From assembly GCF_001194135.2 (NCBI RefSeq), contig NC_068992.1, positions 8,905,764 to 8,969,763 of the forward strand: DNA of 64,000 nucleotides. Direction: 5' to 3'. Each line of letters opens with the position of its first letter. Positions within the stretch are counted from its first letter, which is position 1. Shown here piece after piece: positions 1 to 64,000 of the stretch. The position numbers were made by a program, and so were the translations under genes. The notes beneath the pieces are model-generated. The model had not been told where the DNA came from. It was given only the letters and a program-made list of their open reading frames with translations, and ran no database searches. This DNA is from Octopus bimaculoides. Taxonomy: Eukaryota.

Positions 1-2018
1 AACTGGGAACAAAACAAACAGATGATAAAGCTGTTATGATAGAAAGAAAAAAGACCCCCTGCACTCCAACAAACCCCAGTTTTCTATTATTTAGCTGCAA
101 TTGATCAATAGTTAAACTATGTAACAAAATCCTTCATATATGTTCACTAACATTCTTCATTTGCCTTAATGAATTCATTTCCTAGGAAAGAAACAAATTT
201 TCCATTTTCTAAAGGCTGTCATTTGTTAAGTTCAAATGTAAACAGAATTTGTCAAAGACACAATAAGTATTTTACTCATAATTTCATAACAAAATATAAT
301 ATCACTGAAATAATTTTAAAAAATTTTTTATGAAAGAAAAAATATCAAAAATCATTTGAACTTACAACAAAAGTACACAATTAGTCGTGGAAATAGCTTT
401 TTAATCTTTCTATTATTGCTTACACAAATGAATTGCCATATTTACAATTAATGTTTTTTTATGAAAGTTAAAATAAAGTACTAAAAAACAATTCAAGTAC
501 AAAATACCTAGATTACATTCAACTGTAAAGCTGTATAAAAACTGTCACACTATAGAAGCATCACGAAGATCGCATGTAAGTTATATCTATTTCGGTCCTA
601 CATTACAGAAGGGTGAAGTCTCCAAAATATAACATCCTACATAGCATAATGGTTAGCATGACAGCAGTGGCTAGCAAAGCCTACCCTGCTTTGAGGAACA
701 ATGGCAGAGATTGGTGGAATGTGTCCACAAATCTCTTTGGTCTTGTACTCATCAGAAGTCAGGTGTATGTACCATCCAAGTGATTTTGAAGATCTTTCAT
801 CATAGTTCAAGTTTTAGTTATATCGAGAAAAATGGTCTCTCTCTCCCTCCCTCCCTAAATCCTGAAGAGCACCAACCTAGCCGACTTTGGAATAACTTGA
901 TTGCCAAATATTACTGAAGCCTTTTACAGGCATTCTAAGATTGACCCTTATGTGTCAGAAAATATTTCTTATTGTTAGTAAACACTGAATCAAAATATAG
1001 ATACACCTACATGTGCATGTATGTCAATACACACACACAAACATATATATAATGGGCTTCTGCATAGATTCTGCCAACCAAATTCTACTCACTAAAAATT
1101 CTGGTGAAGACACATCTCTCAAGGTGTTGCGCAGTGGGACTGAACCTGATTGCCGAGCAAACATCTGAACCAAATAGCCCAATCTATACCCAAATGAAAA
1201 AATGTGTATGTGCCCAGCTGTTTATCTTAGTGATGTGGTAAATGGGATCCATGTAGCTTAAACAAAAGTTAGTAACAAATCAATTATGCGAAACAGCAAT
1301 AATATCATCATTATATAAATCCTAGTAAATCTCACTTTTTACATGCTGAAAAATAAACCTCTATCTTTCCCTCTGTCACACCACACATCACCACATTCAT
1401 TCCTAACAAATACCAGCTGTTACCTTTCTTATGTGATATCTCTTGTAAACAATTGTTTTTTTTTTAATATTTGCTCAGTCTATTTCCAAAGTTCCATACT
1501 GCACTTCCATTATGTACATCTGACTAGAATTTGTAGTTGAATTTCCCTTAAATCACACTTTACCCATCTTAATAAAAAAATGAATAATTAAAAAAATGGA
1601 AACAACACAAAATATAATACAGTTCTAGATACCTGAAATAGAGAAGAGTGGTCAATATTGGAATGTCTTAGAAAATTATAATCGGTCTGTTCATTCAGGA
1701 AAAAACCTGGGGCAAAAGCATTTAATTTTATTCGTTAATTCATTGTAAAATGTAAAAATATTCCACTATATACATTGATGCTTGTGTCATTACTAATCTA
1801 TCAATCACATACAATTTAAAGATTAATAAAGATATTTCTTTGATGAAACACCAACCTTTTGATAAGACATCCCAATTTAGATACAGCACTAACACTACTT
1901 CCATTTTCTCCATTTTAATAACAATAAAGTTATATATCTCATCTAATTGTTTCAGAAGAACATTCTGCAACAACTATGCCTAGGTTACTAACACACAAAA
2001 AGAAAAGATATTCCTCTA

Positions 2019-2019
<1 letters not shown>

Positions 2020-2112
<93 letters not shown>
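2020..2112. repeat. (TG)n followed by (TA)n microsatellite
   Basis: Direct reading. One of dozens, e.g. 3033-3078, 25010-25125, 25554-25640, 46966-47040, 62104-62195. Confidence 0.98.
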
Positions 2113-2114
<2 letters not shown>

Positions 2115-2810
2115 CATATATATGCATACCTGCACAACACACATATACTAGGAACAAACTGGAAGAATGAGTACTCAACACCAGGAAAGTGGATGAAAAA
2201 TTCTTTCTGATGGAATATTTGTTGCATTTCTGGCACCTAAAGTTTCATGCTAACAGAGATCAACATTTTTCAACTATTTAAAGTTGACACTCACGTGTGC
2301 CTGGCTGAATGAGTATAGAAACAGTCAAACATTAATTGAATGATCCTCAATACATCTAAGTAGAATATCATTAATTTCTACAAGGAAATGATCGACAGTG
2401 ACTTTGAAGTTTTGCTGAGTAATTAGGATATGTACTATGTACTATTACCTGAAAGAGAGAACACAAAACGTCTGTAAAGATACCATTTATTGAGCAAATT
2501 GTAAAGTTTAATACCTCACAGTAACCAGCAGGTCTATCTTCAGACAAGCCTTAGGCATTATTAGCAAAACATTGTTAGTAATAACGACAAACTGAAATAT
2601 TTATGAAATATACCCTATGTCACTACCAATGTTTCATACTTCGTGGTTCTTTCAGGGAGCACTGAAGAGAATTACATCATTTGAAATGTGGGCACTACAG
2701 AACATATGATAGATAAAAATATTATAAACTATATTGTAATGTACTGAGCTCTTTATTGTATGACTGGTCTCTCTTAGTGTTCACCTTAAGAATTTTATAC
2801 TTATATAAGT

Positions 2811-3002
2811 AAACTTTAGGTCAGTTCAAATATGTTTGGGATATATTTCAACATGAAAAGGCTTTTGTACTGCAGTTAACCATGGGGGAAAATATTCTTG
2901 CTTTAAGTAACAAAGGTGTGACAATGCCCTGTGCAGACTGCAATGTAAAAGCCTTTACAAGTTGAAATATGCCCCAAACATATTTGAACTAATCTAAAGT
3001 TT
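2811..3002. repeat. Imperfect inverted repeat, 66-bp arms, 60-nt loop
   Basis: 2811-2876 versus 2937-3002, about 9 mismatches. Confidence 0.9.
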
Positions 3003-3029
3003 GTTTATTTTTCATCATTGCTTTGCCCA

Positions 3030-3081
<52 letters not shown>

Positions 3082-5724
3082 ACAGTTTGTTATATATATA
3101 GGAGTTCAAGGAAGGGTATGAAGGAAACAAACAAAGCTTTTCTGCAACTATTTCCTTACAAAATATGTCAGTAAATTAATACAATTGTTATAGAATATTT
3201 GTATAGGCATTTGTAAAATATGTTACATAGTTTAGTGATAATAATAGAATTACTGTAGAGTGTGGCTAGAATCAAGGTCAAACCAAATAAGCCTGTCACC
3301 CAACCTGCTAGAAATAGCAGCTAAGCTTACTTGAAAAAGAAAAGAAAAAAAAAGAAGACTGAATGGACACAAACAGAAAAGTTATGGGTACAGATATGCT
3401 GCATGACTGGGCACTGACCTGGGGCAAATACTGACCCAACAAAAATTAGCATATACAGGAGCAATACAGTTGCTGTCATAGAAAGTAATGCATAAGAGAA
3501 AGTAATGCAATCTCAGTAGGCAACTGCTTCTTAGTACAACAAAGTACTTTTTTAATTTTCTTTTTAATAATCAGCATACTGAAATAACTCTTCAATGCAA
3601 TATATTCCATTTGCATACAAGAATAATGAAATAAATATTTGTAAAAAGCACAGCTTGCAAGCGTAGCTTTGTGAATGAGCTGCTACGTGGTTCTTTCATC
3701 AAATATCCTCAAATCACACTCTACTATTTAGACAAAAAATGAAGTGTCTTTAGTCCTAGATGTATAATGTTTGAATAAAAGACAGTATGGTGATAGCTTG
3801 AATGCTTCAGATCAGTTAAAAAAAAAACAAATTTATCAATTCATCTTCTATAATGATGAAATAAATATTAAAAAAAAAAACAAAGAAGAAAAACCCACAA
3901 AGAATAAAACTAAAAACAAAAAAAAAAATTCACAATTTGTAAACTATTTTAATGTCTGTATTGCAATACCTGTAACAAAATTTAGTGATTGCCAGACAGA
4001 CATATCTCCCTGTCACTATACCAAGCATCTTGACATTGATGTTTCAAAGTAGTTTTAGAACATTCTCAAACAAATCAAAAAGCCTTTTACTCAACAATGC
4101 TGGGGTAAAAAAAAAAAAAAAAAAGCACTGGTGCATAAACCAACAAAGGAATTCTATACTGTCATTCAACCGGCAAGAAAGTCAGTCAAATCTCTTTCAA
4201 ATTACACACTTTCATCTTGAAGAGAGAAACATGTTATAATGTAATCCTAGACATGCAATGCCCAAGAATGGTTATAGCATGAATACTTTTGAGCACAGGT
4301 CTACTTAATCCTTGCAGACCTAGAGCAACAACAACTATGTGCAAGTAATATTTTCCAGTTTTTGGTATTTTCTACTTGAATGTTTCAATAATAAATAACA
4401 AACAAAATAGATGATATTGTTAACCAGAAATTGTTCATCATTATAAATTGTTATGGTTGTAATTGCAGGCATGAGCAACCTTCTGCAGGAAGTGGGCTGC
4501 TTGTAACCAGGTGAGGCATACTACTAAAAAAAAATCCAAGGTAATTATTTTAGGCATGCCATTCAAAAAGCCCCACAGGATTCTGTTTACCCATGACTGA
4601 TGCAACATAATCACTGATCTGACCCAGGTCTGCACTGATATTAGTGAAAAGTAAGATTTATGATCAGGGGTGTTTCAGCCTTGTCCACTATATTCCACTA
4701 TTCTATCTCATCTTTTTAGACAGAGTCTATCTAAAACTCCCTTATCTTTGGCCCCTTAAAAACAAAAGCAAAAAAAAAAGAAAAAGAAAAAAAAAACTAA
4801 ATAATAAATAAATATAAACCAGAGGGTGTAATTTGAAAGAAATCTGATTGCTACTTCTTGACACAAAACTGAACACATTCTTTCACACGAGGTGAATGGA
4901 CAGAGTTTAAGTTGTAGTTCTTAGTTATTGCAAACCCCACCCCCCAAGACAGTGTAGTGAGCAGCACAATTGGAAGAAGTAAACAGAATAAAATAAATTC
5001 AAGGAAAAAATTTTTTATTGGACTACTCAAACAAAAAGGTTACTTAAATTCAAATTCATTAGATTATAAAAATTAAGCAACATGACATATTACTAAATAG
5101 AATTAAAACACACACAGCTATATAAATGAATGTGTTTAGATTTTAATGAAATTAAAATTCATTTTGATGGCTAAGGAAACTACTAAAGTAATCAATATTT
5201 ATATATTTATTGCAAATTATTGCTTAGTGATCAATATTTATAGGTCAATGAGATGAAATTAAGAAAAAGTGGAATCACTGAAGTCAAAATAACATATCCA
5301 GAACAAAATCAAGAAATTATAACATGGATAAGTTAGTGTTAATATTGTTCATGCAGGAAACCTTTAAATCACTTAGTAGAAATAATAATGCATGGAAGAA
5401 AATTACTTTTAAGTCAGTGACTGTTTTTATTACCATTTTCCTCCTGTATATTACAAGGGAAAACTCCAAACAAACTTCACTCATATTCTGACCTCATCAG
5501 AGAGCATACCTCCCCTTCACCATGCTTGCCAGAAGTAGTGGTGAAAGAGCTGCAAAAAAAATGTACAAAATTGTACACTGATTTGCAGGTGGGCTCAATG
5601 GTGATCACCCATAGGAAACATAGGTAACTGTGAATGTTAATTAACAGGAAAGAAGCAGAAGAAGAGTGGAAGGAGTCCAACGGTGCTTTAGTATTTTGAA
5701 ACTGATGTCCAATTTTCTCAGATG

Positions 5725-5765
<41 letters not shown>

Positions 5766-6579
5766 TCCCCCCACTCACAATTTTGCTTCATCCTGATCTA
5801 TTTTCTTCTTCTTTGCTTTCTATCTGTAAGTCAAATTTACATAATGGTAATACCCCCACAGGGCTGAGATGGCATGAAAAGAGGAAGGAAGAGTTGCAGG
5901 AAACAGAATAAACAAGTTTTAACAATTTGAGATGATTTGTGGTTCACTATCATTATCATCATTATTGAATAAAACAAAATCAACAACAACAACATAACCA
6001 ATAATATATACATACATACATATATATATGTGTATATAACATATATGTATATTGCAATATATCAATATGTAGCATGGTAAACAGCCATGCAATATGACAA
6101 TACAATAATATAACTATGTGTTACGTAACACAGAAGAGTATCTACATGACTGTATTAATCAGAAATTTTGATTGCTCTTCATATACACAAATGTATACAC
6201 ATACAAAACATACATACATGCACACTCATACATGCAAACACAGTCAGTCATGGAAGAAAACCAAAATTGGTGCAGTTGGCTGGAATGAACAATTTTATCT
6301 ACTTGTTAGTCCAACCATATATTCTGAGTTCCATCAGACCTGACCTGACCTGACCTGGCTGAATAGAAGAGACTAGACCAAAAAAAAAAAAAAGTTGTAT
6401 TAGATGTGAGTGGAGGAGGAATGAGGGAGGCAGATAAGGAGGGGAAGAAGGAAAGGAAAAGGAGAGAGGAAGAACAACAAAGTGAAAACCTCAATGAGGA
6501 AGAATAAAGCAGAAGGAAGGAATTTGAGGATGGAGTGGTGGTGGTGGTGTGGGGAGCAGAAACAAAACTGTGTGTATAT

Positions 6580-6582
<3 letters not shown>

Positions 6583-6665
<83 letters not shown>
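6583..6665. repeat. Compound (TA)n(GA)n microsatellite
   Basis: Direct reading. Confidence 0.98.
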
Positions 6666-6672
<7 letters not shown>

Positions 6673-7132
6673 TGGGGAGAGATGAGAAGAAAGAACATTA
6701 AGGGCTGCTTTATTATATGGATAGAAAGAAATAAAGGAATCTTGATGAATAGTTCCAACAAAATATATTTGAAATAATGTTAAAAATTGGAAAGAAAATT
6801 AAAAAAATATAAAAAAAAACAAAACAAAAGGAAATAAAAGATAAAAAAAAAAAGCCAAACATACAGATGTAATAAACAACCACCCTGTTGAAGTTGAGCA
6901 AATGCCAGCAAGCAACAAGTTGGGAAAAATGGTGGCACATCGACATTGAAAATATATGACAGCTTACTGTAGGCAACGGGCTGCGTTGGTCAGCTGACAT
7001 GTCAACTTATACATACATACACACACACATGTATATACACACACACATGTATATACACACACACATACATACACACATGTATATTTTGTGGTGGCATTGG
7101 TGGTGGTCACTTCTACTTTTTGTTTTTCCTCA

Positions 7133-7159
7133 TCAGCTGACATTCAAATCTAGTTCAAC
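7133..7159 (-). CDS. SNX27: Candidate SNX27 terminal exon coding part (VELDLNVS* when joined directly to WQKE)
   Basis: Acceptor attgatttctttgctttcag|GTT, then GTT GAA CTA GAT TTG AAT GTC AGC TGA. No obvious donor downstream. Confidence 0.6.
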   Translation of the reverse strand, partial: VELDLNVS

Positions 7160-7517
7160 CTGAAAGCAAAGAAATCAATGAATAAGAATTTTAAAATCAA
7201 TTGTTATATACTGATACAATAAAACAGTGATAGAAATTATGCAGGAATGGTAAAGTCTGAGACTAAATTGCCATGGCAGAGTAACTACCATGCCTCATGG
7301 TAGTTATAACAGCTCTCTATGCATTGAGTTCACAACCCACTGAGGTCAACTTAGAATTTTCCTCCTTTTAGGGCCAATGAAAAAAGAACTAGTCAAATTT
7401 TGGGGTCAATCCCCCCACTGTCCTACTCCTATCTCTCTCTCTGAATCAGCTATAGGGCACAGTGTGAAAGGTTCAGCAAAGGACAAGTGAACTCTTCTTA
7501 TAGTAAAAAGTGATATA

Positions 7518-7733
7518 CAAAGGGTGCTGGAAAGTTTCTGGCTCTAAGGGTATCACAAAAAGCGTGGTCGGAGGCCCGACCTTCTGAGTTCTTTTACAGG
7601 GCTTAGAAAAACTGAAGGACCACTGCAATAAGTGTGTAAATCTGAGAGGGAAGTATGTTGAATAAAACCATAATTAGCAGATCCTCTTGTATTTTCTTTT
7701 ACCCAAAGCCAGGAACTTTTCAGCACCTCTTTG
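7518..7733 (+). mobile_element. Internally deleted mariner element/MITE (216 bp)
   Basis: TA-flanked ~30-bp TIRs (TA|CAAAGGGTGCTGGAAAGTTTCTGGCT ... AGCCAGGAACTTTTCAGCACCTCTTTG|TA). Retains transposase C-terminus LQGLEKLKDHCNKCVNLRGKYVE*. Confidence 0.85.
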
Positions 7734-8089
7734 TACAATTGGAACAGTCCAGGAACTGATGACGAAGTACAACAATAGCAGCAAGAAGGCACAAATGGGA
7801 GAGGGGAATGGAGGATTGAACTATGAGTCATAGGTTCTCCTCAAACTAGAAACCTAGCCTAAGAGTTTACAAAAGATGTCAACTCTACTGAAGGAGGCAC
7901 CCCACTAAAGAGCCAGGTTACAGAGTTAGACCACATGATAGATGAAGGTAACTACTTCTGCTACCATATGGGTGCAATTTCCAGCAGATTGAGCAACTGC
8001 ATAGATGCACCCTTGCTGGTGTGTGCAAAAATAAATGAGATATATTGCCTTGTTCTATTTAAATTATATGGGTTAAATCTTTTTGAAGA

Positions 8090-8273
8090 AATATTGTAGT
8101 AAGAAACTTGTTTCTCAATCACATGGTTCTGGATTCAGTCCCACTGCATGGCAACTTGGGTAAGTGCCTTCTACTATAGCCACGGGCCGACCAAAGCCTT
8201 GAGTGGATTTGGTAGATGGAAACTCAAAGCCCATCATATATGTATATAGATATATATTATGTATATATTTGTG

Positions 8274-8313
<40 letters not shown>

Positions 8314-8505
8314 TTTGTCCCCCACACACACATGCACACTGCTTGACGACTGGTGTTGTGTTTACATCCCTGCAAAAGAGACTGATAGAATAAGTAGCAG
8401 GCTTTAGTAAAATAAGTCTCAAGTTTGGTTTGTTCAGCTGAGACTCTTCAAGGCGGTGCCCGAGCAAGGCAGCAGTCAAAAATGACTGAAACAAGTAAAA
8501 GATAA
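8090..8505 (+). mobile_element. tRNA-derived SINE family 1 (CORE-like ccttgggcaagtg motif, internal (TG)n, tail aaatgactgaaacaagtaaaaga)
   Basis: Homologous to many copies in the window: about 20881-21332, 27022-27430, 30430-30564, 32455-32780, 33440-33600, 52445-52607, 57720-58070, 61190-61530. Confidence 0.85.
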
Positions 8506-8597
8506 AATATTTTTTAAAAAATAAATTAAAATACCCCCCCCCTTACCCGAAAAACCAACAACAACAATAAAAAAACAACTGAAGATCAGTTACTTAC

Positions 8598-8639
8598 AAA
8601 ACAACTCAATGTCCATCAATAACTCTGTCGCTATCTTCA
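8598..8639 (-). CDS. SNX27: Candidate SNX27 42-nt exon (S-EDSDRVIDGH* in phase 2, stop at 8606-8608; immediate TGA in phase 0)
   Basis: Acceptor tatatttttttatcatttcag| and donor TT|GTAAGT. Phase fits after the 13180-13223 exon. Confidence 0.55.
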
Positions 8640-9104
8640 CTGAAATGATAAAAAAATATATGGGTTATAGTTTTAAAAACACTTGGTTTAATTACTTCAA
8701 GTAAAATACATGTTCAGAAGACTTCTGTTGAGCAGAAAAAAGAAACCCTACAAGGCCCCTGGGTGTGAGATGCTTTCAGTGGAGTCCACTCTTTTGAATG
8801 TATTCAAGTCAGGTCTCAAGTCTTGAGGTAGCTTCCTCCCTTGTTATGACGGCCCAGAAAAAAATGTTATTGGGTCCTGTCCTTCCTCGACTGACTAACT
8901 ACAAAAGAGTTCTTATTTAGCCCAATGTCAACTCATACTAAGTGGACTTATGATTAAAAGTAGTTAGGTTCTGATCACCAACACCATCTTTCCAGATGAC
9001 ATCCTGTCTCTAACACACTGAATCCATCAGTGGTTTCATAAATAAACTTTTTGAAGATGGTAAAGCATTTTTTTGGAAAAATAAATGTATATAGCTCATA
9101 AAAA

Positions 9105-9427
9105 GCCCTGTAGAACATTGGGCCTCACAGAGGCAGTGACAAGCAGCCAAGACCCTTGGCGATATACCATACTTGAGAAGACCTGTGAAGCCAAGTGAGA
9201 TCATAGTCCTGGCCAATGCCGGTGTTACATAACTGCCACCTGTACTTGTGGCACATAAAAGGCACCCACTACACCCTTGGAGTGATTGACATTATGGAAA
9301 GACACCCAGCCATAGAAACCATGCCAAATCAGATTGGGACCTGGTGCAGCTCCCCAGTTTTCAGTCACACCATCCAACCCATACCAGCATGGAAAAAGAA
9401 TGTTAGATGATGATGATGATGATGATT
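9105..9427 (+). mobile_element. Older RTE-LINE 3' fragment
   Basis: RTLGLTEAVTSSQDPWRYTILEKTCEAK* is homologous to the 27661 copy. (GAT)n tail. Confidence 0.8.
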
Positions 9428-11230
9428 TATATATGTGGGTGTGTGGGTGTGTATACATATACACACACATAGAGCAAGCTTCTCTCAGTTTCTGTTGACC
9501 AGATTCACTTTGGTTGACCTGGAGCAATAGTTGAAGACACTTGCCCAAGGCGTTCACACACTGGGACTGAACTCATGACTACATGGTTGGGAAGCGAGTG
9601 TCTTAACCATACAGCCATGCTTCTGTTCAATGATACAAGATTTTAAAATACAGAAAAACAAAACAAAAAAAAAATGCAAATATAATCAAATAGTACAACA
9701 CTTAGTTTAACTATTTAAAGTAGGTTAAGACAGGAAATGTTTAGAAATCTACAGTTATCTGTGTCAAGTAGAAACAATTAAGCAGTAATAGACAGGTTTT
9801 TATTACACTAGCCAATTCTACTTTATAATTCTAAAGTCTCAAAAACTGTTTTGTAACAATCGTGTCATATTAACAACAGCTTTATCAATTCTTCTTTTTT
9901 TTTTTGCTATAATGTATAAAGTTATTTCATGAGAAAAATGTTCTTCCTGCTGCACTATACCCACCACAACAAACAGTTTTGTGTCTGCATTTACTAAGAT
10001 GCATCAGCTGCATTAACATCAGGTAATATGGTAGATTTCAAAAGCAATGGGCCCTACTCCTATTTTCCACATTGAAATGTAAGAAAGAAGTAAAATAAAC
10101 GAGTGAGGGGAAAGGGCTAGAGAGAGGAGATAGAGGGATAAGGGGAGTGGAAACTAAGAATGACCTGTGGATATATAAATATATATATGTATATATATAT
10201 AAAATATCTATATATATTTCTNNNNNNNNNNNNNNNNNNNNNNNNNNNNNNNNNNNNNNNNNNNNNNNNNNNNNNNNNNNNNNNNNNNNNNNNNNNNNNN
10301 NNNNNNNNNNNNNNNNNNNNNNNNNNNNNNNNNNNNNNNNNNNNNNNNNNNNNNNNNNNNNNNNNNNNNNNNNNNNNNNNNNNNNNNNNNNNNNNNNNNN
10401 NNNNNNNNNNNNNNNNNNNNNNNNNNNNNNNNNNNNNNNNNNNNNNNNNNNNNNNNNNNNNNNNNNNNNNNNNNNNNNNNNNNNNNNNNNNNNNNNNNNN
10501 NNNNNNNNNNNNNNNNNNNNNNNNNNNNNNNNNNNNNNNNNNNNNNNNNNNNNNNNNNNNNNNNNNNNNNNNNNNNNNNNNNNNNNNNNNNNNNNNNNNN
10601 NNNNNNNNNNNTTTTGTTTAAATAAATGGGAGGAAGGGCAACACTAAATTCCATTCAACTCCCAGTAGTTGACTGGTATCTATTTCACTGACCCGAACAA
10701 AAAAATGGAAAAGACTCAGTCAGATTTTAGCAGGTTTTGAACACAACATATTGATATGATGTTTGACTTCTTATAACTGTTATATCTGAACTGTTATAAT
10801 ATCAAACGTTCCTGATGTTCTCTTATTACTCTCCAACTGTGTATCTTCAACAAGCACTCAACGATATCGCTATTCAATAATTCCTACGACCTGTACCCTA
10901 TGACTGAGAATATGACAAGCTTCCCAGACTGTTCTATGCATGCTCATTGATACTAACGAGTCTAATTCACTTAGCCCATCACAGGGGCATACAGATTCCT
11001 CATACAACACACATGGAGAGATGCAGTCTAATACAATAAAATATTTTGTCTAGTGCACTCAATAGATTCTCTAGAGCACTGGACATGCAATACTTAGCAT
11101 GCTTCCTTTAGTGTCAGAACTTAGATCCAGCTGACGTCAACTTTACCTTTCATTCTTCTAGGATTGGTAAAATGACATGCCACTCAGATACTTAAGGTCA
11201 ACTTAACATTCCTATAAAACGTCAGCAATA

Positions 11231-11712
11231 CAGGGTGTGGTGAATATGCTGTTGTGTAAATTATGCAAAAATATAAAGAACACTGTCATCTCATTTTAAC
11301 AGATATATTCACCAAACATAAAAATATCTTGAAGTACTGAAGAGTAAATTTATTCAATAAAATTGCCATTGGCTTCAACCATGGCCTCCAGACATCTTCT
11401 GGATAGTCACCTTGTTTAAGTTGGTGAATGCTGCCATAATCCTTGACTTCAGTTCATCTTTCATGTTACAAGGAGCTTTGTTGGTCTCTCATTCAACTGC
11501 ACTCCACACATAATAATCAAGGAGGTTGCAGTCTGGGGAGTTAAGTGGCCAGATGTTAGGGGTGATGTGGTCAAAGAAATTGTCTGACAGCCATGACTGG
11601 GTTCTCTTGCTTGTGTGGCATGGTACAAAGTCCTGTTGCCAGACATAGGGTCTTCCAGCAGTCATCCTCTTGACCCAGAGCAGCACTACCTCCTCCAGGC
11701 ATTTGATGTAGA
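11231..11712 (-). mobile_element. Degenerate Tc1/mariner-superfamily transposase 3' fragment, maT/DD37D-like
   Basis: ORF 11489..11686(-) has YVWQQDFVPCHTSKRTQSWL and WPLNSPDCNLLDYYVW motifs. Ends at TA|CAGGGTGTGG. Confidence 0.8.
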
Positions 11713-12916
11713 AAAGAGTGCAGGAAAAGAAAGATGGTCATGTGAGCATCGTCCATCTTTCTTTTCCTGCATGACATTCTAAGGACTGGACATTTTCTTT
11801 TTCTCACTTCTATCTTTTCTGTTATACAAATATCAAACAGAAAAACAACAATAACTGCACACTTACATCATCATTTTACATCCATTTTCCATGCTGGCAT
11901 GGGTCGAACAATTTGAGAGGAGCTAAAAAGGCCAGGAGCTGCACCAGGCTGCCCTTCCTAATGCCAAACATACATATATACATATGTGTATATATATGTT
12001 CTGCATTCTTAAATAGAATAAATTTCAAGGACACACATCAAACTTTTTTACTAGTACATATGGACCACACTATCCAATGTATCTTTTCATTCGTTTATGT
12101 TGGCAAGGTGACTGGAAGGAGATTTAGCTGTTATTTCTAGCCGACTGAGCAACTGCATAGTGGTTCATTCTCCTACTGACATGAATAGCCACCATTAACA
12201 ATGGAAGTGAAAATGACAAAAGCTAAGCCTAGTCTGGTAGACAGTAATTATATTCTATAATCTGAATAATTGCAGCAATCAGTTATGTGAAAGGATCACC
12301 ATCCAGCTTTTAGGTCTTCGTGTCACTCATCATTTTCATATCTCTTTTGAAGTGGAAAAGAAACGGTGACAGCTTACAAAATATAATGAAAAGAAACCCT
12401 GGTAGTGTCTCAGAGACAGTCAACCAGGTTATCATCAAAGCAGTTCTTTAAATTTATACAATTCAAGAGTATAAACAAACACACACACACACACACATTC
12501 TGACATGGGAGATGGAACTGATTATTTACATAGGAAATAAAAAAAAATTTTTTTAATATCTTTTTGCTTTTATAACTTTGCTTCTGAGATGCAAATATTC
12601 AATATTCCAATACATTCATTTCATCAACCCCTGCAGATTACTGTCTTGAGTCCCAGGACTCTTAGGATTGGTTATCTGGTTTCCATGGCATCTAAGTGAC
12701 CCTGAATGGGCTACTCGTTCCCAGCTGAGTAAACTGGAACAATGTGAAACGAAGTAATTTGCTCAAGAATACAATGTACCACCTGGTCTAGGAATCAAAA
12801 CCGTGATCTTGTGACTGTGTATGAAAACCCCTTACTACAATGCCACTCAGAATTCCAATTTGGTATTGAATGAAGTTTACATGGTGGAAGTGTAACAGAC
12901 AGTTAAAAGAGCTTAC

Positions 12917-12979
12917 TGCAAAAGTAACAACACTGTTGCAAAAAGGAGTCTTTGAGGGCAACATATACAGAAGAATGGT
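12917..12979 (-). CDS. SNX27: Candidate SNX27 63-nt frame-preserving cassette exon (R-PFFCICCPQRLLFATVLLLL-H in phase 2)
   Basis: Acceptor ttttctttgcttttgcttacag| and donor CA|GTAAGC. Length divisible by 3 and open in all three frames. Supported by splice signals only. Confidence 0.4.
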
Positions 12980-13179
12980 CTGTAAGCAAAAGCAAAGAAA
13001 ACTGTGTTAAAAATAGCCATGAAGGAATAAGTCGGTGTAAGCTAGTGTCCCGATTCCAATAATCTTATTAGTAACAATGATAGCTGGTCGTAGAAAAATT
13101 GCAGCTTTCATGAGAGGTTAGTCTGTGAAATGAAAGTGGAGGAAAGGTCACATAAACCAAAGTTATACATGATGCTCAC

Positions 13180-13223
13180 CTTTCAGCAGAAGTCTGGTTC
13201 ATTTCCAAGCCACATTTAAAGGG
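13180..13223 (-). CDS. SNX27: Candidate SNX27 C-terminal cassette exon (PFKCGLEMNQTSAE + AG), 44 nt, phase 0 to 2
   Basis: Acceptor tccctttgtattttaattcag| and donor AG|GTGAGC. Open in the frame continuing from WQKE. No homology support. Confidence 0.6.
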
Positions 13224-14332
13224 CTGAATTAAAATACAAAGGGACATAGGTTAGAAATAAAAAAAAAAATGTATATAACTTTTTTTCTCAACTTCTCTTT
13301 TATTGTGTTCCAGTGTTTGCAGGGATTAAAGAAGTCTGTCAATCACAAATTACTAAAAAGACAAAGACAGTACACATCTCTAGATAATTGCAAATAACCT
13401 CCCTGCTAAACCATGTTAAATCTTTCCCTCCATTAGAACATAGCAGCTGAGGGCCAAATCCACAGAAAATTCTGTACTCTGCATAGTGCAGCAGCAACAC
13501 CACCATCACCAAGTCCCCATGTACTAATTGCTACAGCCAGTCTTTCCTCACCATAGTGTCATCCCACTGAAAGCCCTCCCAGCTCGTATGTCTTCCTGCG
13601 CAAATCAACTTGTAACTGTTTAAGAGGAATGTTTAAGAGGAATGCTGGACGCTGACACTCGTTGATGCTGCATCGAAGAGGCCAGGGAATAGAAGAAAGA
13701 AGATATGCACCCAACACCAGAGCTGAAGACACCTCTGAAAGGAGGGGCCCCGCCACGTCAAAATGGTAGAGGAGTAGGGGCCGAAATCGGACGTGGTTCC
13801 TCCTGATGATGTCTTGAGCTAACTGGATCCTATAAAGGAGCTGTTGTGGTAGCAGACCATGAAACATGGTTGAAATTCCATGTCAAAACTCACTGATGTT
13901 GGCAGGCCTTACAAATGTCAAGAGCACAGCCTCTTCCTTCAGATCAAACCAATAAATGAGAAAAACAAAATTCTGAAACTTCAGTCAACAGTGGTTGATC
14001 AAATCTACGATCAAAACTATTGCCACTGTGACCATCCTGTCCTTTTTTAATATCTAGGACTATATTAGCTAAAATTCCCCTTTTTATAAAACAGTTGTGT
14101 GAGATGTGAAGGAAATGCAACTGCTATTTCTAGTGAGTTATGTGACTACATTTATGCTCCTTCATTATGTTGGGTTTCCTGTGTTCTTATAGTCAGTTTA
14201 AGTAAAGTCCTAACCAGTTTTTGATCTAATAATATTCTGAAACAACAGAACATTAGGCTACAATGATATAACATAATATTAAATCCTGTCTAAGAGGAAA
14301 TGAGAAGTACATGGACATTCTCTTCTTTATCT

Positions 14333-14367
<35 letters not shown>

Positions 14368-14589
14368 ATAATAATAATAATAATAATGGTTTCAAATTCT
14401 AACACAAGGCCAGCAATTCTGGGGTAGTGGGTAAGTTGATTACATCAACTGGTAACTTATTTTATTGACCTTGAAAAGAATGAAAGGCAAAGTTGACCTC
14501 GGCAGAATTTGAACTCAGAACATAAGGACAGACAGAATGCCACTAAGCATTTTGCCGGTCATGTTAACATTTCTACTAGCTAGTTACCC

Positions 14590-14620
<31 letters not shown>

Positions 14621-14623
<3 letters not shown>

Positions 14624-14795
14624 GCCTTGACGCATGCGCTGTTTATCTTGATATAAGATAACCATGTCATGCACAAGTGGTTGTGATGCATGTGCTTGGT
14701 TTACCCTTATCAGATGGGTAGTCATAATGGGTATATTGGGCTTCATATAATTGTACCCCAGTGTCACCTTGATAGCATGCGCTGTTCTCTCACTC
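14621..14795 (+). mobile_element. Short retroposon-like insert embedded in an (AAT)n array
   Basis: Non-repetitive 175-bp segment ending ctctcactc(aat)n, with (AAT)n tracts on both sides (14590-14620, 14796-14820). Confidence 0.55.
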
Positions 14796-15175
14796 AATAA
14801 TAATAATAATAATAATAATAAATACCAATTCTAGAGTGGAGTGGTAATAACATGAAGTAGAACATGTGCAGATGTGTGTGTGTGAGAGAGATAGAGGGAG
14901 GGAGGGAAGAAGTGTAAACTAAAAGATGAAGGTGTAACTGAAAAATATAAAATAAAATAGTGAAAATGTAAACACATTAGAAATATATAAGGAATACACC
15001 ATGCAAAAGTTACTGTATCCATCTAATACATGCACATACTATTATAGTTATCTTGAATTTGTTTCATTACTTTTTGTTAGTATTGTATACTAGAATTTTT
15101 ATACATTAGTCACACACAATTCAACCACAGAAATATCCTATGCTTGTATGAATGTGTGCTATAATTAGGCTTCAG

Positions 15176-15324
15176 GATGTTCAGGTATTAGTGCATTATG
15201 GCCGTTTCAGGCAACTCCATTTAATCAAACAATGCAAGCATTATATCAAATTGATGTAATGCTTGCATTGAGTGATTAAATGGAGCCACCTGAAACGGCC
15301 ATAATGCACTAATACCTGAATATC
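15176..15324. repeat. 149-bp near-perfect palindrome (74-bp arms, 1-nt centre at 15250)
   Basis: Arms compared base by base, 7 mismatches. Confidence 0.95.
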
Positions 15325-15477
15325 TGTGTTACTTATTTACTTTTTATTCACCTTACTTATAGGTGCATGTATAATACCAGACTGACTTGGTACCTCAACT
15401 TAAGTACCTAATTCTACTGATTCTTAATTATTTCTTTATATATATATATCATCAACATTTAACATAGGTTGCATATA

Positions 15478-15620
15478 TTGGCGTTAGGAAGGGCATCCAG
15501 CTGTAGAAACTCTGCCAAATTTAGATTGGAGCCTGGTGTTGCCATCCGGTTTCACCAGTCCTCAGTCAAATCGTCCAACCCATGCTAGCATGGAAAGTGG
15601 ACGTTAAACGATGATGATGA
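15478..15620 (+). mobile_element. Young RTE 3' tail copy flanked by 16-bp direct repeat CATTTAACATAGGTTG
   Basis: Same tail family. Direct repeats at 15456-15471 and 15635-15650. Confidence 0.85.
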
Positions 15621-15960
15621 TATATAATCATCATCATTTAACATAGGTTGGCTATATATACATATATCGTTCGTTTGTTTCGTTTAACGTCCGCTTTCCA
15701 TGCTAATATATATATATATATACACACAAAATCTCAACCAACCTGTGCCAGCATTGAAAAGTGGACACTAAAAGGATGATGATGATCATCATCATCATCA
15801 TCATGTTGATGTGTGTGTATGTGTGTGTCCCCCCCTTGATTGAAATTAGAAACATCATCAGTGCTTATTGCATTTGTTTTAGCTACAAGAAACACCGATG
15901 CTTAATGGACTGCTTGTAGATATCACACACAACATTTTGCAATCTGAATTGTCTACTTAC

Positions 15961-16020
15961 CTCTTTCTGCCAATCAAGTTCTTCAAATATCCTTTCAAAG
16001 CTATCATACATATATACAAA
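15961..16020 (-). CDS. SNX27: SNX27 exon (FVYMYDSFERIFEELDWQKE), 60 nt
   Basis: Acceptor ttttttctag| and donor GAG|GTAAGT. Matches human [20 protein letters not shown]. Confidence 0.95.
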
Positions 16021-16899
16021 CTAGAAAAAAAAAAGAGAGGAAGAAAACAAGAAAAAGTTGAGAATATGTAATACAATATTACATTCTAAATTGCAAATGA
16101 AAAATCAGTCAAAATTAAGAGTTGAGGAAACAGTATGAAATGCTGAATGGTCCTTTAAAAAAAGTGCAAATATTTAAATTATACCTATTACTAGCAGCTA
16201 TATTAGATATACATATTACCAGTTATACACACACACACAATAATTATAATATATATATATATTATATATTTGTTAGATATAATGCCGATATATCATTAGT
16301 TACATACATTATTGATGACTATATATTTGTACTGAGAGCAATCATATTGGCATCACCTTCAAAGATATAGTCAATTACAAAAAAATAAAGCAGACCTCAG
16401 TGAGATTTGAACTCAGAACATAAAGGGAAGTAACCAGATTAACACAAGGTATTTTGTCTCAGGACATACCACTTCTGACTTAAACCCCACCGTGCATGTT
16501 TCTAAAATACAGTTTATTTCCAGGTCAGTCCTGGTGGAATAAGCTTATTGCAAAAGATTTTCCAGCTGTAACAACCCTGTTTTCTGTCCCCTGCCTCTGT
16601 CCCCATAGGGTTCAACAACCTGAGGCCTCTTCATTACTTTATCCCATGTCTTTCTGGGTCATCTGCTTTCACAGAATCCATCCACATTTGATATTTATCA
16701 TATATGCATACATCCAGCAGAGCATGCTAACTTCATTTCTTTCTAGTATTTGAATGTTCTATGCATTCACAGCTCACATTTCATTACCATGTAACATTTA
16801 TACACAAGCATTACACAATCTACTTTTCACTCTGAGAGAGAGGCCCTTTTTATTTTACTAACAAAGGTAACACTCTCTGAACTTTCTCCAGTTGATTTG

Positions 16900-17745
16900 G
16901 GTACTATTCAAGAAGAGCGGTCCCAGTGCAAGCACTCGCACACTCACGCATCCGCGCTAGCTAGACGTGACTAGTTGATCCTACAACAACTATCTAGCAT
17001 GTATGCGCAAAACAGGATATATTTTAAAACGGGGGCGCCAGTATTTTCTTAACGAAACACTTTTAACAAAAAAAAAAGGAATTCGCAAGTTATTCCATGT
17101 TAAAGTTGTCGTATTTCTGTAATTTCAACCAATCAGCTGAATAAGAGTTACTGCTGGCCGTCATAAAAATGTTATTCCCTGTGACATATTTCATCCGGTT
17201 TAATCGTAATTTATACGCATATATTGTTTATATAATAAATTACGCTGTGCGTATCTATGTGTGTAACAATTTTAGAGTTCGGATTCTAGAGTTAGGGTTA
17301 GGGTAAGGGGATTAATACGATATACACCGTTACAGCGCTAACTGTTTTCAACTGAAAAGACGTCAGTGATTAGTAGAAATTATCGAAATAAGACAATTTT
17401 TTTACATGAAATAAATTCGAATACAAAAATATTTTTCTGTTCTATAACACAAAATAGATAAGTATACGAAGTTTGAAAGTCTTTCCGTACCAAAAACACT
17501 ACATAAAACATAAATGAAAACTGGCGCCCCCGTTTCAAAATAGATCCAAATAATTTTCTTCGTTGAATCTTCCCCATCTTACTCTTATTATAAAAAATTA
17601 TTTACTTTGTTTGGAAAAAAAACCCTCATACATGTTTTGGGCATGACGCTTACTCGTGCTAGGTAGTCGTAGGATCGACTAGTCACGACTCGCGAGCACA
17701 GATGTGCGAGTGCGTGCACCGGGACCACTCTTCTTGAATAGTACC
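16900..17745. mobile_element. Non-autonomous DNA transposon with ~105-bp imperfect TIRs (GGTACTATTCAAGAAGAG...), carrying a nested second element
   Basis: Left end GGTACTATTCAAGAAGAGCGGTCCCAGTGCA matches the reverse complement of right end TGCACCGGGACCACTCTTCTTGAATAGTACC. Similarity continues ~100 bp inward. TSD ambiguous. Confidence 0.85.
17015..17547. mobile_element. Nested MITE with 28-bp TIR GGAT(A/C)TATTTT(A/G)AAACGGGGGCGCCAGT, same family as 59709-60498
   Basis: TIRs seen at both ends. Subterminal sequence aligns in reverse orientation with the copy at 59709-60498. Confidence 0.85.
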
Positions 17746-18415
17746 ATATATATAGAAGAAAACGGATTTAACAACAATGGGAAGCTCACTGTTTTCGCTG
17801 GTATGTCTTTAATTAAATAGATAACAAGGAGGAAGAAGCAGAGATGAGAGAAGCATCGTTTCGATTTATTGGTCTAAGTAAATCTCATCAGAATGCGAAT
17901 ATATAGATAGGTGCATCAGTTAGGATGCGAAAGATAATTAATAGACATTTGATGGTAACGTAAACAAACTGGTAATTCTAACATTAAATTTTGGTTCTTG
18001 TGCTGGTAAATTCGCTGGGTAGAGGTTTGCTTGTGGTAGATTGGTTAGTTTTGTTGGGTAATTAGGGCAGGATGAGTATTATTTAGGTGCGGGATTCGAA
18101 GTTTAATTAAGCACATTTTTTTCGCACGTGTGTATTCCATTTTAGAGGTGGGTGAGAAGGGAGCTAACTCATGATTGGTTTGAAAACGTGCTATTGCTAA
18201 TAATTGTTTTATTGCTAGAGTTTAAGAGGTTCTTAGTGCTAGACGGGGTCCTGTGTATTATTTTACCATAATTGATAAAAATAAGTACTAGTAATATATC
18301 AAAGTATATTCCTTTGCCGACATTCTTATCTCCTCCTCAACCATTTACAAGAATGGGAATCGCTGTACTTCATAAAAAATAAAATAAAAAAGAGAGAAAA
18401 GAAATTATCACTTAC

Positions 18416-18544
18416 ATAAGTTGAATAAATTCGAACTAGTCTAGACTTCCTGCTTGGCCGGAAATATTCAAATATAAATGACATGGTTTCATCATCTATG
18501 TCATAGTTTTTTATATCAGACCATTTTATTTCTACAACTTGAGG
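18416..18544 (-). CDS. SNX27: SNX27 exon, FERM F3 (PQVVEIKWSDIKNYDIDDETMSFIFEYFRPSRKSRLVRIYSTY), 129 nt
   Basis: Acceptor tttttctatccag| and donor TAT|GTAAGT. Matches human QVIAFEWDEM...FCFEYAR...VKIFTPY. Confidence 0.95.
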
Positions 18545-18679
18545 CTGGATAGAAAAAAAAAGAAGAAGAAAAAGAATAAAACAGATATGAATATTGAAAT
18601 TAAAACGATGAAAATTAGAATATAAAATTGGATGAAAAAGAAGAAAAACATTTGCAGACAACTAAATAACAATGTTTCT

Positions 18680-18946
18680 ATCGTTGCCAGTGCCCCTGGA
18701 CTGGCTTGTGCGGGTGGCACATAAAAGACACCATTTCGAGCGTGGCCGTTTTCGTGCGGGTGACACGTAAAAGCACCCACTACACTCTCTGAGTGGTTGG
18801 CGTTAGGAAGGGCATCCAGCTGTAGAAACTCTGCCAAATCAGACTGGAGCCTGGTGTTGCCATCCGGTTTCACCAGTCCTCAGTCAAATCGTCCAACCCA
18901 TGCTAGCATGGAAAGCGGACGTTAAACGATGATGATGATGATGATG
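18680..18946 (+). mobile_element. Young RTE-LINE 3' UTR copy, truncated just after the ORF2 stop
   Basis: Reverse complement of 27661-27921 with one visible mismatch over ~260 bp. (GAT)n tail. Confidence 0.9.
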
Positions 18947-19042
18947 TAGAGAAAACCAAGAAATTAACTGTTCTCAGAATAAATTTGTTTAAATCTCTAT
19001 TGAAAGGAGTTTACAGAAACAAATATTTGCTCAAATGATTAA

Positions 19043-19228
19043 TCCTTCATCATTCAGATTATTCATTCAAATTGTTTTGAATTAATCATGCATTATTTTG
19101 TATCTTTGAGATTTCGAGGATGCCATCACTCATTTTTAGAGTGACATTGCAGGGTAGGTTTAAGAGGCTGGATCAAGTCAGTTTGAACATAAAACGGAAT
19201 ATTTGGGCCTGGTGTGGATGCTAATGGG
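19043..19228 (+). mobile_element. piggyBac-like MITE (degenerate)
   Basis: TTAA on both sides, ends TCCTTCATCATT...ATGCTAATGGG. Body homologous to 33815-34038. Confidence 0.6.
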
Positions 19229-19750
19229 TTAAACAAAATCTTCTCTTCAATCACTTGAACAATCAGCAGTATGAAAAAGCTTTTGAGTTTTTGGGGGTAT
19301 GATGTCTTGTAGTTCATTGAAACACCAGATACCGAGAGGTGGTTAACAAAGTATTAAGGACATTATGAAGGCAACCACATAAGTAATCACCTCGGTAACC
19401 CACTCATTTCACCAGCATGGAAGGTACTATAAAGTCTGCTTGTGGAACGCACAGCTGAAGTTTTGTGTGATTTTGCCAATGTTACAGGGAATCAGTGATT
19501 GTTGTAGCTTTTCTGATGTATGGACAGGTGTGTTGGCAGACTGGAGATCATTCAGCTAAAATGTTGTGTCTGCACATAAATAATCTGATGTTCCAGTTCT
19601 TCCGGCAATTCACTGTTCTTTGACAAAACTTTGCTTAAACTTAGTAAATAATAATTCTAAATAAAAATATAGCAATTAAGCAACTAAATGAAAAAAAAAA
19701 CAAACAAAAACAAACAAACAATCAAACAATTAGAAAAGAAAATCATTTAC

Positions 19751-19900
19751 TTCAATGGAACCATCTTCTTTGCATGCTTGTAATCGAAAGGCACGGATTC
19801 CAATGCTGGCCATCACATGACCTTCCTTACGAGAATCACAGGCACAATGGGGGAACACAATTTCACCGTAAGAGTCAAGTCTTCGAGCCATCTTCAAATA
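19751..19900 (-). CDS. SNX27: SNX27 exon (YLKMARRLDSYGEIVFPHCACDSRKEGHV...CKEDGSIE), 150 nt
   Basis: Acceptor actttcag| and donor GAA|GTAAAT. FPHCACDSR motif identical to human. Confidence 0.97.
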
Positions 19901-20585
19901 CTGAAAGTAAAATAACAATCCTAACAATATTAGTAGATGAATGATAAGCATATTTATTCAAATAGAGGCCACAAACTGGTTTTGTGGCTGAAGCAGAGCT
20001 TCACCTTACCAGTAGGCAACAGGGTAGGGGAACAGATGTAGAACAAGCATAGATAACCTTTGCTGAGAAGCAGGCTACATGATACACTGGCTTATCATAT
20101 GGTCAGGCTGCATAACTAAAAAACATTCAAGGCAGTTTTCCATTAGGCATGCCATTCAGAAAGTACTGTGGGCCACAGGTAACCCATGACTGATGTAAAA
20201 TGTGTAATATGACATGCTAGAAATAGCTGTCCATTTCATTACGACGAAAACAGAACTTGACTAGGAACATTGCTAATGGAGAATTCATCTAAGTAAATGT
20301 GAATATTGTCCATTGTACATATTGAGTTTGCAGAACATAATTAGGATTTATTGCAACGAATCAGAGCCAACGTATGTATTTGTGTATTACATGTACTGAG
20401 TGCTCTTTATCTCATTCAAACTTCTAAACATAAACACACACATACACATTTGCATGATTCCCAATAACAAATTCACACAGCAACAGGAGACTTCTCCAGT
20501 ATCATATATATATGTAAATATGTATTCTCTCTCTCTCTATCTCTCTCTCACACATGTTCATATTCATTAAAGAGAAATAACTCAC

Positions 20586-20675
20586 CTCGTTAACCTTGGC
20601 AGCTTCTTGCAAAGCTTTTAACTCATACAACCGGTCACCAGCTTTTATCAAACTCCTACTGACATCATCTATTGC
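20586..20675 (-). CDS. SNX27: SNX27 exon (AIDDVSRSLIKAGDRLYELKALQEAAKVNE), 90 nt
   Basis: Acceptor ttttgaattcag| and donor GAG|GTGAGT. Matches human AVDDVKKGYIKA. Confidence 0.93.
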
Positions 20676-20880
20676 CTGAATTCAAAAGTAAAGATATGAA
20701 TCGACAAATAAGGAACCCTTCAAGTAAGTGAGAACTTATAACAGAAAACGTAGAAGGCAATTTCACCAAAGGAATACCACACACACACATAATATATATA
20801 TATATATATCCGTTTAGTATTGACAGTTGGACGAAAGAGTACTTTATACATAGTAGAGATTAATAATATTTTTAGTTTGG

Positions 20881-21332
20881 TCCAGTTAGCTGCTTGCTAC
20901 TCTGAGTGACAGGGACGTAAACACACCNNNNNNNNNNNNNNNNNNNNNNNNNNNNNNNNNNNNNNNNNNNNNNNNNNNNNNNNNNNNNNNNNNNNNNNNN
21001 NNNNNNNNNNNNNNNNNNNNNNNNNNNNNNNNNNNNNNNNNNNNNNNNNNNNNNNNNNNNNNNNNNNNNNNNNNNNNNNNNNNNNNNNNNNNNNNNNNNN
21101 NNNNNNNNNNNNNNNNNNNNNNNNNNNNNNNNNNNNNNNNNNNNNNNNNNNNNNNNNNNNNNNNNNNNNNNNNNNNNNNNNNNNNNNNNNNNNNNNNNNN
21201 NNNNNNNNNNNNNNNNNNNNCGGCCCGAGGCAATAGTAGAAGACACTTGCCCAAGGTGCCATGCAGTGGGACTGAACCCAGAACCATGTGGTTGGTAAGC
21301 AAGCTACTTACCACACAGCCACTCCTGCGCCT
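20881..21332 (-). mobile_element. SINE family 1 copy spanning an assembly gap
   Basis: Intact head reads GGCGCAGGAGTGGCTGTGTGGTAAG ... GGTTCAGTCCCACTGC on minus. Confidence 0.85.
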
Positions 21333-21425
21333 AAGATATTTATTTTTAAACTTAAGGCAGTAGAATAAATTCCATTAATGAGAATAAAAGAGGAAGACAG
21401 AGAATGAATAAATGAAGACAATTAC

Positions 21426-21586
21426 CTGCCAGTAGAGCAAGTTGCTCACATATTCACTATAACTAAGTTGCATCTCAAGTGCTAAAGAGAATACCCATTT
21501 CCTCAGTGCTATGCAGGTTGCTGTGGCTGTACTGTAATTCTGGATATAAATATTGTGTGGAAATTCTTGTGGTTGCAATTTTCGTT
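21426..21586 (-). CDS. SNX27: SNX27 exon (ERKLQPQEFPHNIYIQNYSTATATCIALRKWVF...LLYWQ), 161 nt
   Basis: Acceptor caattcacttcag| and donor CAG|GTAATT. Matches human RKLAPNEFPHKLYIQNY...RKWLF. Confidence 0.96.
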
Positions 21587-22225
21587 CTGAAGTGAATTGA
21601 GAAAATATAAAGAAGGTAAGTTTACATATCCATTTCTCAGTTTATTAAGTTCACATTTTGGGGATATCGTGAATGTAGATATACAAAATTCCATTTCAAA
21701 GTAGAGAGTACAGAATATAAAGAGATTTTTACATTTTTACAACACAAATTTGGGGGTCAGACTTAGGTGCTTTAATTAATATCTGAGCATATCACTTTTG
21801 CTGCAAAAATATCTTGAAAATTTATATTTTCAAATTGAATATCAAGAAAGAAAAAAATTTTAAAAAAAGAAGCCTATTGACAATTTCTGTATCTTGGTAT
21901 ACTTTCAGTAAATTACTTATTGGTGATTCCTGAAATAAAAGGGATTGCTTCAGATGGTGGAGGTTTGACCTGAGGGAGATTTGGTTGCTAATTCTAGAAG
22001 GTTGAAAATCTCCACTAGAAACATCAGATCTCTACTCTTCTTCACAGAACATTTTGCTCTAATTTAATAGATTAATTAACTTGAAGAATTTAAGATATGG
22101 CACTTAGTCATATTCTAATCCCATTTGCAACTTGTGTTCATAGAACATAATTCTAAAACAGGGAAAACAAAAAGCAGAAAGAAACACAAACAGGTTGAGA
22201 AAGGAACTTAAATATGATATCTCAC

Positions 22226-22304
22226 CAAAATTATAGTCCACCGTTTCAAAAAGATAAAAAAACTTGGATGATGTATTATCAATCTGTAATTTGTTGCATA
22301 CAGC
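22226..22304 (-). CDS. SNX27: SNX27 exon (AVCNKLQIDNTSSKFFYLFETVDYNF), 79 nt
   Basis: Acceptor tttcctttcag| and donor G|GTGAGA. Bridges phase 0 to phase 1. Matches human YFALFEV segment. Confidence 0.9.
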
Positions 22305-22711
22305 CTGAAAGGAAAATAAAATGCATTAGTCATTGTTCAGAGGAACTGAAGAAAATTAAAATAAAATTAACTGAAAAAAAACGCGATTCTATTCTGAATA
22401 GTGCCATACTTTAATTAGTAAATAATATATACCACGATTGTCTCCCTTAGCTTTGCACACAGCAACATACATAGACGTCTGAGGAGCTTCAACGTTACAA
22501 ATACGGCCTACTACGGAGGAGCTAGAGTTTTCAGACATCAGACTGTGGCCAAGCTAGGGCACTCACTGAAGGCGTTTTAGTCACTCCTATCAAACTAACT
22601 AATTACTTTACTGACACCTATTTATCGAATAGTTACGTTAACTTTTAAAATACAGGAATGCAACTCGATACAGTTTTACACCAATACGCCCTTAGTAAAA
22701 GTACACCAACG

Positions 22712-23040
22712 TCGAGGGTTCTAGTTGATCCGATCAACGGAACAGCCTGCTCATGAAATTAACGTGCAAGTGGCTGAGTACTCCAGACATGTGGACCCTT
22801 AATGTAGTTCTTAAGGAGATTCAGCGTGACACAGAGTGTGACAAGGCTGGCTCTTTGAAATACAGGTACAACAGGAAGAAAGAGTGAGAGAAAGTTGTGG
22901 TGAAAGAGTACAACAGGGTTCGCCACCATCCTCTGCCGGAGCCTTGTGGAGCTTTAGGTATTTTCCCTCAATAAACACTCACAATACCCGGTCTGGAAAT
23001 CGAAACCACGATCCTACGACCGTGAGTTTGCTCCCCTAAC
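22712..23040 (-). mobile_element. Second copy of the 48371-48773 SINE family
   Basis: Reverse-complement match over head and body (gtcgagggttctagttgatc, caacagggttcgccacc, gaaatcgaaaccacgatcc). Confidence 0.85.
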
Positions 23041-24294
23041 CCTCTTTCCTTTCTCGAGCGTCTAGTAACACTATCTGTATCAAGTCCTCACGTTGTTGAT
23101 TTTGTCTTTTTCCTTTTTTTTGAACCTATATATATATATATATATATATNNNNNNNNNNNNNNNNNNNNNNNNNNNNNNNNNNNNNNNNNNNNNNNNNNN
23201 NNNNNNNNNNNNNNNNNNNNNNNNNNNNNNNNNNNNNNNNNNNNNNNNNNNNNNNNNNNNNNNNNNNNNNNNNNNNNNNNNNNNNNNNNNNNNNNNNNNN
23301 NNNNNNNNNNNNNNNNNNNNNNNNNNNNNNNNNNNNNNNNNNNNNNNNNNNNNNNNNNNNNNNNNNNNNNNNNNNNNNNNNNNNNNNNNNNNNNNNNNNN
23401 NNNNNNNNNNNNNNNNNNNNNNNNNNNNNNNNNNNNNNNNNNNNNNNNNNNNNNNNNNNNNNNNNNNNNNNNNNNNNNNNNNNNNNNNNNNNNNNNNNNN
23501 NNNNNNNNNNNNNNNNNNNNNNNNNNNNNNNNNNNNNNNNNNNNNNNNNNNNNNNNNNNNNNNNNNNNNNNNNNNNNNNNNNNNNNNNNNNNNNNNNNNN
23601 NNNNNNNNNNNNNNNNNNNNNNNNNNNNNNNNNNNNNNNNNNNNNNNNNNNNNNNNNNNNNNNNNNNNNNNNNNNNNNNNNNNNNNNNNNNNNNNNNNNN
23701 NNNNNNNNNNNNNNNNNNNNNNNNNNNNNNNNNNNNNNNNNNNNNNNNNNNNNNNNNNNNNNNNNNNNNNNNNNNNNNNNNNNNNNNNNNNNGATGTGAT
23801 AGCTACTTGCTTCTCTGGCAGGCATCAAGGAAGCCCTTAAACTTCCATTACCAAACTACAACTTAATCAGCGGCTGCTAAGCTGAATGACAGGAATTGTG
23901 AAACCAAGCATCATCATAAATAAAACCTTTTTATTATGTTGTTAATTGTTCTAATGTCTCTTCATATATAATGCTGTTGAAAGGTGATAGAGAGAGACTA
24001 AAGTCTCTATGACAACTATCACTATATCGCAATTATTTTACAGACATTTCCTTTGCTAGAGCAGGGGTTAAACTCGTGTGTGCCAGGACAGTTTTCTTCA
24101 CGTTTGCCTTATCCTTTATATATCCTCTCGATAACTTTCCTTGCTCTCATTTCGTCTTCCATCATCTTTTGTTAGGTCTGTTTCTGTCTTGGTGTTTATA
24201 GTATTACGGAATTAAAACGTTATAAACTGAAAATATGCAAATGATTGTATCCCAATGTCTTTATCGATTTTAGCTGTAATTACAATAACCAAAG

Positions 24295-24560
24295 ATATAG
24301 TGCACATAGCCTAGTGGTTAGGCTGTTGCACTCATGATTGTGAGATTGTAGTTTCAATTCCTAGCTCAAGTGGTGCATTGTGTTCTTAAGCAAAACACTC
24401 CATTTCACATTACTTTGCAATCACTGTCATCTGATATATGGTACACTGCACTTGTACAGGTAATGTCAATTTGATGGATAGAGTGACCTAAAGAACAGCA
24501 CAAACATTTGATCACCATAAACAGATCCTCTGTTCAGGTTGCTCAACAAAAAACTGTAGA
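24295..24560 (+). mobile_element. tRNA-derived SINE family 4 (degenerate)
   Basis: tagcctagtggttagg (A box-like) ... gtttcaattcc (B box-like), then gtgttcttaagcaaaacact. A reverse copy lies at about 12690-12830. Confidence 0.6.
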
Positions 24561-24856
24561 ATCATCTTTTTTAGAGTCAAGATACAAACTAAAAGAAGTG
24601 TTACAGCTGTGAAGCGGCCGAATGAGGAAAGGACAAATGACCGGCATCAGCACTCAGTAGATAGGAACAATTTCAAAGTGGAATTATTTTGCTGTAAAGA
24701 ATAAGACATCTAAGGTTTCAGGCAGATTCTGTGATGAAAGATTTTGTATAAAATGTTAAGATTTTTCTTTGTTCATGGTAAAATAATTTATTCTACTATG
24801 GCAACTTTTGGTTATTATACTGGTCAGAAAGAAGAGAGGAATCTGAAACCACTCAC

Positions 24857-24961
24857 CTGATAAACCTTTTCTGTGTTATCTGTCCTTCGTATTGTGACAA
24901 TACAAAGTGAATGATCAGGTAAGGAAACTTTCAACTCAACTTCATTGCAGCCACCATTTTC
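24857..24961 (-). CDS. SNX27: SNX27 exon, FERM F1/RA-like start (ENGGCNEVELKVSLPDHSLCIVTIRRTDNTEKVYQ), 105 nt
   Basis: Acceptor ttattgtag| and donor CAG|GTGAGT. Matches human DVELRVALPDG...TDQVYQ. Confidence 0.93.
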
Positions 24962-25045
24962 CTACAATAAAGCAGACAGTTACACAAATGAAGACAAGCA
25001 TATATATATATATATACATACAAACACACACACACACACACACAC

Positions 25046-25102
<57 letters not shown>

Positions 25103-25549
25103 AACACACACACACACACACACATAAATATTGAACAATGAGAATGAGTGCTCAAAACTACATTGATGGATAAAGGATTCTTTATTTGTCTGTTAAGGCT
25201 ACCATTGGTTTCATGTGAAAGAATATCTCAACAATTATGCAAGCCAATCACATAGATAAAATGGAGATGTACACCAATTTTTGTGATTGGCTTAAATAAT
25301 TATTGAGATATTTCTTTACATGGCAATAAGATGTAATTTTCTCTGAACATATTTTGTTGCTAAATACTCTGCATTTCTTAAAAATCTGCAAAAAAATAGC
25401 TGGATTTACGTGTCATGCATGAGGATTTACTTGGGGTAAGTATTCTACTCACATTTACTGGTATCTGATTGTTGAACATTTAACCAAATTCTTTTAATAC
25501 TGAGTGCTTTATTGATATCTGCCAGCATTTTTTAATCCTATTTTTACTT

Positions 25550-25625
<76 letters not shown>

Positions 25626-26558
25626 ATATATGTATATATATACAGTTTTTAACTTCGTTTAACACACTATTTAACAAATAGGATGAGCAGACTACCAGAC
25701 TGACTTGCCCAGACGTGATAACATAAATATTGGAAGGCAACGCATGAAATATGTATGTGTCTATGTATATTGGATGGTCAAGGCTGGAAAATCTTTGGTT
25801 GTATAGGTCTGCTCATCTGAGGCTAAATAACAACTTCAATGTTAAAATAACAGAGCTTCAAAGGAGCTGTAAAAGAATAGGAGAAGCTAGTATCTCCTAT
25901 TTAAGGGTCAGCAAGAGAGGGAGAGAAAGAGATGAACACACACACACACACAAACAATAATATATGCCTTTCCTTTTGCCAATTCTTACCTGTTTGCAAG
26001 TGAGGTAATATAGAGTCTGATGCGCTTCCATAAGGCTTTGGCTCTGTAGGCATGAAACTTTAGGCAACTCTATATAAGATTTTGTTGTAATAATTACTGC
26101 TCCATTTTTTAGAGTGTGCTTCTTTCTGATATGTGTTTTTTTATTAACTATATATATATATATTTTTATATATATAATGATGGCCACAAAAGTGGACATT
26201 TAATGTGCTAGAAATAGACCACATGTTGTGTCTACTAAGACCTAATAGTTCTCAAAAGAAATTCATCGAAATACCATTTAATGCCAGTTACCCATGTTGG
26301 CACAAATTGAACTACTAACACTGGTTGAGCCATAAGGAAGAATAACAGGATACACAAATATGGAAAAAGAAAGAGGTACAAGAAAAAGAGAGTAAAGAAA
26401 AGACAAAAACAAAAACGAGGAAGAGAAAGACGAACAGAAAGAGAGGAAGAGATAGAAGAATAAGGAGAAACAAATAATGTAAGACGTGAAAGAAGTGTTG
26501 GAAAGTAATTACATGTAGAAGCAGAAAACAAACAATTTCATGGTTTGTCAGTACTTAC

Positions 26559-26629
26559 CATATGGGAATCACTGGCTGCCAAGAATTCTTGAACTGTTTC
26601 ACTTTCTCCAATGACTCGTACTGCACAAA
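26559..26629 (-). CDS. SNX27: SNX27 exon, PX end (VCAVRVIGESETVQEFLAASDSHM), 71 nt
   Basis: Acceptor tctttatag| and donor ATG|GTAAG. Matches human VCSIRVIGESDIMQEFL. Confidence 0.93.
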
Positions 26630-27021
26630 CTATAAAGACAGAAGAAATATCATTGATCTTTGATAATTACTGATTTAAATGGACAACACAGCATATATGT
26701 GCCAACAAGGAAGCTAACATATAGTTGCTGAAATCTGCTAGAAACAGCAATGGAATCTCTCACAAATTACATACTAATGCTTTAAAAAGAGAAGAACAGA
26801 CATTGAACAAAATGTCACCTTTAGTATCAAGATTAATTGTTGTTGTTGTTGTTGTCACCAACATCGTCATGGGTTTAACAACTGATTTTTTTTTTCCTAG
26901 ACATATATTTTACAGATGCTTTATTTGAAAAACTGTGAATGTCAAAGAGAAGTGATAATGCAGGTAAACAACAAAAATGGCAACCGAATACACAATGTCG
27001 AGAGTATGTTGAATGCTTTAG

Positions 27022-27430
27022 TCTTTTATTCTTTTACTTGTTTCAGTCATTTGACTGCAGCCATGCTGGAGCACTGCCTTAAGAGGTTTTAGTCAAAACA
27101 AATTGACCCCCAGGACTTATTCTTTGTAAGTTTAGCACTTATTCTATCGGTCTCTTTTGCTGAACTGCTATGGTACAGGGATGTAAACACACCAACATCA
27201 GTTGTCAAGTAATGGAGGGGGGAGGACAAACACAGACACAAACACAAATATATACATATATGTATATGACAGGCTTCTTTCAGTTTCCGTCTACCAAATC
27301 TACTTACAAGGCTTTGGTTGGCCCAAGGCTATAGTAGAAGACACCTGCCAAAGGGGCCACACAGTGGGACTGAACCCAGAACCATGTGGTTGGGAAGCAA
27401 GCTTCTTACCACACAGCTACACCTGTCCCT
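27022..27430 (-). mobile_element. SINE family 1 copy
   Basis: Tail tcttttacttgtttcagtcatttgactgcagccatgctggagcac through head ccacacagctacacc. Confidence 0.85.
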
Positions 27431-27660
27431 TTGGTTGCTATTATGTCTACCAAATTTCATCTACAAAGCATTGGTCAGTATGAGACTATAGTACAAGACA
27501 TTTGCCAGACAGTAGAAATGAATTTAAAACCTCATACCCCATCACACATACACATTGCAAAACTATGTTAGCTGCTCCAGCTATAAACCTAATCAGTGTA
27601 TAGAAGGAGATGATTTCACATGATTATCGATCAGTTCACTGTCACAAGATTACCCAATCT

Positions 27661-28056
27661 CATCATCATCATCGTTTAACGTCCGCTTTCCATGCTAGCA
27701 TGGGTTGGACGATTTGACTGAGGACTGGTGAAACCGGATGGCAACACCAGGCTCCAGTCTGATTTGGCAGAGTTTCTACAGCTGGATGCCCTTCCTAACG
27801 CCAACCACTCAGAGAGTGTAGTGGGTGCTTTTACGTGTCACCCGCACGAAAATGGCCACGCTCGAAATGGTGTCTTTTATGTGCCACCCGCACAAGCCAG
27901 TCCAGGGGCACTGGCAACGATCTTACTTGGCTTGCCGGGTCTTCTCACGCACAGCACATTTCCAAAGGTCTCGGTCCGTAGTCATCGCCTCGGTGAGGCC
28001 CAATGTACGAAGGTCTTGCCTCACCACCTCAGCCCAGGTCTTCCTGGGCCTACCCC
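27661..28056 (-). mobile_element. Young 5'-truncated RTE-clade LINE: ORF2 C-terminus, 3' UTR and (GAT)n tail
   Basis: RGRPRKTWAEVVRQDLRTLGLTEAMTTDRDLWKCAVREKTRQAK* (ORF 27923..28147), then a 3' UTR ending GGAAAGCGGACGTTAAAC(GAT)n. Confidence 0.9.
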
Positions 28057-28295
28057 TTAATCTAAATAAACAATAGCAAGCAGATGATTGAGATATTGAG
28101 TTATCAATTCTCAGACCAAGGGTCCTAGTCGATACGCTTGCAATCAAGGGAAAGACTAAGCTAAAAGCACCTTAGAGCCAGGTGGTTAGGGTATGGAACT
28201 GAATGACAGATTATGTCTGCTTCCGATTGAGGGAAAAAAAGTTACTTTTTAAAAATGAAAAAAGTTAGAAAACAAAACTAAGTTTAAAAACCAAC

Positions 28296-28488
28296 CTTTT
28301 TCTAGATACTGTTCCAAACCTCTCCGCCGGGCATCGAGTTGTTGATCAGACAATGTGAAAAGTTTTTTACCAGGAAGTTTGGGGAAATTGAAATCTGTAA
28401 ATTCTCTTTTCAACTGACTGTGTAAGCAATCAAACTCTCGATACCTCCGTGAACACAAATGACGCCCAGCCATATAAATGTTAAACAC
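28296..28488 (-). CDS. SNX27: SNX27 exon, PX domain core ([19 protein letters not shown]...[14 protein letters not shown]), 193 nt
   Basis: Acceptor atttcag| and donor G|GTTGGT. RRYREF, PKLPGK and [11 protein letters not shown] motifs. ORF 28249..28488(-). Confidence 0.97.
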
Positions 28489-28553
28489 CTGAAATTATAT
28501 GAGCACACATTATATGTTAAATGTAAATCTCATTTCATATACATACATATATA

Positions 28554-28737
28554 CATCATCATCATCATCATCATCATCGTTTAACGTCCGCTTTCCATGC
28601 TAGCATGGGTTGGACGATTTGACTGAGGACTGGTGAAACCGGATGGCAACACCAGGCTCCAGTCTAATTTGACAGAGTTTCTACAGCTGGATGCCCTTCC
28701 TAACGCCAACCACTCAGAGAGTGTAGTGGGTGCTTAC
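28554..28737 (-). mobile_element. Young RTE 3' tail copy with 12-bp TSD ACATACATATAT
   Basis: 158-bp core differs from the 27661 copy at 2 positions. TSD at 28541-28552 and 28738-28749. Confidence 0.9.
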
Positions 28738-29039
28738 ACATACATATATGCAATATTGTGCATATCTGTGTGTGTGTGTGTGTGTGCACATGCATACATA
28801 CAATGAGCAGGATGATTGTTAATGGTTTGTTGTTAATGATATATATATACAAATCAGGCTGAAGAAAAAAAAAAAAATATATATATATATATATATAGAT
28901 ATAGAGAGAGAGAGAGAGAGAGAGAGAGGACAGTGAAGAACCAAGTAAGGTAAAAAAAAAACTATGATGTCCCTCACACCACAGTCAAATGATTCTGCCG
29001 ACACTTCAGTTGGCCCTTCAATGCCTCCTCTGTGTAAAC

Positions 29040-29310
29040 GAATCCCTCATTTCCAGTATAAACAGCCCTGTACGGACATATGATGCTTATGGAATGGACA
29101 GTTGATTGAAAAAGTGACAAATGATCCGTGTTGGAGGAATCTGCAGAGGAGGAAGACCGGAGAAGACATGGGGAAAAGTGGTAAAGGCTGATCTTAAAAG
29201 GTCTAAATTTCATCAAGCTGACAAATGACTACAACAAGTGTTAAAGAAACACCTGCCCAACCACCCATGCAAGCATGGAAAAGTGAATGGCAGAATAGTG
29301 ATGATAATAA
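29040..29310 (+). mobile_element. Old RTE-type LINE ORF2 C-terminal fragment
   Basis: RGGRPEKTWGKVVKADL motif and a degenerate catgcaagcatggaaaag tail. Confidence 0.6.
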
Positions 29311-30429
29311 AATGCTGGGTCATCTTCGAATACAACATTCTACATTTCAAGTTTTAAATTAACTGTCAAGACATCCAATGTAAATGGTAGTAGACAAAAC
29401 AAGCACTAATTTGAGACAAAAAGGAACAATAAGCCAACTAATGTCAGTAGGTGTGTTGCTCTGTTTCAGTTTTAAATTGATGCTTAAAATGTCTACATAC
29501 CAATTTGAATGGTATCTTTGAAATAGAAAGAAAGAGAGAAAAAAAATTTAGAGTAAAGAAATGTAGAAATATTAATTAGATGTTGTTAGATATTTTCCTG
29601 GATATATGACAGGAAAATTACTGGAAAATTATGTTTCAACAAGAAATATACTTGAAACTTTATTCAACAATAATAATTTTATACAGAATGGTTTTCCAAT
29701 TTATTCTAAAAATGATTGAAAATTTTTTTAATCAAATCAACACCTATTTTGTTTTTTAGTTACTTTTTTTTTTTAACTCCACCACAGATTTAATGGTAAG
29801 AAATAAGGAATAATGATATTGATTCTTTTCCCAAAGTTACATTTACAGAATAAGGTGCTTTGAGAATTCAATATCATACCATAATAGCACATTTTCTTCC
29901 CATCAAAATGCATTGGGTATGTTGAAGTACCCATCACATACCCATTAAACAGTTCACTGTGAAATTAATTCTCAACGTTATTCTCAATAATGGTATCAAA
30001 TACCTACTAAAAAATAGAATTGGTATATTCTGCTAGTCACACTGCTTCAAAAAACTTGACACATCTCACCAAAATTAGTTTCAAACCTGACAATCCTCAA
30101 CAAGAGAGAGGTTGGTATATCTATCTGATTTCTACAGTAAAAGGGTTAATCATAATATAAACTGATTCCAGAAATTAGCTATTTTCTTTTATTCCTCAAC
30201 CTCAGAAAGGTGAAAACCAAAGCTGACCACGATGAGATTTGAATTTAGAACATCAAAAGGCGAGAGATGCAGGAGTGGCTGTGTGGTAAGTAGGTGAAAC
30301 TCAGAGTAACAAGAGACTTCTTGACCACAATAAAATATACATTATTAATCTCTACTATGGTATTGAGTACTCTTTATTTTTGAAAACATATCTCTGCAAA
30401 TTTTCGTTAAAAAAGTATGCATTATTAAG

Positions 30430-30564
30430 AAATCCACTCACAAGGCTTTGGTCAGCCTGAGACTATAGTAGAAGACACTTGCCCAAGGTGCCAAGCAGTG
30501 GGACTGAACCTGGAACCATGTGGTTGGTAAGCAAGCTACTTACCACACAGCCACTCCTGCATCT
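30430..30564 (-). mobile_element. SINE family 1, 5' half
   Basis: gaagacacttgcccaaggtgcc ... ctacttaccacacagccactcctgcatct. Confidence 0.85.
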
Positions 30565-31499
30565 ATGTCAAGTTTATTGAGGCAACCTTGAGTTGCAGAA
30601 AATACCAATTTCTATTTTTTGGTAGGTATTTAACATCATTACTGAAATAATCATGAAATTTAATTTTGCAGTTGATGGATTAAATGGATTCTGATAACTG
30701 TAATCCTGATCAATTAGATGGCCAGTGGTTTTTAGCCATTGAAATTAACATAACTGCCATGACAGCTCATTCACTTTGATCTGCTAACAAGAAACCCACC
30801 AACTCTTGCCATTCTAAACTTCAAACTACATCTAGCCATTACATTATGTAAAAATTCAGCTGATCTTTGAAACCTGCTGCCAGTTCAGAGATACTGGATT
30901 TGTCACAAAAGGCCGTTCCCTTTGATCTGCAAGAACAACACCAACCCACCTAAACATACTATTTACATCTTAGCGCTACATCCTTACCGTGTTACCCCAC
31001 ATTGCTTGTTTGCCATTGGCTTTATAGATGTATAATAGATAAATATGATATATTCCTGTGTACTAATTCTGCAAGCAGAAAGCAATATATTTGTCAAAAG
31101 AGCAGTAGTTTGCAGCATATTAATCAGTAAAATCTGTATTTCATTCAAGCATTCTATTTGAACATGAAGTAAGCAGTAATCTCGCCATTCTTTGATTGCA
31201 ATTTTCTGTTCAGAAAAACATTTTGTTTTTATAAACCACATGAAGCGAAATTCTCCAGCTTTTGCTAACTTTCCTTTCAACTAACAGCCTCTTTGTGAGT
31301 GCGGATGCCACAATATGCACTGGCTAACATTACAGGAAAGCACATTGAATTATGTGTCATTGTCAAACAGCTTGCAACAGAACAAATTTTGCAAGCATAT
31401 TGAATTATTTTCTGATAGGTTTTAAAATTGAAGGAAATAAGCCATGATTTATATATGTCACTATGGAAACTTTTATGAGATCATGAATTCCTTAAAACC

Positions 31500-32230
31500 A
31501 ATCCAACAAATACTGGATTATCATTTGGATTATGTAATACAGCAGGGGCTGGCAATAAAACGTTACTGCTGTATAAGGAACTTTCTAAAGACCGAAAGAA
31601 ATAATTCTTTCATCACAGGAATCAGATTTAGTCAATTTTCTGACTGAAGAGAGACATTTGTGATAAATTTATCTCACTGAATTCTTTAGCAAGTCAATAC
31701 TCTCAACTTGTCCCTTCAGGGAAAGCATTTAAATATGTTTCTGCAAAATGGAAAAAGAGTGCATTTTGGGAGAAACTGAGGAATTATGTTTCACTGATAT
31801 CTCTTCAAACTTTTTTCAGAAGCCACAGAAATTGCAGAGGTTGCCACGAATACCTTTCTAGAACATCCTGGAAAAGTGTGTGGTTTTCTGAGATACCATA
31901 TAAGAAGTACAGTTGGGTAGTGAATCCATTTGTGTGTGTTATTGAAGACTTACCACAAGAATTAAAAAAGAAAAATGATGATGATGATGATGAAATTATT
32001 GATACGAAAACTGTAAGTACTTTGAAAATGCTGTTTCAGCCCTTTAATTTTCAAAACTTCAGGTGTGAATTTATATCCACTTAACAGCAGCCTCTAAGTT
32101 GCTCTTAGAAGTCAATATAAATCCTAATTTTATTTGGCTGAAAAGGTGTGTATGAAGCAGCAAGTTTTTTTTAATTTAGCAAGTATAAAAATGAGATACA
32201 GAAGTTGTTTAGACATTTTGGTAGCCTGTT
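31500..32230 (+). mobile_element. Highly degenerate hAT (Buster/Charlie-like) transposase remnant
   Basis: Colinear motifs NTLNLSLQGK (~31696), YSWVVNPF, EIID...LKMLF and SIKMRYRSCLD (~32181), interrupted by stops and frameshifts. Confidence 0.55.
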
Positions 32231-32454
32231 TCTATTAAAATATACTGCTTTTATTTCAATTAAATGTGAAAATAGGGAAGAATTAAGTAAAATAACTTAG
32301 CTATTTATTAAGCTAAAATCTGGAACATAAATTGTCATGAAAAGCATTATTTAAATGGTTTTAAAACAGGGAGTTTTTGTCACAGAACCAGAGATGGTCT
32401 CCAGTGGTTTGGTATCAAAAGAGCTGGAAGTAGATGATGACAGACTACGGCCAT

Positions 32455-32780
32455 ACTGGAGCAATGCCTTGATAGGTTTTAGTCAAATAAATCGACTGCA
32501 GAACTTATTTTTTAAGCCTAGTACTTATTCTATCAGTCTCTTTTGCCAAACCACTACGTTACGGGGATGTAAACACACCAACACCAATTGTCAAGCAGTG
32601 ATGGAGGGACAAACACAGATACATAGATGGGTTTCTTTCAGTTTCCATCCAATAAATCCACTCACAAGGCTTTGGTCGGCCCGAGGCTATAGTAGAAGAC
32701 ACTTGTCCAAGGTGCCACGCAGTGGGACTGAACTTGGAACCATGTGGGTAGGAGGCAAGCTTCTTACCACATAGCCAAGC
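32455..32780 (-). mobile_element. SINE family 1 copy
   Basis: Same body and head motifs. Accounts for spurious ORF 32355..32774. Confidence 0.8.
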
Positions 32781-33814
32781 TTCACCTAAGAATCAATAAC
32801 ATCATAGATTTTATAACTGTGAGTAATTTTACTTTTGGTTAAATTACGTATATTGTAACTTTCCACTTTTTAAACTTATCCAAAATCATGGCAATGAAAA
32901 TATTCAAACAGAGCTAATTTGTCAAGAATAGTCACTAAAAAGATACTAAAAATTTAAAAATAAACGGCTGAAACTAATAAAAGAACTAAATATAAAACTA
33001 TACTTTTAACATAAACTGACAAAATATAAATATCATAAATATTTTTATTAATATTTTCCAAATGTATATATATGCATTATAAAACTGAAGTATTCTTTCA
33101 TGAAAACATAATAAAAGTGAATCTTGTTTATATTTTAAAATGATGGATATTATGTTCTTCTTTCATGAATTATTTACATTTCTGAATACACAATATACAC
33201 AATACAAAACACATTTCAATAGGTATAACTAAAATTTTAGTGGCTCCACCTCAATTTGTTTCCTCATAAATTTCTTAATAATGCATACTTTTTTAACGAA
33301 AATTTGCAGAGATATGTTTTCAAAACTATAGATAATGTTTCTGCTGATGGAATTTATCTAAAAAATAGTTTTATTTTTATCAGAAAAGTTTGCATCTTTC
33401 TTTAACCATTCAAAAAAAATTTCCTGATGATCACTGAACAGCACGTGTGTCTATGTAGTAAGTAGTTTGTTTCCCAACCACATGATGAAGGTTCAATCCC
33501 ACTGTGTGACTCATTGGGCAAGTGTCTTCTGATATAGCTCCGGGCTAACCAAAGCCTTGCGAGAGCATCTGCGAGATGGAAACTGAAAGAAGCTTGTCAC
33601 GTAATTGTGTGTGTGATCTTTGTAAATGATTGTCACTCCCACACAGAAGGAGCCATTCATTTCCAATATACAACGAAAATATGTGAGGCCATGGGGAAAC
33701 ATTGCTCTGCTTAGAAATAGGTATGAGTTGACAACTGGATGTACATCCAACCACAGAAAATCTGCCTCAACAAATTTTGTTCAATGCATGCAAGCACGAA
33801 AAAGTGCATGTTGA

Positions 33815-34038
33815 CCCTTTAACATTCAGATTACTCTGTTAAATGTTATGTTTATATATATATTCACATTATTTTGAATTACTCTGCATTGTCTTGTAGC
33901 ATTGAGATTTTGATGATGTGATTGTTTATTCTTAGAATAACATCGGGGTGAAGATCTTAGAGGCTGGATCTGGTCAGTTTGAATATAAAACAGGAAGAAT
34001 ATTTGAGCTGAATATGGCCAGTTTTAAAGAGTAAAGGA
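33815..34038 (+). mobile_element. piggyBac-like MITE, second copy
   Basis: TTGA|CCCTTTAACATTCAGATTA ... AGTAAAGGA|TTAA. Shares internal sequence (gaggctggatc, gtttgaa(c/t)ataaaac) with 19043-19228. Confidence 0.6.
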
Positions 34039-37000
34039 TTAAAACAATAATGATGATGACTAGTCAATTATAATGTTCTCTTGCAGATTTGCTGTCTTTG
34101 TCTTCTATCAAAATGAGAAACCCCTATTTAGCTGGGCTAAAAAACGAACCTCTACATTGTCATTCAATCCACAAGAAATAGCAATGCAATCTTCTTCAAA
34201 GCACACACGAATGTGCTTTATCTTATAGATGGAAGATACCAGTAAATAATCTCTTAGATTCATCATCATCATCATCATTATCATTTAACATCTACGTTCC
34301 ATGCAGGCAAGGGCTGAATGGTTTGTTAGGATCTGACAGGCCCAAAGACTACATCATGTTCCAGTGCCTGCTTTGGTATGGTTTCTACAGCTGGATGCCC
34401 ATCTTAACACCAATCCCTTTACAGCATGCAATGGGCGCTTTATATTAGATTATTAGATATACTCTGTCTGAATATAAGATGGAGGTAGTTCACAGAAAAC
34501 CTTTGATAAAAGGGTTGACCTGAATTCAGATAACAATAACCAATATTGAGGGGAAAATATTGGGAATTTCCATAATATTTTCAGCTCTGGTTTCAAAGAA
34601 ATACAACTCAATTAAGGAGCCTCTATATATTCACTTGACCAGCTAGAAAAAGCAACAAAATCTTCTTCAGATCAAACTTTATCAACTGAAATAAAGACAG
34701 ATATACCAAACAGTCAAATTTCCAATGTATAAAAAGTAAGAGACGGTTCCAGCAAGAATACTTTTGATCAGAGTTGATCTAGGATTAAATGCCAACAACT
34801 GCAAGATATTTATTAATATGGCAATTAAAGTGTTCCTTTATTTGGAGGTGGTGGGTAGAGAAATCACACGCACCTCAACAGACACACCCTGTAACGTGTG
34901 TTTACAACAGGATATATCAGTTCACGTCTGTTGCACATGTTCCTCATAATCAAGTTAAAAATAGTTGCTTCTACGTGAAATTTCTGGCATCGGTACATTG
35001 AAGGCTGCTGATATTCTTTGTAAATTATAAGACTTCAATGCTCAATAAATCTAAAGTATAGACAGTTGATATGAATTCAATATATTCTGTCTGAAAAAGT
35101 TTTGTATCAAACTTAGAATTAGTTATATCAATATATTGTTTTGTTCCCTAATGTGGAGTAATCAATTATTTTTTCCTCCCCAAACTATACACATTCACAG
35201 TCATCATTTGAATCAAAGGTACAACTGAAATTAATTTCAATAATTTAGTGGATGAACTTCAGAAACTAAAAAAAAAAAATAAAACAACATTTTTTTTAAA
35301 AAATCAATTCTAATATACAAACTATAATATGGAGAAGGTCATTTGGATGGTAGCTAAATACATAATGACTTCACAATACATTTTGCTAGCTAAAGACAAT
35401 GCCTCTATGTGGTTGCTTGATCTGCAAGAAATAATAGCTAAATTTTCACAAATCATACATTGTATAATATAGTCCTAAATACTGAATAAAACAAAGACGG
35501 TTGCAGCTGGAATGCCTTTGGCTATAGCCTTCTCAATCAGTGCCGACATGAGGCTACACAACAACAATACCCTTTACATACAATGATCCAACTCAGAGCA
35601 GTTTGGATACTTGACAATTCAGCTGTTTTGTTATATATTATAGTTTAATTATTCCTTTTCATATCATTACCCCTCCCCCCAACCACCTTTAATAACATTT
35701 TGTATCTTCTGAAACATCTTCACCACCATCTTGTCTCTCTTTTCCAACTGGGGTAACCACGTATTTCCACTACAGCAAGACTACTGTTCCAGTCCTGCTA
35801 TCTTACTTTAACCTCACATCACCTGGCATCAAGCCACCTCCTTCAATACTACTCCCCACTTCAGTTGAGGAGTCTTGTCTAGTCAATTTCTTAGGGACCT
35901 CACTGCTGCTGGCGCCACATAAAAAACACCCAGCACACTCTGTAAAATGATTGGCATTAAAGAAGGGCATTCAACTGTAGAAACCTGCTCAAAGTGCTGT
36001 GCAGTGGGACTGAATCTGAAAGCATAAGATTAGGAAGCAATCATTCATCTTTATAACTTAGAACCCAAAGACTATTTGCTTTTATTTAATCCAATTCAAA
36101 TGTTCCCCATAATGATTTCAAATTTTGGTAGAAAGTCTACAATTTTAGGGAAGGAGTTAGTCAGTTATATCAACTCAACTGGTACTTATTTCATTGGCTC
36201 TGAAAGACAAAGATGATCTCGGCAGAATTTGAACTGAGAATGTAAAGAGCCTGAAGAAATGCTGCTAATCATTTTGTCCAATGCACTAATGATTCTGCCA
36301 GCTTGGTACTTTGAATGTTCCATATAATAATGGCAAAAACTGATTGTTATGCAAGAAAAGAAAAAGGAGACAAAATGTGATGAAATTAAAGCATTTTTGC
36401 TTTAAATATAATAATGTGTATTTTGTAAGTTATATCATATAATACAATATTGGTTCACTAACCCATTTTATACAATGATATTTAAACAAAATTTGAATAA
36501 CATTATATTTTATATTTTATCTGTACATAACTATAATTAGAGTAGTTCTGAGGCAAATTCTATAATAGATTTATGTAAAAATCTTTTATTTAGCTATATT
36601 CCAAACACCACTTTAATATATTAATATATCAATAAAAAAAATTATAGTTTCATGAAATCAGTCTACATTATTTTAAGAATTTAAATGAAACACACAGGTG
36701 TGTATTTTGGTTAGAAATATAGTTAATGAAAGGGTTAGAGGTATATTGAATTAGTATAATGGTAAATTGGAATTAAAAGACAAAAGATTATGTTAATAAT
36801 CAGGAAAATTTTAACCAGTAAAAGTTTCTGGCTGTAAACAAATGTTCTGTTAACTGCAAGTAGAAGTGAGTTACATTTTCGAGATAAATGCAAAAGAATT
36901 TGTACTTTGGGAAAATGAGGATGTGAAGATAAAAAGAAATGAAATTGGAAATATGTCAAGAACAAAGGAAAAGAGAAAAGCTAGGGAGAGTGGCCAGATT

Positions 37001-40000
37001 GAGACAGCCAGAATTAGAGTAGGAGTTTTAAATGACAATTTATATAATTAGCCAACATAGAAGAGAAGAAATTTTTCTGCAGTTGCTGCTATTAAAACAA
37101 CTGTTTTGTTTGAACATTTGTTTCAATATATATATATATATTTTCTGAAAAGTAGATTTTAATGATTTAAATTTAAAGCACTGTCATGCATCTGCGTTTT
37201 TTCTTTCTTTTTTTTTTTTTTTTGGTGTAAGTGGGTGTTTTCCCTGTCAAATCAATAAATGTATGATTTCAGTTGTTATTGAGCTCGTAATTAATTGCAA
37301 TTTCTGTGTTTGCTGTTTAGCCCAAGGCGAATGCTGACTGAGCAAACTATGATTAAAGCCATACAAACTCTGATCATGTTTGACAGGAAACGAATAAACA
37401 AAGACATTCCTATTAGGATCATCCTGTCTTTATTTGCAGACAGTGAATTTTGGACTTCTTTATCCAATGAATATCATTTCTCTAACATTAAGGTGTGATT
37501 TGACAATTAAACTGGGATATCATGTATCCCAGTTTACATTATCTAATGCAGTTGTTGTCAAACATACAAATATCAGCCCACCACCATCCAACAAAAGAAA
37601 TATGGGTGAAATTTTGAAGTATTCTCCTCTCTTTATGAATTAGTAGACAATGAGATGTGTTTTGAGGGTGAGATAACAGCTATTTCTAGCAAATCATGCA
37701 ACCCATGTAGAAGCTCCTTCACTTGATTGCAAAAGTAGTTGTTGTTTAGCCCCAGGACAACTGTCCTGATCAAACAGACTTAGGATGACAGGTATTGCAG
37801 CCATTTCTGTTTTTATGTTTTTCCACACATCAATTGTTTTCCTGAAATGAGCTGGACAGATTGAGAGAATCTAACAGGGCTCCAATACCTGTTCTGGCAA
37901 TGGTTTCCACAGCTGGATGCTTTTCTTGATGCCAACCACTTTATAGAGTGTACTGGGTGCCTTTTTTAATGACACTGGCACTAGTGAGGTAACTAAGTAA
38001 CTTGCAAGATAAAGAAAAAGAGCCTCAAACTGAATAGGGTTGTATTAGAGAAAAAGGTGGCTTAATGCTAGGTTATGAGAAGCTAAAGTATGGTAGAGGA
38101 ACAGGCAAATGTGTCTTGCTATAGAGGAGATACATGGCTACCCCACTTTATATAAAGGTAGGTAGGAGTAGCCATTATGGAAACAATGGTAGTGATGGTG
38201 AGGTATCAGAGTATACTATCAAGATTCAAGAAAGGAGAGTATCAGAGAGAATATGGTCAAAGAATTTGGAAGGGTGGGTAGAGGAGTCCATTCGAATGTA
38301 TGAGGAGAGTAACGGACGGTTAGAGATGGGTATAGAGATAAATTTAGTGAATAGAATAAGGGTGGAGGTGTTGTTAAGGATGAATATCTGTATGGAGGGG
38401 AGGAGGTGAAAGAATAGGACAGGATCAAGAGAGAGAAGGCAATAAGTAGGAGTACAAGAAGGATGGAGAGGAGAAGTCCAATAAACTTCTAAGAAGATGA
38501 AAAAATATGGAGATAATGTGCAGGGGAGGAGGAGGAGAGGAGAACAAGAGTAGGAGAGATGGGTCCCTTTTTTGGAGACAGTAACCTGAGGGAGATTTGG
38601 TAGCCACTTCCAATAGATTGAGTAATCATACAGAGGCTATTAATAGTGGTTTCAGTGAAATTCACATTTTGTGGTCAATGTGAGCTGAAAAGTCATCTCA
38701 CTAATTGTTTTGATGATGAACATTAGTTGATTAATGCAAATCACATAAATGTCAATTACATATTAACACAGAGCATGACCAATCCAATCTACCTTGGAAA
38801 GTAAGCTTAACATTGTGAATGTGCAGTAATAATCCAATTAACCCTTTTGAGATGCCAACTTGCCTCAAACTGTTTCTGATTCTTACACAAATTGTCTCAT
38901 CTTAAAGCATTCATCTCCAACTTAAATCTATCATAGATTTTATTAAAGAATCTTGTTATAAAGCAATTACATCATAGAAAAACCATTTTAGTCATCTGAA
39001 AACACACAAAAGTTGTCAAATTCACTTTTTATTCATTTCTTGCTTGTCACATTATCATCATCTTAATGCACATTTTTTCCCTGCTTGCATGCATCAGATG
39101 AAGTTTACTGAGGCAGATTTTCAGTGGTTGGATGCCTTTCCTGTCACCAACCCTCATCTGTTTGTAAGTAAGGTAATATTTCCCCATGGCCAGACATGTT
39201 TTCAGAGAAGACTGGAAATGTCATCGTTTATATGACAATAACACTCATTTACAATTATCATGTGATATCAAGACAAGGTGACACAATCTTGCAGACACTC
39301 AAGCACATATATACATACACACATGCATACACACACACGCGCACACACAAACAGGCTTCTTTCCATTTCTGTCAACCAAATTTGCACATAAAGCTTTGGC
39401 CAGACTATGGCTACAGTAGAAAAAACTTACACAAGGTACCATGCATAGACTGAACTTGAAACTGCATGGTTGGGAAACAAGCTTCTAAACCATACAGTCA
39501 CACACACACACACAATGGGCTTCTAAATAGTCCACACCAACCAAATTTATCTCAAACACTTTGGTGAAATTGGAATTATTGAAAGAAGATATTTGCTCAA
39601 AATATTGCACAATGACATTGAACTTAGAATTGCTGTATAGTAAAGCATATTTCTCAACCAACCAGCCATGCTTGTGTCCAGTATGCAATATGTATGTGAA
39701 ATTTATATAAAGCAATTATTTATTATTTTTTTTTAAACTGAATATTTTTGCAAGTACTTCTGGTCCATATATTATGTTTGGAATTGATGAAGAAGTGTGT
39801 TTGATCTATGTAGATTTGGACATAATAAAAAAAATATATGACATTTCAAAGAAAACTTATTGGTTTCATTGTAGCAAAAAAAAAAAAAAAAATTAACATC
39901 AAAGACTGAATTGAGGAGGCATGTAAGTGGCAAATCTATATCATATATAAATGTTTCTTTAAAGATGAAGTTAGTCCATAGATCGGAGTAAAAAAAGAAT

Positions 40001-40879
40001 ATCAAGTAACAAGCTTTGTTAATTTCAACTTCTCAACAAGCCAAGAGAGATGGTAGTTCAGCAAAAACAAAAACAACAAAAGAAAAAAAAGAAACCAACT
40101 GAATGTATACTAGTCAATTAGCATAGATTTCTTGCATAACTTCTGATACAAACTGGAAAATTCTTTGCTTGAGTGAATGGTTTTCTTTGTCTATTTGTAT
40201 ATTAATTTGATTCTGTTGAGTATCTAACACAGTTTTTCTCATTGTCTTTTGATATTCTTTTGTATCAAGTAAACACATGATAAATGAGGGACAGTTATTG
40301 GAGAGTTAAGATAATATTCTCCTAACCCATATGTACAAACTTTGCTGCAGTTATCATGTTGTACAATTTATGACTGCTTGTTTCAGTGTGCATGGTTGAA
40401 AATAGGTTCAACAATTTTTTTAGTGCAGTGAAATAGGATGTAATAAATAGACAATAAACCCCTGCCACATCCAGACATCTTGAGATCTCTGATTCTTAAA
40501 ATACAATTTCTTGACAAAATTTCCACATATTCTGCAACACTAATTCCTATCACTACAATATAATGTAAAACCAAAGTTGACTTTTCTGTATTTATTCATA
40601 CCCAAATCATTTGATTTTTGTCTGTTCATATCACTATACAAAAATAAACATAATTTAAAATATATTTGTGACTAAATTTGTATGAAAATATTGAAAACAT
40701 TCAAAAGGAATACATTACCAAAAAAAAAAAAAAAGGTGTTAGGTGGAATAATAAAACTAAAAGAAAACAAATAAATGATATTGGAAAAGAAAGTGAGAGT
40801 AACGTTGTAAGATAAATGGTGTTAAATGCTCAGTTTGTTGCATAAAAATAGGTGTAATAGGCAACACAATAAATCTTAC

Positions 40880-41028
40880 CACATATTTTTCACCATTATT
40901 TTCTACAGACTGATAATCTGGTATGGAAATAGGAAGTGAACGTCGTTCTGAATAATCAATGAGAGATGGTCCTGAAGAATCATCACTTGGTTCCAATCTC
41001 TCAGCCACACGCTCAGGTACAGATATCA
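40880..41028 (-). CDS. SNX27: SNX27 exon, PDZ-PX linker and PX start (VISVPERVAERLEPSDDSSGPSLIDYSERRSLPISIPDYQSVENNGEKYV), 149 nt
   Basis: Acceptor ccattttag| and donor GTG|GTAAG. Lies in ORF 40757..41089(-). Similar to human VLSVPPHEADNLDPSDDS...NGEKFV. Confidence 0.95.
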
Positions 41029-41210
41029 CTAAAATGGCAATAAATAAATCAATCAATAAAACAAAACAAAATAATAATCCAAATGTCATAAAAGAAGTAA
41101 GAAAAAAAAAACTCTCAATACAAATTTTGAAATGCTTTCAAAAACATGATAAATTTTACAAAAAATCAAAGCACATAAATAGAATTAATAAAAGCTGCAA
41201 ATATCAATGC

Positions 41211-41277
41211 AAATTTTAAAATGGCTCCAGAAAAAGATAAATTTTAAAATGGCTCCAGAAAAAGATAAATTTTAAAA
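41211..41277. repeat. 28-bp tandem repeat, ~2.4 copies (AAATTTTAAAATGGCTCCAGAAAAAGAT)
   Basis: Exact copies at 41211-41238 and 41239-41266. Confidence 0.95.
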
Positions 41278-42077
41278 CTTATGTCATTTTTGATTTCTAT
41301 AGACATATAGATTAACTGGTTTTACACCATTTTATTTCCCTAAGAAAAATATAGATAGAGTTTTATTTCAATGTCTTTCATTAGCTGTAATAAGACCGGT
41401 TCGTGTACAGCAAACTACTATCATTATTACATGCCATCCAACAGAGAAGAAATATGGCTGTCATCATCATGTTTGCCTGGATCTGGTGGGGTTTGTTGAG
41501 GCAAATTTTCAACAGCTGGATGCCCTTCCAGTTGCATTCTTCGCCTGTTTCCATTTCCAAGGAAGGTAATATTTCCCACAGCCAGACATATTTTTCATGG
41601 TAACAAATAACCTCACTTGTATGAAGATGATGCCCAGTCACAACTATCAAGTAATGGCTAGACAATGGTATGCACAAACACATACACATATATACGTATG
41701 TACACTAGCGTGTGTGTGTGTGTGTGTGTGTAGTTTATATGTTGATGAGTGCCAGACAAATGAGAATTGATGCTCAACAGACAAATGAGAAAGAATGTTC
41801 TTTTGCCAAAATGTTAAGTTATGGGGACATAAGCAAACCAACGCTGGTTGTCAGGTAACAGTGGTAAAGAACAAACTCAAACACACACACTCACATATAT
41901 GTATGTATATCTGTATATGATAGGCTTTGACACAGTTTCTGGTCTACCAAATTCCCTGACAAGGCACTGATTGGCACAGGGCTACAGTATAAGACACTTG
42001 AAATAGAAGTTGAAACTACATGGTTACAAAGCAAACCCTGCATCCTTGCAGTTATGTCTACACCTTCAAGACCATAT

Positions 42078-42138
<61 letters not shown>

Positions 42139-43123
42139 TATAACAATGCATTATTTATGTTTAGGATTGATGGATAGATAGATGGATGGATGGATAAATT
42201 GGCAGATAGCTCAGTTGACAGACAGAGAAAGAGATAGACAGTTAGATATAGAGACAGACATAGATAAACGGATAGATAGGATAAACAGAGTGCTGGAGAA
42301 AGAGCTCATGGTTGAAGCAGTATCATTGAATAGTTAACCAAGACAAATAGGTGTCTAACTACAGAGATCCATTTATATACATTACAAAAAATAGAGATGC
42401 ATAGGCCCACTTTCTGTGTGTCTGTGTGTCACACACCTGCAGATAGACTACCACACCTCTTTCTTTCTCTCTTCCCCTGTCATTTTAATTCTGTCACTCT
42501 CACTTGTAATTTGTGGTTACATTACCTCCTAGTGCGTCACAGAAAATATATAAATACATGCCGGAAATTATTATAAGTGATATATGTAAATGGCTTCACC
42601 ATCATCAACATTTTATGTCTGCTTCTCCATGAACAGTTCTTGTGAGACAGCATTTTACAATCAGATGCTTGTCGTGCCACCAATCTTTTCAATCTGTCAT
42701 TATGACACAGACAGACATCTTCATTGTCATCATCATCATCATCATCATCACCATCACTATTTAATGCCCACTTGCATGGGTCAAATGGAACTTGAAGAGA
42801 GTTTTTCTATGGCTGGATGTTCTTCCTGTTGCCAGCTAATCTCTTTCCATGCAAGTTTATATTTCCCACGATTTCCATGGAAGACTGGAAACTAATAAAA
42901 TCACTTGTATGATGCTTATTTACAACCATCATATGATGTCAAAATAAGGGTTACACAAACAAACAAACACACACACACACACATGTAAATAGGAGATAAT
43001 TTTGTAAGCAAACTTATAAGTACCGAGTAAGTAAGTATTCTGCAGAAAATAAGGAAATTTTCAAAAGCAGAATGGCTGTGAAAACAGTTTAGAAAATTGA
43101 ACACTGGATAGTTTTGTTGGTAG

Positions 43124-43839
43124 AACTACAGATGTGTACCCCATCGACTTTGTTGCTTCATAACTTCCAGAAGAATGGATACTTTTTGACAAAATTATCA
43201 ACAAATACCGCTCAAATACTGTGGATTCTGGGTATATAGGGATTTATGGAAAAGAATTTTTCCTAAGGGGTGGGGAGAGGAGTATTGGAAAATTCACACA
43301 ATCTGGCTTTTTTCCCTCATAACTTTCAGGAAAATGGATTTCTTTCAGTGAAATTTTATGCAAATACCTTTCAATCAGCATAGATTACGATTATAAAGAT
43401 GTTCCCTGTCCACATCATTTTGAAGGTTGTAGTTAAAAAAAAAAAGGAAAAAATCCCCACCAAAACAGAGTAGTTCCAACTTATTTGGTCTTCCTGGTCC
43501 AAAACTCTGGTCTTCGAAACTCCTCTCCCCACCCCCTCCGAAAACATTTTCCCCACAAATCTCTTTACCCTTGTAATCTATGCTGTTTGAAAGGTATTTG
43601 TATAAAATTTCATTGAAAGATATCGATTTTCCTGTAAGTTATGAAGGGAAATTAGTCGGATCATGTGAATTTTCCAAAACTCCTCTCCTTACCCCCTCAA
43701 TAAAATTCTTTCTCGTAAATCCCTATATACTCTGAATCCATATCACCTGAGTAGTATTTGTTGAAAATTTCGTGAGAAAGTATCCATTTTTCTGGAAGTT
43801 ATGAAGCAACAGAGTTGGTGGGAGTACCCGTCTGTAGTT
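43124..43839. repeat. Foldback element: ~260-bp inverted arms with ~160-bp internal subrepeats
   Basis: 43151 TGTTGCTTCATAACTTCCAGAA pairs with TTCTGGAAGTTATGAAGCAACA ending 43811. Alignment continues to about 43388/43573. Confidence 0.85.
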
Positions 43840-46800
43840 ATGCCAGTTCTGCTTGCATGGTTGTGCATGCATGCCTGTCTGTAATTTAATACAGCCAAAC
43901 TGGCACATAATGGGAAAACACTCTGAAAGTAAAAATACCTCTGAAATGTAAATACGAATAGAATAAAACAAGTTTCGTGTAAATCAGACCACGGATTCCC
44001 AAGTTATGCAGATTTTTTGGATACCTTCATAAATGGCCAAAACAGTACATAATGGGAAAATACTCTGAAAGTAACATAATGCTGAAATGGGAAAATTGTT
44101 TCCATTAATTTTATGTATACATTATATAACAATTCCTTGTAGTCTAGTATTTATATATATAAAAGGAGGTCAACACAGGAGTTTACAGTAAAATAACTGT
44201 TCTCTCAAATACTTACAATGGATATTTTGTTATTATTAGAACAGACTAGAAAACATTCTTTGCAAATTTTTCAGTTTGTCCTAGACCTTGAAACAATAGA
44301 TCCTTTATTTCTGGTGAAATAACTGTAAAGATCAAGAAATCATTTCTTGTTTATGATCATCCAGTTTTATTATATACTGAAGCAGTGTACTTTGGACTAC
44401 AGTATTCATTGTCTTTATTTTTGAGATGATTGGTTGCTGTTTCAAGCAGGTCAAGTAACCTCATAGAGGCTCCCTATTACTTTTAAATGGAGGCTGGACA
44501 GTTTTCTTCAAGGAATACCAGATAAGCCACCCATACCTGGATACAACTCACTCAACAAGAACTCACTACTTGAATGGACCATAAACAAAACTTGACTTAA
44601 AAAAGGATTTAGATAATCCTATCAGATGGTGCCATTAAGTTAGACATGGCTTGAACCAATCTTTGGTTAAAACATATGTAAGTTTATCTAAGTTTATGAA
44701 TTAGAGCAGATTACAAATATCAGATACCCCAAGGAAAAGATTTAGAGAACTAAAGCAAAGACACTCTCACTCAATCCTAAAAGACTGAGACCCTACATAG
44801 TCACTCAACTTGCCAAAGAGAGCAACTCAATCTCCCCTCAATAATGAGCTAACATCTTAGAAAGGAAATATACACAAAATAACAAGATCCTTGTATTGTG
44901 CCCAGGAAAATGACAATGTTTCACAGAACACAAGCATGGCCTCAGTCCAATGATTGAAACAAGTAAACAATAATAATCTAGAACGTCTTCCATCACAGGT
45001 CTGCTGAAGCAGACCTGACCTGGGGTTGAACTACAACAGTTTTTCTGTTTCTTTACCAGAATATAAAGAAGGCACTGTAAGCGACAGATGTTTCTCAATT
45101 AAATGGTGTTAATGAACTAATACTTTCACTCTATATAAAAACACAAACTAAATTATGTATTTGTCAAAATTACAGTATTATATCGGTGTGATACTCATGC
45201 ATTAAAATCAGAGAAGGCGAAACGTATAATCTTTACAACATTATCATCGCTAGTATTGACATCACAACATCAGCATTTACTGATGCTCAATTAGTACTAC
45301 ATATTCAACTGGTTGTTTAACCTTTTCATGGTCGTATTTCTAATGAAATATACTGCCTGTGTGTTTCAATTAATTTCAAATATGTTCAACAATTTGGTTG
45401 TTTTTAGTAAAAATAACTTTTACATTTATTTTTATATCAAGCTGGTTCTTTGGAACATAACAAATGGTTGTTATGTAAAATTATTGCATATGGTTTTAAT
45501 TTCAACATGAGGTTTTTAAAACAGGCACTTTTCTATCCAAAGAACCAGCAGTGGTCTTGTGAAGGTTGGTATTGAAAGAGTTTAAACAGAATTCACTGTG
45601 ACATTAATGAAATGGCCAAGCCTATCAGAAATAACATTCTTCTAATTATGTTCTTGGTTATCTCACACACAGAGAAAACATGTAAACAGCCATTCTTCAA
45701 ATATTTCATTAATAGGTATGCATTTCAAAGCTTAAAGCTGAGCACAAAGCTGTCAATATCTGAAAACATGTCTCTTTGTGGTACTGCATTTCATTTCTAA
45801 TTGTAACCTTCAAAACTAGAACACTAGAAACAATTCTTTCGACTGCAGACACAAGGCCTAAAATTTTGAGGGAAGGAGTAGTCAATTACATCAATTCCAG
45901 TGCACAACAGTACTTTTATTGATTCTGAAAGGATGAAAGGCAAAGTCGACCTTGGGGGAATTTGAACACAGCTGGAAGCAATGTCATTAAGCATTTTGTT
46001 TGACATGTTAATGATTCTGTCAGATCACTGCCTTGAGAACACTAGAAATAATAAAAATAAACCTAATATTGCACTCTTCTGGTAAACTTTTCTCCTTACT
46101 TATAAACAATATATATAATGAGTCTAATGAGTAATCATCCCACTGGCTACTTTTAATGAAATGGTTACTGTTAGTGGAATTATTATTATTTACGACACAC
46201 AAAATTAATTTATCTCAGAGCACCAGGAGCAATCACAACAAGTAATCAATAACTATCTATTCTTGAAATAATCAGTTATTATTATTATTATTACTGGCAA
46301 TAAATTGACCAACTACTTCGTTCAAATTCCACTAAGATCATCTTTGGAGACAGCAAACACATCATTGTGGTTGAGATTATCAACTAATCCACTTCCCTCA
46401 AAACTACAAACTATGCACCTAAATTAATATTAAAATTGTTATCAGTTATCATCTACCAAATCCATTCACAAGGCTTTGGTCAGCCCAGGATATCACAGAG
46501 TGGGACAGAATCCCAATCCATTTACCCAAGATGTCACAGAGTGGGACAGAATCCAGGACCACATGGATGGAAAACAAGCTTCTAAACCATAAAGCCATGC
46601 CAAGGATTGCAATTGCTTCCATGCAATAATATTATTAATATGTAAAGAATAAGAATTTATACAAGATTTTAATTTTGCCAATTTCTTCCTATAACAGCAG
46701 AGTTTTTGAAGAAATATTTTAAGGATAGGTATTTTGGAGCTAAGGTCATCATGTTTATCACAACAATTAATAATTTATAAAAAGAAGTGCAACATATTTC

Positions 46801-46957
46801 CTGCTCCAGAAAATAACTTAAAATAAGCATATGTTTTATATTTTGTAATTTACTGCTATTTTTCACCAATATTATACAGAAATATCACTGAAATAAGTCT
46901 CTTCTTCAACAGCTATCTTTTAGGATAATTGCTTCAAACTAAACATCAAATAATTTA

Positions 46958-47044
<87 letters not shown>

Positions 47045-47624
47045 TCCTCTTTGGAGACAGCAAACACATTTTCCAATATTTAACATCAAATAATGTTTGA
47101 TATTGGAAATTTAATTCATAAAATTATTTCCAATAATTTTATAATCATCCAGCTTATTACAGAGGTGACCTTCACTACTTGACAGAAGATAGGTCAATAC
47201 AACAGCAATTAAAACTGAGATAAGTCACTAAAAATATTTCATTAGTTGAAAACATAGGCTATTCTGGATGATTTAATTCTGAATAATATTTAAAAAACAT
47301 ACATAAAATAGAAATTATATAATTTATACCCAATGTTTTAAGCTTTTGATGATGCTTCATAATTTTTCATCTCCTTTCTTCAGAAAACTACCTGATAGGA
47401 GATCTCTCGGTTAATATAAAGAAGCAAGTTTACCACAATCTTAAGAAGAAACTATATTATTATAACAAGATGTTTTACTAATTTACCTACTCTAATAATT
47501 TAAAGTCTATAGTGGTATAACAGATGAAAATTTAATTACATTTGATTAAGATAATTCTTTTTTCTTTTTACATTTTAATTTGCAAAGTGAAAATACATAA
47601 ATGTAATAAAATAAACATTCTTAC

Positions 47625-47707
47625 CTGTCAGAGTAAGGTTATCTCTACCTGACTTGATTAGGTCCACAACCTGTCGATGTGTAGCACCTTCTACATTAAC
47701 ACCATTT
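47625..47707 (-). CDS. SNX27: SNX27 exon, PDZ C-terminal half ([27 protein letters not shown]), 83 nt
   Basis: Acceptor cttacatag| and donor G|GTAAG. Matches human [18 protein letters not shown]. Phase 2 in, phase 1 out. Confidence 0.95.
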
Positions 47708-48370
47708 CTATGTAAGAAGAAATTAAAAAAAAAGAACAAATGTCATTTCAATCCATTACATTAATATCATCATGATTATTATTATTATCATTATTTTTGA
47801 TGAGTTGAAGAAAACTATTTTTATTCAACAAAACTTAACTATAGCTAAGGAATACTTTTTATGAAAGATAGACATTATTACTAGGACTGTGGTACTGACA
47901 AAGCCAAAAAATAAAAACAACACTTCAGCAAACTAACAGCACTAAAAAACAGAAGAGTAAATAATGATTTCTAACAGACACAAAGCCACAAAATTTCAAA
48001 ACAGGTAGCAATCAATTAGGTTTCCAGTATTTATTTGTGTTTGTGTGTACCCTTTTCTTGACATCATGTGGTGGTTGTACACGAGCATCATCTTCATCAT
48101 ACAAGTGAGGTTGTCCATTTCCGGTTTTCTGTAATGGGTGTGTGCGACCATGAGAAAATATTACTTTGCTTGGAAAGAGGTGAAGGTAAGCAACAAGAAG
48201 GGATCTGGTCATAGAAAATTTACCTCAACAAATTCCGTTTGACCCATGGAAAAGTGGACGTCAAATAATAATGGCGATAATAATGCGATAGCATCATCAA
48301 CCGAAAGAGGCAATGGAAACATTGTTGCCTAGGTTTGATTGGAAGATAAACTGCAATGTGATGATGATCA

Positions 48371-48773
48371 GTGGAGGCGCAATGGCCCAGTATTTAGGGC
48401 AGCGGACTCACGGTCATAGGATCGCGGCTTCGATTCCCAGACCGAGCGTTGTGAGTGTTTATTGAGCGAAAACACCTAAAGCGCCACGAGGCTCCGGCAG
48501 GGGATGGTGGCGAACCCTGTTGTACTCTTTCACCACAACTATCTCTCACTCTTACTTCCTGTTTCTGTTGTGCCTGTAATTCAAAGGGGCCAGCCTTGTC
48601 ACGCTCTGTGTCACACTGAATATCCCCGAGAACTACGTTAAGGGTACACGTGTATGTGGAGTGCTCAGCCACTTGCACGTTTAATTTCACGAGCAGGCTG
48701 TTCCGTTGATCGTATCAACTGGAACCCTCGACGTCGTAAGCGACGGAGTGCCAACAACAACAACAACAACAAC
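48371..48773 (+). mobile_element. Full-length tRNA-derived SINE with (CAA)n tail and 11-bp TSD GATGATGATCA
   Basis: Head GGAGGCGCAATGGCCCAGT (A box) ... CTTCGATTCC (B box). CpG-rich and little decayed. TSD at 48360-48370 and 48774-48784. Confidence 0.9.
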
Positions 48774-49988
48774 GATGATGATCATTTTGTTAGATACCAC
48801 CACCACTTCCTCCTCCTCTTCCCTATCAAAGCCCAGTAGTTGATTGATAATTTGATTTAACAAATCTGGAGAGATGAAAAGGAAAATCAACTGAGGTAGC
48901 ATTTGAATCCAGACTGAAAAAAATAACTACTACAACTACTAATGAAGATGATGGTGATAACGAGTTATGCACAAGGCCAGTAATTTTAGTGGGATGGAGT
49001 TAATTGATGATTTCTAACAGAAACAAAGCCACAAAACTTCAAGACAGGTATCAATTACATTTCCAGTACTACTACTTGACAAGTACATTATTTTATCAAA
49101 CCCCGCCACCCACCAGGGATGGAAGGCTGATTTGAACTCAGATGGTAAAGAGCCAAAAGAAATACTGCAAGGCATTTCATTCAATAAGCTAATGATTTTT
49201 ATCAATTCAGAGGAATGTGTATGAAATCATAATCAGGAAAAGAAACACAAGATTTTAGTACGAGATAATGTATGTTGGTAGTAATTAGCTGCTTAGGCAA
49301 CCAGATAAGCTATCTTAGAATAAGCACAACTTTGAACAGGTGTTACCTGACAAAAATACTGGGCATAGTACGGACAAATAATTCACAAATGTAATTATGT
49401 GTGAAGGAAGTAGTCTGTTGACAAGATTTTGAGCAAACTGCAAAAGAGCAAAAACAATTTTCTATTCAATGTTTTAAAAACCACTTAAGTCATTTCGCTG
49501 CAATAAATTAGACCGGAACCCTTGTCTGCCCCATCAGTTATTGGTTTTTTATTTTTTATTTGTTTCAGTCATTGGACTACGACCATGCTGGGGCACCGCA
49601 TTGACTGGTTTCTTCAAACAAATCAATCCCAGTATTCAAGTCTGCTGTTTATTCTATTGGTCTCTTTTGATGAGGTTAAAGTATGACAGGACAAACAGAG
49701 CCATCTTGTTATAGAAAAGCTACATGGCTCACCTACATTATATTAGAGTGGGTGGAAGAAGCTGGGAAGAAGATGGTGGTGATGGTGTGCCAGAGGATGC
49801 CCTCAAGATGCAAGGAGGTGAGCAAAAAGAGGTTACAGAGTGTGGATCAGGAGTGGAAAGGAGGGGATATGGGAAGGGAGTTATAAGTGATGTACAAGGA
49901 TGGAGGTGAGGCTTGATGGAAAATATGAATACAGAGAAAAGTAAGTGATATTAGAAGTGGTCCAGGGATGATGGATCAAGATATAGGG

Positions 49989-50454
49989 CAGAGATTCTCA
50001 ACCATTTTTTATTTATGAACCGCATCACCATTCGATGGTCAAAAACTAGTTTTATGGAATGTTATTAATTAATGTTTACACATGTTAATTTCTTATTTCT
50101 TTACTACCCACAAGGGGCTAAACATAGAGGAGACAAACAAAGGGATTAAGTCGATTACATCGACCCCAAAAGGATGAAAGGCAAAGTCGACCTCGGCGGA
50201 AATTGAACTCAGAACGTAACCGCAGACGAAATACTGCTAAGCATTTTGCCTGGCATGCTAACGTTTCTGCCAGTTCGCCACCTTAATTTCTATAGATTGA
50301 TCTATGTAAAATGTTTGAGAAAGAAACCTAGCTGTTTCATGCTATACATACCAATACATACATCTAAAGCAAAATTTTTTTCAGGGGCCCCAATTTACTA
50401 TTTTGTTGTGTGGACCCACAAAATTCTTATGTGGACCCTGGTTGAGAACCAATA
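49989..50454. mobile_element. hAT/Charlie-type MITE interrupted by a SINE (50085-50283)
   Basis: Ends CAGAGATTCTCAACC ... GGTTGAGAACCAATA resemble the CAGTGGTTCTCAACC TIR type. The 8-bp flanks are only partly matched (atataggg / atgtacag). Confidence 0.55.
50085..50283 (-). mobile_element. tRNA-derived SINE family 2 (central GACTTTGCCTTTCATCCTTT motif, possibly Deu/Nin-like domain)
   Basis: Head on minus GGTGGCGAACTGGCAGAAACGTTAGC ... GTTCTGAGTTCAATTTCC. Degenerate copies at about 14380-14580, 36110-36305, 45850-46030 and 57545-57710. The domain name is from memory and unverified. Confidence 0.8.
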
Positions 50455-51730
50455 ATGTACAGGATGATGAACAAGAGTGGTGGGGAGAGAGAGCTAGAGG
50501 TACGTAAGGGTAGATATAGTGAGAGCGGCATGGTGGCAAATACATTAGGGCATTGAGAATGATAACACATAAAAAGAATTAAGTTGGCAAAGCATATTTT
50601 GAGAATCAGACGAAATAGCTGGTATTCTTTAGTTAGAGCTAATTTATATTCTTCATCTGAATACCTCTGAAATCGACTTTTCTTTTATCCTTCCCAGAGT
50701 CAATAAAATAAATACCAATAAAGTGATCAGGTTCAATATAATCGACTAATCCATTCACCAAAATGAATGGTTTTGTGCTCAAGTTAGAAAACACAATTAG
50801 CATAGAAATTAATCTAAAAAAATCCTGTTCTATGCAGGTCCAATGTTTTAATCTCAATTATCCAGCATCTAACAGCTTAATTAGCAAGCATTTGAATTTA
50901 TTGAACAATTAGTGAGATGAACTACTGAAATGACAACTACTATTTCTTTTTTTTTCTTTTCTTTTTTTTTTAAAGTGTTTTAATTTAATTGTTTGCTTTT
51001 AATACTAAATATGTTTTGACAGCAACCAAACCAACACAATTAGTGTCAAAGAACAGTTATTTGGCTTTGGTCAATTTTTTAATAATAGCCTCAAACTGAT
51101 ACGAACTTTAGTACTAAGTAATATCATATACTTAATATATATAAACAATACCAAGATATTGTCATCATTATCATTGTTTTAACATCTACTTTTCCATGCT
51201 GGCATGGGTCACACAGAATTCATTGAGCCGGGTTTCCTATGTCTGGAGGCTCTTCCTATCATCAACCCTTACTTGTTTCCAAACAAGGAAATATTTGTCC
51301 ATGGTCGGAGATGATTTTACAGAAGACTGGAAATGAAGAACATCATTTATATTCAACTATTATGCAACATCAAGGAAACACAAACACACACACACACACA
51401 CACAAATTATCATCATATAGAGAGAGTAGGGAAAAACAAAATGAGCCCAGTATCAGCAACACAGAGTAGAGCTCACATAGCTGGGAACTTAAACTCCAAC
51501 CTCTTCGTCCAGGGCAGCAGCCTCTGCATTGGAAGTTAGCTGTAATGACAACCCTTATCAGCTTGTTACAGATGCAGTAAAGTAGATAAACACAAGTAGG
51601 TTTAGGTTTGAGAAATATATTTACATGGAGCACAAAATACAGATTACAGAATTAAGAAAAAAAACCCCACAGAACAAAAGAAATATGTAAAGCCTCTTCT
51701 GTTTATTCAGTAATCTCTATTCTGTGCTCC

Positions 51731-51778
<48 letters not shown>

Positions 51779-52444
51779 NNNNNNNNNNNNNNNNNNNNNN
51801 NNNNNNNNNNNNNNNNNNNNNNNNNNNNNNNNNNNNNNNNNNNNATCGCAAGCCTACCTCCATTCATCTCTCTCTCTCTCTGTCTCTCTCGTCCCTATTT
51901 TTCTCCATCTCCAAGTTATCTCAAGTTTTTCAGCAAATATAAATTCTTCTTTAATAAAAACAAAAAACAAAAATCCAAAGACTGGATCAAATCAATGGTG
52001 ACTGTATTTCTATAATCACTAAATTAAAACTAGAAAACTTAGATATAATCTCACTCTTTAAGTTTTGATTCGATTGTTTTGCTCCTTTTTTATATAAACT
52101 AACATCTGTCTCTTCAATAAATTAAACAAACTATTTTTTATAATCCAATTAATACTTCTTTAATAAAAAAATTATCTTTGTTTATTCTCTGTAGATGGTT
52201 ATTTACTATAAAACTAAAGTGTCCCCATGGAAAATCCACAGGTGTTAATGATATTCGGTTTTATAGTTAATTCCTTTAAACAAACTGTTTGGAGAGGGAT
52301 TAATGGAATAAAATGTCCATTATTATGTAATAAATAATAAAATATACAACACATAAAATATACATGAAACAATGTACAATTTATACATGGACAGTCACAC
52401 ATGTGAACATTTCTACACGCACATACATATATATACATATATAC

Positions 52445-52607
52445 AATGGGCTTCTTTCAGTTTCCGTCTACCAAATCCACTCACAAGGTTTTGGTCGACC
52501 CAAGGCTGTAGTAGAAGACACATGCCCAAGGTGCCACACAGTGGGACTGAACCCGGAACCATGTAGTTGGTAAGCAAGCTACTTACCACACAGCCACTCC
52601 TACGCCT
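52445..52607 (-). mobile_element. SINE family 1, 5' half
   Basis: gggcttctttcagtttccgtctaccaaatcc ... ccactcctacgcct. Confidence 0.85.
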
Positions 52608-53100
52608 ATCTTGGGATTTCATAAAATTCTTTCAGTTTTCTTTTCATATTCAAATTATCCAAACGCATTTATTATTTCAAAGTTATTACAATTGTTTATC
52701 TAAAACCGTTTTAAGTATTTGGTATGAAATTTCCACTAGTCTTTTATAAAAGAAAAAAAATTAAGTCTATAATAAAACTACCTGAAAGACACACACACAC
52801 ACACACACGTATGTATGTATGTATGTATGTATGTATGTATGTACGTATGAATAAAGGCAAATTAGAAAATTGCTTGTCAGGCTACTATTAAAGTACTACA
52901 TTCATTCTAATTATTCTCAGAAAGAAGGAAGAATTAGTTAATTATCTTTGCTTTGCTTTCACCAAATATTTGTGCTCAAGTATGTGTGTGTGTGTGTGAA
53001 CAAGTGTGTGTATATATGTGTCTGTATGATGTGCATATATGTTCATGAATGAGTGAATGAATGTATATGTACGCATGAGTGTATCTGAGTGAATGAGAAT

Positions 53101-53139
<39 letters not shown>

Positions 53140-53270
53140 ATTGTTATCTTTTTGTTTCAGTTTTCTAACATACAACAAAAACGGGCAATTATACAAGTTA
53201 GCTTTGAAAGACACAAAATATCTGAAGATTATTCAGACAGAAGCAGCAACAGCTGCAGTGATGAAGGCTG

Positions 53271-53310
53271 TGGTGGTGGTGGTGGTGGTGGTGGTGGTGG
53301 TGGTGGTGGT
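53271..53310. repeat. (GGT)n trinucleotide repeat
   Basis: Direct reading. Source of the poly-G/poly-V tracts in spurious ORFs 53089..53367 and 53141..53452. Confidence 0.95.
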
Positions 53311-56300
53311 AAAAGAGGCTGTTTTAAATGGATATTTGTCTCTTTTATTAAGGAACTCTCTCACTGATGATTCAAAGGAAATTGTTAGCTATTTAAAAGA
53401 TCTAACACAATGGCAACCAAAACTAATAGCAGTTATTGTAAAATATATTTAGTGAGATATGAGTGTTTAGCACAGGAATGAAGCCTTTGTTTTATTCCTA
53501 GTTAGATTTTAAATACTCCATGGATTGGAATACATTAATACTAACTTAGCTGTTGTATTATATATTTATTTATTTTCTGAGAAAGCTGCCATTTCGTTAT
53601 TTGACTTCTAAAGGATTCTATTTTCCTATGACAACAAATGAACAATCCTGTATAATATAGTTTGTGATTCCCCATTACTATTCCCAACAAGTGCAACTGA
53701 AGCCAGCTATTTGCTAATGAGGTCATAATAAAGCTGAAACATGCCTACAGTTGTCCTCCACATGTGTCTTTGACAACCAGTGTTGGTGTGTTTACATCCC
53801 TGTAACTTAGCAGTTCTGCAAAAGAGACTGATAGAATAAGTACAAGGCTTTAAAAAAAAGTCCTGGGGTTGATTTTTTCAACAAAACCCCTTCGAGATGG
53901 TGCTCTAGCATGGCTGCAGTCAAATGACAAACGAACATAAGAATATACATGGTCTACCCTGATATTTCGTTGCCATTTTTTTTATTGTTTCCCAGCTCCT
54001 CTCTTCTAAATGTGAGTAGTCATGTAGTTACTCTACAGCAAGAAACTAGTGTTGCCCTCACCTCTTCTCTCTTATTTTTTATCTATACTCCTTTTTTATC
54101 CTTCATCTCCTAACATAAAGTTGCCTCCTTGAGGTCTGTATTTTTTCCAAGCTGCATGGCAACCTCATTAGTGCTGATGGCACAAAAATAACACCCAGTA
54201 ACATGCTGTAAAGTAGTTGCTGTTAGGAAGGGCATCTAACCATAGAAACCAAGCTAAAGCAGACACTAGAGTACAATGCATTACTTGGGCCCATCAAAGC
54301 CTGTCAAACAGCCTTACTCATGCTAGCATGAAACATGGATTTTAACTAAAAAAAATTGATCCCTCTCTCTCACACACAGAAGTATGTGTCTAGATGTTTT
54401 TGCATCAGGAATTTTTCGGTAAAGGTGACATTTATGCTTCCTATAAACAAAATGTTTGACAGCAATTTGGCATATGAAACCATGGATGGAGGCATCAGGA
54501 AATGCATCTCGTAGAATACTGCTCTAAACAATCTCATCCAATCCACGTGAAAATGGAAAGCAGTAGATGTAAAAATCACAATAATGACAATGACAGCCAT
54601 TGACAAAAATCTTTCTTTCAGCACGCATTCAATTTTGATCAGCTTTTTCATACTCTTTATTAAATATGTTAACACTAAATTAAATTGCTTTTTATGCAAG
54701 TGATATCTTTAAATTAATCATAATCATCATTCGATGAAAAAAAAATTCTCACCAACATTAGCTGTTTGGCATATGAATCAATCATTTGAACTACAAGTTG
54801 TGACAAAATTATTTTCCAATATTCTTACTGAAGAAACCATTTTCTGCTGCAGTCTTGAAATTTTCACAATTTTATAAGTGTTTAGATTTTCAGATAAAAG
54901 ACATTCACAAAAGCCATATTCTATACTAGTAGATATTAAAAACTGGCTTAGAAGCCAACATAGGTTACTCAACCTGTGTTGGAAATAATAACCAAATCAC
55001 TCTTGAATAAAACCCAATTTGTCTTTAAAAAGGAGAATGATGCAATAGATTTAATATAATCCTAGAATGAGATGACTGATGTAACAACTCTTATCTGGTT
55101 CCAAGCAGGGTTATATTTTCTCATAGCTAGATATGTTTTTCACAGAATACTGGAGACAAACAACCTCGCTTTTATGATGGGTCATGCTCAATTACAACCA
55201 TCACGTGATGTCTACACAAGAGTACGCACAAATACACAGACACACACGACAGGCTTCTTTTCAGTTTTAGTCTGTCATATCTATTCAATAAGGTTTTGAT
55301 CAGCCAGAACCTATAGTGGAAAATGCTTGCTAACAGTGGCTGTGCAGTGAGATGAAATCATAAATCATGTAGTTGGAAAATAAACTGTTTACTACACAGA
55401 TACCTCTGCACTATTGCTCAACTAATATTCGTAGGAGCCAACGAAGGAATATCTGTTAAGCAGGCAGTATTTTTTCGCCATGTTTTCCAATTCACAGATT
55501 TTGGTAACTAACCAAGCTAAGAACAAGCTAATGACAGCCTCATTTTGCCTCAAATTTGACCTTTATGTGACATAACCAGATTGTATTCAAAATTATTCGT
55601 TTCAATCTCACCTCCTTCTGAACATATTTCTTCTTACATTATATTACGTTTTCTTTTTTGTCATAATTTCTTTCACATCATCAACATCACCAAAGAAGAA
55701 GAAAGAAAAATCTCTTACATTCTGGCTACTCCTAATTAGTTCCTAACTAATGAGATGGTTTCCATTACGTAGCAGAATATGTAATCTGTATATGGGCGTA
55801 TTAATTATGCTACAAACAATGTTATAAGTTGCATTTTATTTTTTTAATGAATAAATATCCTGCACAACTTGCAGTACTTTCGTGTGTATGTGTGCACACA
55901 CATGGTTGATTGCATGTCATTTGATGTTTCCAACTTTGCTACTGATTCTTCTGTCTACCCAATATTTAGTCATTTTTTAAGCAGTAAATTTTTACTGCAA
56001 CTACTACTACTTTGATTTCCGAAAGTTTGAACTATTCTTTATTTTAGAAACTTAAGAGAAGAAATATGGATATTTTACAGTTTAAGAAGCAACCAATTAC
56101 TTTCCTGAATAAGGTTAACCAAAAGGTACAGATTACTTTAGAAAAACTATGTTAAATCAAATGTTCTTTCTTTCCTTCATTGGAACAAAATCTCATCAGC
56201 CATTCACTAGATATTTTCCATCAATTACAGCATAACTAAAGCATTTCTCTCATTACTTTAGTAATAAATATACAAGGGTACAGAGTATAAAATACTATAT

Positions 56301-57719
56301 ATATATATATATATATANNNNNNNNNNNNNNNNNNNNNNNNNNNNNNNNNNNNNNNNNNNNNNNNNNNNNNNNNNNNNNNNNNNNNNNNNNNNNNNNNNN
56401 NNNNNNNCTACCCAATATTTAGTCATTTTTTAAGCAGTAAATTTTTACTGCAACTACTACTACTTTGATTTCCGAAAGTTTGAACTATTCTTTATTTTAG
56501 AAACTTAAGAGAAGAAATATGGATATTTTACAGTTTAAGAAAATTACAACACCATTTTTAGAAACAAAGTTAAAATCTTCATGATAATCTATTTTACTTT
56601 TTAAATTGCTAATCTTTGAAACAAAAAAAAAACAGAAACAAATTTTTCATCATCTATTTAAATAGGAAAATCTTCATCATTATATCAAACACTGTCTATC
56701 TCTGTTTCAACTATCATTGCTAATACTTCCTCTACCATACATACATACACATACATTCTGATATTCACTTTCATCCTGTCTCTATTTATCTCTGGAATCT
56801 ATAGCATAAACAATATGGCTGCATTATTGATAGGTTCGAAATTCTTCAAGTCTTTAGATTAATATTACACATCCAATGGATCATATTTATCTCTCATCTC
56901 TCCAACCATTGCCTTCACTGTTAATAATTCACTTTAATGCTATCATCATACGGTATCTTATCAATCATTCACTTAAATGCTATTCTATCATCACAATACC
57001 TTTACAGTTGAGTGAGTGAGAATGAACATTCCTACTATCAATAAAAGCAAAAGTTCCAGAAATTTCTCTCTCAATGTGTTTCTGTTTTTTATTCAGTATA
57101 TGTCATTCATATTTATCTGTCTACATCGTTGTAGTTATAAACTTATACATTCTAATCATTTCCAACACAATATAGTCATTTTAAAAAAATTCACTCACCA
57201 TCAATCTCATTCAAAGTGACACACACAACACATACACAGTTTCTTGATTTTCAATTGTTGAAGGGTTTCATATAAACTGCAACTATATAGCACCCAGCGT
57301 TCAAGAGTTAAGGAGGAGAGGAATCTGACTTTTGGAGACTGATCTTCCTACATACTGAACTTGATCCTTTTACTGCAGATGCAATTAAATTTTGAAGGTT
57401 CCTACCAAGAAGAATTCTCATGCTATCTAGGCCCTTCCATTCTAACTCTTTCCAAGCTGTGAGTTTTGTGCAGTTCCAAGATTGATCCAGCAATGAAAGC
57501 AAAGTAACCTAAATATAAAAGGAATTCTTTTAAAGACAGATGTCTCAAAATTTAGCACAAGGTCAACGATTTTAAGGACAGGTGGCAAGTTGATCACATC
57601 AACCTCAGTACTCAGAATTCTATTGACCTCAAAAAGATGGAAAGTAAATTGACTTTGGCAGTATTTGAATTCAAAATGTAAAGTGCTGGGATAAAGACTT
57701 CAAGACATTTTATGAGACT

Positions 57720-58070
57720 TTATTCCTTTTTTCTTTTACTTGTTTCAGTCATTTGACTGCGACCATGCTGAAGTGCCACCTTTAGTCGAACAAATCGGCC
57801 CCAGGACTTATTCTTTGTAAGCCTGATACTTATTCTATCAGTCTCTTTTGCCGAACTGCTAAGTTACAGGGACATAAACACACCAACATCGGTTGTCAAG
57901 CAATGGTAGGGGGGGGACAAACACAGACACAAATATATATATATACATATATATATATATGTGACGGGCTTCTTTCAGTTTCTATCTACCAAATCCACTC
58001 ACAAGGCTTTGGTCAGCCGGAGGCTATAGTAGGAGACACTTGCCCAAGATGCCACACAACGGGACCGATC
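57720..58070 (-). mobile_element. SINE family 1 copy lacking the extreme 5' head
   Basis: Tail and body motifs shared with 27022-27430. Confidence 0.8.
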
Positions 58071-58284
58071 CTGTAAATATTACACTGTATATATGACACA
58101 GTATTGATATATTTTAAGAATTTTAAGTAGATTAATAGATATCAAACAGATCTTGCTTTGGAAGTTTATTAATTTGAATCCATTAAATACAATTTAGTGC
58201 TTTATGCTTCAGAGTTTATTTTACCCTTTAAGTATATATTTCGACTGTCTCCAGAAAACTGGAAAATCCAGAAATCTATGTCTG

Positions 58285-58413
58285 AAATACAGCCGTAGAA
58301 ACTCTGCCAGATCAGATTGGAGCCTGATGCAGCCTTCTGGCTTGCTAGTCCTCGGTCAAATCGTCCAACCCATGCTAGCATGGAAAGCGGACGTTAAACG
58401 ATGATGATGATGA
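58285..58413 (+). mobile_element. RTE 3' tail copy (related subfamily)
   Basis: gtagaaactctgccagatcagattggagcc ... catgctagcatggaaagcggacgttaaac(gat)n. Confidence 0.8.
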
Positions 58414-59708
58414 TTAAATTTCCTTTATCTTATCTGATTCCATCATACCTAATTATAGTGTACTATCAGATTTCTGAACCTATCTGTTTTTTCTTTAACA
58501 TTCTCATTAGGTAATTAATTGTACCCTATCACTTACAAGCATTTTCCTCACTATTCATTTACAAGCTCTATTAAACTCAAATTCCATCCCAATGTTTTAC
58601 CTAAAACCCCTATATCGTTTACACTAATGACTTGATGTACTGTCAGTTCTCTGCAAACAGCTTCAAATTATCCACGAATAGATTATTTTTATGTTCCCTG
58701 CAATTAATAAGTCAGTGTAATAATGACAATGGTATCAGGTATATCATATACACACAATTTTTTTAAAAATATAAAAAAAAAAAAAGAACAGTCATGCTAA
58801 AAATTTATCTGGTGACCTGGATAAATCCTAAATCTTCATCAAAATCACTTCAGCTATCTATTTACCATCTTATATAAGTGTGCTCTATGTGGAACACAGG
58901 AAGAGGAAGACTGCTTGATTCTACCTGTAGTCTCTATTAGAATTGCTTCATTTTGTTGTTTAGCCTTCTTTGCTGAGCAGAGCATGCAACAGAATAATTA
59001 AATTTGGATTGTAAGAGACACAACACCTCTGTCTACGCTCTACAGTGAGGACCAACAGACGAGCAAAACAATTGTGTTTTTTATGAGTCACTTATACCAT
59101 GAGGAACAAGGCATGAAATGTATCAGGATAAATCATTGAGGGGATGCATACAGAATTATAGTGGTGCTGTTACCCTTACTGATACTTAGAAGGAAAGAGG
59201 TATGGAAATGATGCTATGAGTGATTGCTAAATGAAGAGAATGTGTAGGTGCACAAAGAAGTTAAACTCTCAGTGAACCCAACAGAGGGACCAGCTATTGA
59301 AGATTACTTCTATACAAAGGCTGTTGGGCTATGAATAAAACGAAAACAGACTTTACAGGAATAATTACTAAGATACCAAAAGATTTCCATTCATTCAAGT
59401 AACACATGCTGGTTATGAGCATACACAATGAGGCTATTGCTTAGTCCCAGGTCAAAACCATTCCAACTATGACCATCAAAGCCTATATTCCAAGGACTAT
59501 GCTTTTTAATATATCCTTATTTATTCAAGATGGTAGATGGGATTTCTGAGAATTTAACTACTTTTTCTGGCAGACTGAGCAGCCACAGAAAATTTTCAGA
59601 AGATATTAAACTGACCAACCTGTGAAAGTAGCAGAGTTATACCAATGCTAATCAAAGAGAGAACTAGCTAAGAAGACAGGCAGTTTGGATATTACCAAGA
59701 TAAGGGAC

Positions 59709-60498
59709 GGATCTAGTTTAAAACGGGGGCACCAGTTTTCATTTATGTTTTATGTAGTGTTTTTGGTACCGAAAGACTTTCAAACTTCGTATACTTATCT
59801 ATTTTGTGTTATAAAACAGAAAATAATTTTTGTATTCGAAGTTATTTCATGTAAAAAATTGTCTTATTTCGATAATTTCAACCAATCACTGACAAGTATT
59901 CAGCTGTTTACAGTTACTCCTTTGGCAGTTTAAGCGGTGTAAAGCGTACTTAATCTCCATTACTTCTGACATTTTGCAGAGAGGCAACACACGTGTGTTC
60001 GNNNNNNNNNNNNNNNNNNNNNNNNNNNNNNNNNNNNNNNNNNNNNNNNNNNNNNNNNNNNNNNNNNNNNNNNNNNNNNNNNNNNNNNNNNNNNNNNNNN
60101 NNNNNNNNNNNNNNNNNNNNNNNNNNNNNNNNNNNNNNNNNNNNNNNNNNNNNNNNNNNNNNNNNNNNNNNNNNNNNNNNNNNNNNNNNNNNNTTAGCTA
60201 CTGCCAATATGCTTCAGCCATTTTTTGACAAGGAAATAATAATTTTATCACCGCCAGAATCGTTTGAGAATCGTTTGTTTACGTAGTCAGCACTTAATGT
60301 ATTCGGCTGAATGGACGTCAGTCATTGGTTGAAATTACAGAAATACGACAACTTTAACATGAAATAAGTTGCAATATAATAATTTTTCTTAAGAAGACTA
60401 AGAGAAAAAGATATTTTATATGACACATTCTACCAGTGTCCCAAGTTTCAAAGTGTTTCGTTAAGAAAATACTGGCGCCCCCGTTTTGAACTAGATCC
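59709..60498. mobile_element. MITE with GG-starting TIRs and perfect 8-bp TSD (TAAGGGAC), Merlin-like; centre lies in an assembly gap
   Basis: TAAGGGAC|GGATCTAGTTTAAAACGGGGGCACCAGT ... ACTGGCGCCCCCGTTTTGAACTAGATCC|TAAGGGAC. Confidence 0.9.
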
Positions 60499-61189
60499 TA
60501 AGGGACTACTGATGCTCTCTTCTTAGTGATGTAACTACAGGTGAAGTTCTTAGCCAATAACAAACAACTATTCCTGGCATTTGTTGACTTGAGAGAGAGC
60601 TTTAACAGGGTACCATGCACAGCAGTTTGGTGATCACTAACAAAACTAGGACCAGAATTCTCTGCCAAAATTTCACATGAAAATCATATCACTGGATTAA
60701 TGTTGCACTATTAACTTTTCATCATCTAACATATACCACAATGGTTGCACAGCAGATTTTCTGGTAAATTTTAAAGACAGTAACATTAAACTGCCCTCAG
60801 CAACCTTTTCTTCTTCAAAACTACAGTTGTTGAATGTCTGATTTGTTGTACTGTAAATGACATTTCTCTTTTTTTCCTTTTCAATAGGTTTCTGTTTCAA
60901 ACTATTTGCATCTCATTCTGTATCATTGTAATCCAATACTACACAGCTTATATGCTTATAACTGATTAATGCAAATTCGTTAATGGCAGGGATAATGCTC
61001 ATATTATTTAAATGAGTCTTTAGAATTTGGTTTTTGATTTCTCCAAAAGTATTCATTTTCCATCTTCATTAATTTCTTTCACACATTTTCCCTTCATTCT
61101 TTCATAATAATGAACCAAAAAGAGAGCCTCTACGCAGTCATTCCATCTTTTTCACTCAAAATAGCAGCCAAACCTTCTTCAAATTACTC

Positions 61190-61530
61190 TTTTTACTCTT
61201 TTACTCGTTTCAGTCATTTGATTGCAGCCATGCTGGAGCACCGCCTTTAGTCAATCAAATCGACCCCAGGACTTATTCTTTGTAAGCCTAGTACTTATTT
61301 TATTGGTCTCTTTTTGCCGAACTGGTAAGTTACGGGGGACGTAAACACACGAGCATCGGTTGTCAAGCGATGTTGGGGAGACAAACACAGACACACATAT
61401 ATATATATATATATACATATATACGACAGGCTTCTTTCAGTTTCCATCCATCAAATCCTCTCACAAGGCTATAGTAGAAGACACTTGCCCAAGGTGCCAC
61501 ACAGTGGGACTGAACCCGGAACCATGTGGT
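61190..61530 (-). mobile_element. SINE family 1 copy whose 5' end folds back (see findings)
   Basis: ttttactcgtttcagtcatttgattgcagccatgctggagcaccgcc ... gggactgaacccggaaccatgtgg. Confidence 0.85.
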
Positions 61531-62100
61531 TGGTTCCCGGTTCAGTCCCACTCTCAACTATTTTTAACAAAGTAAGATACACAGAACAATGCAGAAATTG
61601 GGATAAAACAAAAAAGACAGGATAGCCACAGGCAACTAAAACACCTTTGATCATAGGCCTGCTTGTTTAGGGACCAGGGGTTGAACAACCAATAATTGTA
61701 TTTCAATATTGCAAAGAGAGCTGGTGCTAAAAGAAGAGTGATGACTTACAAAGTTTATACCATTTAGTTTGCTATCTCATATTTCTGATATCAAATACTG
61801 GTAAGATTGATGTTTTGGATTAACTATAATAGATCAATACAAAAAGATGCAAAGATGCATGCAGTTTCAAATTTTTCACTTCAGCCATTCATTTATCCTC
61901 AATATACATTCTCTCAGCTCACATGACATTTCAAATGACCTCACACAAAATTGTTTCAGAGTACTCTAAAAACTTTTTGCAGACTAGAATTTCAGGCTAT
62001 CCATCAAAAGATTTGGGATAAAACTGGTTCTCAATCTGCCTGTATAATATGTAAATTACTGTTTTTTTTGTTTTGTTCTGTTTTAGCAAGTTTTACACAC

Positions 62101-62198
<98 letters not shown>

Positions 62199-62639
62199 AC
62201 AAACATATATATATTCGTGTGTGTGTTTATGTCCCCATAACTTAGTGGTTCAGCCACTAATGTTCCCTACATTAAATAATTAACCAACCTTTGGTTAATT
62301 CTCTAAGTTTCTCTTCAACTAATAACCAAAAATATTTACTACAACAAATTCAGCTTGGTTTCAGAAACTAATCTTCAAAGAAAAGGTACATCCAAATATA
62401 ATAGAGCACAGAAGAGATTTAACTCTTACCTGATTATATATCTAATGAAGAGACTGTCTATTTCTTTCAATAAATATTTCAATATAATCAACATTTTGAA
62501 GGCTTTAGAAAAATATAACTTTATACACTGCAGGACCAATTATCTGACAAGCTTGGGACTAGAAGTATCCAAGACTTCTGGAGACAGTCTAAATATATAC
62601 TTAAAATATAAAATAGACTATGAAAAGTAAAGAGCTAAT

Positions 62640-62962
62640 CATCATCGTTGTTTAACGTCTGCTTTCCATGCTAGCATGGGTTGGACGATTTGACTGAGGA
62701 CTGGTGAACCAGATGGTTGCACCAGGCTCCAATCTGATCTGGCAGTGCTTCTACAGCTGGATGCCCTTCCTAACACCAACCACTCTGAGAGTGTAGTGGG
62801 TGCTTTTACGTGCCACTGGCACGAGAGCCAGTCTAGCGGTACTGGCAACAGCCACACTCAAAAAGGTGTTTTTTTACGTGCCACCTGCACAGGAGTCGGT
62901 CCAGCGGCATTGGCAATAAACTCGCTCGAATGTTTTGTTCACGTGCCAGTAAGGTGACGCTG
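62640..62962 (-). mobile_element. RTE 3' UTR copy (divergent subfamily)
   Basis: Tail tttaacgtctgctttccatgctagcatgggttgg and body homologous to 27661-27921 with many substitutions. Confidence 0.8.
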
Positions 62963-64000
62963 GTCTAAATTGTATTTACAACATTCAAATTAATACACTT
63001 CTACAGCAGGGTTTGATATTTACTAATCCACTTAAAATTCTTAAAACATAACATACTGTATCATTTATACACTCTAATGTTTATAGAGTGCAAATTTAAC
63101 AGATATGGGAACAAATACACTTCTAAAGCAGATTATGCTGAATTTTTGCCAATCCATTAAAAAAAATAAATAACAAGACTAGTTTTAACACACCATAAAT
63201 AAATCACCCAACAACAAAAACAGGGGTTGTTTACTCAATACAGGGTACAGTTTACTGCATGGTATTACACAGTATTCCTGGATTTTTAGGAGTCATATAA
63301 GAGGCCCACTACTGTATTATGTTGGTGTTAATCAAATGAAATCTTATTCTAGGTTATATGAGTTTCTGATAGAAATTTTAATTTGAATACAAGCACTTTA
63401 GTTTGTGGTGACATCAGACAGATTGGTACCAAAATAGTTTAAAATAAGCAAATGACAACTGAGAAGAGAAGTATAAATCCACGTACAAATACTTATGCTC
63501 TTTTAACTACTGTCTTCCTATGAAAGCGTGATGCATGTAATTTTAGATAGAGGAAATTAATAGAAAGTTTTAAGATTTATGCTTTTCCTAAGGGTATTAG
63601 CAACATAAGTGAATAAACTCCCAACTTAGATTCCAATTTCAATTTGCCAAGAATTTAGCATTGCATTAGAGAACCTGCCACCAGCTACGGAAATATTGAT
63701 AACTATAGTGACAAGAATACAGAGAATGATACAATGATAGAATATACTTCATTTTCCTCGACTGAATAATCAGAAAATCTTAATCCCAAATGATTCAAAA
63801 CATATGAAACACATGAACAACTTAAAAACAGAAATGATAAAGCAATGAAAATAGCAACTGTTGCTGTATCAAGTATTAACATACGATTTTTTAATTTTTT
63901 ACTTTTATTAATTTGTTCTTACACATTTTATAGATTCTTGTACTGGTTTCAGTCATTGGATTATGGCCATGAGGTCTGGTATTTATTTTATCAATTGCTA

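What the first reader, a model, noticed from the sequence alone, without database searches (positions are those of the whole stretch)
7133..13223. Cluster of small exons that could give SNX27 a combinatorial set of C-termini
Seen: after the WQKE exon, four segments have strong acceptors (three also have strong donors) and interlocking phases: 13223-13180 (0 to 2), 12979-12917 (63 nt), 8639-8598 and the terminal exon at 7159. Predicted tails: KE-VELDLNVS* (all skipped); KE-PFKCGLEMNQTSAESEDSDRVIDGH*; KE-PFK...AE-RLN*; KE* (direct join to 8639, which starts with TGA); plus versions including the 63-nt exon. Stops in the 42-nt exon lie 8 or 39 nt before the last junction, inside the ~50-nt window that escapes EJC-dependent NMD. 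Established: mammalian SNX27a and SNX27b diverge at the homologous WRKE junction. Inference: a conserved splicing hotspot has been elaborated independently into a richer tail switch for the retromer/PDZ cargo adaptor.
Basis: partly seen in the sequence, partly recalled or inferred. Interest (0 to 1): 0.75.

Follow-up and report, generated by a model that had tools for sequence, protein, structure and literature searches.

The report
Unproven tail exons of octopus-like SNX27
This is the ordinary 3' end of a cephalopod-type SNX27 gene: the proposed small exons are in the sequence as described, but their splice signals are no better than dozens of chance look-alikes nearby, so the eight-tail switch is unproven.

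Summary
The gene is SNX27, on the minus strand. I mapped eleven exons with PX and FERM matches; the C-terminal part matches human SNX27 FERM at E=6e-39. The last conserved exon (16020-15961) ends in phase 0 at ...DWQKE with donor GTAAGT, aligned to human WRKE, where mammalian isoforms a and b diverge.

The N gap (10222-10611) lies inside an intron next to an (AT)24 run and touches no proposed exon or frame.

The splice signals are not exceptional. The same 8.4 kb holds 63 acceptors, 57 donors and 96 pseudo-exons that score at least as well as the weakest proposed sites. Control introns have about two-thirds of that density. "Interlocking phases" adds no evidence, because every join gives some tail.

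No transcript or close cephalopod sequence could be reached, and no tail resembles any orthologue's tail.

My ranking is inference. The 7159 acceptor and the 44-nt exon are credible, the 42-nt exon is plausible, and the 63-nt exon is probably spurious. At most a simple two-way choice like the mammalian one is likely. Interest is low until junction reads exist.

The parts
15961..16020 (-). Last conserved SNX27 coding exon (FVYMYDSFERIFEELDWQKE). It ends in phase 0. Donor GTAAGT lies at 15960-15955.
   Evidence: Read. Spliced model. Aligned to the human SNX27 FERM C-terminus ...ELKWRKE. Acceptor 10.8 bits, donor 11.7 bits.
13180..13223 (-). Candidate 44-nt cassette exon (PFKCGLEMNQTSAE plus 2 nt). 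This is the most credible of the three internal candidates.
   Evidence: It has the best donor in the 8.8-kb region (AAG|GTGAGC, 11.8 bits). The acceptor scores only 4.5 bits, but a T13 run and a TTCTAAC branch-point-like motif lie upstream, with 53 nt free of AG. It is open in phase 0 and not in a window-internal repeat. There is no transcript or conservation evidence.
12917..12979 (-). Candidate 63-nt segment, probably a pseudo-exon.
   Evidence: Acceptor 10.1 bits, donor GCA|GTAAGC 5.8 bits. It is 41% T. It encodes RPFFCICCPQRLLFATVLLLL after the 44-nt exon, or TILLYMLPSKTPFCNSVVTFA directly after WQKE. All three frames are open, so it gives no frame signal.
8598..8639 (-). Candidate 42-nt exon. 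It starts with TGA in phase 0. After the 44-nt exon it reads (S)EDSDRVIDGH*, with the stop at 8608-8606. An alternative stronger donor lies at 8547.
   Evidence: Acceptor 7.2 bits. Donor TTT|GTAAGT 4.0 bits. CGG|GTAAGG after 8547 scores 11.1 bits. An acidic open 10-mer directly after an acceptor of 7 bits or more is rare: 3 of 351 acceptor-frames on this strand, one of them inside a repeat family that recurs on the plus strand. This is a mild, post-hoc hint of coding. No AATAAA or ATTAAA lies between 8598 and 6714.
6714..7159 (-). Candidate terminal exon. It reads VELDLNVS*, with the stop at 7135-7133, followed by 3' UTR. The first AATAAA is at 6714, and the true 3' end is unknown.
   Evidence: It is the best acceptor outside repeats between 15960 and about 4100 (11.3 bits, 49 nt free of AG). 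Poly(A) signals are listed. An 18-nt-period microsatellite lies at 7017-7077.
10222..10611 (.). Assembly gap of 390 N inside the putative intron, abutting (AT)24 at 10171-10217.
   Evidence: No proposed exon, junction or frame crosses it.
18416..47707 (-). Ten upstream SNX27 exons: 47707-47625, 41028-40880, 28488-28296, 26629-26559, 24961-24857, 22304-22226, 21586-21426, 20675-20586, 19900-19751, 18544-18416.
   Evidence: tblastn with a probe recalled from memory was used only to locate the exons. Boundaries were then read from the sequence. The exons give one open 423-codon frame. Pfam matches: PX 7e-20, RA 1.7e-11, SNX17/27/31 FERM F1 7e-9.

Best explanation
The region is the ordinary 3' end of a cephalopod-type SNX27 gene.

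Shown:
- The FERM domain ends at ...DWQKE in exon 16020-15961.
- That exon closes in phase 0 on a strong donor, at the intron position conserved with vertebrates and another invertebrate.

Inferred:
- The reading frame is completed by a short, fast-evolving, probably disordered tail encoded further downstream.
- The acceptor at 7159 (tail VELDLNVS*) is the best single candidate for the terminal exon.
- The 44-nt exon 13223-13180 joined to 8639 would give an acidic, Ser-rich tail, PFKCGLEMNQTSAESEDSDRVIDGH*. I put this at about 35%.
- The 63-nt segment is most likely a pseudo-exon.

So the locus makes one tail, or at most a simple either/or pair like mammalian SNX27a/b. The eight-way 'combinatorial' set is arithmetic on splice-like motifs that AT-rich cephalopod introns carry at near-background density.
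For: - Gene identity and exon chain.
- Junction homology and vertebrate divergence after WRKE.
- Intron kept after WEKE in L001.
- Site strengths and decoy counts: the candidates fall inside the range of real exons, but also inside a crowd of 63 acceptors, 57 donors and 96 pseudo-exons in the same 8.4 kb.
- Control introns and the opposite strand show 6.5-8.3 pseudo-exons per kb against 11.5 here.
- Stricter acceptor criteria still leave 14 acceptors and about 27 pseudo-exons.
- 7159 is the top non-repeat acceptor, and the 13180 donor is the top donor.
- The 63-nt segment is T-rich and encodes a hydrophobic stretch.
- No downstream segment resembles any orthologue's tail, which fits an unconstrained tail.
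Against: - No transcript evidence of any kind was available, so real use of all four segments is not excluded.
- Pseudo-exon density here is 1.4-1.8 times that of the controls.
- The phase left by the 44-nt exon is exactly the one in which the 42-nt exon reads an acidic, open peptide. That composition is seen at only about 1% of acceptor-frames.
- Several invertebrate SNX27 orthologues also carry acidic, Ser-rich tails.
- My matrix is generic, not trained on cephalopods. It may underrate sites such as 13223, whose T13 tract lies outside the scored window.
Confidence: 0.55

Rival explanations
1. There is a two-isoform switch like mammalian SNX27a/b. Skipping gives the short tail VELDLNVS* (15961>7159). 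Including the 44-nt and 42-nt exons gives the long acidic tail ...SAESEDSDRVIDGH*, with its stop 8 nt before a 3'-UTR intron. The 63-nt segment is not used.
For: - Best donor of the region at 13180, and best non-repeat acceptor at 7159.
- The exit phase of the 44-nt exon matches the only acidic open frame of the 42-nt exon.
- Acidic, Ser-rich tails occur in other invertebrate orthologues.
- No poly(A) signal lies between 8598 and 6714, so an exon starting at 8639 would need either splicing to 7159 or a long UTR.
- Mammalian precedent at the same junction.
Against: - There are no transcripts and no conservation data.
- By my rough estimate, a clean decoy like the 44-nt exon is expected about 0.5 times by chance in this region (from the rates).
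- The acidic-frame hint was chosen after the fact.
- The 8598 donor is weak on its exon side (4.0 bits).
- Introns in 3' UTRs are uncommon (my own knowledge).
Confidence: 0.28
2. All four segments are used in several combinations, giving a richer, independently evolved tail switch whose premature stops escape NMD because they lie within 50 nt of the last junction.
For: All coordinates, phases, tails and distances check out arithmetically. None of the segments lies in a window-internal repeat. Pseudo-exon density is slightly raised in this intron.
Against: - The site strengths cannot be told apart from about 96 decoys.
- The phase argument cannot fail.
- The 63-nt segment looks intronic and encodes a hydrophobic stretch.
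- The NMD rule invoked is mammalian.
- Nothing in any database reached here supports any of the tails.
Confidence: 0.04
3. The true terminal exon is none of the four. It may lie in the gap 10222-10611, at another good acceptor (for example 14289, 13734, 10116, 8724 or 7641), or the transcript may retain the intron (WQKE-VSRQFRLQNVVCDIYKQSIKHRCFL*).
For: Ten or more other acceptors pass the same strict criteria. The gap is unread. Contig ORFs that appear to read through this intron are common in the vertebrate sequences recovered (P0022, P0032, P0037, P0039).
Against: 7159 outscores every non-repeat alternative. The 15961 donor is strong (11.7 bits), which argues against constitutive retention. 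The gap is short and sits at a microsatellite.
Confidence: 0.13

Closest known systems
Mammalian SNX27a / SNX27b (rat Mrt1a/b; human isoforms ending ...WRKE-NIFQMARSQQRDVAT and ...WRKE-EY)
   Same: It is the same gene family. The intron position is the same, in phase 0, directly after the last FERM residues W-(R/Q)-K-E. The tails downstream are short. PMC2928020 reports alternative splicing of the last 15 residues.
   Different: No tail proposed here resembles either mammalian tail. Alternative use is documented in mammals and untested here. In the one assay read, both rat isoforms rescued beta2-adrenergic receptor recycling equally. So even in mammals that paper shows no functional difference between the tails.
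Invertebrate SNX27 orthologues with acidic, Ser-rich C-terminal tails (unnamed contig ORFs P0045, P0057, P0073, P0089, P0106)
   Same: Each has a tail of 20-60 residues after the FERM domain that is rich in D, E and S, like ...TSAESEDSDRVIDGH.
   Different: The likeness is in composition only, with no alignable similarity. Species and exon structures of those ORFs are unknown, and some may be intron read-through.
Pseudo-exons (decoy splice-site pairs) in long metazoan introns
   Same: These are short AG...GT-bounded segments whose site scores lie within the range of real exons. They occur here at 6.5-11.5 per kb on either strand.
   Different: At least one downstream acceptor must be real here, because the coding frame is still open at 15961.

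Membership tests
SNX27 (PDZ-PX-FERM sorting nexin) | PX domain | tested here: met
   Pfam PX E=7.1e-20, 71.8 bits against a cut-off of 21.6, on the spliced 423-aa model.
SNX27 (PDZ-PX-FERM sorting nexin) | FERM-like module (RA/F1, F2, F3) ending ...W(R/Q)KE | tested here: met
   RA E=1.7e-11 and SNX17/27/31 F1 E=7e-9. The C-terminal 116 residues match human SNX27 FERM structures 7ct1 and 8ttt at E=6e-39 and 3e-38.
SNX27 (PDZ-PX-FERM sorting nexin) | N-terminal PDZ domain | tested here: inconclusive
   Only the C-terminal part of the PDZ domain ([20 protein letters not shown]...) is found, in exon 47707-47625. The exon or exons for the N-terminal part were not found in the window. They lie beyond 64000 or in a gap.
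SNX27a/b-type alternative C-terminus | Phase-0 intron directly after W-(R/Q)-K-E | tested here: met
   GAG|GTAAGT at 15961/15960, with the frame closed. It aligns to human WRKE.
SNX27a/b-type alternative C-terminus | Two or more downstream exons used alternatively in mRNA | not testable with these tools
   No transcript data were available. Protein collections hold no ORF from this species or a close relative.
SNX27a/b-type alternative C-terminus | Tail sequence homologous to a known isoform tail | tested here: not met
   tblastn of 13 orthologue tails against window 1-16100 found nothing beyond the WQKE exon itself.
Cluster of real cassette micro-exons | Splice signals that stand out from the intronic background | tested here: not met
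   There are 96 equally good pseudo-exons in the same region, and the density is only 1.4-1.8 times that of the controls.
Cluster of real cassette micro-exons | Exons and splice sites conserved in related species | not testable with these tools
   The only cephalopod relative reached (Logan contigs L002-L011) covers two upstream exons at 75-83% nucleotide identity and nothing of the 3' end. Metagenome DNA scans gave 0 and 1 hits, the one hit being L001 again.
NMD-escaping stop upstream of a 3'-UTR intron | Stop no more than 50-55 nt upstream of the last exon junction | tested here: met
   The distances are 8 nt and 39 nt, by arithmetic on the proposed junction 8598>7159. Whether the junction is real, and whether the rule holds in molluscs, was not tested.
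aDLF motif (D/E-x-x-D-[IL]-F) that binds the SNX27 FERM domain | D-[IL]-F core with strictly conserved Phe | tested here: not met
   The short tail reads VELDLNVS, so the core is D-L-N with no Phe. The motif definition comes from PMC9038204.

The most novel reading that the evidence does not exclude
Octopus SNX27 really uses three or more alternative C-termini built from cassette micro-exons at the junction where mammals make isoforms a and b. They would include a tail-less ...WQKE* form and an acidic, phosphorylatable ...SAESEDSDRVIDGH form. The stops would sit just upstream of a 3'-UTR intron. This would be an independently elaborated tail switch on the retromer cargo adaptor.
Probability: 0.05. 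Interest if true: 0.4.

Novelty: new member of a known kind. Interest (0 to 1): 0.15.

Why it matters
If the exons are real, this would be a second, independent case of alternative C-terminal tails on SNX27 at the same intron. That would hint that the tail is a regulatory handle on endosome-to-surface recycling in neurons. Even in mammals, the one paper read here found no functional difference between the two tails in the assay it used. As things stand, the main value is cautionary. In AT-rich cephalopod introns, splice-like motifs with compatible phases occur every hundred bases or so. Such clusters should not be read as alternative exons without junction reads or conservation.

Tried and rejected
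1. Looking for cephalopod SNX27 transcripts or proteins with their C-termini.
- The word-indexed search with exons A+B+C plus the long tail returned only single-exon genomic ORFs. The closest, P0003, is 90% identical over one upstream exon.
- A tail-focused query found no candidate at all. Searches were rejected on parameter limits.
- The exhaustive representative search gave 89 hits, none above 53% identity and none from a close relative.

2. Exact look-ups of two window ORFs, hoping for RNA-seq contigs from the same species. Neither is on record.

3. Contigs of the relative (L002-L011). They are 2.1 kb or shorter and cover only the exons at 20675 and 19900.

4. Two metagenome DNA scans anchored on the WQKE exon. 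The first gave 0 hits and the second returned only L001.

5. L001's 1.3 kb downstream of WEKE. It has candidate acceptors giving AG* or VSCNALCVV..., and neither is like the octopus tails.

6. Homology of orthologue tails to anything downstream of 15961. None was found.

7. Window-internal repeats as a way to discredit the candidates. None of the four lies in a repeat. The test did remove three strong decoy acceptors (8369, 9182, 8485).

8. Rfam found no RNA family in the window.

9. The idea that VELDLNVS is an autoinhibitory aDLF-like motif. I rejected it because the invariant Phe is missing.

10. Poly(A) signals. They do not discriminate between the models.

11. A literature search for SNX27 in octopus found nothing relevant.

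12. I did not run structure prediction. A tail with no alignment depth would come out as low-confidence whatever the truth.


Full report
**What the locus is**

The finding lies at the 3' end of a gene on the minus strand. I used a human SNX27 sequence recalled from memory only as a tblastn probe to locate exons. I then read the boundaries from the DNA.

Eleven exons result: 47707-47625, 41028-40880, 28488-28296, 26629-26559, 24961-24857, 22304-22226, 21586-21426, 20675-20586, 19900-19751, 18544-18416 and 16020-15961. All have AG/GT borders and together give one open frame of 423 codons.
- The model matches Pfam PX (E=7e-20), RA (1.7e-11) and the SNX17/27/31 FERM F1 lobe (7e-9).
- Its last 116 residues match the solved human SNX27 FERM domain (7ct1, 8ttt) at E=6e-39 and 3e-38. 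Octopus-type ...ELDWQKE aligns to human ...ELKWRKE.
- The exon or exons for the N-terminal half of the PDZ domain are not in the window.

**Checking the observation**

- The WQKE exon ends at 15961 in phase 0 on GAG|GTAAGT.
- 13223-13180 is 44 nt (cag|CCC ... AAG|GTGAGC).
- 12979-12917 is 63 nt (cag|ACC ... GCA|GTAAGC).
- 8639-8598 is 42 nt (cag|TGA ... TTT|GTAAGT).
- 7159 follows ...gctttcag.

- VELDLNVS*
- PFKCGLEMNQTSAERLN*
- PFKCGLEMNQTSAESEDSDRVIDGH*
- KE*
- the four versions that include the 63-nt segment

The same script gives stop-to-junction distances of 39 and 8 nt.

**The gap**

The 390 N at 10222-10611 lie inside the putative intron between 12917 and 8639, more than 1.5 kb from any proposed exon end. 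On one side the gap abuts an (AT)24 microsatellite at 10171-10217, which is a typical assembly break. No frame or junction in the finding crosses it. It could hide an exon, and that cannot be excluded.

**Is it more than chance?**

I scored sites with a generic donor matrix (-3 to +6) and acceptor matrix (-16 to +1) against the window's base composition (33% A, 33% T).
- The 11 real exons score 4.0-12.7 bits (acceptors, mean 7.8) and 3.2-13.5 bits (donors, mean 8.9).
- The candidates score 4.5, 10.1, 7.2 and 11.3 bits (acceptors) and 11.8, 5.8 and 4.0 bits (donors).

So the candidates fall within the real range, but only one of the three donors is strong.

The 8.4 kb of read sequence between 15960 and 7160 contains 63 acceptors at 4.5 bits or more, 25 at 7.2 or more, and 57 donors at 4.0 or more. 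It contains 96 AG...GT pseudo-exons of 25-250 nt that are at least as good as the weakest candidates. Twelve pseudo-exons have a summed score at least equal to that of the 44-nt exon.

The same count in controls gives 7.3 and 8.3 per kb in the two other long introns of the gene. It gives 6.5 per kb on the whole plus strand, against 11.5 per kb here.

I then added three further requirements: at least 24 of 37 upstream pyrimidines, an AG-free zone of 20 nt or more, and a YTNAY branch motif. About 27 pseudo-exons hang on these 14 acceptors plus 8639.

The 'interlocking phases' add nothing. There is no coding constraint downstream, so any join produces some tail.

**What speaks for individual segments**
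- The acceptor at 7159 is the best one outside repeats from 15960 down to about 4100.
- The donor at 13180 is the best donor of the region. Its exon has a T13 tract and a TTCTAAC motif upstream and is open in the needed phase.
- The 42-nt exon reads EDSDRVIDGH only in the frame that the 44-nt exon hands to it. An open, acidic 10-mer right after an acceptor of 7 bits or more occurs at 3 of 351 acceptor-frames on this strand. One of those is a repeat-family copy, and that family supplies all three such hits on the plus strand.
- Several invertebrate orthologues carry acidic, Ser-rich tails.

These hints were picked after the fact. By rough estimate, a pair this tidy arises by chance about one time in ten. 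Set against a low prior for a two-micro-exon tail with a 3'-UTR intron, that leaves about 35% for the 44+42 pair being real. This figure is inference.

The 63-nt segment is 41% T and open in all three frames. It would insert RPFFCICCPQRLLFATVLLLL. I rate it a pseudo-exon.

None of the four segments lies in a window-internal repeat. Three of the best decoy acceptors (8369, 9182, 8485) do.

**Comparative evidence**

Vertebrate ORFs recovered from public assemblies end ...WRKE-EY* (P0026, P0034) or ...WRKE-NIFQMARSQQRDVAT* (P0020, P0024). PMC2928020 states that isoforms a and b differ by alternative splicing of the C-terminal 15 residues, and that both rescued beta2-adrenergic receptor recycling. 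The 'established' part of the finding therefore holds.

An invertebrate metagenome contig (L001) has ...SWEKE|gtttgt, so it keeps the same intron.

I could reach nothing closer.
- The only cephalopod relative (Logan contigs L002-L011) matches two upstream exons at 75-83% nucleotide identity, and its introns do not align.
- No ORF from this species is on record.
- No protein shares words with the tail.
- Two metagenome scans gave nothing new.
- No orthologue tail has a counterpart downstream of 15961.

**Mechanism and verdict**

Shown: the gene is SNX27, it has a conserved phase-0 intron after the FERM domain, and it needs at least one downstream exon.

Inferred: a short, unconstrained tail is most likely supplied by the exon at 7159. 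An alternative acidic tail from 13223-13180 plus 8639 is possible.

The NMD-escape argument relies on the mammalian exon-junction rule, which is not known to hold in molluscs (my own knowledge). The VELDLNVS tail is not an aDLF motif, because it lacks the invariant Phe.

The combinatorial switch is not supported by anything beyond motif arithmetic. I give it about 4-5%. If a two-way choice is confirmed, it would be a new member of a known kind, the SNX27a/b type.

Junction reads, or an alignment with other octopod genomes, would settle the matter quickly.

Noticed in passing
window ~11310-11700, minus strand: A decayed Tc1/mariner-type DDE transposase remnant lies inside the large intron (…WQQDFVPCHTSKRTQSWL…WPLNSPDCNLLDYYVW…, with frameshifts and a stop). 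A stitched translation matches the C-terminal end of Pfam DDE_3 only weakly (E=0.01, 16 bits, below the cut-off).
   Followed up: partly
window 8095-8507, 9115-9436, 9452-9623, 14383-14574, 15440-15705: Interspersed, SINE-like repeats are present in up to 9 copies within the 64-kb window. They carry some of the best-scoring decoy acceptors (8369, 9182, 8485), so they can mislead a by-eye search for exons.
   Followed up: partly
plus strand 27699, 28604, 62675; minus strand 18902: A repeated element puts a good acceptor-like site directly in front of the identical open peptide HGLDDLTEDW*. Two same-strand copies flank SNX27 exon 28488-28296.
   Followed up: no
window 28296-28488, minus strand (PX-domain exon): The exon reads [14 protein letters not shown], where vertebrate and other invertebrate orthologues have LPGKWPF(S/T)LSEQQL. 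The conserved W-P pair in the PX domain is replaced by K-L. This could be a lineage-specific change, or an assembly or editing matter.
   Followed up: no
window 47708-64000: No exon for the N-terminus and first half of the PDZ domain of SNX27 was found (best tblastn E>1). The 5' end of the gene lies beyond the window or in one of the gaps (51779-51844, 56318-56407, 60002-60193).
   Followed up: partly
proteins P0028 and P0030 (vertebrate contig ORFs): Two different vertebrate ORFs share a third continuation after WRKE, VEEEATDKDNKNCSKD, and then diverge. One continues with EY.... This may be a cassette exon between the WRKE exon and the EY exon, or conserved intron read-through.
   Followed up: no
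L001 (JGI metagenome 3300026546, contig Ga0256913_10044139), 752-1130: A metagenome contig carries two SNX27 exons of an unidentified invertebrate, separated by a 180-nt intron. It keeps both intron positions seen in the window (after ...TQY and after ...WEKE).
   Followed up: partly
window 7130-7149 and 6985-7006, minus strand: Near-identical 11-mers (ATGTCAGCTGA) lie on both sides of the 18-nt-period microsatellite 7017-7077, just after the proposed VELDLNVS stop. The first copy contains the stop codon itself.
   Followed up: no
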